Origin: Mobula hypostoma
Taxonomy: Eukaryota
Assembly (NCBI RefSeq): GCF_963921235.1
Contig: NC_086097.1
Location: forward strand, 27,902,001 to 27,966,000
Direction of reading: 5' to 3'
DNA: 64,000 nucleotides
A model generated the notes under the pieces. The model was given only the letters and a program-made list of their open reading frames with translations. It was not told the origin of the DNA and did no database searches. Shown in pieces: positions 1-64,000 of this stretch. The position numbers and the translations under genes were made by a program. Each line of letters opens with the position of its first letter. Position 1 is the first letter of the stretch.

Positions 1-400
1 ATGTCACCAACAAACTGCAAATTACTACATTTTTCCCTCATCTAAATCATTATACATCATGAATAGTCGAACCTGAAGTACTCATCTCTTAAGTGCCCCA
101 TTAGTTACCCAATTTACCACTTGCCACCCCTATTTATTCATTTTATTTCCTGTCAATCGATTTTCAAACATGTCAATACATTAGCCTTGATACCTGTGCT
201 TTAATTTCACATTTTAATTTTTTTTTACAGGACTCTTTCAAAGACTTTCTAAAATTCAAATACACCCCATTCTCTGGATTTCCCTTATCTATACATTTTT
301 AAAAAACTCCAGTAGGTTTGTCAAACACCATTTCCTTCTAAGAAATCCATCCTGACTTTGTCTAATCCCACTGATATTTTACCAGACTTGTGATAGCTCC
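1..400 (-). mobile_element. Old degenerate CR1 RT fragment
   Basis: Weak similarity to the minus-strand CR1 RT sequence at 7080-7460. Confidence 0.45.
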
Positions 401-789
401 CTTGCCACAGTCTCTAATACTTTCCTTATCAGTCTTTAAGATTTCAGTATCTGTAGTGTCTTTTATCTTCTTAAGTTTCCTGCTTTCTCTTTCTCTCTCA
501 TTTGTTCTTAAAAGAATAAAACATGTGCAGCTTGCTATCTGGGACTGTGTTGAAATCCTTCCACAAATCCATGTGGATGACCTCAAAGGCACCATTCTTC
601 ATTGTTGTTCCATGGCATCATAAAATCTCAACTGTTAGTCAGATATGACTTTCCTTTAATAAATCTACAGACCTGTACCCAGGGGTTCTAAAGGATTTTG
701 CAGACATTTGCTGAAAAAAATGTTTCCCAAAGGGAGTGGTGGTGGTGGGGGGTGGGGGGGAGGTGTTGTCTTGAATGACAGACTACAGA

Positions 790-1070
790 ATTTCTTCTAA
801 TCCTCATTCCTATTTCAACATGTTGGTCACGTCCTCCTTTACTGCACAATGAGGCCACACTCTCAGGTTGGAGGAGCAACACCTCATATTCCGTCTAGAT
901 AGCCTCCAATCTGATGGCATAAACATCGATTTCTCTAACTTCTGGTCCCCTCCCCCTTCTCTCTTCTTCTATTCTGGCTCCCCTCTTAGCTCTTTCTTTT
1001 CTCCTCACGTGCCGATCACCTCCCCCTGGTGCTCCTCTTCCCTCCCTTTCTCCCCTGGTTGAATCTCCTT
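790..1070 (+). mobile_element. Penelope-like element fragment (GIY-YIG C-terminus plus pyrimidine-rich tail)
   Basis: EEQHLIFRLDSLQSDGINIDFSNF matches the end of the GIY-YIG ORF at 56370-56696. Confidence 0.8.
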
Positions 1071-1161
1071 TCATCTCAGATCAGAATCAGAATTAGGTTT
1101 AATATCACTGGCATATGTTGTGAAATTTATTAACTTTATGACAGCAGTACAATGAAATACA

Positions 1162-1817
1162 TGAAACACCCTGGTTTCCTTGGCTGCGCAAGTCTACAGA
1201 AGACAACCTCCGGCCCCGCCAAACTCGTGAAATTGAGGGTACTTGATCCCACCCCAAACCCCGGTTTGTGTGGATGCTGTGTAATTCACTACGCTGTCAC
1301 AAATTAATACAACAAAATAACAGACAGCACACTGCATACAATTAAAGGAATATTTATGAATCTCAACTGAAGGGTTAGCAAAGAATAACAAAAAGAAAAG
1401 GGCCCATTCTAATTAAACAGTTAAAGGTGCACAAGTTGGATCTCATCTTTAAATTCTCTGTCACTCACATGCTGGGCCCCCAGTCAATGAGAAAGCACAC
1501 ACCACCTTCCAAATGTCGCTCACAATCCATCTCAAATAAACGGATCTGCAACTGGAACATATGCTACAACCGGTTCTCCCCAGCATCTTCTCTCTTCATC
1601 TCCTCTCGAACAAAAGCTCCAAACCCAACCCTAGTGTCCTTCACCAGAGAAACCTCCCCTTAATCTGATCATCCTAATTGGGTGGCACACATTCCTCCTC
1701 TCTCTCATCTTCAACTGTAACCCAAACAAGCATGAAAACAGAACAAACAGCTCTTACAGAGCTGCCAAAATGAAATACATACAGCATAACAGTAAAAATA
1801 TGAACCACTGCATTACA
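1162..1817 (-). mobile_element. Solo Gypsy LTR
   Basis: TG...CA termini, 4-bp TSD TACA (1158-1161, 1818-1821); shares blocks (gccaaact, gtggatgctg, aaaagaaaagggcccattct) with the LTRs at 43976 and 50166. Confidence 0.88.
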
Positions 1818-2354
1818 TACACAAGCAAATATAGAAAAAGAAAAACTTATCTACAGTAAGTACATATGTCCACAAAATAATTACATTAAAATAAGTACTG
1901 CAAAACAGAAATAAAAATGCAGCAAAGTAGTGTTCATGGATTCAATGTCCATTTGGAAATTGAATGGCAGAGGGGAAGACACTGTTCCTGAATCACTGGG
2001 TGTATGCCTTCAGGCTTCTGTATCTCCTTTCCGACAGTAATAATGAGAAGAGGGCACGTCCTGGGTGGTGGGGGTCCTTAATGATGGAAGCCACCTTCCT
2101 AAGGTACCACTCTTTGAAGATATCTGAGATACTACAGAGGCTAGTACCCATGACCGAGCTGACTTAATATTAAAAGTTTTTGCAACTTAACTTCGATTTT
2201 TGTGCAGTAGCCCCACCCCCTTCATGCCAGATGGTGACGCAGCCAGTCAGAATGCTCTTCATGGTATATGTGCAGAAGTTTTTGAATGTTTTAGTTGACA
2301 AACCAGATCTCTGCAAATTCCTAATGAAATATAGCCGCTGTCTTACCTTCTTTA

Positions 2355-2963
2355 TGTAAGGGTTTCTTTATGTTACTGCTAAGGTGAATAAAATGGTTTT
2401 TCTGTACTGTTAACTGCTGAGACAGTGGTCCTCTATAGCAGCATGTTTGGGTTATAATTAGTGATAACGGGACTTGTATTCATTTGCTAACCAACTGGGA
2501 TAGATATTATTCTTTCTGTCTGTGTGAAAGCTGTTAGTTTGCATGGGCTTGGGGCAGAAGGCACGAGGAGGGTGAAGAGAGGAGGATGAAGAGAGAAGGC
2601 GTGACTTGAGGAGACGGTTGCCGGACCCGCTGGGCCTGGGCTCGGGGCGGGAGCCCAGGGACTGACTAGTGAAGGATCAGCGAAAGGGAATCCGTGAGCT
2701 CCAACATTTGTGCACTGGCCATGTTTATGAGATTATTGGCGCATTTTATTTGTTTTCCTTTTCTTTTGTTTCTCTACTAACCCCAAACTTAAATATAAAA
2801 TCTTAATTGTTTAACCGCACATTGTGGACTGAATGTTATTTCAGGGTACTGATGTTACACAGAGGACACAACACGCAGCGTCCACCCAAACAAGAATGCT
2901 GAAGTTTGGTCGGGGAGGGGAGCCACCCCCGAGATCATGCCACTAGGGGCAACGAGTTTTACA
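2355..2963 (+). mobile_element. Solo Gypsy LTR (opposite orientation)
   Basis: TGTAA...TTACA termini, TSD TTTA (2351-2354, 2964-2967); 2780-2915 is reverse-complementary to part of the Gypsy LTRs. Confidence 0.88.
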
Positions 2964-3298
2964 TTTATAACTGCATCAATATGTTGCATCCAGATTAATT
3001 CTTCTCCAGCCCTTTACCTTTTTCACCTAACCTCACCCAGTTTCTTACTTCACCCCCCTTTAAAGGTAAAAGTACAGAGTCTGTATCAACAAATCCTGGA
3101 AGAACCATCAAATGTTAGACAAAGGAGAGTCAGTGGATGTTGTGTACTTGGACTTTCAGAAGGCCTTTGACAAGGTGCTGCACATGAGATTGCTAAATAA
3201 TACGATAAGAGCCCATGGTATTATAGGAACGATACTGTCATGGGTGGAAGATTGGCTGACTGACAGGAGGCAAAGAGTGGGAATAAAGGGAGCCTTTT

Positions 3299-3436
3299 TT
3301 CACCAGTCCTGCCGAAGGGTTTCGGCCCGAAATGTCGACTGTACTTTTTTTCCATAGATGCTGCCTGGCCTGCAGAGTTCCCGCAGCATTTTGTGTGTGT
3401 TGCTCAGACTTCCAGCATCTTCAGATTTTCTCGTTT
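3299..3436 (+). mobile_element. 138-bp Penelope-terminus-derived insertion carrying a hammerhead motif
   Basis: 16-bp TSD ATAAAGGGAGCCTTTT (3283-3298, 3437-3452); homologous to the PLE terminus at 41510-41650. Confidence 0.85.
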
Positions 3437-3913
3437 ATAAAGGGAGCCTTTTCTGGTTGGCTACCAGTGACTAGTGGTGTTTCACAGGGGTTAGTATTGG
3501 GGCCGTTTCTTTTTATGTTGTATGTCAATGATTTGGATGACAGAACTGATAGCTTGTGGCCAAGTTTGCAGACAATCCAGATATAGGTAGAGGGCAGGTA
3601 GTGTTGCTGAAGTAGGTAATCTGCAGATAAACGTAGACAGATTAGGAGAATGGACAAAGAAGTGGCAAGTGGAATACAGTATAGGGAAGTGTATGGTCAG
3701 GCACTTTGGTAGAAGGAATAAAGGCATAAACTATTTTCTAAATGGGAAGGATAACCTTGCTTAATGGCATTGGTCCATGGCATAAAAATGATTGGAAACC
3801 ACTGACCTAAAGGTTAATTTGCAAGTTGAGGTGGTAGTGAGGAAGACAAATGCAAAATTAGCATTCATTCTGAGAGGACTGGAATGTAAAAGCAAGGATG
3901 TAATGTGAAGGCT

Positions 3914-4197
3914 TGTGGCGACCCACTTTCTAGCACACACGAACCGGCTCACAACAGCGCGCGCAAGCAGAGGGCTGGCCCCAAAAAGGGCGCCAGGCCA
4001 TCTTCACCAGCGGGGGAAAATCCCGCGTGCAGAAAAGGTCTGGGAATATGCATTCCCCACAGTAGTCCCGCCCAGGGAGGGCGGGAACGGGAAGACTTTA
4101 AAGCAGGTTAGGAAGTTTGAATAAATCTCTTTCATTGCAACTCCAACTCACCGACTCCGTGTGGTTATTCTAGCGGTGTGTGTAGCACACTGCTACA
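3914..4197 (+). mobile_element. Short solo LTR (284 bp), distinct family
   Basis: TGTGGC...GCTACA termini, TSD GGCT (3910-3913, 4198-4201), TTTAAA then AATAAA (about 4120); interrupts the CR1. Confidence 0.85.
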
Positions 4198-5162
4198 GGC
4201 TTTTAATTCATTGGTCAGACCACAATTGGAGTGTTGTGAGCAGTTTGGGGCCCCCTTATGTAAGAACGGATGTGCTGTCATTGGAAAGGATCCAGAGGTT
4301 TGCAAGAATGAATCCAGGAATGAAAGAATTAATGTGTGTCAAGTATCTGATAGCTCTGGGCCTGTGCTCGCTGGAGTTACCTCTGCTTCTTCACCATGGA
4401 GAATGGGGGTGGGGGGATTGTACTGAAATATAATAAATATCAAAAGGCCTAGGTAAAGGGGACAGAGAGAAGATGTTTCCTATACTGGTGGAGTCTAGGA
4501 CCAGAGGGTACAGCCTCAGATCAGAAGGATATCCCTTTAGAACAGAGATGCAGAAGAATTTGTTTAGCAAGACGGTGCTGAATCTCTGGAATTCATTGCC
4601 ATAGACAACTATGGAGGCCAAGTCATTGGATATATTTAAGGAGAAGGTTACAGGTTCTTGATTAGTAAGCCTATCAGAGCTTATGGGGAGACTGTGGAGA
4701 ATGGGGTTGAGAGGGATAATAAATCAGCTATAATGGAATTTTGGAGCAGATTTGATGGGCTGAGTGGCCTAATTCTGTTCCTATATCTTATGGTCTTTTT
4801 TTTCCAATGTATTTTGAGTTCCTTTCTTTTAGCAAGGTTTTCAGACAACCTGGAGTTGAATTTCAAATCAAAGCTTCTTGTTTACAGCATTAATAACTTT
4901 CTCCCCTTAAGATGCTAGGGAAGCTACAGGCTTTCAGGACTTCATTGTAGTAGAAATCTTTTGAACTAAAAACCTTTTGGAGTTAAAGATGTTTGGAAAC
5001 TTCGTGGAAAGAACAGACTTTTGAGTCAAATTTGCAATATTTATATTGTGAAAAAACCTACTGAAGCCCACACTACAAAGCTGTGTGATGGATCTCAGCT
5101 TCAACCCACCACATCCACTACTCACCGCAAACACATCAATTCCAATGACAGAGATCACATAC

Positions 5163-5246
5163 CTTATCATGTCCTGCATCACCTCCTTGCACAATTTCAG
5201 GAGCCATGTATTCTATGGTTCCACAAAAAGAGTATGCTCGCTCATT
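5163..5246 (-). CDS. RPS6KA5: Internal coding exon (84 bp, phase 0/0) of ribosomal protein S6 kinase alpha-5 / MSK1, N-terminal kinase activation loop
   Basis: Minus strand reads tttttttaaacctatAG|AATGAG...GATAAG|GTatgt and translates to NERAYSFCGTIEYMAPEIVQGGDAGHDK. From memory, human MSK1 has TERAYSFCGTIEYMAPDIVRGGDSGHDK, whereas MSK2 has RTFSFCG...SKTGHGK. Canonical splice sites on both sides. Confidence 0.93.
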
Positions 5247-5516
5247 CTATAGGTTTAAAAAAACAATTAAAATTAAATTTGCAATTTAAAATTCACAAAT
5301 TAAAAATGTACAAAAATAGATATTTCTGCAGAGGATATAACCAAAGTCACAAAATTGGGCATCTTCCACAGCAATGCAATGAAAGAATTATAGATGCAGT
5401 TGTACCACACAAAAATAGGCCCTTTGATCTGACTGGTCCATGCTAATTGGGATGTCTATCTATGTTAATCTTATTTTCCTGATTTAGACCATAAGACAGA
5501 GAAAGAGAATTGGGCC

Positions 5517-5748
5517 ATCTTGGGTACTAGCCTACAAAGTATCCAGGACATATTCAAGGAGCGGTGTCTCAGAAAGGCAGTGTCCATTATTAAGGACCTC
5601 CAGCACCCAAGGCATGCCCTTTTTTCACTGTTACCATCAGGAAGGAGGTACAGAAGCCTGAAGGCACACACTCAGTGATTCAAGAACAGCTTTTTCCCTC
5701 TGCCATCCAATTCCTAAATGGACACTGAACCCTTGAACACTACCTCAC

Positions 5749-5785
<37 letters not shown>

Positions 5786-5951
5786 TCTGTTTTTCTGCAT
5801 GATTTTAATATATTCAATATACATATACTGTAATTGATTTACTAATTTATCATTATTTTTTTCTTCTATGTTATGTATTGCATTGAACTACTGTTACTAA
5901 GTTAACAAATTTCACAACACATGCCAGTGATACTAAACCTGATTCTGATTC
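5517..5951 (+). mobile_element. Rex1/Babar-like LINE 3' end
   Basis: Encodes ...RKAVSIIKDLQHPRHALFSLLPSGRRYRSLK, like the ORF end at 34707; (CTGATT)n tail. Confidence 0.75.
5753..5780. repeat. (TA)14 microsatellite
   Basis: Direct reading. Confidence 0.95.
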
Positions 5952-6029
5952 AGTGCGTCCACATGAGGAATTCTGCAGATGCTGGAAATTCAAGCAACAC
6001 ACATCAAAGTTGCTGGTGAACGCAGCAGT

Positions 6030-6725
6030 CAGGGTGCGTGGTAACTCTGTGTAATTCTTTGGCACAGGCAGCTGTGAAGGCCAAATCCTTATGTATTTTA
6101 ATGACAGAGGTTGTTAGATTCTTGATTGGTTAGGGCATGAAGAGATTCGGGAAGAAGGCAGGAGATTGGGGCTGAGTGGAAATTGGATCAGCCATGATGA
6201 AATGGTTGAACAGATTTGATGGGTCAAATGGCCTAATTCTGCTCCTGCATCTTATGGTCTTATTTGCAATTTTCCAGTTCTCTGGAATCAGCTCTGAATC
6301 CAGTGATTCTTGAAAGATTATTACTAATGACTCCACACTCTCTTCAACTACCTCTTTCAGAACACTGGGGTATAGTTCATCTGGTCCAGGTGATATATCT
6401 ACCTTCAGACCTATTTGCTTCCCAAGCACCTTCTCCTTAGTAATAACAACTACATTCACTTGTTCCTGCCCCAACACTCTCAAATCTCTGCTAGTGTCTT
6501 CCACAGAGAAGACTGATGCAAAATACCATTTCTTTGTACCCCATTATTAGCTTTGCAGCATAATTTTCCAGTGGTCCAATATCCACTCTCTCCTCTCTTT
6601 TACTCCTTATATATCTGAAAAAATCTTTGATATTATCTTTTTTATTTTTGGCTAGCTTACACTCATAATTCATTTTTCCCATTTCTTATGGCTTTTTTAG
6701 TTGCCTTCTGTAGACTTTTAAAACC
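6030..6725. mobile_element. CR1 3' tail (+, about 6030-6262) abutting a minus-strand CR1 ORF2 fragment (about 6263-6725)
   Basis: cttatggtctt tail; SPGPDELYPSVLKE...PENWKIAN on the minus strand. Confidence 0.8.
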
Positions 6726-6779
6726 TTCCCATGAAATGTGGCCCTTAATCCTTGATTCCATTCTTGTCCACGTACCAAT

Positions 6780-9700
6780 CTCATGGTTGATGAAGGCCAA
6801 TGCACCATATGCCTTCTTAAGCAAACAGTCAACCTGCACAGCAGCTTTGAGTGTCCTATGGACATGGACCCCAAGATCCCTCTGATCCTCCACACTGCCA
6901 GGAGTCTTACTATTAATACTATATTCTGCCATCATATTTGACCTACCAAAATGAACCACCTCACACTTATCTGGGTTGAACTCCATCTGCCACCTCTCAG
7001 CTCAATTTTGCATCCTATCGATGTCCCACTGTAACCTCTGTCAACCCTCCACACAATCCACAACACCCCCAACCTTTGTGTCATCAGCAAATTTACTAAC
7101 CCATCCCTCTACTTCCTCATCCAGGTCATTTATATAAAATCACAAAGAGAAGAGGACCCAGAACAGATCCCTGAGGCACACCACTGGTCACCAACCTCCA
7201 TGCAGAATATGACCTGTCTACAACCACTCTTTGCCTTCTCTGAGCAAGCCAATTCTGGATCCATAAAACAACGTCTCCTTGGATCTCATGCCTCCTTACT
7301 TTCTCAATAAGCCTTGTATGGGGTACCTTATCAAATGCCTTGCTGAAATCCATATATACTATGTCTACTGCTCTATTTTCATCAATGTGTTTAGTCACAT
7401 CCTCAAAAAAATCAATCAGGCTCGTAAGGCACGACCTGCTTTTGACAAAGCCATGCTGACTATTTCTAATCATATTATGCCTCTCTAAATGTTCATAAAT
7501 CCTGCCTCTCAGGATCTTCTCCATCATCTTACCAACCACTGAAGTAAGACTCACTGGTCTATAATTTCCTGGGCTATCTCCACTCCCTTTCTTGAGTGAG
7601 GGAACAACACCTGCAACCTTCTAATCCTCCAGAACCTCTCCCATCCCCACTGATGATGCAGAGATCATTGCCAGAGGCTCAGCAATCTCCTCCCTCGCCT
7701 CCCACAGCAGCCTGGGGTATATCACGTCCAGTCCCGGTGATTTATCCAACTTGATGCTTTCCAAAAGCTCCAGTACATCGTCTTTCTTAACGTCCATATG
7801 CTCAAGTTTTTCAGTCCGCTGTAAGTCATCCCTACAATCGCTAAGGTCCTTTTCCGCAGTGAATACTGAAGCAAAGTATTCATTAAGTACCTCCACTATC
7901 TCCTCCGGTTCCATACACACTTTTCCACTGTCACACTTGATTGGTCCTATTCTCTCACGTCTTATCCTCTTGCTCTTCATATACTTGTAGAATGCCTTGG
8001 GGTTTTCCTTAGTCGTGCTCGCCAAGTCCTTCTCATGGCCCCTTCTGGCTCTCCTAATTTCATTCTTAAGCTCCTTCCTGCTAGCCTTATAGTTTTCTGG
8101 ATCTCTATCATTACCTACTTTTTTGAACCTTTTGTAAGCGTTTCTTTTCTTCTTGACTAGATTTTCAACAGCCATTGTACACTATGATTCCTGTACCCTA
8201 CCATCCTTTCCCTGTCTCATTGGAACATACCTATGCAGAATGCCACGCAAATGTCCCCTGAACATTTGCCACATTTTTGCTGTACAGTTCCCTGAGAACA
8301 TCTGTTCCCAATTTATGCTTTCAAGTTCCTGCCTGCTAGCTTCATATTTCCTCTTAGTCCAATTAAACACTTTCCTAACTTGTCTGTTCCTATCCCTCTC
8401 CAATGCTACCGTAAAGGAGACAGAATTGTGATCACTATCTCCAAAATGCTCTTCCACTGAGAGAACTGACACCGGACCAGGTTCATTTCCCAATACCAGA
8501 TCAAGTACAGCCTCTCCTCTTGTAGGCTTATCTACACATTGTGTCAGGAAACCTTCCTGAACACACCTAACAAATTCCACCCCATCTGAACCCCTTGCTC
8601 TCGGGAGATGCCAATCAATATTAAGGAAATTAATATCTCCCACCACGACAACCCTGTTATTATTGCATCTTTCCAGAAATGCCTCCCTATTTGCTACTCA
8701 ATGTCCCAGATACCCTTGGGTGGTCTATAAAAAACACCTAATAGAGTTATTGACCCCTTGCTGTTCCTAACTACCACTCACAAACACTGAGTGGACAATC
8801 CCTCCATGACTTCCTCCTTTTCTGCAGCCGTGACACTCTCTCTTATCAGCAGTGCCGCGTCCCCACCTCTTTTGCCTCCCTCCCTGTCCTTTCTGAAACA
8901 TCTAAAGCCTTGCATTCTAAGTAGCCATTTCTGCCCCTGAGCCATACAAGTCCCTGTCATGACCAAAACATCATAGGTCCAAGTACTGATCCACGCTCTA
9001 AGTTCATCCGCTTTGTTCATGATGCTCCTTGCATTAAAATAGACATATCTCAAACCATCAGTCTGAGTGTATCCCTTCTCTTTCACCTGCCTATCCTCCC
9101 TCTCACACAGCCTACAAGCTTTCTCTATTTGTGAGCCAACCGCTCCTTCCTCTGTCTCTTCAGTTCGGCTCCCAACCCCAGCAATTCTAGTTTAAACTCT
9201 CACCAGCAGCCTTGGAAAACCTCCCTGCCAGGATATTGGTCCTCCTTGGATTCAAGTGCAACCCGTCCTTTTTGTACAGGTCACACCTGCCCCAAAAGAA
9301 GTCCCAGTGATCCAGGAATCTGAATCTCTACCCCCTGCTCCAATCCCTCAGCCATGCACTTATCCTTGACCTCACCATTATATACACACAGTCGCTTGGC
9401 ACGGGCAGTAATCCCGAGATGACTACCTTTGTGGTCCTGCTTCTCAACTTCCTTTCTAACTCCCTGTAGTCTGTTTTCAGGACCTCCTGCCTTTTCCTAC
9501 CTATATCGCTGGTACCAATATGCACCACAACCTCTGGCTGTTCACCTTCCTATTTCAGGATGTCGTGGACGTGATCAGAAACATCCCGGACCCTGGCACC
9601 TGGAAGGCAAACTATCATCAGTGTTTCTTTCCTGTGTCCACAGAATCGCCTGTCTGACCCTCTAACTATTGAGTCCCCTTTCACTGCTGCCGTCCTCTTC

Positions 9701-10285
9701 CTTTTCCTACCCTTCTGAGCCACAGGGCCAGACTTTGTGCCAGAGGCATGGCCACTATTCCCCCAGGTAGGTCGTCCCCCCAACAGTAAATAGGAGTACT
9801 TATTGTTAAGCGATACTCTCTAGTATCTGACTCTTGCCCTTTCCTCTCCTGACTGTTACCCACTTATTTGTCTCCCCAGGCCCTGGTGTGACTACCTGCC
9901 TATAGCTCCTCTCTATCACCTCCTCACTTTCCCTGACCAGACGAAGGTCATCAAGCTGCATCTCCAGTTCCCTAACCCGGTCCCTAAGGAGCTGCAGCTC
10001 GATGCACCTGGCACCTAACACAGATTGTGGCCATCGGGGAGGCTGAGACACCCAGTACAGAACACCAGGCTCACAAACATACTTTCTATTCCTATCCTTC
10101 ACCTACCTTGCCTCGACCTGTTATTGCTGAAGCCCTGTTGAGCCAAAACCCTCCTACTCTGTCTCCCTCTACTCTGGTGCCCGCTCCTCTGACACCCATT
10201 CTATAAAGCTGTCTTCTTTTTAAACTCTTCCTGCCGGTCTAACTCGCTGACATTCAAGCACCTGTGCATTCATTCCTCGATTAAA
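6780..10285 (-). mobile_element. Near full-length CR1 LINE lacking its 3' end: 5'UTR, ORF1 (coiled coil plus SGNH esterase), ORF2 (APE endonuclease plus RT), decayed
   Basis: ORF1 pieces LLRDRVRELEMQLDDL, GDSIVRG, VHIGTSD; ORF2 pieces YFNARSIMNK, GDINF, DLVL, SDHN, KSPGLD, QHGFVK, DFSKAFDKV, VPQGSVLGP. Confidence 0.93.
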
Positions 10286-11619
10286 ACTTTGAACAAACAA
10301 GTCTGACTATATACCCTATTCATTCCCCACTATTTTATTAATCTATATAAGGATTTAAGCCATTATTTTGATCAGAAAAATCCTTCTTTCCTTGGAAGGG
10401 AATCACTTGCCAGAGGGAACACGATACATGCTTATACTTTGACCTGAACCACAATGGCATTTTGCTTGAATGTGGCTATGTGAAAATAATGTTTTGTGGT
10501 TTTCCTGTACTTATATGTAAAAACTCTCAAGATAATCGTATATCTGCAGGAAGGTAACTGTTAGAATTCTTTTCCCAAAGAATGTTTATCTCATAACAAA
10601 GTACTTATACCTGGACAAAAGCCCATGGACATCTATCAGAAACAAATGAAGGAACTGAGCTGCAGTTTTGGAATTAATAGGCTGAGTCACAAGTATGGCT
10701 CAGAACCAAAGAAATTAATCAATCTACATTACAGATTAATTATATTTTGTAAGTGGAGGTGGACATTCAGTGGCCATCTTACTTATTCAGAAAAAAATGT
10801 TGTGGATTTTAATCATGCTGAAATTAACTCCACTGATGTGGCAGAATATAACTATAGTTCCAGTTTTAAATACGTATACTTTATTTGTTCACATTTTCCT
10901 TTCTGGAAGACCATAAGCCTTTTGTTCACTCTTCCCCTGTTCTGCCCCACCACCATTCCAAATTTCTGTTTTGAATTCTGGATCCAGAATTTCTTTGGTA
11001 AACTTAGAGCCACTGATGCTATCTAATACCTGTATCAGTGGTTGCCAGGTTAACTTGAATGAAACCACACTTACAATGGGTAAAATATAACCTCTTTCCT
11101 GTAAATTCCAGTTAACAAAACAGTACAATCCTTAAAGATGAAGAGACTGCCCTGGGAACTGATAACAGATCCTTAGCCAAGGTAGCTAGAACATTGTAAA
11201 AGGTAAAAAAAAAACTCAACCTAGCAAAATTATGTTAATATTAATAAAGCCTGATGGGGCTCTGTGACTTCTGGCATTTGCTTCAAGGGTACTGGGTCCT
11301 CCAGGCTGGGAACCACTGCCCTGCAGCATTGTTAAATGTGTACAGCAATTCTTTCACAACTACAATAATCAAGAAACTCATAGCTAGATACAATAACTAG
11401 ACGAAAGAGAAACACCATACAAGTTGAATTCCAGGCCAGGTACTGTTCTCCCTGCATTGAATTCAACAGGTCAAGTCAATGGATGCATTAACTGCAGCAA
11501 TAGAGATTTTAGCCCAGCCCAGAAAATTTGATCCGGAAACCTGGAACCCTGTTGGTGCCAAATTTTGAAGTGCAAGAAAGATTATGCACAGGAGTAACAA
11601 GACCAGGCAAACGTTTCAC

Positions 11620-11945
11620 TCTTCTAACTCTAAATATTGAAATATACAGTGAAATGCACCATTTCTAAGCATTGTGCAGATCAGCCCACATGTGTTGCCA
11701 TGCTTCCAGCGCCAAAACAGCATGCCTACAACTCACTCACCCTAACCTGCACATTTTTGGAATGTGGGAGAAATTCCATGCGGCCGCAGGGAGAACATTC
11801 CAATTCCTTACAGACAGGGGTAGGAATTGAACCCTGATCGTGATGCTTGCACCGTAAAGTTTTATGCTAACTGCTACACTACCATGCAACCCTGCATTTT
11901 ACTGTATGTTTTGATGTACATGTGACAAATAAAGCTAAAGTTAAT
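11620..11945. mobile_element. tRNA-derived V-SINE-like element (head on the minus strand) plus LINE-type tail
   Basis: Reverse complement resembles the SINE at 27338-27622. Confidence 0.55.
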
Positions 11946-12183
11946 CCCTAAATCCAAGTTGTTTTCTGTGTGAGAAGTCCAAGCATGATTACTCCAATTT
12001 TCAGTAACCAAAAACAAGTATCACAAACCACTGCCTGAAGGTTAACCAATCCAGACTTCTAAAAGTCATGCACTGTGAGTGCATTCTCAATATTCACTCC
12101 AAGTTCTCAACAGGGGGTGCAAGCCACTACTTTTCTCGCTATCCAGCAAAATAGATTAAAAAAACCTTAGGAGCTTTCATATA

Positions 12184-13662
12184 CACATTTCCCCCACAAT
12201 CCGAAGGTAGAGCATTCCTATGAAACGGTTCGTAAGCCAGAATATCGTAAAGCGAAGAAGCAATTACCATTTATTTATATGGGAAAATTTTGTGAGCGTT
12301 CGCAGACCCAAAAATACCCTACCAAATAAAGCCACATAACACATAAAACCTAAAATAACAGTAACATATAGTAAAAGCAGGAACGATATGATAAATACAC
12401 AGCCTATATAAAGTAGAAATACTTTTCCACAATCATTGCCTGAACTGTTCTCCATAGCGAAAATCTCACACAAGCACTGTTGGCAGAAACACGCACAAGC
12501 GCTCTCGGCAGAAACACTCTCTCCAGTAACCTTTAAGCTATGAAGCTGCTAAATCATACCAAATAACACATAAAAACACAGCCGATATAAAGTAGAAATA
12601 ATGTATATACAGTGTAGTATCACTTACGGGAATTGGGAAAGCGCCGAGCACACTGATGATGGTGTGTTAGGCTGAGTCGTCAGAGTCTGGGGTGGTGCAG
12701 TGGCCCCCACCCTCCGGGCAGCGAACCGATACCGATCCGCGAAGCATGCAGCGGTCCAGCAGTAGCCGGCAGGCACACAGCGCATCTTTAAGAAAAAAGC
12801 AGAAATAAACAGGCTAATTAATTAGGTGCCGCCCGGCACGTAATTAATTAGCATGTTTATTTCGGCTTTTTTCTTAAAGATGCGCTGCATACCTCCCGAC
12901 TACCACTGCATTCTCCGCAAATCAGTATCTGTCCGCGGCCTGGGGGTTGGGGTGGTGGGACAATGGGGTGTCATCTCATCATCATCTGTTTCCATTAGGG
13001 TAGGCAGCTCATCTTCTTCTATCTCTGCCTGCCTCAATGTCGAAGGTCGAGGTTCATCGTCTGCTGTGGTTGATGCGGAAGGCTTGCTTGACTGCTTAGC
13101 CTCGCGCATTTTTAGATCATACAGTTCTTTGTAAGGACTCAAACCATCTTGCAAATATGCCCTAACCCGACGTACCCTTTCAAAATTAAAGTCGTACTTT
13201 ATCATTATTCATTCAGTTTCGATTGTTATCCTTTCCTCTTCCAATTGCATCAGCTCTTCATCTATCAGTTCTTGGTCATGGGACGCCAAAACCTCTTCAA
13301 CATCATCTTCGTCAACTTCCACAAGCCAAACTCACTTTGTCCTTCCTTCGTTCACCATGATCAAAACGCTTAATTATGTCTAGTTTTACGCTAAGTGTAA
13401 CATCCTTAGAAGCTCTTTTAGGCTTTTCTAGAACTCATCTTGCAAATGGCTGCTCACAGACACGTGTTTAAGCAATGCCGGCGAGAATGCCATTCCAAAT
13501 CCTGGGGAGAACCGCTGCTCGGAGTGCGCGCTGATTTTTTTGCGAGCTGTCTTTTTTCGTAACAGTGAAAACAGCTTCTGTTAGCGAAAACAGGGAACTA
13601 ATGTAGGTCTTTTGTAACAGTAAGGTTTCATAAGCGAATGTTTGAAAAGTGGGGGACACCTG
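12184..13662 (-). mobile_element. Tigger/pogo-type internally deleted DNA transposon
   Basis: TA at both flanks; TIRs cacatttcccccac / gtgggggacacctg; transposase remnant KYDFNFERVRRVRAYLQDGLSPYKELY; same element as 38173-39674. Confidence 0.88.
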
Positions 13663-13711
13663 TAGCATCAAATTATGCCTTTAAAGGAAATGTCTATCAC
13701 AGAAGGACGGC

Positions 13712-14312
13712 ATATGTGAAGCTGAGGCTTTATAAGCACTGGTGAGGCCTCATCTTGAGTATTGTGAACAGTTTTGGGCTCCTCATCTAAAAGATGTGCT
13801 GGCTTTGGAGAGGATTCAGAGGCGGTTCACAAGGATGATTCCAGGAATGAAAGGGTTATCATATGAGCAACGTTTGACAGCTCTGGGTCTGTACTCACTG
13901 GAATTTAGAGGGATGAGGGGGTATCTCAATGAAACATTTCGAATGTTTAAAGGTATAGACAGAGTAGATGTGGAATGGATGTTTCCCATAGTGGGGGAGT
14001 CAAGGACAAGAGAGCACAGCCTCAGGATAGAGGGGCATCTATTTAAAACAGTGATGCAGAGAAATTGCTTTAAGCAGAGGGTGGTGAATTTGTGGAATTT
14101 ATTATCACAGGCAGCTGTGGAGGCAAGGCCGTTGGGTTTACTTAAGGCAGAGCTTGATAGGTTCTTCACTGAATATAGCATCAAAGGTTATGGACAGAAG
14201 GCCAGGGAGTGAAGCAGAGAAGGGGAAAAGAAAGGATCAGCTATGATTGAATGGCAGAGCAAACTCGATGGGCCAAATGGCCTAATGCAGCTCCTATGTC
14301 TTATGGTCTATG
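13712..14312 (+). mobile_element. CR1 3' fragment
   Basis: RPHLEYCEQFWAP...VVNLWNLL; cttatggtct tail. Confidence 0.9.
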
Positions 14313-14339
14313 GAAAGGAGCACTAAGTAATTGCAACAA

Positions 14340-15530
14340 CTGCGTGGCATCGCACTTTTGTTAGTGCCCAGCAAGTTTCTCACCAAAGTTATTGTCTAAT
14401 GGATTACAGATGCTGTTGATGTATGCTTGAGGAAGGAGCAAGTTGGCTTTAGGAACACCAGAAACTGTGTAGACCATGCTGTGTATCATCAAAGAGCAGT
14501 GCACAGAGTGACAGAGACAAAAACATGTAAATTTTGTGGACTTTAAAGATGCCTTTGAAAACATCCATACTAGAGCCTCTGGTGAATTCTCAGTACATAC
14601 GGAGCCCCTCCAAAACTGTCCAGCTTATCCAGGGTTTTTACGCTAATTCCACCTGCATCGCTGGGGACTCCAATTTGAGCTTTGAAGTCAAGACAGAAGG
14701 CAGGCAAGGCTGTGTGATGTTGATGATATGGTTAAGCTGGTGATTGACTGGGTTAAAAGGCAAACAACAAAAGATAAACAGAGAGGCATTAAACAGAGAG
14801 ATTCTATTCTCTACTTTAGAAGACCTTGTCTTTGCAGATGATCTTGCATTACTATCACATACACAACAGCACATGCAAGAGAAAACTCAGCACCTGTGTA
14901 CCTTTGGTAGACAGGTTGGTCTCAGAATCAGCCAGAGAAAGACTGAGACTATGACCCTCAATGTAGAGTCTCCTCCTCCCGTCAAGGCATATGCCATCGA
15001 CTTAATTAGCACCAGATGACTTACCTACCTGGGCATCATTATTAGGTAAGATGGTGGGACCAAGGACGACATACACTGCAAATTCATCAAAGCTAGAAAT
15101 GTCTTCAGATCAATGAACAACATATGGGCATCAACCAAGTACAGCATCCAAACCAAGGTGAAGCTGTACCAGAGCCGTGTTCTGTCCACCCTCTTGTACA
15201 GGTCAGAATGCTGGCACATGACACAGAGTGACCTTGCCAAGCTGTTGTCATTCCACACCATGAGCCTCTGGAAGTTTCTCCCTATTTTCTGGCCAAGAAA
15301 GATCTTCAGCCACGCCTTACTCCCTCAGTATCATCATGAAGTCAGCACATCATTGGACCCCAGAAGGGAGGAGGAAACACGGGAGACCAAAGACAACTTG
15401 GCACCATACTGAAGAGGCAAAAACGAAGACCCTCAACCACACTTAGGGCACAATTGAGAAAATGGCAAAGGACAGACAGAGATGAAGGACCTTCATTACT
15501 ACCCTAAACACCAGCGGCAAATAGCGAGAG
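14340..15530 (+). mobile_element. RTE-clade LINE RT fragment, decayed
   Basis: FEVKTEGRQGCVM, LEDLVFADDLALLSHT, TKVKLYQSRVLSTLLY-SECW motifs. Confidence 0.8.
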
Positions 15531-15699
15531 GGCAAAAGTCTTTTAATCATCCCAAGGATGGCTTTTGCCAAGAGTTTTGTCATGAGCTTATTACTCTACA
15601 CACAGAACGCTACAATACAGTACAGGCCCTTCAGCCCGTGCTGTTGTGCCAACTTATTAACCTTCTCTACGATCAATTTAACTCTTCCCTCCTACATAG

Positions 15700-16124
15700 T
15701 GTTGTTGTGTGAATGAGGTCACCAGAGATGAGTACTGGTAGATACAAAGCAGCTTTTTATTTGACAAAACAAGGTACAGCAGGCATCATACAGAGATATT
15801 TTTGGTCGAAAGGTCTGATAGCCCAATGTAGGGCTTGATATTTTATGTGCTAAACATCAAAGGACAATTCTTTATTTACAATGTATGGACAGTGCTTTCT
15901 TTGAAACTGCACACAAGCTTCACACCTCCCGATCTGCATGCACACCACAGATATCCAAATGAATTTTAATCAGCATTGTCTGGTCTAGGATTCACAGCTT
16001 TTTGGAACTCATTGTTCAGAGTTGCACTCCAAATTAAATCCACAATACATACTTAGATGTGAAGACTGGTAGGCAAAGTCATTTGCTAAATGTAAATGTG
16101 CTAAACCCAAAAACAGCCCTAACC
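15700..16124 (-). mobile_element. Probable solo LTR inside a minus-strand CR1 3' tail (about 15600-16370)
   Basis: 5-bp TSD CATAG (15695-15699, 16125-16129); begins TGTTG, other end degenerate (taacc); AATAAA on the minus strand near 15760. Confidence 0.65.
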
Positions 16125-16851
16125 CATAGCCTTCCACTTTCTATCAACCATGTGGCTTCCTAAGATGATCTTAAATGCCCCTGGTGTATCTGCCTCCACC
16201 ACCTCTGGCAGGGTGTTCCATGTACCCACCACTCTCTGCGTAAAGAACTTACCTCTGACAACCCCATTATACTTCCCTCCAGTCATCTTAAAATTATGTC
16301 CCCTTGGTATTAGACATTTTCATCCTGGGATAAAAGTCTCTTTCTATTCACTCAATAACGGACACTTGATATATCTGGTGAAAGGCCAGTTATTTTACGA
16401 AGAAATTCACCATCCAACTTTCCACAGCTGATTTATCAGAAAATATGCAAATGAAGAAGACTACTTTGCTGAAAAAAATTGTTTTTCATATTGCTCATCT
16501 TTTTTCTTTAGGGTGATTAATGCATTAAATAGGTTATTCATATCACACAGCACTTGTGGTTAATAAACTGTGGTTCGTGTGAGCATTTGAACTATAGCGA
16601 AGAAATGTATTCTGAGGAAACACTAGACCTCAAGAGAGATGTAGCTCATATTATCTACAGTTGCCATCTAAAAGGGACAGGAAGCTTCCCTGCCTCTAGA
16701 TCAGTAAAGCAGATGAAAAGAAATAACTTCAAAATAGAAAGAAAAAATGCTAGAAGGAAACTAGATTTACCTACATTACTAAAGAGGGCATTTAGACATT
16801 TGGTACACATAACATATTCTACCTTCCATCTGGCTTCTTAAAATTTCTACA

Positions 16852-17228
16852 GATGTACACTCTCTCACGGTGGTGTCTGAAAAGAGGATGCTGTCTAAGT
16901 TGCATGCCATCTTGGTCAGTGTCTCCCATCCACTACATAATGTACTGGGTGGGCACAGGAGTACATTCAGCCAGAGACTCATCCCACCGAGATGCAGCAC
17001 TGAGCGTCACAGGAAGTCATTCCTGCCTGTGGCCATCAAACTTTACAACTCCTCCCTTGAGGGTCAGACATCCTGAGCCAATAGGCTGGTCCTGGACCTA
17101 TTTCATAATTTACTGGCATAATTTACATATTACTATTTAACTATTTATGGTTCTATTACTATTTATTATTTATGGAGCAACTGTAACGAAAACCAAATTT
17201 CCCCCGGGATTAGTAAAGTATGACTATG
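16852..17228 (+). mobile_element. Rex1/Babar LINE 3' end
   Basis: SHPLH...RCSTERHRKSFLPVAIKLYN C-terminus and 3' UTR. Confidence 0.75.
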
Positions 17229-17229
17229 G

Positions 17230-17640
17230 TGAGCATTCTGTCTGGGTGTATCACATTATGGTTTGGAGGATGCATAGATCATGCGGTTGCAGAGGGTTGT
17301 AGACTCAGCCAGCTCCACCACAGGCACAACCCTCTCCACCATTTTCAAGAGATGGTGCCTCAAGAAGGCAGCTTTCTTCACTAAGGACCCTCACCATTTG
17401 GGAAATGTCCTCTTTCCATTATTACTACCAGGGAGGTGGAACTGGAGCCTGAAAACCCACACTCTATGATTCAGAAACAGTTCTTCATTTCCACCATCAG
17501 ATTTACAAAAACTCCATGAATACTACCTCATTATTCTGTTTTTAAAACTAGTTATTTCTGACATTTGTAGCAATTTTGCATCTTTGCTGCTGCCAGAAAA
17601 ATACAAATTTCATGTCAGTGATGATAAATCTGATTTTAAT
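17230..17640 (+). mobile_element. Rex1/Babar-like LINE 3' end (second family)
   Basis: LQRVVDSA...KDPHHLGNVLFPLLLPGR; related to 5517-5951 (further copies near 27800-28075 and 41840-42220). Confidence 0.7.
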
Positions 17641-17784
17641 AACTGCAGTGAGATTCTAAGAAGCAATAGTAAAATGAGCATTGCATCCAAAATATTATGC
17701 TTTTTGGGCAAAGTTCTAATCAATACACACTAAAAGCTCAGCGAGTCAAGCAGCATCTATAAAGGGAAATGAACAGTGAATGTA

Positions 17785-18478
17785 CCCGAAAGGTTAATCT
17801 CCAGGTTGAATCGGTGGTGAAGCAGGTGAATGCAATATTGGCATTCATTTCTAGAGGTATAGAATACAAGAGCAGGGATGTGACATTGAGGCTCTGTAAG
17901 GCACTCGTGAGACCACACTTAGAGTATTGTGTGCAGTTTTGGGCTCCTTATTTTAGAAAGCATATACTGACATTGGAAAGGGTTCAGAGAAGATTCACGA
18001 GAATAATTCCAGGAATTAAAGGGTTACCGTATGAGGAACATCTGGCAGCTCTTGGGCTGTATTCCCTGGAGTTCAGCAGAATGAGGTGGGATCTCGTAGA
18101 AACATTCCAAATGTTAAAAGGCCTGAACAGATTAGACATAGCAAAGTTATTTCCCATGGTAGGGGAGTCTAGGACAAGAGGGCACGACTTCAGGATTTAA
18201 GGACGTCCATTTAGAACTGAGATACAGAGAAATTATTTTAGTCAGAGGGTGGTAAATCTGTGGAATTTGTTGCCATGAGTGGCTGTGGAGGCTAAGTCAT
18301 TGGGTGCATTTAAGGCAGAGATAGAGAGGTTCTTGATTAACCAGGAATCAAAGGGTATGGGGAGAAGGCAGGGGAGTGGGGATGACTAAAAGAATTAGAT
18401 CAGCCCATGATTGAATGGCAGAGTAGACTTGACGGGCTGAATGGCCTACTTCTGCTCCTATATTTTATGGTCTTATGA
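17785..18478 (+). mobile_element. CR1 3' fragment
   Basis: LVRPHLEYCVQFWAPY; ttatggtcttatg tail. Confidence 0.9.
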
Positions 18479-19486
18479 TCCAAGACGGGTCCTGCTTGAT
18501 GGTGCCATGATCCGAGTCGGGTCCCACACAAAATACAGGGAAATTCGACAAGTGTGTTGACATTAAAAAAATTCAAAATGTGTGTGTCTATGTGAACTCT
18601 GATTGTGTGTGCGTGAATGGTTGTGTGAAAGTCCTCTGCCCCGGACCTGTAAAGGGCTCCGGCAGTATCCATGTTTGTACCATTAAGTATGTTAAGAAGT
18701 ATGTTTAAGTGTGGGGAATAGATTAAGTGTGTGTCTGCAGATATATTGCTAGAGAAAAGTAAATATGCCAAGACTGTAGGGCGGTTTGTGTTTGTTTAAC
18801 ATAGATGTGAAAACGATTAGAAAAAGCAGAGGAAGTGTGCAAATGTTAAAGAAGGAAAAGACACAGAAAGAACGAAGTATAAAACTACCTTGGTGTATGA
18901 AATGAAACAATTAGCACCAGAGGCTGAGGATGAACTAAGTGCTGTACTCATCTTCCCCAAGCACTGTTTCAACAAGGTCCATGCCAAATGGCACCTCTCA
19001 AGTATTCAATGAGGCTGGCATCTGCCAGTGCCCTGTGGCAATTCCTAATTGCACCATGGGAGATGGGAGGTGGAGGTGTGCAGAGGGACTGAGCAAAATG
19101 TTGATTTAAATATGTCTTGAACTCATCTAGTAGGAGCCCTAAGAAAACATTTCCTTCACACTGCAGCTTGGCATATAACAAAGTGTCAGAAAAGAGACAA
19201 TGAATATGTAGGATGTGTGCATAAATGTTTTCAAAAAAAATTTTCGCTTTAATTCTAGAAGCAGGATGCCTGTCTTAATCAATGTTATTGTAAATAAGTT
19301 GCAACGTAATGTAGGTTAAAGGAAAAAATTATACCATTGTGTGAGAAGAGAAAAGTTAAATAAAATTGCAAATGTTTTACAATACTGCCAAAAGCAAATA
19401 CAACGTCAAGGTAATAATAGTGTTGGGGTGAAATGGGGACAATTCCTGGCTGCTTTACTCTAGCCTCTGGGCAAATGGTACGCTGT

Positions 19487-21340
19487 AACACACACAAAAT
19501 GCTGGAGGTCAGGAAGCATCTATGGTAATGAATAAACAGTGACATTGCAAGCCAAGACCCTTCTTCACAACTGAGAAGGAAGGAGGAAGATGCCAGAATA
19601 AATAGGTGGGGGGAAAGGGAAGCAGGCCATCTGGAAGGTGGTAAGTGAAGCCAGGTGGGTGGGAAAGGTCAAGGACTGGAGAAGTAGGAATCTGATATAG
19701 GAGTGGCCCATAGGAGAAAGGGAAGGAGGGGGGACCTGGGGGGGGGAGAGTAATAAGCAGGTGAGAAGATGTGAAAGGCCAGAGTGAAGAATAGAGGAAG
19801 GGAGAGGGGAAATGTTTTACCTGAAGGAGAAATCAATGCTCACGCCACCAAGTTGGAGGCTACCCAGACGGAATACAAGGTGTTGCTCCTTCACCCCAAG
19901 GGTGGCCTCCTCTTGGCACAAGAGGAGAACATGGACCAACATGTCGTAATGGGAATGGGTTTGGGAATGAAAATGTTTGGCCACCAGGAAGTTCCGCTTG
20001 TGATGGATTGTGTGGGGGTGCTTGACGATGCTGTACTCCAATTTATGATGGGTCTCATCAATGTAGAGGCTGCAGCGGGAGCACTAGACACAGAAGACTA
20101 CCTCAGCAGATTCACAAGTTAGGTGATGCTTCACCTCAAAGGACTGTTTGGTGCCCTGAATGGAGGTGAGGAAGGTGTCTGAGCAGGTGTAGCACTTGGG
20201 CTTGCAGCGATATGTGCTGGGAAGGAGATAGTAGGGAATTCATATCCTCATACCTTGATTCCATACTACGAGGGGTGATTGATAAGTTTGTGGCCTAGGG
20301 TAGAAGGAGTCAATTTTAGAAAACCTAGCACACTTATTTTTCAACATAGTCGCCTCCTACATTTACACACTTAGTCCAGTGGTCGTGGAGCATTCGGATC
20401 TTGGACCTCCAGAAAGTGTCCACAGCAGGGGTGATTGATAAGCTCGTGGCCTAAGGTAGAAGGAGATGAGTTATTAACTTCAAACTTTCTGCATAATCAC
20501 TCAAAGAGTTGAACTGTATGTGCATGTAACGAGAGCTGTATAACTCATCTCCTTCTACCTTAGGCCACGAACTTATCAATCACCCCTGCTGTGGACACTT
20601 TCTGGAGGTCCAAGATCCGTATGCTCCACGACCGCTGGCTTAAGTGTGTAAATGTAGGAGGGGACTATGTTGAAAAATAAATGTGCTAGGTTTTCTAAAA
20701 CTGACTCCTTTTACCTTAGACCACAAACTTATCAATCACCCCTCGTACATCCCTTGTTTCATTCACTTTCCATCTACATCTATGATACTTCTCCCACCCT
20801 CGATATCCTTAGTAACTTTCAATTCCCTAGTCCTGAATGCCTCTTCACCATGGATGTTCAGTCCCTATATACTTTTAACCTCCATCAAGGCCTCAAAGCT
20901 CTCTGCTTCTTTCTTGACAAAATAACCAACCAATTCCCCTCCACCACCACCATTCTCTGGCACGACTGGTGCTCACTCTCAATAAGTTTTCCTTTGCCTC
21001 CTCACACTTTCTCCAAACTCAAAGGGTAGCCATGGGCACATGCATGGGCCCCAGCAAGCCTGCCTCTTCATTGGTTATGTAGAACAGTCCAGGTTCGAAG
21101 CCTTCCCCGGGAACAGCATTTTTACAAGAGACAAGGTGGGAAGAGGTATAGCCGAGCCAACCCTGGGAATTAGAAGGTTTATAAAAAGATGATAGTGATC
21201 ATTTGTCTCTAGAGATGGTACGTGGACAGAAAAGGATTTGAAGGTTATCGACAAATGCATGGAAATGGAATGGGGGGGGAGGTGAATTTGAGGGCAGGGT
21301 GGAAGTTAGAGGCAAAGTTGACAAAGTGGACCAGTCTCCA
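19487..21340. mobile_element. Rearranged Penelope-like element (minus terminus/GIY-YIG 19487-20240, plus RT 20241-21110, minus RT 21115-21340)
   Basis: KEQHLVFRLGSLQ on minus; PLE RT motif FTMDVQSLYT on plus; FASNFHPALKFT on minus. Confidence 0.75.
20269..20745. mobile_element. Mariner-type MITE with 206-bp inverted arms
   Basis: TA|CGAGGGGTGATTGATAAG...CTTATCAATCACCCCTCG|TA; arms 20269-20474 and 20540-20745. Confidence 0.92.
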
Positions 21341-21744
21341 TTGGAAGTCAGGCTTCACTAACAGTACTTGCCTTTCTCTAGGTTTGTAGCTCCTTGTCTG
21401 CTAGGTGCCATCTATGTGTTTTGTAGATAACAGGCAAATGTTGATCTTCTAACAACAAAACTATATATTTGGTACAACCTCTGCTAAGTCTACTTTGAAT
21501 GCAAATTCATACATTTCATTTCATAGGGTTATACAGTGCAAAAATAGGAATTTTGTTCAACTAATCCATGCCAGCCAAGATACCTGTTATGCCAATTCCA
21601 TTTCCATACATTTGCTGATTTCCTTCTAAACCTTTTTTATCCAAGTACCAAGTGCTTTTTAAATGGTGTCATTCATAAATTGTTTATTTTGTCATGTTTA
21701 TTGAGGTACAGTGAATAATCTTTGTTTTGCATGCCATCTATACA

Positions 21745-22164
21745 CAGACATCCATCCCACCCTGCAAAAACTCAATTCAGTAAGGTAGCACCATCAATTT
21801 GCGGGAGACTTCTGGGAGAGGTGGGATGTCTGCAATAGAGTAGCTCCTTAGCAGCTAACCAGCTAGTTCACTGTCATTATTTTTGACCTCTATTAGGCAA
21901 GGGTACACTTTAGTGTAGTCTGGGGTGACGTACGTTTTATATTTTTTTGGAACACTCTGCCATGGCGCGCTGTCGCTCTCTCGCTTGCTTTCTCTCGCGC
22001 TCTCGCTTGCTTTCTCTCACGCTCTCTCTCTCCCTTGCTTTCTCTTGCTCGCTCGCTCCCAAAAAAATAGATTTCCGTGATATTCTATATAATTTGCGGG
22101 CATCAGGGAGCCACTATTGATATGCGGGAGACTCCTGGAACTTCCGGGAGAGGTAGGATGTCTG
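21745..22164. mobile_element. Unclassified MITE with 6-bp TSD
   Basis: TIR CAGACATCC/GGATGTCTG; TSD TATACA (21739-21744, 22165-22170); repeated GCGGGAGACT motifs. Confidence 0.8.
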
Positions 22165-23899
22165 TATACAGATCAGTTCATCACAACAGTGGATTGAGTT
22201 AGTACAAGGTAAAACAATAACAATACAGAATAAAGTGTTATAGTTCAAAGAAAGGGCAGTACAAGTAGACAATAAGGTTTAAGGCCTAAATGAGGTAAAT
22301 TGAGGTCAAGAGTGACATATACAAAATGCTGGAAGAACTCTGGATGTTTATTCCTTTCCATAAATGCTTCTATATTTTGGACTGTGCCCCTTCATCAGGA
22401 CTGGACAGGAAGGTGGAAGAAGTCAGAAGAAGAAAGTGGGGGGAGGAGAAGGAGTACAAGTTTCAAGGTGAAATGTGAAATCAGGTGGGGGGATGAGGGG
22501 GTAATGAAATAAATTAGGAGGTGAGAGGTGGAAAAGGTAAAGGGCTGAAGAAGAAGCAAATTTTCTTGGTGAGTGTTTTAGAAGAACATATGGGGGGAGG
22601 TGTCAGAAGTATTTTTTTAAAAATAGTGTTAGATGCATGAAACTCACTGCCAGAGGTAGTGGTAGAGGCAGGTACATTATGGACATTTAAAAACTCCAGA
22701 TAAGCACATGGATGATTGAAAAATAGAGGTTATTTTTGGAGAGAAGAGTTAGATTGATTGTAGAGCGAGTTAAAAGTCATTGTGGGTCAAAGGGCCTCTA
22801 CTGTAATGTAATGTTCTATTTTCTAAATCCGAGTAATTAGGAGTTGAGTTTAAATGAACTTCTTAAAAACTGTTCTTCTGTGATACCATTAATTTAAATC
22901 AAAAGATATGCAATGCATTTAGTGGACTAGAGTGTTTCTCTTCTTGAATCTCCACTCTGTTCGCAGATTAGATGCCATACCAAGTTAACGATTGGATCAG
23001 CCTCAGATATACATCTACATGACTCAGTGTGGCTTGCAGAAAACAATTTTCACAGCTAAGCATTATGAAGATAAATTTTACTAAAGCTGAGATATGAAAT
23101 TTAGCTTCCTAATTAACTGATCTTTCTATTTATATTTTATTAGTTATCTAGTCTTTAAAGGCTAATTCATTTCCAGTTGTTTGAGCTAATTACAAAAGTT
23201 AATACTAGAGCTCCTCATGAATTTAATTTCATTGAAGTGTATGCACTTTTTAAAATGTATAAAACCTGTTAATGCTTGTTCACTTCAAGTGAAAGAACCA
23301 CTGGCTTTCTTATAACAACTTCATTGAGCTATTCTTGATGTGCCCTTCATGCAAAGACTTTGAAAACTCTTCCATCCTATTGTTAGAATAAAACGTGTAA
23401 TTTAAGTTACAGTCAATCTCCGACCAGTTTTGGCTGAAAAATGTGGCCTATTTGGATGTAGGTCACTCTTAAAAATAAACACATCATCCACTGATACTTA
23501 AGTAGGTTTCTAATCTGTGCCATCCCTGCCAAATATATCTACATTATTTTAAGTATTTTCTTAAGTTAGCTTCTGAACACCTCCTCAATTTAAGTCATTC
23601 CATTTTCCTTTAGACTATTTATTGACCCTCCTCATGGAGATTGCTGAAGCTATCAGTTCCTCAGCTGTCATTCCCTGACCACACTTTTGCACTTCTCCTA
23701 AGCAATGTACTAAGAGCTAGAGGAACTCAGCAGCCAGGCAGCAACTATGGAGGGAAATAGACAGTTGAAATTTCAGGACGAGACTCTTCACTAGGGCATC
23801 TTTTGCTCATTTGCTCTTCTAATTGTGTCTGATAATCCACCTTTGAATGATAATCCATCTTTGAAGGGTTTACAGAAGTCTTGCTAAATTAAAGATATA

Positions 23900-25336
23900 C
23901 ACTCAGTGGCCACTTTATTAGGTACCTGTTCTACCTAATAGGTTGGGTGTGTTGTGGATAGTGTGGAGGGCTGTCAGAGATTACAACAGGACATTGATAG
24001 GATGCAAAACTGGGCTGAGAAATGGCAGATGGAGTTCAACCCAGATAAGTGTGAGGTGGTTTATTTTGGTAAGTCAAATATAATGGCAGAATATAGTATT
24101 AATGGTAAGACTCTTGGCGGTGCGGAGGATCAGAGAGATCTTGGGGTCCGAGTCCATAGGACACTCAAAGCAGCTGCGCAGCTTGACTCTGTGGTTAAGA
24201 AGGCATACGGTGCATTGGCCTTCATCGATCATGGGATTGAGTTCAAGAGCCGAGAGGTAATGTTGCAGCTGTATAGGACCCGGGTCAGGCCCCACTTGGA
24301 GTACTGTGCTCAGTTCTGGTCGCCTCACTACGGGAAGGATGTGGATACCATAGAAAGGGTACGGAGGAGATTTACAAGGATGTTGCCTGGATTGGGGAGC
24401 ATGCCTTATGAAAACAGTTTGAGTGAACTCGGCCTTTTCTCCTTGGAGCGATGGAGGATGAGAGGTGACCTGATAGAGGTGTATAAGATGATGAGAGGCA
24501 TTGATCGTGTGGATAGTCAGAGGGTTTTCCCCAGGGCTGAACTGGCTAGCACAAGAGGGCATAGTTTTAAGATGCTTGGAAGTAGGTACAGAGGAGATGT
24601 CAGGGGTATTTTTTTTATATAACGCAGAGAGTGGTGAGCACATGGAATGGGCTGCCGGCAGCGGTGGTGGGGGCTGAAACGATAGGGTCTTTTAAGAGAC
24701 TCCTGGATGGCTAAATGGAGATTAGAAGAATAGAGGGCTATGGGTAAAGCCTAGGTAGTTCTAAGGTAGGGACATGTTCGGCACAGCTTTGTGGGCTGAA
24801 GGGCCTGTATGCTTTCTATATTTCTATAAAGTAGGTACTCAGTATATATTTCTGGTTTTCCTCTGCTCCACTTCAAGGTTCAATGTGTTGTGCATTCAGA
24901 GATGCTCTTCTGCACACTAGTGTTGCAATGTGTGATTATTTGAGTTACTGTTGCCTTCCTATTGGCTTGAACCAGTCGCGCCAAACTCCTCTGACCGCTC
25001 TCATTAACCAAGGCATTTTCACTCAAACAGATGCTGCTCACTGGATGGTGTTTTGTTTATTGCACCATTCTCTGTAAACTATAGAGAATGTTGTGGGAGA
25101 AATCCCAGGAGATCGACAGGTTGAGATACTCAAACCACCCCGTCTGGCACCAAAGGTTAAAGTCACTTAGATCACATTTCTTCCCCCATTCTGATGCTTG
25201 CTCTGAACAACAACTGAACTCTTTGATCATGTCTACATGTTCTTATGCACTGAGTTGCTACCACATGATTGACAGATTATGCACTTACATTATCAAGCAG
25301 GTACATAAGTGTACCTAATAAAGTAGCCACTGAGTG
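23900..25336. mobile_element. Tc1-type non-autonomous element interrupted by a CR1
   Basis: TA|CACTCAGTGGCCACTTTATTAGGTAC ... GTACCTAATAAAGTAGCCACTGAGTG|TA; second truncated copy at about 29258-29665. Confidence 0.85.
23941..24826 (+). mobile_element. CR1 3' fragment with open 222-aa ORF2 end
   Basis: WAEKWQMEFNPDKC, RPHLEYCAQFWSP; (TTTCTAT) tail. Confidence 0.92.
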
Positions 25337-26476
25337 TATAACTACAAACTTGTTGGAAAGTAGAGGTGAAAATGAAGATGACATCAATTAAGTGTACTTT
25401 CTGCAAGTTTATTGATAAGTGACACTGAAGTCTGAGATAGCTCACTGTGCTAAGAAAATAAGGTTACATAGAACTTGGAAAAAGACAACCAAAAGGATCT
25501 AGAAAGAACACAGATCATCAAATGCTGTGCTTCAAATTAAATCCAAAAACAGAGAAAGTAAGCGTAAGATGATGGTCCTCCAGGAAAAGAAATAAGGCAC
25601 GGTACTCGGTCAGAAATGACAGCAAACCCTTCTGATAAACTTCCAATCCACCCATTTTGTTCTCTTTCTCACACTTCCTACTGGCCCCCAACCAACTGAC
25701 CCCTCTAATACCATTTTCATCCTCTTCCTTCTCCAGGTTCCAGCCACCTCTCATCTCCACATTTGACCCACTGAATCTCCTCCCCCATCTAGTTCCATCC
25801 GCCTTTCATCTCTTCCCCTCTAGTTCCTATTACAGTATCACCTTACTTACTCTTTAGATTTCAGTACTAGCAGCTTTTCTTGCTCTCGCTTAACATCCTT
25901 CACTGGCTGTCTCCATTTTTACTTCCTCACCCGGCGTCATCTGCCCTTCTTTTTCCTTATCCATTTCCACCTATCACACAGTTATGTACCTGACTTCCAA
26001 TTCCACCCCTCCCGTATTTCTGCTTTGCACACCAAAATGGAAGGCTTCACATTTCTTCAAATGAGCTATTTTTGTTCCACTCACTCAGCTCTTCTTCAGG
26101 AGGTTCACAGTACTGGCAAACGATATGAAGAAGTGAGTTTTAGAAGGTCAAAAATTTTGAAACTTATTGCGTTGTTTCATTAGGACCCAACATAGTTCAA
26201 AAAGTTCAGGGCAATGGTTGATCAGGAACTTATGTCATTTAGCAATTAGGTCACAACAAAACTAAATCTGTTACATTTCAAATGCAGGACTTGCTTTTTT
26301 TTAAAAAAACGTGAGCCAGACAATCTTTTTAAACTAGTTACCACACAGTTGGAAGCAGTTAGATAGGTTATACATACATAATATCTATATTATTTGGACC
26401 ATCTGTAGTTTTCAGCTATGTAAACATGTACAGCTATTGATAAGCTATTGCTGACAACAGAAAATTCCCAGAAGCA

Positions 26477-26640
26477 GATCACTGTTGATAAATAAATATG
26501 TATAATTTTTTGAGTTATTTATTTAATTGGGTTCTCTCTCTAGTTTTAGGACTGGCGTGAAGATCTGATCATATTTTAGGTCATATTTATGCAGAAGTAG
26601 AGAAAATTCTACAGGGTTCACAAACTGCCCAGCACCACTG
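26477..26640 (+). mobile_element. Tc1 right-TIR fragment
   Basis: Ends agcaccactg|TA; homologous to 53700-53859. Confidence 0.75.
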
Positions 26641-27096
26641 TAGCTGCTTAGCCTCTGGCGACCACATGCTGGGTCAACAATGCCAATTTTATTTTCTGTC
26701 TCCTTCTCATACTGTTATAGCAAACTATTCATCCACTTCCCTTTAAGTCAATGCAGATCAAAGCATCTATATAGCCCCTGCCATCTTTTGTAAATAATCA
26801 TGAAGAGAGAGCTTCTGCTTGTGTTCTCTTATCAATGGCTGTACATGTTTACATAGCTGCAAACTACAGATGGTCCAAATAATATAGATGTAGTGTCTAT
26901 CTAACTGCTCCCAACCACGTGGTAACCAGATTAAAGAGATTGTCTAGGTTACTTTAAAAAAGTCCTCCATTTGAAATGTAACAGATTTACAGTTTTGTTG
27001 TGACCCAATTGCTAAATGACATAAGTTCCTGATCAACCATTGCCCTCAGCTTTTTGAACTATGTTGGCTCCTAATGAAACAACACAATAAGTTTCA

Positions 27097-27199
27097 GGCA
27101 ACACATACAAAATGCTGGTGGAATGCAGCAGGCCAGGCAGCATCTATAGGAAGAAGTACAGTCGACATTTCGGGTCGAGACCCTTCGTCAGGACTAACG
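27097..27199 (-). mobile_element. 103-bp Penelope-terminus insertion carrying a hammerhead motif
   Basis: TSD GTTTCA (27091-27096, 27200-27205); absent from the left arm of the fold-back. Confidence 0.88.
27160..27195 (-). ncRNA. Minimal type-I hammerhead ribozyme motif
   Basis: AGUC-CUGACGA-A-GGGUC uc GACCC-GAAA-UGUC-GACU. Confidence 0.75.
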
Positions 27200-27337
27200 G
27201 TTTCAAAATTTTTGACCTTCTAAAACTCACTTCACTACATCACTTGCCAGTACTGTGAACCTGAGATCTTCAAACTCTTCTAATTCAATTTCTTTTAAAT
27301 CCCCGATTCAAAATATTGTTGATGCCAAGAAAGAAAT

Positions 27338-27622
27338 GGTTGCACGATAGTGTAGAGGTTAGCATAATGCTTTACAGCACCAATGATTGGAGCTCAATTC
27401 CTGTTACTGTCTGTAAGGAGTTTGCATGTATTCCCCATGACCGCATGAGAGTCGGTGGGTGCTCTGGTTTCCTCTCACATTTCAAAGACTTGCAGGTTAG
27501 TGTCGGTGAGTTGTGGACATGCAAAATTAGCACTGGACGCGTGGTGACATTTGTAGGCGATCTCCAGCAGATTTCACTGTACGTTTTGATGTTTCAACGT
27601 ATAGGTAATAAATCTAATCTTT
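27338..27622 (+). mobile_element. tRNA-derived SINE (V-SINE/HE1-like)
   Basis: A/B-box-like head followed by ctgtctgtaaggagtttg; related copies at about 43230-43452 and 61590-61900. Confidence 0.65.
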
Positions 27623-28119
27623 AAAGTTTAAATTTTCGTCCAGTGGTGCCTTGCCTTCATCTTCCTTGGCTCTACGCTATAGACTTCACCTCTCTACCTC
27701 TTTCTCTTAAGTTGTCCCTTATAACGAGTTGTCCCTTATAACGTATATCTGACTTAGCTTTTGTGTGTGGGTTTCTGCTCATCATAATTTAGATCAAAGA
27801 TTTGTTTACCCAGTCCATCAAAGGTAAAGCCCTCTCCTCCATTGAGCACATCTACACAGAGTGCTATTGCAGGAAATTAGCATCAACAGGGACCCCTGCA
27901 CCACCCACTGCTGCCATCAGGAAGAAATTACAGGACTGACAGGACTCACACTACCAGGTTCAGGAACAATTATTACCCCCCAACTATCAGGCTCTTAAAA
28001 CAGTGGGGGGGGGGGTAACTTCATTCTATTTCACTCACCCCATCACTAAACTGTTCCCACAACCTATGAACTCACTATAGACACACACATACTTTGATAA
28101 TACATTTACAAGAAGTTCA

Positions 28120-28430
28120 AAGTAAGTATGTGCCCTCATAAAAGCCATTTCCACACTGGGGAAAAAAGACTCTGGCTGTCCACTCAATCTATGCTTCTTA
28201 TCATTTCGTAAGATCTCTATCAAGACACCTTTCATCCTGCTTTGCTCCAAAGAGAAAAGCCCTAGCTTGCTCAATTTATCCTCGTAAGTCTTGCTCTCTA
28301 ATTCAGGCAACATTCTGATAAATCTCCTCTGCATTCCCTCTAAAGCTTCCACAGCCTTCCAATAATGAGGTGACCAGAGCTGAACACAATACTCCAACGA
28401 TAGTCTAACTTGAGTTTTACAGAGCTGTAA
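28120..28430 (-). mobile_element. CR1 3' ORF2 fragment
   Basis: LEYCVQLWSPHYWKAVEALEGMQRRF. Confidence 0.8.
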
Positions 28431-30017
28431 ATGGAGACCAAATTTGTGCACAATCACCACCACCCTATAAAGCCACATAAAAACCACTATACTTTTCTTG
28501 CTGTACTCCATTCCTAGGCCATCTTAATTACTTGCTCATTATATGGTCATATGGCATGCACACCTGAGAAAACAGGAAGCTGAGATTGAATAGAGCATAA
28601 GGTACCTGATTTGAATCAACAATAACACAGCACTCATTTTTAAGGGATCACGAACAAATTCAGACACAGTATACTATGGAGTATAGTAATATTGAACAGG
28701 CCATGTCTTGCACTGTGAGAGTCAGGAGTTGCAGTGCTGGATGCCTAGACTAGCATGTCAGTTGATGGTACTGATAGCATGATCCTGGTTCTTTAATGAA
28801 GAAATAAATGTACTAGCTTTTCCCAAGTTAACACATTTCCTACCTATTGTACAACTATATATTCTGAAAAAGCAGATATTGTCATTACAATATTGATTCT
28901 AAAAAATTCTCATTTCAAGAACTTCTAAGATCCAGAAGAAAGGCCCAACAGGCTGCAGCCAACTTCAGCATCTGCTATGGTTCAAACACATCTCCTAGCC
29001 TTATTTAGTGGAACTGCTTTTCAATAATGGTGAAATACAACCCTCTGTCGACTAGAAAGTTAAATGTCCCAACACCCATCAGCATACCGGGGGGGGGGCA
29101 TAATTTTAAGGTGATTGAAGGAAAGAATTGGCGGGGGGGGTGGGTCTCAGAAGTAAGTTCTTTACACAGGGTGATAGGTACATGGACCACTCTGCCTGGG
29201 GTGGTAGTAGAGGCAAATACACAACAGGAATTTAAGAAACTCTTAAGTAGACACATGCACTCAGTGGCCACTTTATTAGGTACACCTGCTCATTAATGCA
29301 AACATCTAATCAGCCAGTCACGTGGCAGCAAATCAATGCAGACACAGACAAGAGGCTTAATAACTGCCATTGACCTTGAAATGATTGTTGGTGCCAGACA
29401 GCATGGTTTGATTATTTCAGGAATTGCTGATCTTCTGGGATTTTCTACAATTTACAGAGAATGGAGCAAAAAAACGCATTGTTAATAGGAGTGGTCAGAG
29501 GAGATTGGCCAGACTGGTCCAAGCTGACAAGGCACCAGTAACTCAAATAACCACCCATTACAAAATTCAAACTAGTTATTATAATACGTCAAACCTTGAA
29601 GTGGATGGGCTATAGCAATAGAAGACCATGAACATACAGTCAGTGGCTACTTTATTAGGTACAGGGAGTATCAATGATATTTAAAAATGGAAAGCTATAT
29701 AGGAAGGAAGGCTGATCTTATTGTAGGTTAAAAGGTCGGCAAAACACTGGGCCAAAGGACCTGTACCGTAAAAACATTTTATCTTATTTGTTAGGATAAG
29801 ATTTGAACTCATAATTTAAAAGCCATTGAGGAACAACCTTACTGGGACCATTTAATTAACTAATTTACTTATTGAGATACAGAATAGGTCCTTGCAGCTC
29901 TTTGAGCCATGTCATCCAAAAATCCCCTGATTTAATCTGAGCCAAATCACAGGACAATTTATAATGACCAACTAACCTACCAACTAGTAGGTATTTGGAC
30001 TGTTGGAGGAAAGCGAA

Positions 30018-32520
30018 GACCATAAGACAGAGGAGCAGAATTAGGCCATTCAGCCTATCGAGTCTGCTTCCATCATGGCTGATCCCGGATCCCACTCAAC
30101 TCCATACACCCGCCTTCTAGCCATAACATTTGATGTCCTGACTGATCAGGAAACTATCAACTTCCACCTTAAATATACCCATGGAAGTGGCTTCCACTAC
30201 AGTCCGTTGCAGAGCATTCCACAGATTCACTACTCTCTGGCTTAAAAAAAATCCTCCTTAACTTTGTTCTGAAAGGTTGCCCTCGATTTTGAGGCTGTGC
30301 CCTCTGGTTCTGCATACCTCCACCACAGGAAACATCCTCTCCACGTCCACACTATCCAGTCCTTTCAACATTCGGTAGGTTTCAATAAGGTCCCCCCGCA
30401 TTCTTTTAAATTCCAGTGAGTACATGCCTAAAGCTGCCAAATACTCTTCGCATGTTAACCCCTTCATTCTTAGAATCATCCTCGTGAACATCTTCTAGAC
30501 TCTGTCCAATGACAATACATTCTTTCTGAGATAAGGGGCCCAAAACTGTTGGCAATACTCCAACTGTGGCTTGATTGATGACTTATAAAGACTCAACATT
30601 ATCTCCTTGCTTTTATATTCTATTCCCCTTGAAATAAATGCCAACATTGCATTTGCCTTCTTTACCACAGCCTCAACACATAAATTATCTGTAACATGAT
30701 TCTTCAAAAGTCGATAGATTCTGGCATGGTTCCGGAGGACTGGAAGATTGCAAATGTCACTTCACTATTTAAGAAGGGGGCAAGGAAGCAAAAAGGAAAC
30801 TATAGTCCTGTTAGCTTGACATCGGTGGTTGGGAAGTTGTTGGAGTCGATTGTCAAGGATGAGGTTACAGGGTACCTGGAGGCATATGACAAGATAGGCA
30901 GAACTCAGCATGGATTCCTTAAAGGAAAATCCTGCCTGACAAACCTATTACAATTTTTTGAGGAAATTACCAGTAGGGTAGACAAGGGAGATGCAGTGGA
31001 TGTTGTATATTTGGATTTTCAGAAGGCCTTTGAGAAGGTGCCACACATGAGGCTACTTAACAAGATAAGAGCCCATGGAATTATGGGAAGTTACATACGT
31101 GGATAGAGTGTTGGCTGATTGGCAAGAAACAGAGAGCGGGAATAAAGGGATCCTATTCTGGTTAGCTGCCAGTTACCAGTGGTGTTCCACAGGGGTCCGT
31201 GTTGGGGCCGCTTCTTTTTACATTGTACATCAACGATTTGAATTATGGAATAGATGGCTTTGTGGCTAAGTTTGCTGACGATACGAAGATAGGTGGAGGG
31301 GCCGGTAGTGCTGAGGAAACAGAGAGTCTGCAGAGAGACTTGGATAGATTGGAAGAATGGGCAGAGAAGTGGCAAATGAAATACAATGTTGGAAAGTGTA
31401 TGGTTATGCACTTTTGGCAGAAAAAATAAACGGGCAGACTATTATTTAAATGGGGAAAGAATTCAAAGTTCAGAGATGCAGCGGGACTTGGATACAGGAT
31501 ACCCCTAAGTTTAACCTCCAGCTTGAGTCGGTAGTGAAGAGGCAAATGCAATGCTGGCATTCATTTCTAGAGGAATAGAGTGTAGGAGCAGGGATGTGAT
31601 GTTGAGGCTCTATAAGGCACTGGTGAGACCTCACTTGGAGTACTGTGGGCAGTTTTGGTCTCCTTATTTAAGAAAGGACGTGCTGACATTGGAGAGGGTA
31701 CAGAGAAGATTCACTAGAATGACTCCGGGAATGAGAGGGTTAACATATGAGGAACGTTTGTCCGCTCTTGGACTGTATTCCTTGGAGGTTAGAAGAATGA
31801 GGGGAGACCTCATAGAAACATTTTGAATGTTGGAAGGCATGGACAGAGTGGATGTGGCAAAGTTATTTCCCATGATGGGGGAGTCTAGTACGAGAGGGCA
31901 TGACTTAAGGATTGAAGGGCGCCCATTCAGAACAGAAACGTGAAGCAATTTTTTTAGTCAGAGGGTGGTGAATCTATGGAATTCATTGCCATGGGCGGCA
32001 GTGGAGGCCAAGTCATTGGGTGTATTTAAGGCAGAGATTGATAGGTATCTGTGTAGCCAGGGCATCAAAGGTTATGGTGAGAAGGCGGGGGAGTGGGACT
32101 AAATGGGAGAATGGATCAGCTCACGATAAAATGGCGGAGCAGACTCGATGGACTGAATGGCCGACTTCTGCTCCTTTGTCTTATGGTCTTATTAACCTTC
32201 TGGGAGTCTTGCACGAGGACTCCTAAGTCCCTCTGCACCTCTGATGGTTGAACCTTCTCCCCATTTAGATGATAGTCCGCACTATTGTTCCTTTTACCAA
32301 AACGCATTATCATACATTTCCCAACACTGTATTCCATCTTTTCAACACTTTTTCGCCCATGCTTCCGATTTGCCTAAGTCCCACTGTAATCTCATTGCTT
32401 CCTCAGCACTACTACCCCTCCACCTATCTCCGTATCATCTGCAAACTTTGCCACAAAGCCATCAATTCCATTATCCAAATCATTGGCAAACAATGTGAAA
32501 AGTAGCGGTTCCAATACTGA
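30018..32520 (-). mobile_element. Minus-strand CR1 split by a plus-strand CR1
   Basis: Minus pieces 30018-30688 and 32191-32520 are consecutive parts of ORF2 (...DSQKVN | then VEAVVKKANAMLAF). Confidence 0.8.
30695..32191 (+). mobile_element. 5'-truncated CR1 (RT plus 3' tail)
   Basis: PEDWKIANV, QHGFLKGKSCLTNL, KFADDTK; ttatggtctt tail. Confidence 0.92.
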
Positions 32521-34362
32521 GCACCCAGAGGAAACCCACATGGTCACAGGCAAGTGGCGGGAATCCCCAAAACAATTTCTTGAAAACAGGAACTGATTTC
32601 AAGAAAGCTCTTTGTTCTATTTAACCTTCGCTTTCCACCATTGTGATTCAAAGTTTATAACATGTAACTACCCAGTTGGTTCTCCAGTAATTGTTTCCAG
32701 TGAGTAGGGGCCACAAGCAGGTCTTAAGGCCTTACAAGGTTCAACACTGAGACCTACAAATCCAAACTTCCAGTAGTTTTAGTGGGAAATGATGCTCAAC
32801 ACATTTCTGAGAAATTGCCTGTTCTCTTCACAGTGAAATATTAGAGAAGGAGGAAATTAATCTGGTTTCTCTTCACAACTGCTGCCCACTTCCTTCAAGC
32901 AATGAAACTACTGGTTCTCCATATCACTTCAATCTTTCTAACAAGCACCCCAGGGCTCACTAAATCCAGCATTGGTCTCCTTTTGATAGAACTCCTCTGC
33001 AGTAATTTCAGCTGTAATTTAATTGACAATGGCTACATTCAGCTAATAAAGTGTAAGATTAATTTTGCCTTCGCAGTGCATGTTCAAAGGATAAAACCGG
33101 GCTCACCAGTCTCTGGAAACAGTGCAGGGCCAGTCTACTGACAAAATGGTAATAGTAAATGCCTGCAACTTAACAAACATGGCTCAGAATTGATGAACTG
33201 AAATCCACCATTTGACTATGGCGATGCATTAGAGGAGGAGTTATCTGGACATTTTGTACAAGGCACTCATACCTTAGACTAATTTGTCAGTCAAGAGAGA
33301 CATGAGTAAGGTAGGTATGGGGGTCCAGAAGATAGTATTAGAGGTGTTTCAGTAATGATTAAAGATAAACATTAGCTTTATTTGAAACATATATGAAACA
33401 TACAACAAAATGCATTGTCTGCATCAATAACTCAGGTCCTCAAGACCTTCCAAATCTTCTTTCTACTCTTTCCTGTTTAATGATGTTTTCCTTTTATGGT
33501 GAACTAAATTATACAGAATAATCCCAAGTGTGGTTGCGCCAATGCTTTGTACAACTGCAAGATAACATCCCAACTCCTATACTCAGTGCCCTAACTAAAG
33601 GCTAGTGTGCCAAATGCCTTGTTCACTGCCATATCTCCCTGTGATGCCAGTATCAGTGAAATGCACACTTGTACTCTTGGGTCCCTTTGTTCTACAACCT
33701 CTGCTAGATAGATCATGTTATCCACACACATCGGACATCTCTTAGAGCTTTCTTGAAAGAAAAACAGGAGTCATGGTAATTCTTGGCTTATGATGACTCA
33801 AGATTCCAGCAGCCCAATCAGAGGCGGCAGCAGGCCACAGGGACGATGTTTCTCACAGGATGGCAAATCTTGTTTCAAAGGAGAGCTTCGCAGGAGTTTG
33901 GGCTCATTCCGGTAGCCCAATCAGCAGCAGGAGGCCGCCACAGTGAAGAGATTTCTCACCGGTTGGCATCGCTTGTTTAAAAATACAGAAGGGACATGTG
34001 GGGCGGCCACTGTTGGGAGTAGGCCAGTAGTGAGAATAGAAGTGTCAGGCTTTGGCTCAAAGGAAGCTTCAACTCAAAAGAGACATTGGCTTTGGGCAAG
34101 ATTCTTTTAAAGTTTCCTTTTTCTCCCCCTCTTACTGTACCTAGTGTAGTAAACGGCTGTTGTGTGTTCTTCAAGCCAGATGTTGGAGACCTGGGAGATC
34201 CAGAGTCTCCCAGGGAACTACATCTGCATGAAGAACATCCTGCTGCAGTTTCTTAAAGACCTTGTTAGGGATCTGGAGCAGCAGCTGGATAACCTTCAGC
34301 TTGTACACGAGAGTGAGGCGATAATTGATCAGAGTTACAGGGAAGTAGTCACCCCTAAGTTG

Positions 34363-35460
34363 AGGGAGGAGGGAGGAGGGAGGAGGGAGGAGGGAGGAGG
34401 GAGGAGGGAGGAGGAGGAGAAGATCATCTTTATTGTCATTGTTGTGGAGCAATGAAACACAGTTTAGCAGCTCAACGTTTTGCAGCATGACAAAGAATAT
34501 ATACATAAAATAAACTCTAAAACCTCAAGAGTGCAGTCCAAAATTAATAATATATGGATGGGGGGTAGGACTATTGCACACCTGCCATTCCTGGAAGTGT
34601 GATGCATTTAGCTGCCGCCGTCTTAGGAGGGGGGCAGGAGAAGGGAAGGGGGTGTTATACATTTCACTGCTTGTGGGTAGAAGCTGTTAAGGACTCTCTT
34701 TGTTTTCTACCTTAATGCTCTGTATCTCTTCCCAGAAGGAAGAGGGGAAAACAGGTGATGTCCAGGATGAGTGGGATCCTTTGAAATACAAGTAGCCTTC
34801 TCTTGAAGTCTGCCAGTATAAATGCCTCTGAGGGAGGGTAATGTTGTGCCAATAACCCGCTCTGCTACCCTCACCACCCGCTGCGAGTCCTTCCTGTTCT
34901 GTTCTGTGCAGCTGGCAAACCACACTGCACAGTGATACGTCAGGAGGCTCTCTATAGTTGTCCGATAGAAGTTGATCAGCAGGTGATGAGGGAGGAGAGC
35001 GTGCTTTAGCTTCCTTAGGAAGTAGAGCCTCTGTTGGGCCTTCCCCACCTGATAAGAGATATGGGCAGTCCAGGTGAGGTCAGCCGAGATGTGGACTCCG
35101 AGGAACTTGAAACTCTCTACTCTCTCCACCTCGTTCCCGTATATGTGCAGAGCAGAGTGCTTGACGCGCTTTGATTTCCTGAACTCTACTATCAGCTCCT
35201 TGGTTTTTGTGATGTTCAAGTCCAGGTTATTATGACAACACCATTCTGTCAAATGCTGTACCTCCTCCCTATAGGCTGTCTCATCACAATCTGATATGAT
35301 ACCTATTAGGGTGGTATTGTCAGCAAATTTGACAATGGTGTTGGTGGAGTGAATGGTAGAGCAGTCATAGGTGAAAAGAGAATAGAGGATGGGGCTGAGA
35401 ACACATCCCTGTGGTGTACTGGTGTTCAGGATGAGAGTAGATGATGTGTGTTCTCCCATC
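34363..35460 (-). mobile_element. 5'-truncated Rex1/Babar LINE with about 250 aa of open RT frame and (CCTCCCT)7 tail
   Basis: TPQGCVLSPILYSLFTYDC, KFADNTT, FKFLGVHIS, HPGHHLFSPLPSGKRYR; AATAAA upstream of the tail. Confidence 0.9.
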
Positions 35461-38172
35461 CAGAGAAATGGAAATGTGAATAGGCAGTTAGTGCAGAGCA
35501 CCCCTACGCTCAATAATAAGTATACTGCTTTGGATACAGTTATGGGGGATGACCTCCCAGGGGAACGCCACAGAGACCAGGTTACTGGGACTGAGTATGG
35601 ATCTGTGGTGCAGAAGGGAAAGAGGAAAAAGAGGGGAGTGGCAATAATAGGGGACTCAATAGTCAGAGGAACAGATAGGAGATTCTGTGGACGTGAACTG
35701 GACACCTGAAAGGTACATTGCCTCCCAGGTGCCAGGGTCAGAGACGTCTCCGATCATGTCCACAACATTTTAGAGAGGGAGGGAGAGCAGCCAGATATCT
35801 TGGCACATATTGGTACCAACGCATAGGAAGGAAAAACAAAGAGGTTCTGAAAAGAGAATTTAGAGAGCTAGGTAGAAAGCAGAGAAGCAGGACCTCCAGG
35901 CTACTAATTTCTGGATTGCTGCCTGTGCCACGTGCCAATGACGGCAGAAACTGGATGATTTGGCAGATTAATGTGTGGTTGAGCTGCTGGTGCAGGGGGA
36001 CCAGCTGCAAGTTCATGGATCTCTTTTGGAGGAGGTATGACCTGTTCAAAAGTGACAGGTTGCACCTGAACCTGAGGAGGACGAATATTCTCATGGGCGG
36101 GTTTGTTAGAGCTGTTGGGGAACATTTAAACAAATCTGGCAGGGGGCGGGAACTGGAGAGCATGGACATAGGATAGGATGGATGGTAAAAAAGTAAAGAT
36201 AGCATGCAATCAGACTGTCAGGAAGGGCAGGCAGGTGATGGGACTTAGTTGCAGCCAACAGGCGGAGTATCAAAGGATTAGGGATGCAGGATCAGAAAGG
36301 ATAGCAAATACGGTACTCAAGGGGTTGTATCTAAATGCGCATAGTATAAGAAATAAGGTGGATGATCTTGTTGCAATATTACAGATTGCCAGATATGATG
36401 TTGTGGCCATCACTGATACGTGGCTGAAAGATGGTTGTAGTTGGGAGCTGAATGTCCAAGGTTACAAGTTGTATTGGAGGGACAGGAAGGTAGGCAGAAA
36501 GGGTGGCATGGGGCTGCTGGTAAAGAATGGCATCAAATCAGTAGAAAGATGTGACATAGGATCAGAAGTTGTTGAGCCCTTGTGAGTTGAGTTAAGAAAC
36601 TGGAAGGATAAAAAGACCCTGATGGCAATTACATACAGGCCTCCCAACAGCAGCTGGGATGTGGACCACAAATTACAACTGGAAATAGAAAAGGCACGTC
36701 AAAAGTGCAACATTATGATAGTTATGGGATATTTCAACATGCAGGTCAATTGGGAAAAATCAGGTTGGTAATGGATTTCAAGAGAATGAGTTTTTCAAAT
36801 GCCTACAAGATTACTTTTTAGAGCAGCTTGTCATGGAGCCTGCTTGAGGATCAGCTATACTGGATTGGGTGTAATGCAATAAACCAGAGGTGATTAAGCA
36901 GCTTAAGGTAAAAGAACCCTTGGGAGGTAATGATCACGATATGATTGAGTTCAACTTGAAGTGTAGATAAAGTGAAGTCTGATGTAGCAGTACTTCAGTG
37001 GAGTAAAGGAAATTACAATGGTATGAGAGAGGAGTTGGCCAAAGTAAGTTGGAGGGAGATGCTGGCAGGAATGAAAGCAAAGTAGAAATGGTGAGAGTTT
37101 CTGGGAAAAATGAGGAGGGTGCAGGATGGATATATTCCAAAAAACAAAGAAATACTCAAATGGCAAAATACTACAACCATAGCTGACAAGTAAGCTAATT
37201 TAAAAGCACAAGAGAGGGCATACAACAGAAAATTAGTGGGAGGCAGAGGATTAGGAAGCTTTTAAAAACCTACAGAGGGCAAGTAAAAGAATCATTGGAA
37301 GGGAAAAAGATGAAATATGAAAGCAAGCAAGCTAGCAAACAACATCAAAGTGGATAGTAAAAGCTTTTGCAGTATGTAAAAGAGATGAGTGGATATAGGA
37401 TCGCTAGAAACTGAGGCCAGAGAAACAATACAGGAGAGAAGGAGATGGCAGGTGAACTAAATGAGTACCAGAGGACTGGAAAATTGCAAATGTCACTCCA
37501 ATCTTTAAGAAAGAAAGAAAGAAAACAGCAGAAAGGAAATTATAAACCAGTTAGCTTGACCTCGGTGGTTGGGAAGATGTTGAAGTCAATTGTTAAGGAG
37601 GAGGTTATTAAATACTTGGTGACACAGGACAAGATAGGACAAAGTCAGCATAGTTTCCTCAAGGAAAAATCTTACCTGATGATTGTTGGAATTCTTTGAG
37701 AAGATTACACACAGGATAGATAAAAGAGTGTAGTGGATGTTGTATATTTGGACCTTCAAAGGCTTTTGACAAGGTGCCACACATGAGGCTGCTTACCAAG
37801 TTAAGAGCACATGGTATTACAGGAAATTTATGGCATGGTTACAGTATTGCTGATTGGTAGCAGGCAGTGAATGGGAATAAAAGGATCCTTTTCTGGTTGG
37901 CTGTCAGTGACTAGTGGTGTTCCACAGGGGTCGGTGTTGGGACCACTTTTTTTATGCTATATATCAATGATTTAGATGAAGGAACAGATGGCTTTGCTGC
38001 CAAGTTTGGAGAGGATACAAAGGCGGGTGGAGGGCAGGTAGCGTTGAGGAAATAGGTAGGTTGCAGAACAACTTAAACAGATTAGTGGAATGAGAAAGAA
38101 AGTGGCAAATGAAATACAATGTTGGAAAATGCATGGTATGCACTTTGGAAGAAGAAATAAATGTGCAGACTA

Positions 38173-39674
38173 CAGGTGTCCCCCGCTTTTCAAACGTTCG
38201 CTTTACGAAACCTCACTCTTACGAAAGACCTACATTAGTTACCTGTTTTCGCTAACAGAAGGTGTTTTCACTGTTACGAAAAAAGGCAGCGCGCGAGAAA
38301 AAAAGCAGCGCACTCCCCCGGATTCAGAACTGCATTCTAGCCGGCATTGCTTAAACACGTGCCTGTGAGCAGCCATTTGCAAGATGAGTTCTAAGGTATC
38401 AGAAAAGCCTGAAAGAGCTCGTAAGGGTGTTACACTTAGCATAAAACTAGACATAATTAAGCCTTTTGATCGTGGTGAACGAAGCAAGGACAAAGTGAGC
38501 TTGGCTTGTGGAAGTTGACGAAGATGATGTTGAAGAGGCTTTGGCATCTCATGACCAAGAACTGATAGATGAAGAGCTGATGCAATTGGATTAGGAAAGG
38601 ATAACAATCGAAACTGAATGCAGTAGTGAATGGACCGAAAGTGAAGTCGTCCAGGAACTGAACGTGAAGCAACTGCGTGAGATTTTCGCTGCAATGATAA
38701 AGTACGACTTTAATTTTGAAATGGTACGTTGGTTTAGGGCATATTTGCAGGATGGTTTGAGTGCTTACAAAGAACTGTATGATCTAAAAATGCACGAGGC
38801 TAAGCAGTCAAGCAAGCCTTCCACATCAGCCACAGCAGACGATGAACCTCGACCTTCGACATCGAGGCAGGCAGACATAGAAGATGACCTGTGTGCCCTG
38901 ATGGAAACAGACGACGAGATGACACCCCAGTGTCCTACCACCCCAACCGCCGGGCCGCAGACATATACCGATCCGCGAAGGATGCAGCGGTGGCTGGGAC
39001 GTACCCAGCACATCTTTAAGAAAAATGCCGAAATAAACAAGCTAATTAATTACGTGCCAGGCGGCACCTAATTAATAATTAGCTTGTTTGTTTCGGCTTT
39101 TTTATTAAAGATGTGCTGGGTGCGTCCCGGCTGCCGCTATACCGCTGCATGCTTCGCGGATCGGTATCGGTTCGCTGCCTGGAGGTTGGGGACCACAGGA
39201 CCACCCCAACCTCTGACGACTCAGCCTAACACACCATCATCAGTGTGCTTTGCATTGTCTTCCCAATTCCGGTAAGTGATACTACACTGTACATACATTA
39301 TTTCTACTTTATATCAGCTGTATATTTTTACATGTTATTTGGTATGATTTGGCAGCTTCATAGCTTAAAGGTTACTGGAGAGCGCTTGGGTGAGATTTTC
39401 GCTACGGAGAACAGTGCGACAATGATTATGGAAAAGTATTTCTACTTTATATAGGCTGTGTATTCATCATATCATTCCTGCTTTTACTATATGTTACTGT
39501 TATTTTAGGTTTTATGTGTTATTTGGTATGATTTGGTAGGGTATTTTTGGGTCTGCGAACGCTCACAAATTTTTCCCATATAAATTAATGGTAATTGCTT
39601 CTTCGTTTTATGACATTCCTGCTTACGAACCGTTTCATAGGAACGCTCTACGTTCGGATGGCGGGGGAAACCTG
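38173..39674 (+). mobile_element. Tigger/pogo-type internally deleted DNA transposon
   Basis: TA|CAGGTGTCCCCCGC...GCGGGGGAAACCTG|TA; N-terminus MSSKVSEKPERARKGVTLSIKLDIIK joined to C-terminal remnants. Confidence 0.9.
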
Positions 39675-40946
39675 TATATTCTAAATGGGGAGAAAATCCA
39701 AAATTCTGAGATGCAAAGGGACTTGGGAGTCCTTGTGCAGAACACCCTAAAGGTCAATTTGCAGGTTGAGTCAGTGGTGAAGAAGGCGAATGCAATATTA
39801 GCATTCATTTCAAGAGGTCTAGAATAGAAGAGCAGGGAGGTGATGCTGAGGCTTTATATGGCACTGATGAGGCCTCATCTTGAGTATCGAACAGTTTTGG
39901 GTTGCTTATCCAGGAAACGATGTGCTGGCATTGGAGAGGGTTCAGAGGAAGTTCACAAGGATGATTGCAGGAATGAAAGGTTATCATATGAGGAATGTTT
40001 GATAGCTCTGGGTCTGTACTTGCTGGAATTTAGAAAGATGCAGGGGGATGTCATTGAAAGCTTTCGAATGCTGAAAGGCATAAACAGAGCAGATGTGGAA
40101 AGGATGTTTCCGATGGTGGGGGAGTCTAGGACAAGAGGGCATAAGCCTCAGGATACAGGAGAGTCCATTTAAAACAGAGATGCACATAAATTTCTTTAGC
40201 CAGAGGATGGTGAATTTGTGGAATTTGTTACCATAGGCAGCTGTGGAGGCCAAGTTGTTGTCTGTATTTAAGGCAGAGCTTGATAGATTCTTGATTGGAC
40301 ATAGCATCAATGGTAATGGGGAGAAGGCCAGGGAGTGGGGCTAAGGAGGGGGGAAAAAAAAGGATCTGCCATGATTGAATGGCACAGCAGACTCAATGGG
40401 CCAAATGGCCCAATTCTGCTCCTGTGTCTTATAGTCTTATAGAACATACTGGGGATAAGTTAAAACAACAAGAGTACATAACCTTCACAATGCATCCTCC
40501 TGACCTAAAAAGCAATTTTCTCTTGACACTATGGCAGAGACTGGAGATCCTGCTACCTCTCAACCCCGAAAACTAGACTGGAAGCATTTACAATGCTGCC
40601 CAAGAAGAAATCTTTTGCCTCAGTCCCTTTAATTACACAGGTCTTTATTGGTTTACTCGTCTCTGCACTGAACTAAGGCTGTAGCCTGCAACTAACAGGC
40701 TCCTAGACCAGCTGCAGTGAGGACTAGCTGCATGGATGTGAACTCTCTTTTGTGAGCTTTAGTTCTGAATGTTAATTGCTTACTTTTTATTGTTTGCACA
40801 ATTTGTTCTTATTTTTGCACATTGGGTATTTGATAGTCTTCTTTTAATGGATTCTATTGAGTTTCTTTATTTTGTGGCCTTTAAGGAGTTGAACCTCAAG
40901 GATGTGTATAGTATATATATTTTGATAATAAATTTACTTTGAACAT

Positions 40947-41655
40947 TAGACATGTCAGAATGGGAATGGGATGTGGAATTAAAACGTGTGGCCACTGGGA
41001 GATCGTTTTGCTGAACACCTACGCTCTGTCTGCCAGAGAAAGCAGGATCTCCCAGTGGCCACACATTTTAATTCCACATCCCATTCCCATTCTGACATGG
41101 CTATCCATGACCTCCTCTACTGTAAAGATGAAGCCACACTCAGGTTGGAGGAACAACACCTTATATTCCGTCTGGGTAGCCTCCAACCTGATGGCATGAA
41201 CATCGACTTCTCTAACTTCCGCTAATGCCCCACCTCCCCGTTGTACTCCATCCGTTATTTATTTTTATACACACATTCTTTCTCTCACTCTCCTTTTTCT
41301 CCCTCTGTCCCTCTGACTATACCCCTTGCCCATCCTCTGGGTTCCCCCCCCCGTCTTTCTCCCCAGACCTCCTGTCCCATGATCCTCTCATATCCCCTTT
41401 GCCAATCACCTGTCCAGCTCTTGGCTCTATCCCTCCCCCTCCTGTCTTCTCCTATCATTTTGAATCTCCCCCTCCCCCTCCTCTTTCAAATCTCTTACTA
41501 ACTCTTCCTTCAGTTAGTCCTGACGAAGAGTCTCGGCCTGAAACGTCGACTGTACCTCTTCCTAGAGATGCTGCCTGGCCTGCTGCGTTCACCAGCAACT
41601 TTGATGTGTGTTGCTTGAATTTCCAGCATCTGCAGAATTCCTGTTGTTTGCGTTT
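40947..41655 (+). mobile_element. Penelope-like element 3' part (GIY-YIG end plus terminus) with inverted 5' segment
   Basis: EHLRSVCQRKQDLPVATHFN...DFSNFR; pyrimidine tract; hammerhead motif. Confidence 0.88.
41516..41551 (+). ncRNA. Minimal type-I hammerhead ribozyme motif (stem II has a mismatch)
   Basis: AGUC-CUGACGA-AGAGUCUCGGCCU-GAAAC-GUC-GACU. Confidence 0.7.
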
Positions 41656-42569
41656 TTAAAACACACTTCTTGAAATTCATTTTCACAAACAGTGACCACA
41701 CTATCCTCAAAATCCACTAAGATCATCTGCTGATAGTTGTCAGATTTATCCTGCTTCCTATTTTTATACTGTTACTGAACATTGCAATCCTTCCCTTTCT
41801 TTGGCACCACTTCCATACTAAAGCATACAAAAATCCACAGCCTAGTATGGAAGTTCCAATGCACAGGAGCACAACAGGCTGCAGAAAATCAGAAAATTAG
41901 CCTGCTCCATCATGGGCAAAACCCTCCCCACCACTGAGACCTTCAAGAGCCAGTGCCCCTCACCAGGATATTCCTTCTTCTTACTACCACCATCATGGAG
42001 GAGGTAAAAGAGCCCAAAGACCCACACAATGACTTAAGAACACCTTCTTCCCCTTTGTGATCAGTTTTCTGAATAGCCCATGAACTACATTATCTCATTA
42101 TTTATTTGTTTTGCACTAATTTTATAATATTGTAATTTTATGTCTCTGCACTGTACTGGAAACTGCAAAACAACAAATTTTATGTCATCTAAGTCAGAGT
42201 TAATAAATCTAATTCTGAAAACTTTGTGGGCAGGTGCTGTTTCCATCCCTCCCTCAGCAACCTAGGATGCAATCATTTAAATCAGGTGACTTTTCAACTG
42301 TTGTGCCTCTTATCTCAATTTACTGTCATATTGGCAGCATCACATTTGTGATGACAAATGCAATTAGAGAGCTTAGTACATGATTCAGTTCCAAAATCTG
42401 CTGCAATCACAAATCATATTAGAAAATCTGTTTAGAGTTAATCAGAAACACAAGGCTGTCAAAGCTATCTATCTACAGATCTGTGAATATTATTGAAAGT
42501 AAACTGTGCTTCCCCAAAGCTGGAGTGTTTTGACTAACCACACAGAGTTCACAGAAACAGAGAAATACA

Positions 42570-42985
42570 ATCACTCAAGATGAGTTTGACGTTCTAGGGG
42601 GTTGCCTATTGGTAGGTCTTCAGGTGGTTGTAGAGGCCAATCCTTGGTCCACATAACCAGGACATTAGGGTGAATTCCCTTACATCTTTGTTTAACACAG
42701 GAAGGCTGCCAGGCAGCCACCACGTGGTCCTTGACAGAGTGGGGTCAGGATCCAGTGGTGAACAACTGGGGACCCTTAACTGTTGAAGCCTTCCTCTGCT
42801 TTCACTGCTATTGTGATGTGTCATCATCTTCCACTAACTCTACGTAAAGTCAGTCTGAGATCTCACCCTTGACCTCGCCATAGTTAACCCTACCAGGAGC
42901 TAAGCACCATATAGCTAAACTCCAGATGGTATCACTCTTGGGATCTCAGGAACTCAGAAGCCTCTCCACCACAAGAATCCTCAGA
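42570..42985 (-). mobile_element. Short bipartite RTE derivative (5'UTR joined to the ORF end and 3' tail)
   Basis: Minus 5' end gtggtggagaggctt...ctcctggtaggg resembles Expander/Rex3 5'UTRs as I recall them; 3' part encodes CGPRIGLYNHLKT, like the RTE C-terminal motif. Confidence 0.6.
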
Positions 42986-43562
42986 GAAGAGAGAAGCTAT
43001 AGGAAAGACAGCAACTATGACTAGCCTGCCTGTTAGAAATGTCAACCATACCCAGTCTTAAATTGTTATTTTCCACAACCCGTTAAGTTAGTTCCTCATT
43101 CTCAAATGCCTTTCCAATGTTCCTTTAAAAATACTGGTGTTCAGCTCAGACATTTTAGTGCTCAGTCCCTTGTTTTTAATAGCTTATATTAATTATTTTG
43201 AATGGAGCCATCGGGGAGGAGCAGAATATAGGCGACATGACTTAGGTTCAGTTCCCACTGCTGTCTGTAAGGAGGTTCTCCCCCCCCATGTTTGCATGGG
43301 TTTCCTCCTGCAGTTCAAAGAGGTACCAGTTGGTAGGTTAATTGGTCATTGTAAATAATTCCATGATTAGGCTAGGTTTAAATCAGGAGATTGCTGGGCA
43401 GTGTGGTTTGAAGAGCCGGAAGGGCCTATTCAACACTGTATTCTAATAAATAAAAGATTGCAAAACTGGCTGATCCAATATTACATGTATTTGTTGGAAA
43501 AAGTACATGAACCACTGGGGTAACGCCTTCTACAAAAGCTATTTTGAGTCAGCTGATCCTGA

Positions 43563-43800
43563 GTCAGAGAGTGGTGAATCTGTGGAATTCTCTGCCACAG
43601 AAAACAGTTGAGGCCAGTTCATTGGCTATATTTAAGAGGGAGTTAGATATGGCCCTTGTGGCTAAAGGGATCAGGGGGTATGGAGAGAAGGCTGGTGCAG
43701 GGTTCTGAGTTGGATGATCACCCATGATCGTACTGAATGGCGGTGCAGGCTCGAAGGGCCGAATGGCCTACTCCTGCACCTATTTTCTTATGTTTCTATT
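43563..43800 (+). mobile_element. Short CR1 3' tail inside Tc1-A
   Basis: gtggtgaatctgtggaattc...ttcttatgtttcta. Confidence 0.8.
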
Positions 43801-43975
43801 TGAGGTATGGGTTGTAGAGGTGTCCTGCCCTATAAAAAAAGGCACACAAAGCCAGGCTACTGACAAATCCTACTCTTCTCAAGAAAGAACTGTTCATGTG
43901 CACCGTGCCTCAATCAAAGCAGCTTTGAAAGGACCTTAGAAGAATTAAAGAGATACAAGAAGCTGGAAAAGGCTA

Positions 43976-46900
43976 CGTAATTGTTGCTTCAGTTAGCGGC
44001 TTAATATAGGGGATGATAAGCATCCGGCCCGGCCAAACTTAAGAAATCTCGTTTGGGTGGATACTGTGCGATGTGTCCCCTGTTACAAATCAGTACCACA
44101 AAATAACAAACAGTACACAATATGCAATTAAATGATTGAGCTTTATAATTCTTAACTTGACTGTACAGTTAGAGAGAATAAAAAAAGATGAAGGGCCCAT
44201 TCTCATGAAACAGTCTAATGCGCAACGTTGGAGCTCACTGATAGGGCCGCTCGTCCACCATCGACCTCCTCCAATCGTCGCTGACCTTCAGGCCCTCGCT
44301 CCAAGTCCACTCTGTCCGAGGTCTACCAACTCTCTCCATTCATGTCTGCTCTCCTCATCTCTCCCCGGCAAAAAGACTGCGAATTCCCGGCTCCCAGACA
44401 CAGAAGAAAGAACAACATCCCACTCATTGGCTAGCATGCCCCGTAATCTCTAGTGATAACCCAAACATTGCTGCTACAGAGAAACCATTACCTCAGCAGT
44501 GGAACATTACAGAGAAGCCATTACATTAGCAGTGAAACCTTACAGCATGTTACATTCTCCCCCACCGAATTCAGTCATGTCCTCATGACGTTGGGATAAT
44601 TCACCAAACCCTTCCTGCAAAACACAAAGTCTAATCCAGCTGCACAAGGCAGTGACATAGCTCCCCAAAATGGTAGGGGACACATTCTGCTCCCCTGGTG
44701 CTACATAGGCCAGCGTATCTGGTGGTCTCCTAATTCTCTGAGACCTCCGCACCCCCTCACCTAACTCTTCAGGTTCAGACACTACTGGGGATACTTCTGG
44801 TCTACCTGGCAAGGCCTCTTCTGACCTATCACTCATGCCCACCTACAACTCGGACTCCTCTGTCCCATGGCCAAGCCCTACTTCCTCCCCTGCAGAGTCC
44901 CGCTGCAACCCAGGCTGCCCACAGATAGCCCACCCCAATGTCACCTGACTCAGTGGGAGAAGGGCTGGGAATCTCTTCCTCAATCAATGGGGAGTTAGCG
45001 AAAGGCGGCATATACCACACATCCAGGTCTTCATCCTCCGAATCAGTATCCCTCTCAGGGGTGCGAACCCTGCAGTCGCCCCACGTTTCCACAGAGTCCT
45101 CTTATTAGGTGTAGGCTCCCAAGTTTGGCTCTGAGTCTACCTGCACCTCTTGTCCCAGGGGCAGCAGAAGGTTCTGATGGAGATTCTTGACAGGCCCATT
45201 CACATCCTCTGGTTTCACCCAGAAAACTGGTAGGTTTGGCATCTGACTCTCCACCACATAGGGCATAGCCACCCAGCAGTCAGCCAACTTATGCTTTCCA
45301 GGTAGCTCCAAATTCCTTATGAGGACTCGGTCTCCCGGCAGGAGTTGGGAGAACCTCACCTTTTGATCGTACCTCCTCTTATTTCCTTGATTCTGCTTGG
45401 CAGCCGCGACCCCTGCTAACTCATAAGCCCCTTTCAGCTCTCTTCTCATATCAGACACATAAAATCTTTGGCAGCAAGTCACTCTCGTCAGTCCCAAGCC
45501 AAAGGTTAATGGGCAACCTCGCCTCGCGCCCAAGTATCAAATAATATGTCGAATACCCAGTAGCTTCATTTCATGTACAGTTGTAACTGTGAACCAGATG
45601 CCCAATATATTGACTCCACTTGCTCTTCTTGCTGATCTCCAGGGTCCCGAGCACGTCTAGCAAGGTCGGAATAAACCTCTCTGGCTGGGGATCACCCTGT
45701 GTGTGACAGAGCATGGTCCTCGACTTCTTGACTCCAAGTATGCCCAGAAATTCATGGATGAGTCTGCTCTCGAAATCCCATCCCTGATCACTATGTATCC
45801 ACCTGGGAAGGCCATAATAGATGGAATACTTCTCCCATAACACTTTTGCCACTGTAGACGCCCTCTGGTCTTTGGTAGAAAAAGCCTGAGCATATCTGGT
45901 ATAGTGGTCCGTGATGACTAAGACATTCACTGTGTTGCTGGCATTTGGTTCTATTGACAGGAAATCCATACACACCAGGTCTAGAGGCCCCACACTCTGC
46001 AAGTGGAACAAGGGTGCTACCTGCGTGGGCAGTGTCTTCTGCTGTATGCATCGAATGCATGAGTTGCAGTAGTCTTTGACCTCCGATTTCATCCGGGGCC
46101 GGTAAAACCGGTCTGAGCAATCCATAGGTCTTTTCCACCTCCAAATGTCCAACTCATCATGAAGTGATTTCAACACAATCCTCCGATACTTTTTGGGCAG
46201 AACCAGCTGGCAATGCCGGGGTTGGTCTGGAGGTGACGTGTCTCAGTATAAGATCTGGTTCTTCAACTCCAACCGAGGCCATTTTTGCAGTAATGGAGAC
46301 ACCAACACACATTTTGTCTTCATCGCCTGAGCCAGGTCTCCCTTTTCGACCACTGCCCAAATGCTCCCAATGCCCAGATCATCTCACTGAGCAGCTGCCA
46401 CTTCCCCAGAACTCAATTCCGGCAGCTGATTTGTCTTCAGAACAGTCAGGTTATAGTAAACTTGGAGAATGGCATCGTCAGAAGCTCCCAATTGATCCAT
46501 CGCTCGACCCTGCCCCTCCTTTCCCTCTGCCTTCATGGTGATGGCAAACTGACACATGGTCTTTACCCCTGGGGCAGGAACGCTCTCCAACTCCTCATCC
46601 TTGACTAGTCCCTCATGCACCCGTCGGGATAAAGCATCAACATCAATGTTCCTGCTTCCTGGCCGGTACTTCAGGCTGAAATCATAGGCAGACAACGCTG
46701 CCAACCACCGATGGCCTGTGGCATCCAGTTGCGCCGAGGTCAGGATACAAGTTGGGGGGTTGTTGTCCGTCCTCATGTCAAACTTGGCCCCATAGAGGTA
46801 GTCACTCAGCATATCAACCATCGTTTATTTCAACACCAGAAATACCAACTGGTGCATGGGATAGGTTTTCTCGGAGGGTGACAGACTCCAGCTGACAAAC

Positions 46901-49900
46901 ACAACCTGGTGCCCTGATCCTGATACAGGACGCCCCCTAAACTCTCTCGGCTGGCATCCATGTGCAGTACATATGGCAATCGGGGGGTCTGCAAAAGCCA
47001 GTACCGGCGCCTGGGTCAGCAGCCCCTTCAGCGACTGAATGGCCTCTTCACATTTTGCATCTCGCCTCGGTCCAAAGGGCTCCGAGGGGCTAAGATACTC
47101 TCCACCTTCCTGTCCTTCTTTCCCCCTCCTTGTCTTCCCCAAGGGACGGTAACCACACAGGAGCTGGTTCAACAGGTGACTCACTTTCACGTAGCCTTTC
47201 ATGAACCTCCGGTAGCAACCACAGAATCCAAGGAATGAGCAGAGCGCTCACAGTCCGAGGTCTTGGCCACGTGGTGACCGCCTCTATCTTAGCTGGATCT
47301 GTAGCTACTCCATCCCATGAGACTAGGTGTCCAACATAGCTAACAGACATTTGGCAGAACTGGCATTTGTCCAGGGAAAGTTTTAACCCTTCAGCATTCA
47401 GGCAGCCTAGCACCTTCAACAGCCTCACTTCATGTTCTTCCAAGGTGGATCCAAATACGACGAGGTCATCCAGATATACCAACACCTCAGGCAAGTTCAT
47501 ATCCCCCACCGTCTTCTCCATGACCCGCTGGAAGGTTGCAGGAGCTTCCAAGATGCCCTGGGGCATCCTTTTAAACTGGAAAAAAAATCAGAGGGGACAT
47601 ATAAATGCCGCTTTCTCTTTGTCAACCTCACTCATGGGGATCTGGTAATATCCACTCCTCAAGTTCACCACACTGAACCACCCCACACCACTCAGGCAGG
47701 CCAGCGTGTCGTCAATCCTCAGGAAAGTATACTGGTCAGGGATGGTGCGCCTGTTCAGAGTCCTAAAGTCCACAAACATCCATACCTTCCCATTCTTCTT
47801 TCGGGCTACTACTATAAGGGACGCATAGGGGCTTCAGGACTCAGTGATAATCCCAGATTCCTTCAACTTACACAAATGCTGCTGAATGTCCTCCACCTCC
47901 GTAGGGGCCAGTCGCCATGACCATTCTCTGAATGGGGTATCCTCAGTCACCCGGATAGTGTGACGTGTGCTCTTGGAACAACCCACGTCAAACTCATCAG
48001 TGGAGAAGAAATCTTCCAGCTTCAACATCTCTCTACTAGCCCCCTCTTCCAACCCGCAGGAACAGGGGAGTCCCCGAAGTTGAATGGCTTGTCTCATAGG
48101 GACACTAAACATTACCATCATCAGGAACAAATGCGCCAGGGGCATCCCCCGCTTGAAGGTGACCTCCCTCCGTCTAGTGTTCCTGGCAATCACTGCCATC
48201 CTGTTTACTAGGGGCTTCTGCAATTCCGGCTTCACCAGTAACACAGCAGGAAATCCCAACTCCCCCTCAAGGTCTTCCGGAGCGTCCACTAAGATGGCCT
48301 CGCCCTCAGGCGCTCTGGGAAATTTGGGTGACCCCATCACTCTTGCTACTTCCCTGGGCCATACTACCATTGGCTTCAATTCGGTGAACCCACACAGTCC
48401 CGCATCTAAATTCGGTATCCGGCCTAATGCAGCCACGCACTTCCTCAAAAGCAGCTCGGAACACTGGCTGCACGGACAATGTTCCCAGAAAGCTCTCATC
48501 AGCCTTCTCCTTGCAGGCCCTCATGAGCCTCCTCACAAGAGGGGGGCTGGTCCCCACCGGAACTGAAACCCCACTCTTCTCAACAGGGTCCGCACAAACC
48601 AGCACCAATGTATCAAGGACCTCAGACACTGCCACATTGCCCTCCGAGAACTCCAACTTCACTGACAAATAACCATCATATGGATAATCACTAGCTCTAA
48701 GTCCACAGATCTCTAATGCCCTGAAAGGGGTCAAGGGTAAATGCTTCAGATACCGGTTGAAAAATTAATGGTACAACAATGTGACCTGCGACCCGGTGCC
48801 AAGTATGGCTTTAGCATAAATACCCTTTATCCATAGCGACACACTGAAGTATCGTCCCACTAAGCCTTCAGGAATTGGGCCCTTCACTTTTGGAGGTTCC
48901 TTAGTACATTGCTAGAAATGTGTTCCCCCAGCGACACCAAGCCGTTTCCTCACTGGGTCTCCTCTAAGTTTTTCCAACAACTCTCCCTGCTTAGGTACTT
49001 GGGGGCTCACTCTCCTTCTGGCGTGACACCTGCTGCCAGCAGCCCTCCGCCTTGTTCATCCCCTTGGGGGATCTGCCCCCCCCCAGTCAGCTCCATCATA
49101 TGGGGGGGGGCGTCCACACCCGCTGATAACAGCCAACATATCTCTGTTTTTAACTTTGCCACAATTTCCTCCACCGCTCCTCGGGGCAGGTTATCCTTGG
49201 TCACTTCACCGCAGGGGACCACTACTGAGGACTGTACCCTGCTGACGGAGGCCTCCCACACCTCCAACGCGTTCTCCTTTTCCTGTACCTCTCTGATCAA
49301 CTCAACCAAGATGGAGGGGGGCGCGTCTTACGAGACTGTCGGAAACCCAAGCAATCAGGTCATGAGGCTGGGCACCCCTGACTATCTGGTCCATTCTTAA
49401 CTGATCCACTTCAGCTGCCTGAATGACCCTCTGTGCTGCAAGCAATTTAGCTGACTCTCCAGCTAAAATATAAAAGCAAAAAGCTTCTCCCCCTTCTCCT
49501 AACGCATGTTCTGAAACCCCACCATGAGCTCCATTGGGCTTCCTGTCGGGCCAAAAGCATTGTCCAGTGTTTGCGTTTAATTGACAGCTGTCGCTACGCG
49601 ACACATTAACCCGACGGCTCTCACAACGTCAGCAGTCCGCCCATTCAAACTTCCAACCAATTTCTTCGCTTTATGTCATCAGAGCACTGCTATTCATCTA
49701 ACAACTGAGAGGTGTGCTCCGCCCATACCTCATACTCCTCTTCCCCTTTCGGGGTGGGCGTAATTCCAGAGAATAGGCGGCGCCTACCATAGCTGGGAGG
49801 TTGAACCTGATTTTTCCATTTATTCGCCAGAGAGGTAAGGGTGGATACTAACCCAGAATTCTCACTCTCCCCTGGGGGACACGGGGTAATTAGACATTCC

Positions 49901-50748
49901 AAATCTGACCACTCCTTCCCTTCACTCCTCAGAAACGATAAAACCCTGTCTTTGAAATCTCTTTCCCCAGCTACTGCGACATCAGTGTTGGTCTGCATTA
50001 AAATGAGAGCTGTGCCAGCCATTTTATCAAACCTCCACCCACAATCACAACTTTAACACTACTTAACAAGCGAATTAACAATTCATCTGGCGTACGAATA
50101 TCTACCCCACTCAGGATAATCACACAACATCCAACAGAATCAATCCCGAATGTAGCCCCCACAATTGTAATTCTCGCTTCAATTAGCGGCTTAATATAGG
50201 GGATGATAGTCCCCTGGCCCGGCCAAACTTAACAAATCTCGTTTGGGTGGATGCTGCGCAATGCGTCCCCTGTTCCAAATCAGTACCATGAAATAAAAAA
50301 CAGTACACAATATGTGAATAAACGATTCAGCTTTATCATCCTTAATTTGACTATACGGTTAGTAAAGAAAGCAAAAAAAGAAAAAGGGCCCATTCTCATG
50401 AAACAGTCTGATGCGCAATGTTGGAAATCACTGATATGGTTGTTCGTCCACCACCAACCTCCTCCGTTCGTCGCTGACCTCTGGACCTTCGCTCCAAGTC
50501 CACTCAGTCCGAGGTCTACCAACTCTCTCTATTCACGTCTTCTCTCCTCATCTCTCCACAGCAAAAAAGACCGCAGATTCCTGGCTCCCAGACACACAGG
50601 AAAGAACAACATGCCGCTCATTGGCTAGCATGCCCCATTATCTATAGTGATAACCCAAACATTGCTGCTACAGAGAAACTATTACCTCAGCAGTGGAACA
50701 TTACAAAGAAGCCATTACATTAGCAATGAAACCTTACAGCGTGTTACA
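43976..50748 (-). mobile_element. Full-length decayed Gypsy/Ty3 LTR retrotransposon (PNMA-like gag, protease, RT, RNase H, integrase)
   Basis: LTRs 50166-50748 and 43976-44554; TSD GCTA (43972-43975, 50749-50752); PPT ggtgggggagaa next to the 3' LTR; RT YLDD, RNase H TDNNP, integrase CMDFL...IHSDQG; RT-RH-IN order; many stops and frameshifts. Confidence 0.95.
50143..50161 (-). promoter_or_regulatory. Primer-binding site, tRNA-Pro-like
   Basis: TGGGGGCTACATTCGGGAT just inside the 5' LTR versus canonical Pro PBS TGGGGGCTCGTCCGGGAT. Confidence 0.75.
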
Positions 50749-51712
50749 GCTACAAAAGCATTTCTAAAATCCTGAGTGATCATCAGTCCACAGTAAGAGA
50801 AATTGTCTACAGATAGAGAAAACTCAGTACGGTTGCTACTCTCCCGAGGAGTGGGTATCCTGCAAAGGTCACACCAAAAGCACAACATGCCATGCTGAAG
50901 GAGGTGAAAAAAAACCCAAGGGCAACAGCAAAAAACCTGCAGAAATTTCGAGAAGTTGCTAAAGTCTCTGTTAATGTGTTCACTAAAAGAAAGACTCTGA
51001 ACAAGAATGGTGTTCCTGGAAGGACACCATGGAAGAAACCACTGCTGCATGTCTCAAGTTTGCAACAGACCACCTGGATGTTCTATGATGCTTCTGGAAC
51101 AATGTTCTGTGGATAGAGAGACAAAAGATGAACTTTTTGGCAGAAATGGACATTGCAATGTTTGAAAGAAAATAGGCACTGCACACCAATACCAAAACCA
51201 CATCCCAACTGTGAAGCACGGTAGAAGCATCATGGTTTGGGGGTTGCTTCACTACCTCAAGCCCTAGACAGTTTGAAATCATTGAGGGAACAATGAATTC
51301 AAAACCGTATCAAGACATATTACAGGAGAATGTCAGGGTAGCAGTCCATCACCTGAAGCTTCATAGAAATTGGATAATGCAACAAGACAATGATCTGAAA
51401 GTCAAGAGTAAATCAATACCAGAATGGTTTAAAAAGAAGAACATTCCTGTTTTGAAATGGCCAAGTCAAAGTCTTAACCTTAATCAAATAGAAATGTCAT
51501 GGAAGGACCTGAAGCAATCAGTTTATGCAAGGCAGCCACCCAATATCCCAGAGTTGATACAGTTTTGTAAGGAGGTATGGACTAAGATTCCACCAAGCCG
51601 ATATGCAGCACTGATCAACAGTTCCCAGAAACTTTTGGCTGAAGTTATTGCTGTACAAGGGGGTCACACCAGTTACTGAAAGCAAAGGCTCACATACTTT
51701 TCCAACAAATAC

Positions 51713-53688
51713 TTAAAAACATAGAAAAACTACAGCACAATACAGGCTCTTCGGCCCACAATGCTGTACGGAACATCTACAGTGGCATGCAAAAGTTTGC
51801 GCACCTCTGGTCAAAATTTCTGTTACTGTGAATAGCTAAGCAAGTAAAAGATGACCTGATTTCCAAAAGGCATAAAGTTAAAGTTGACACATTTCTTTAA
51901 TATTTTAAGCAAGATTACTTTTTTTATTTCCATCTTTTACAGTTTCAAAATAACAAAAAAGGAAAAGGGCCCAAGGCAAAGGTCTGGGCACCCTGCATGG
52001 TCAGTACTTACTTAACACCCCCTTTAGCAAGTATCACAGCTTGTAAACACTTTCTGTAGCCAGCTAAGAGTCTTTCGGTTCTTGTTTGGGGAATTTTCAC
52101 CCATTCTTCCTTGCAAAAGGCTTCTAGTTCTGTGAGATTCTTGGGCCGTATTGCATGCACTGCTCTTTTGAGGTCTATCCACAGATTTTCAATGCTGTTC
52201 AGGTCGGGGGACTGTGAGGGCCATGGCAAAACCTTCAGCTTGCGCCTCTTGAAGTATTCCATTGTGGATTTTGAGGTGCGTTTAGGATCATTATCCTGTT
52301 GTAGAAGCCATCCTTTTTTCATCTTCAGCTTTTTTTTTTAAACAGACGGTGTGATGTTTGCTTCCAGAATTTGCTGGTATTTAATTGAATTCATTCTTCC
52401 CTCTACTAGTGAAATGTTCCCCGTGCCACTGGCTGCAACACAAGCCCAAAGCATGATCGATCCACCCTCGTGCTTAACAGTTAGAGAGGTGTTCTCTTCA
52501 TGAAATTCTGCACCCTTTTTTCTCCAAACATACCTTTGCTCATTTGCAACCAAAAACGTTCTATTTTAACTTCATCAGTCCACAGGACTTGTTTCCCAAA
52601 TGCATCAGGCTTGTTTAGATGCTCCTTTGCAAACTTCTGATGCTGAATTTTGTGGTGAGGACGCAGGAAAGGATTTCTTCTGATGACTCTTCCATGAAGG
52701 TCATATTTGTGCGGGTGTTGCTGCACAGTAGAACAGTGCACCACCACTCCAGAGTCTGCTAAATCTTCCTGAAGGTCTTTTGCAGTCAAACCGGGTTTTG
52801 ATTTACCTTTCTAGCATTCCTACCAGCAATTCTCTTGGAAAGTTTTCTTGGTCTTCCAGACCTCAACTTGACCTCCATCTTTCCTGTTAACTGTCATTTC
52901 TTAATTACATTACGAATTGAGGAAACAGCTACCTGAAAACGCCTTGTTATCTTCTCAGAGCCTTCTCCTGCTTTGTGGGCATCATTTATTTTAATTTTCA
53001 GAGTGCTAGGCAGCTGCTTAGAGGAGCCCATGGCTGCTGATTGTTGGGACAAGGGTTGAGGAGTCAGGGTACTTGTAAAGCTTTGAAAGTTGCATCACCT
53101 GGCCTTTCCTAACGATGACTGCGAACAAGCCATAGCCCTAACAAGCTAATTAAGGTCTGAGGCCTTGGTAAAAATTATCTGACAGCTCAAATCTCTTGGG
53201 GTGCCCAAACTTTTGCATGGTGTTTCTTTCTTTTTTTTTCACTCTAAAATTGTACAAAACAAAAATAATATACTAATCTTGCTTAAAATGTTGTAAAGAA
53301 TGTTTCATCTTTAACTTTAGGACTTCTGGAGATCAGTTCATCTTCTACTCACTTAACTATTCACAGTAACAGAAATTTTGACCAGGGGTGCCCAAACTTT
53401 TGCATGCCACTATATTACTTTAGAAATTACCTAGGGTTACCCATAGCCCTCTATTTTTCTAAGCTATCCAGGAGTTCTTACAAGACCCTATCGTATCCAC
53501 CTCCACCCCCATCGCCAGCAGCCCATTCCACGCACTCACCACTCCCTGTGTAAAAAATTTACCCCTGACATCTCCTCTGTTCCTGCTTCCAAGCACCTTA
53601 AAACTGTGCCCTCTCGTGATAGTCATTTCAGCCCTGGGAAAAAGTCTCTGACTATCCACATGATCAATGCTTCTTGTAATATTGTAAA
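51713..53688 (-). mobile_element. CR1 3' fragment inserted in the Tc1-A right TIR and itself split by Tc1-B
   Basis: Tail at 51713-51779 continues at 53413-53688 (DSQRLFPRAEM...TRGHSFKV). Confidence 0.82.
51780..53412 (-). mobile_element. Tc1 element B, full length (1633 bp), IR/DR type; transposase pseudogene 53031-52008
   Basis: TA|CAGTGGCATGCAAAAGTTTG and CAAACTTTTGCATGCCACTA|TA; ATG at 53031 (MGSSKQL); VLWTDE, QQDNDPK, SPDLNSIENLW; stops and frameshifts. Confidence 0.93.
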
Positions 53689-54029
53689 ATGTAATATTGG
53701 CTAATTTTTCTCAATAAGTATAATTTTTTTTAGTTATTTTACTTACTTGGGTACTCTTAACTATTTAGGACTTGTGTCAAGACCTGATCACATTTTAATT
53801 CATAGCTGTGTTGAAATAGAGAAAATTCTACAGCATTCACAAACTTTCTTGCACCACTGTAAGCTGCCATCTTCAAGGATCTTTGGACTTGTACTCCAAG
53901 ATCCCTGGTTATCACAACTGTATCATTCATGGTATACAACCGAGCCTCATGAGTACTCCTAAATGCCCCTGGGAGCATGGGAGTATTTATTTTCCAATCC
54001 TGAAGGCTCTCAGTCTGAAACATCAACTC

Positions 54030-55845
54030 TAAGTAACAACAGAGATCTAGAAGATTATAAGGCTAGCAGGAAGGAGCTTAAGAAAGAAAGTAGGAGAGCC
54101 AGAAGGGGCCATGAGAAGGCCTTGGTGACAGGATTAAGGAAGACCCTAAGGAATTCTACAAGTATGTGAAGAGCAAGAAAATAAGATGTCAGAGAATAGG
54201 ACCTATCAAGTGTGACAGTGGGAAAGTATGTATGGAACCGGAAGAGATAGTGGAGGTACTTAATGAATAGTTTGCTTCATTATTCACTGCAGAAAAGGAT
54301 CTTGGCGATTGTAGGAATGACTTACAGTGGACTGAAAAGCTTGAGCATGCAGATATAAGAAAGAGGATGTGCTGAAGCTTTCGGAAAGCATCAAGCTGGA
54401 TAAGTCACCAGGACCAGAGAAGATGTACCCCAGGCTACTGTGGAGGTGAGGGAGGAGATTGCTGAGCCTCTGGCAATGACCTTTGCATCATCAATGGGGA
54501 TGGGAAAGGTTCTGGAGGATTGGGGATATTGTTCCATTATTCAAGAAAGGGAGTAAAGATAGCCCAGGAAATTATAGACCAGTGAGTCTTACTTCAGTGG
54601 TTAGTAAGTTGATGGGAGAAGATCCTGAGAGGTAGGATTTATGAACATTTGGAGAGGCATAATATGTTTAGGAATAGTCAGCATGGCTTTGTCAAAGGCA
54701 GGTCATGCCTTAGGTGCCTGATTGAATTTTTTGAGGATGTGACTAAACACATCGATGAAGGTAGAGCAGTAGATGTAGTGTATATGGGTTTCAGCAAGGC
54801 ATTTGACAAGGTACCCCATGCAAGGCATATTGGAAAGTAAGGAGACATGGGATGAAAGGGGACATTGCTTTGTGGATCCAGAGCTGGCTTGCCCAGAGAA
54901 GGCAAAGAGTGGTTGTAGCCAGGTCATATTCTGCATGGAGGTTAGCGTCCAATGGTGTGCCTCAGGGATCTATTCTGGACTCCTTCTCTTCTTGATTTTT
55001 ATAAATGACCTGGATGAGGAAGTGGAGGGATGCGTCAGTAAATTTGCCGATGACAAAGGCTGGGGGTGTTGTGGATAGTGTAGAGGGCTGTCGGAAGTGG
55101 CAGATGGTGTTCAACCCAGGTAAGTGTGAGGTGGTTTATTTTGGTAAGTCAAATATAATGGCAGAATATAGTATTAATGGTGAGACTCTTGGCAGTGTGG
55201 AGGATCAGAGAGATCTTGAGGTCCGAGTCCATAGGCCACTCAAAGCTGCCATGCAGGTTGACTCTGTGGTTAAGAAAGCATATGGTGCATTGGCCTTCAT
55301 CAATTGTGGGGTTGAGTCTAGGAGCTGAGAGGTAATGTTGCAGCTATATAGGACTCTGGTCAGACCCCACTTGGAGTACTGTGCTCATTTCTGGTCGCCT
55401 CACTACAGGAAGGATGTGGAAACCATAGAAAGGGTGCAGAGGAGACTTACAAGGATGTTACTTGGATTGGGGATTATCCCTTCTGAGAATAGGTTGAGTG
55501 AACTCAGCCTTTTTTCCTTGGAGTGATGGAGGATAAGAGATGACCTGATAGAGGTGTATAAGATGATGAGAGGCATTGATCGTGTGGATAGTCAGAGGCG
55601 TTTTCCCAGGGCTGAAATGGCTAGCACAAGAGGGCACAGTTTTAAGGTGCTTGGAAGTAGGTACAGAGGAGATGCCAGGGGTAAGTTTTTTTTTACGTAG
55701 AGAGTGGTGAATGCGTGCTACATGAAGCTTAGAAAAATAGAGGGCTATGGGTAACCCTAGGTAATTTCAAAGGTAAGGACATGTTTGGCACAGCTTTGTG
55801 GACCGAAAGGCCTGTATCGTGCTGTAGGTTTTCTATGTTTCTATT
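54030..55845 (+). mobile_element. 5'-truncated CR1, same subfamily as 6780-10285
   Basis: YKASRKELKKE, QHGFVKGRSCL, RPHLEYCAHFWSP; (TTTCTATG) tail. Confidence 0.92.
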
Positions 55846-55947
55846 CCTCTCCATGTATGTTTCCTAACCAGCTGAGTTCCTTCAGCATTTTGCGTGTATT
55901 ACTCTATCAAAATTGTGTAGTTTTCTTAAAAAGCACCTATTAGTAAG

Positions 55948-57052
55948 ATGCAACATACATCAAAGTTGCTGGTAAACGCAGCAGGCCAAGCAGCATCTAT
56001 AGGAAGAGGCGCAGTCGACGTTTCAGGCCGAGACCCTTCGTCAGGACTAACTGAAGGAAGAATGAGTAAAGGATTTGAAAGCTGGAGGGGGAGGGGGAGA
56101 TGCAAAATGATAGGAGAAGACAGGAGGGGGAGGGATAGAGGAGAAGACAGGAGGGGGAGGGATAGAGCCGAGAGCTGGACAGGTGATAGGCAAAAGGGGA
56201 TACGAGAGGATCACGGGACAGGAGGTCCGGGAAGAAAGACGGGGGGGGGGGTGACCCAGAGGATGGGCAAGAGGTATATTCAGAGGGACAGAGGGAGAAA
56301 AAGGAGAGTGAGAGAAAGAATGTGTGCATAAAAATGAGTAACAGCTGGGGTACGAGGGAGAGGTGGGGCCTAGCGGAAGTTAGAGAAGTCAATGTTCATG
56401 CCATCAGGTTGGAGGCTACCCAGACGGAATATAAGGTGTTGTTCCTCCAACCTGAGTGTGGCTTCATCTTTACAGTAGAGGAGGCCATAGATAGACATGT
56501 CAGAATGGGAATGGGATGTGGAATTAAAATGTGTGGCCACTGGGAGATCCTGCTTTCTCTGGCGGACAGAGCGTAGATGTTCAGCAAAGCGGTCTCCCAG
56601 ACTGCGTCGGGTCTCACCAATATATAAAAGGCCACATCGGGAGCACCGGACGCAGTATATCACCCCAGTCGACTCACAGGTGAAGTGATGCCTCACCTGG
56701 AAGGACTGTTTGGGGCCCTGAATGGTGGTAAGGGAGGAAGTGTAAGGGCATGTGTAGCACTTGTTCCGCTTACACGGATAAGTGCCAGGAGGGAGATCAG
56801 TGGGGAGGGATGGGGGGGGACGAATGGATAAGGGAGTTGTGTAGGGAGCGATCCCTGCGGAATGCAGAGGGGGGGGGGGAGGGAAAGATGTGCTTAGTGG
56901 TGGGATCCCGTTGGAGGTGGCGGAAGTTACGGAGAATAATATGTTGGACCCGGAGGCTGGTGGGGTGGTAGGTGAGGACCAGGGGAACCTTATTCCTAGT
57001 GGGGTGGTGGGAGGATGGAGTGAGAGCAGATGTACGTGAAATGGAGGAGATG
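55948..57052 (-). mobile_element. Penelope-like element 3' part: RT C-terminal region, open GIY-YIG domain, terminus
   Basis: VPLVLTYHP; FTCESTGVIYCVRCSRCGLLYIGETRRSLGDRFAEH. Confidence 0.92.
56013..56048 (-). ncRNA. Minimal type-I hammerhead ribozyme motif (intact core)
   Basis: AGUC-CUGACGA-AGGGUCUCGGCCU-GAAAC-GUC-GACU. Confidence 0.8.
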
Positions 57053-57312
57053 AAATGGATTAGTAAGATTATGGTTTGAAGCATGCACAGCAAACAGAAA
57101 AACCATCATCTAACTGCAGACCAGAAAAAAAATATTCATTACCGTGTAAACACCAGTGCAGTTTGCATACAAGATGGCATATGCACGTCTATAATATAAA
57201 AAGAAAATGCTGGGGTAGAAACTCAACAGATCAGGCAGTATTTATGGAAAGGAAAAAGAGGGGAGAACCCATCATCAGAACTAGAACATTAATCCAAGAT
57301 GTTAACTGATTA

Positions 57313-58863
57313 ATGGATAAGTCCCCGGGGCCTGATGGAATATTTCCCACGCTGCTCCACGAGGCGAGGGAAGAGATTGCTGAGCCTCTGGCTAGGATCT
57401 TTATGTCCTCGTTGTCCATGGGAATGGTACCGGAGGACTGGAGAGAGGTAGATGTTGTCCTCTTGTTCAAAAAAGGTAGTAGGGATAGTCCGTGTAATTA
57501 TAGACCACTGAGCCTTATGTCTGTGGTGGGAAAGCTGTTCGAAAAGAATCTTAGAGATAGGATCTCTGGGCATTTAGAGAATCATGGTCTGATCAGGGAC
57601 AGTCAGCATGGCTTTGTGAAGGGCAGATCATGTCTAACAAGCCTGATAGAGTTCTTTGAGGAGGTGACCAGGCATATAGATGAGGGTAGCGCAGTGGATG
57701 TGATCTACATGGATTTTAGTAAGGAATTTGACAAGTTTCCACACGGTAGGCTTATTCAGAAAGTCAGAAGGCATGGGATCCAGGGAAATTTGGCCAGGTG
57801 AATTCAGAATTGGCTTGCCCGCAGAAGGCAGAGGGTCGTGGTGGAGGGAGTACATTCAGATTGGAGGGTTGTGACTAGTGGTGTCCCACAAGGATCGGTT
57901 CTGGGACCTCTACTTTTCATGATTTTTATTAACGACCTGGACTTGGGGGTAGAAGGGTGGGTTGGCAAGTTTGCAGACGACACAAAGGTTGGTGGTGTTG
58001 TAGATAGTGTAGAGGATTGTCGAAGATTGCAGAGAGACATTGATAGGATGCAGAAGTGGGCTGAGAAGTGGCAGATAGAGTTCAACCCGGAGAAGTGTGA
58101 GGTGGTACACTTTGGAAGGACAAACTCCAAGGCAGAGTACAAAGTAAATGGCAGGATACTTGGTAGTGTGGAGGAGCAGAAGGATCTGGGGGTATATGTC
58201 CACAGATCCCTGAAAGTTGCCTCACAGGTAGATAGGGTAGTTAAGAAAGCTTATAGGGTGTTAGCTTTCATAAGTCGAGGGACAGAGTTTAAGAGTCGTG
58301 AGGTAATGATGCAGCTCTATAAAACTCTGGTTAGGCCACACTTGGATTACTGTGTCCAGTTCTGGTCACCTCACTATAGGAAGGATGTGGAAGCATTGGA
58401 AAGGGTACAGAGGAGATTTACCAGGATGCTGCCTGGTTTAGAGAGTATGCATTATGATCAGAGATTAAGGGAGCTAGGGCTTTACTCTTTGGAAAGAAGG
58501 AGGATGAGAGGAGACATGATAGAGGTGTACAAGATAATAAGAGGAATAGATAGAGTGGATAGCCAGTGCCTCTTCCCCAGGGCACCACTGCTCAATACAA
58601 GAGGACATGGCTTTAAGGTAAGGGGTGGGAAGTTCAAGGGGGATATAACAGTAAGTTTTTTCACTCAGAGAGTGGTTGGTGCATGGAATGCACTGCCTGA
58701 GTCAGTGGTGGAGAAAGATACACTAGTGAAATTTAAGAAACTACTGGACACGTATATGGAGGAATTTAAGGTGGGGGGTTATATGGGAGGCAGGGTTTGA
58801 GGGTCGGCACAACATTGTGGGCCAACGGGCCTGTACTGTGCTGTACTATTCTATGTTCTATGA
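57313..58863 (+). mobile_element. Well-preserved 5'-truncated CR1 (RT frame with a single stop at 57799-57801)
   Basis: ORFs 57313-57801 and 57838-58800 are in one frame; KFADDTK; (TTCTATG)n tail. Confidence 0.95.
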
Positions 58864-58940
58864 TTCTCTTTTCACAGATGTCTCATCTGCTGAGTGTTTT
58901 CAGCATTTCCTGTTTGTCTTTTAAATAACTAGAATCTCTC

Positions 58941-59102
58941 GAGTAAACTCTTCTCTGACTTTTAGCTGGGTACAGTTATCAATTATAACCAACGTTTCGA
59001 TGACAAACTCTGCCATCTTCAGGGATGATGGCACAGTTTGTCATTGAAACTTTGGTTATAATCGATACCTATACCTGGCTGGAAGCCCAAGAAAGTTTAT
59101 TC
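58941..59102. repeat. About 77-bp inverted repeat with 9-bp spacer, containing a hammerhead-like motif
   Basis: 58941-59017 pairs with 59027-59102; minus strand reads CUGAA-GAUGGCAGAGUUUGUCAUC-GAAACGUU. Confidence 0.75.
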
Positions 59103-59798
59103 CTCATATATTCGGGATCGCACTAGATCTTTCTTTTACATAAAGAAAACAGAATCTCAGTTTTCTGATTTTCATGTGCATATATGTGCCTCCTAATATC
59201 TGCTAATGTCATCTCTAATGTCTGCTTCTGACAACTTCAACTATTTTTTTTAAAAAGAGAAGAGTGTAAAGGGAAAGACAAATCAAGAGGCTATATTTCC
59301 ATTAAAGTCTCAGAAAGTAGTGTGTCATCAAATGGAAACCATGCAGATATTCAAAAAGGGTCATAACATTATTTCTAGCAACTGAAATATCTTCTGAATA
59401 AACACTTCCAAACAGCAGGAAATAATCAGCACACAACATCAACTAGTATGATAATCAAAAATTGCCTCTTTTTAAATATTTCTAATATTTAATATACTAT
59501 AAAATTTTAAAGAGGTGTTGAATGTTGATATGCTGTGAAAATTTATGGAACGAGGTATGGTTCATCAATCAACTTTTATACCAAGCTGAGATAGAAACTT
59601 GCCTTGGTTTGGTTTGGCATTGGCTCCCTGATAATCACCCTTTCTAATATTTATGACTCTACCACAATAGCATTTAGTGCTTGTGACCAAGCGCTATTTT
59701 CCAGTTAGCTCAGTTAAAGCCAGCAGCCATGTTGCTGACTGTTCCCATACCTGTTGGCAAAATAAATTAAGAGATGTCGATTAATCTGTGCTTTACAG

Positions 59799-60028
59799 CA
59801 GTGGTCCCCAACCACCAGGCCGCAAAGCATGTGCTACCAGGCCATGAGGAAATGACATGATTTGGCGATATGAAACGATATGAGTCAGCTGCACCTTTCC
59901 TCATTCCATCGTGCACTGTTGAAATTGAACACCTCCTCTCCCCACCCCACCCCGCCAAGTCAGTCGGTCCGCAAGAATATTGTCAATATTAAACCAGTCC
60001 GCCATGCAAAAATGGTTGGGGATCCCTG
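59799..60028. mobile_element. hAT/Charlie-type MITE (230 bp)
   Basis: 8-bp TSD CTTTACAG (59791-59798, 60029-60036); TIR CAGTGGTCCCCAACC / GGTTGGGGATCCCTG. Confidence 0.92.
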
Positions 60029-60702
60029 CTTTACAGAACAGTCCTTTATTTATTAAGAGATTTTATAGGTATTTAGAGGTTAAAATCAATGGGAAAAACA
60101 ATTCAAGCAATTACATATTTTGATGGGCTGAACAATAAAATGTTTCGAAGTTTATCTGGAAGCTCATATACAGAAGAGATTCTGTAGATGCTGGAAATCT
60201 GGTGGAATGCTGGTGGAACACAGCCACTCAGGGACCATTTATGGAAGGAAATAAACAGTCTACATTTCATGATAAATATCGACTGTTTATTATAAATGTC
60301 AGATTATTTATAACATTTACACACACACTTTCTAATCTATAGTTGTGTGTGTATGTGGACAGTGTTACCAAAAACAGATTTAAGGTGAATTGTACATTGA
60401 GAATTTATCACAATGCAAGTTTATTTTTCACTGCTCATTGTTAATTTCATTTATCCTTTGGGGATGTTAAGCCCAAAGAATAGAAACTAGTATTAATAAC
60501 CTGGAAGCCAAAGGGAGCTCTACAGGACTCTGTCATGATTTTTTCCTGAGCTACTCCCATTTGCTGCATTTAGCATACATTCTTCTAAATCCTTCCTTTC
60601 CATGAAGTCCCAAATGTGCTTTAAAGTTGTACTTTTACATATGACAATAACCTCAACTCTAATTGGCATCAGTAATTTACCAAGTTTCAGCACATATAGT
60701 AT

Positions 60703-60910
60703 ACAAGTTCCTCTTCATGCCCTGTGGTGCATCGGAGGTGCGGGCAATCTTGTCACTTCTTTAGCATTTTGTCTGTTTTTTCCTACGAGGCCAACTTACT
60801 AGCTTGATACTCAATCCAGCACGGATGGAAAGTGTGCAAGGAGTTGGCTGGATTCAAACTCAGGGCCTCTCGCTTCAACATCCAGTGCTAATGCCACTAC
60901 ACCATCGGTC
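60703..60910 (-). mobile_element. tRNA-headed SINE
   Basis: Minus head has an A-box-like TGGTGTAGTGG and a B-box-like GTTTGAATCC, followed by an unrelated body and tail. Confidence 0.65.
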
Positions 60911-63900
60911 TGCTATAGCATATAAAGTTAAACAAAAATACATAAAAAGATAAATTAGAATACAAGATGTACTCGTGTCAGACCAAAAGAGTAGGAATTC
61001 AGTGAAATGGGCCCTCAACAATGCTCTAGATCATCTCCTCAGCTCCACCTAGTTCCCTGTTCCCCAAAACCTTTGAATCCCATTTAAACTAAAAGACTAG
61101 CTATCTAAAGGCAAAACGCAAGGCACTGCAGGTGCCAGAAACTGAAATAGCTTTAGTTCATGGTAGACATCGACAACCACTTGCTTTTGGTACTGCTTGA
61201 GTTGCAGCTGTATCATCCCATATGGTTTCTCCAGTTTTCTCTTCAGAAAAAAATACTCCCTCAAATCTACAAGATATACAGTACCGTAATCCAAAATTCA
61301 AAAATGCCCGATTCTATTTTGCCTTCTCTAAAATTAACACTAGTGCTGCAGTGCTAATAGTTAACTATGTGATTGGTATGTAAAGGCAATTCTGGTTAGC
61401 TAGCAAAGAATAATATGCTGTTGCCCAGATATTTACCTCTGCTTGCAATGGTTAACATGTGTGAAGGGTCACGTATCATGACGTTGCCACTTTCAGCAGG
61501 GCAGATACTAAAAGGTCCCAATTTTTTGCTAATACAAATGTTTGTTAATAGCAACATCAACAAACTGTTTCTCTCCACACAGAGGGCAGAATGGTCCTGT
61601 AGCAGTTAGCACGTCACCTTACAGCACCAGTGATCACCAAATTAGGTTCAACTCACACCGCTGTAGATTTGTACATTCTCCCTGTGACCATGTGGTTTCC
61701 TCTAGGTGCTCTGTGTCCTCTTACGTTCTAAAGATGTATGGGTTAAGGTTAAGAGGTTGTGGGCATGCTATGCTGGTGCAGGAAGCATGGTGACACTTGC
61801 AGGCTGCCCCCAGCACATTTTCAGACTGTGTTGGTCATTGACACAAAATGACATACTTCACTGTATGTTTCAATATACCTGTACATGTGACAAATAAAAA
61901 TAAAAAAATGCTGCTCGACCCATGGAGAACCCACAGCAGATTGTTTATTGCTCAATTCTAGCATTTTCAATCTCTTACTGCTCAATATTCAACAGTATTT
62001 TTGCAACAAGTCTTTACAGTGCATTAGGTGTCCACATTGAAATTTACTGGTGCCCCAGATTTTCTGGAGATAAGGAAACTAGCCTAGAGTCAGAATACTG
62101 ACAATAATGACTAATTTACCACTCTCTCAGGAAAAGAAGATAGAGGGCTTTAAGCTTCTGGCTCCTACAGAAGTTCAGACTTTGCAAACTCTCTAAACTA
62201 CCAACTCCCCCCACTCACAATCTTCTAATTAAGCCTGACTGATCAAGGAAGAACTACAACATTGCCCAACCCTAACCCTCCCAACAATTGTTCTTTCTCC
62301 ACAGCCCTCTCATATAAGAACTTATAGTACCCCCACTTTCTTAATGAGCATCCCCACAATCCCAATCCACTTGATCATGCTAGGTCATCCATCTCACAAA
62401 GCCTGAGGCAAAGCTATAATGTATAAACAAAATTCTCAAAAGCACCAAGTGTTAAAAATAAAGAACGTTTTTATTCCCATGAGAATTTTTCTTAAGAAAT
62501 TTATCCCACATTTCAGTAGTACACTATTAATCACATGCATTACATGTATAGCTTATTACAACTTTGTATGGGAGAGTATCTGTCAATCATACAAACACAT
62601 TGGATTCAACACTACACAAATAAAAAGACTGCATGTACAAACTAATAATTTGACTATACTAATCCACTGAAAAGCACTTTTATTTTGAAGCAGAATATAG
62701 TGATAGTTCTAAATATTAAATTACTACATTATTGTATGCCTAATTCAATATTAACTAATAGTTCTTCTAATTAAAATATAGCTTACAGTTGTATCTAAAC
62801 TAGTTCATCACTCCTTGTAAAATATTAAAATGCACTTGTCGAATTTGATATTTAACAGTACAGTAACCAGATGCTCTTGTATATATACAATTTACATGTG
62901 GTAACAGTATTTACATAAACATGGACTGTCACTGGAAAAATAAATCTCACACCAGTTAATTTTATTTCTTCATGCACTCATGGCATGTGGGACATTATGG
63001 CAGAGCCAGGATTTATTCTTCAGTTCCAACTACCCTGGGAGTGAGTGCCTAACTGGGCCGTATCTAAAGGTCTGGAGATGCACATAGGTCAAACTAGGTA
63101 GGATGAAAACACACATGAAATACTGCAGCTCAGGTAGTATCAATGGAGAGGAGGTGCATTTTAGGCTTAGGCCCTTCATCAGGACTGAAAAAGAAGAGGG
63201 AAGAAGCCAGAATAAGTAGGTGGGGGAGAGGGGAAGGAGTTCAATCTAGGTGATAGGATGGAAAATTATCATTCCAAATGACAACAAAGAACAAGATGGG
63301 TTTCTCTACAACAATCCAGTCTTTAAAATGTCATCTTTGGTAACTTTTTCAGCATAAAGAACCTAACTCACCACCTGATGTGATAGAATTTTAGTGTTAC
63401 GCCTGTAGATTATTCCAGGGTTCAGGAATGCTCATTTATAACAAAGCATTACCATGTCTAACGCCATAGTCACCAAGCTGTCAGAGACTATATACAATTT
63501 CGTGGAGTTATGGAACACTGCTGCACAAACAGGCCTTTCAGACCATTTAGTACTGTTATTCTGCCTAGAGAGCATTGCCCCCTTTACCCCTGCTCTCCAT
63601 GTACTCATCCAAACTTCTCTTAAATGTTGAGATAGAACCCATATTCACTAATTATACATTCCACACCCACACCACCCTAACCTTAGCGTCTAGTTCTACC
63701 AGTCCTGCCAGACTGCAAGCACCATGCAGAATCATGAGTTCATACAACTCCTTCTCAATGTTCCTGCTGCTTGGCAGATTACTATTAGTCTTGAAACAGA
63801 AGCGATTTGAAAGAAGATTGATTCAGGTCGATTTTCTCGCTCTCCCACCACCTTGCTACCATATGCCCCAATGAAAAGCAGCGACTAATGTGGAATGGCT

Positions 63901-64000
63901 ATGGTCTTGACAGGACAGCCATTGCTTATGACCTCTTATCACTTAAGAGATCTTGCATCTGCAGCACCTCCAGCCAAACATATCCCTCATTTGCAGCACT

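Follow-up and report, generated by a model that had tools for sequence, protein, structure and literature searches.

The closest described relatives of the motifs analysed here are the minimal hammerhead ribozymes (min-HHRs) located in the pseudo-LTRs (pLTRs) of metazoan Penelope-like elements (PLEs), including the fish elements Xena, Poseidon and Neptune (Cervera and De la Pena 2014, PMC4209133). As described there, the Schistosoma-type minimal hammerhead is inactive as a monomer and shows low activity as a dimer, the conserved G10.1-C11.1 pair is usual, not obligatory, and the intron of Drosophila Penelope ends at helix I. According to the published accounts, PLE relatives of this kind depend for cleavage on a tandem arrangement, a high Mg2+ concentration or the PLE protein (PMC4209133, PMC11167929); for instance, the hammerhead of an anole PLE is described as cutting only with the PLE protein, and the RNA-seq reads presented with it do not end at the site (PMC11167929). 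Partial tandems, inverted 5' pieces and an optional tail of 30-40 bp are reported as PLE features (PMC8557442, PMC11167929), and a CX2-5CxxC linker between the reverse transcriptase (RT) and the endonuclease is given as a feature of Neptune that is common to Nematis (PMC8557442). Engineered fast intronic hammerheads are reported to lower mRNA in zebrafish (PMC11856399), so that an effect of intronic hammerheads on a host gene is possible in principle.

The window, by which we mean the whole 64-kb stretch of Mobula hypostoma DNA that was analysed, carries several such motifs, two of which lie in the sense orientation within one intron of RPS6KA5. The original prediction was that these two could pair and cut the host pre-mRNA. 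The reading that we favour, with a probability of roughly 0.86, is that they are pLTR hammerheads of a very abundant Neptune-type PLE, left behind by truncated insertions, that they are likely inert passengers, and that cleavage of the host pre-mRNA by them is unlikely.

Minimal hammerhead motifs and their architecture

The motifs recognised in the window are as follows.

56013..56048, minus strand: minimal type-I hammerhead motif, core intact, helix III ACGU, sense to RPS6KA5
27160..27195, minus strand: second sense hammerhead motif, GAAAT variant, stem II perfect, core intact
41516..41551, plus strand: antisense copy, core intact, 3' tail present
3304..3341, plus strand: antisense copy in the next RPS6KA5 intron, CTGCCGA/GAAAT, a member of the older subfamily with A6C (CUGCNGA)
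19537..19572, minus strand: eroded copy, 24-26 of 36 matches
22367..22402, minus strand: eroded copy, recognisable in its 5' half only, 24-26 of 36 matches
23763..23798, minus strand: eroded copy, 24-26 of 36 matches
63151..63186, minus strand: eroded copy, 24-26 of 36 matches
53993..54028, plus strand: further eroded copy, absent from the original prediction, 23 of 36 matches

The sequence places the four motifs and the first four eroded copies where they had been predicted, and the expected cut between 56017 and 56016 was correctly assigned. A strict minimal-hammerhead descriptor matches the window twice and has no match in any of 200 dinucleotide-type shuffles, which confirms that the motifs stand far above chance. 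The Rfam covariance models, proposed earlier as a check, returned no hammerhead among 12 matches in the window at E values up to 5, these being chance microRNA-type hairpins only.

The copy at 56013 reads AGTC-CTGACGA-A-stem II-GAAA-CG-TC-GACT, and the copy at 41516 has the same pattern. The core CUGANGA / GAAA / UH is present at 56013, 27160 and 41516 and absent at 3305, where it bears A6C (this copy spans 3305-3340 on the plus strand and grows to 3304-3341 when a fifth stem-I pair is counted). The short helix I (AGUC/GACU) and the extra A before helix II, both typical of min-HHRs, are found in the window copies. The palindrome at 15.2-16.2 lacks a loop 3, so that helix III is indeed formable only between two copies. 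It had been described as ACGU, which holds at 56013 and 41516; at 27160 and 3305 it is a wobble-containing AUGU, at 27160 through a CpG-type transition, and the helix III of the sense pair would therefore contain a G.U wobble. Stem II is closed by G10.1-C11.1 at 27160 and 3305 and by G10.1.U11.1, in place of the conserved G-C, at 56013 and 41516. For the copy at 41516 the predicted location and core stand, but its stem II is broken by an A.C mismatch and it is antisense to the host gene.

The Penelope-like element that carries the motifs

The motif at 56013 belongs to a longer insertion, the parts of which are listed below.

55951..57052, minus strand: 5'-truncated young copy of a putative Neptune-type PLE, 1.1 kb, by identity to genomic copies
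56370..57059, minus strand: remnant of an ORF encoding a C-x4-C-xx-C linker and a GIY-YIG endonuclease (PF01541, E 8e-6, over the cut-off)
56049..56075, minus strand: pyrimidine tract immediately preceding stem I, with CAG-TT-AG at its end, resembling a 3' splice acceptor

This copy comprises the endonuclease end, a pyrimidine-rich pLTR, the hammerhead about 320 nt past the stop codon of the GIY-YIG ORF, and a short 3' end without a tail; read from 57052 to 55950, it shares 93-96% identity with 13 of 29 other genomic copies. The motif at 27160 lies within a solo fragment of about 100 bp (27103-27198). In a longer copy (L202, 3689-6586), a frame of 965 amino acids remains open and contains the RT, the C-x4-C-xx-C linker and GIY-YIG, with E values of 4.5e-5 for RVT_1 and 1e-3 for GIY-YIG, both below the Pfam cut-offs. 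Its sister copies are about 98% identical; the family is young and may still be capable of activity. Among 29 loci picked by the 5' part of the ORF, 20 have the same motif a short way ahead of the ORF, and one tandem repeats at 3,515 bp (L209/L210). Near-complete copies contain the motif twice on one strand at a spacing of about 3.5 kb, first in the repeat just before the RT-endonuclease ORF and again past the end of that frame. Inverted 5' pieces are frequent; of 36 3' ends of copies, 14 group at one position and 21 at a second about 35 nt away, which is the PLE tail signature. The linker and the vertebrate host together point to Neptune. The original placement of the motifs in Penelope termini is borne out, each of them being the 3' pLTR end of a PLE of this presumed type, with an ORF that combines RT and GIY-YIG endonuclease, and the evidence supports their identification as minimal type-I hammerheads in PLE pLTRs.

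A branch-point-like sequence, a pyrimidine tract and an AG before or inside stem I are seen at 56049-56075 (minus strand), at 41489-41515 (plus strand) and in most copies, in both the young and the old subfamilies. The tract is predicted to pair with the core, and splicing could alter folding. One hypothetical junction from the endonuclease end to the acceptor had no match in the genome, and a convincing splice donor was not seen in the young pLTR.

Two variants distinguish subfamilies of the element. C6 occurs in 18 of 67 old-type copies and in none of 57 young-type copies, and across the genome there are 421 A6C matches against 360 for A6G and A6T together, a modest excess. The first 20 A6C loci (L235-L254) include 13 with older-subfamily flanks by eye, while a script tagged 8 as old, 8 as young and 4 as unclear. 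A6C as a private mutation only was considered and rejected, given that 18 of 18 sampled A6C copies are old-type and 13 of 20 loci have older flanks. The CUGCCGA core at 3305 is thus a subfamily trait: an older subfamily spread with a weakened core. The second variant, at position 11.1, divides the 41 young copies examined into 19 with C and 22 with T, the U11.1 group being the less diverged. A6C is reported to lower Mg2+-dependent cleavage strongly in two other hammerheads (PMC7151607, PMC3088659), which keep some activity by the account in PMC7151607. The spread of A6C, combined with the presence of U11.1 in those young copies that have diverged less, suggests that strong catalysis is unneeded for the element to spread, and these subfamilies offer a natural experiment on whether PLE transposition needs ribozyme catalysis.

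Placement in RPS6KA5 and genomic abundance

The host gene was identified from its exons.

5163..5246, minus strand: the sole coding exon of RPS6KA5 (MSK1) detected in the window, with AG/GT borders

The best solved relative of this exon is RPS6KA5 (PDB 1vzo, E 5e-11), and a motif scan finds further exons in order within 100 kb on either side, with AG/GT borders checked for three. Because the preceding exon lies at 64589-64696, just beyond the window, everything from 5247 to the window end is a single intron of 59,342 nt in total (59.3 kb), which the copies at 56013 and 27160 share. RPS6KA5 is on the minus strand; these two copies are therefore sense, as predicted, with their cut sites 28,853 nt apart (28.9 kb), and those at 41516 and 3305 are antisense. 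Some 11 kb to the left of the window, another RPS6KA5 exon (L042) reads YELKTG, where the human kinase reads YELLTG; the difference could be a variant or an assembly error.

Contigs of 4 of 23 sequencing runs, whose RNA status is a guess, were compared with a near-complete element and with the DNA between the upstream exon and the 56013 motif; in both comparisons, matches to family copies overwhelmed the rest. Among the matches listed, two runs had contigs identical to unique sequence of the RPS6KA5 intron, and one 645-nt contig contains the upstream RPS6KA5 exon followed by other sequence. Such contigs are unable to reveal RNA ends.

The intact pattern has 49,365 exact matches in the genome (3.48 Gb), against none for a control. 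At this abundance, 0.42 sense copies are expected in a 59.3-kb intron and the probability of two or more is 0.067, so that finding a pair of sense copies there is nothing unusual. At least two structurally intact sense copies are present in 4 of 22 sampled genes besides RPS6KA5. Over 1.6 Mb the descriptor yielded 38 matches, all of a single lineage, and none in five shuffles.

Hammerhead copies arranged head to head as fold-back pairs were observed to the left of the window, at about 50.7-50.9 kb from its start (L046), and elsewhere in the genome; RNA transcribed across such a pair would fold into an extended duplex and hide the sense motif inside it. Another locus (L015) contains, near 2281 on the plus strand, a distinct hammerhead-like motif whose helix II is longer and which probably comes from another PLE family.

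Folding, decay and orientation of the inserted copies

Secondary-structure predictions favour inactive folds. In dimer models, the active double hammerhead reaches about -12 kcal/mol and the inactive dimer about -31, a gap of about 19 kcal/mol. The isolated solo motif is predicted to form an inactive rod in which the GACG of the core pairs with the CGUC of the cleavage site (P 0.98-1.0). Within its native context, the 27160 copy is predicted to be locked in the rod with a probability of 0.92, and stem II of the 56013 copy has a probability of 0.02, the upstream pyrimidine tract competing with it. Nearest-neighbour models underrate hammerhead cores, and folding is taken here as supporting, not decisive.

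The fate of the motif after insertion was followed in 41 young copies with an intact upstream flank, out of 229. Private non-CpG changes amount to 3/369 in the core, 7/574 in the stems and 18/1474 in the flank (p 0.78), and CpG decay affects 9/40 sites in helix III versus 11/41 in the flank; G12 is lost in 5 of 19 C11.1 copies. At the family level, these copies give no sign of purifying selection after insertion, the core decaying like the flank, and an excess conservation of core and stems over flanks, which the original prediction had named as its test, is not seen in these private changes. When all differences are counted, the non-CpG figures become 3/369 for the core versus 49/1756 for the flank; this count, which takes in subfamily-shared variants and drops the G12 column, favours core conservation and agrees with selection that acts on the master elements and not on copies once inserted. 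A6G or A6T is found in 360 genomic copies, which equals about 0.7% of the number of intact ones and agrees with neutral decay. The copies at 56013 and 27160 resemble ordinary family members.

Orientation and decay counts together address whether PLE hammerheads harm host transcripts, and such harm appears absent here. The sample comprised 1,599,170 bases inside 22 genes, with direction taken from ordered Pfam exon matches and the large receptor genes covered in part. Profile matches number 128 sense versus 122 antisense, copies detected by their 3' flank alone 118 versus 111 (p 0.69), core-intact copies 36 versus 30, structurally fully intact copies 20 versus 12 (p 0.22) and exact patterns 16 versus 10, with 11.4 expected per strand. 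No orientation count departs from parity, and there is no sense depletion across the 22 genes. The intact class is small (32 copies, sense share 95% interval 0.44-0.79), and this test is compatible with a mild effect or with a sense excess; it excludes just a strong effect. A control of CR1-like LINEs, at 57 to 46, has no antisense bias, so the orientation test may be insensitive in these genes; a gene annotation combined with the 49,000 copies would sharpen it greatly.

Mechanism and alternative explanations

On the reading that we favour, catalysis would belong to the element's own life cycle. A tandem transcript with two motifs on the same strand would be the natural setting for a double hammerhead, as the published relatives suggest (PMC4209133, PMC11167929), in which the two motifs would swap strands by forming stem I and the ACGU helix III between copies, and the element's own protein would probably assist the cleavage of the tandem RNA. 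The predicted cut falls after GUC, about 60 nt ahead of the first ATG of the ORF. Reverse transcription would start just 3' of the motif, and nearly every truncated insertion would consequently retain one solo motif, which is predicted either to adopt the inactive rod or to pair with its own upstream pyrimidine tract. Inserted copies then decay at the rate of their flanks, as the sampled copies do.

The original prediction can be stated as the pairing of the two sense copies across 28.9 kb of nascent intron and the cutting of RPS6KA5 pre-mRNA to a degree that affects expression, which, if true, would add a novel route by which transposons regulate genes of the host. Both copies are indeed sense and share an intron, their cores are intact and their stems I are compatible; dimers of the Schistosoma minimal hammerhead are reported to cut weakly in vitro (PMC4209133), cleavage in introns can reduce mRNA by the zebrafish account (PMC11856399), and RPS6KA5 as a whole holds five exact sense copies and one antisense copy. 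The proposal is not supported by copies elsewhere: the 22 genes are without sense depletion, core decay is neutral, and many long introns should show such an arrangement by chance. The heterodimer itself would combine a G.U in helix III with one partner that has G10.1.U11.1, and the inactive dimer is favoured by the folding gap given above. We regard this pairing as extremely improbable, though rare cleavage would be compatible with these results. A conditional version is very unlikely in our estimation: solo intronic copies would cut only when the PLE protein is present, as in germline or de-repressed cells, the protein refolding them and bringing partners in trans, including the element's own transcripts. 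It draws on the protein-assisted cleavage described for the anole PLE (PMC11167929), on the approximately 98% identical young copies and long open ORF of the family, and on the retention in solo copies of the region just 3' of the motif, in which genomic copies end and which is the presumed site of protein binding and RT start. Orientation is nevertheless unbiased, though a rare, tissue-limited effect would leave little trace, and the anole RNA-seq reads, as reported, never end at the cut (PMC11167929). Extended to the genome, the same idea would make the tens of thousands of locked intronic hammerheads a latent network, in which the element's protein unlocks sense copies, those in RPS6KA5 among them, and trans-assembled dimers cleave host pre-mRNAs; this would link transposon activity to transcriptome-wide RNA cutting, and we consider it highly improbable.

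A further possibility concerns the master elements only, and is compatible with our favoured explanation of the intronic copies. The motif could be non-working as a ribozyme even in active elements and be kept as a structure for protein binding or RT start. The older subfamily did spread with A6C, a change that is reported to lower Mg2+ cleavage in other hammerheads (PMC7151607, PMC3088659), and U11.1 is carried by the less diverged group of young copies; moreover, core mutants are described as leaving in vitro insertion unaffected, and Naiads as being without hammerheads (PMC11167929, PMC8557442). Against this, all invariant core bases are preserved across the roughly 49,000 copies of the currently dominant lineage, and A6C hammerheads are still somewhat active in the published assays (PMC7151607). 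We hold a lost ribozyme to be possible, though doubtful.

Other repeats in the window

Long hairpins at 12788-12877, 38993-39131 and 20392-20625 match microRNA models below the thresholds. The first two share sequence and presumably are miniature inverted-repeat elements. Broken ORFs at 45571-49400 (minus strand) resemble, in our judgement, the pol of an LTR retrotransposon, with integrase and RT motifs, and the stretches at 7126-8697, 13736-14212, 23942-24622, 28035-28523, 57310-58800, 34707-35753 and 51215-52565 we take to be LINE-like RT and Tc1-like transposase fragments.

Comparison with known systems

In the literature outside subscription journals, we found no paper that treats this family in cartilaginous fish or reports cleavage of host introns by PLE hammerheads; the family or a close one may appear in the supplementary alignments of PMC4209133 or in the supplement of bioRxiv 10.64898/2026.07.22.740005.

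Other known hammerheads resemble the window motifs in part. The amniote intronic hammerheads in RECK, C10orf118/CTCL and DTNB (PMC6155905) are likewise of type I and within a host intron, but are described as canonical, with tertiary contacts and a single locus kept across species, whereas those of the window are minimal, multi-copy and decaying. The RECK-type architecture, with a 6-bp helix I and tertiary contacts, is not found here, helix I being of 4-5 bp and the monomer having no helix III; the window motifs are not domesticated intronic hammerheads of that type. The non-LTR retrozymes (bioRxiv 10.64898/2026.07.22.740005) also are type-I, related to PLE pLTRs and present in non-mammalian vertebrates, yet they are short tandem units reported to be under-represented in introns, while the window copies are dispersed solo ends. 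A further relative is the hammerhead of the Anolis PAc element (Poseidon), which, as published, has a pLTR motif near the start of the ORF and two 3'-end clusters; its cut falls 26 nt inside the ORF, in contrast with the position upstream of the first ATG predicted here (PMC11167929), and the Neptune-type linker of our family is a second difference.

The best match is to the PLE min-HHRs as described in PMC4209133, with which the motifs have in common the type-I topology, the short helix I, the extra base between 9 and 10.1, the palindromic 15.2-16.2 without loop 3, the pLTR location, and an occurrence mostly as solo copies of truncated elements with some inverted pairs. Helix II has 4 bp here versus the 7-8 bp given for Schistosoma (PMC4209133), and, unlike the min-HHRs of that account, about half of the young copies have G10.1.U11.1 and an A6C subfamily is present. 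The roughly 49,000 exact copies compare with about 4,000 in coelacanth and about 9,000 in Xenopus by a different counting method (PMC4209133). Judged by the features tested, the family is an ordinary member of the class of PLE minimal hammerheads described in 2014.
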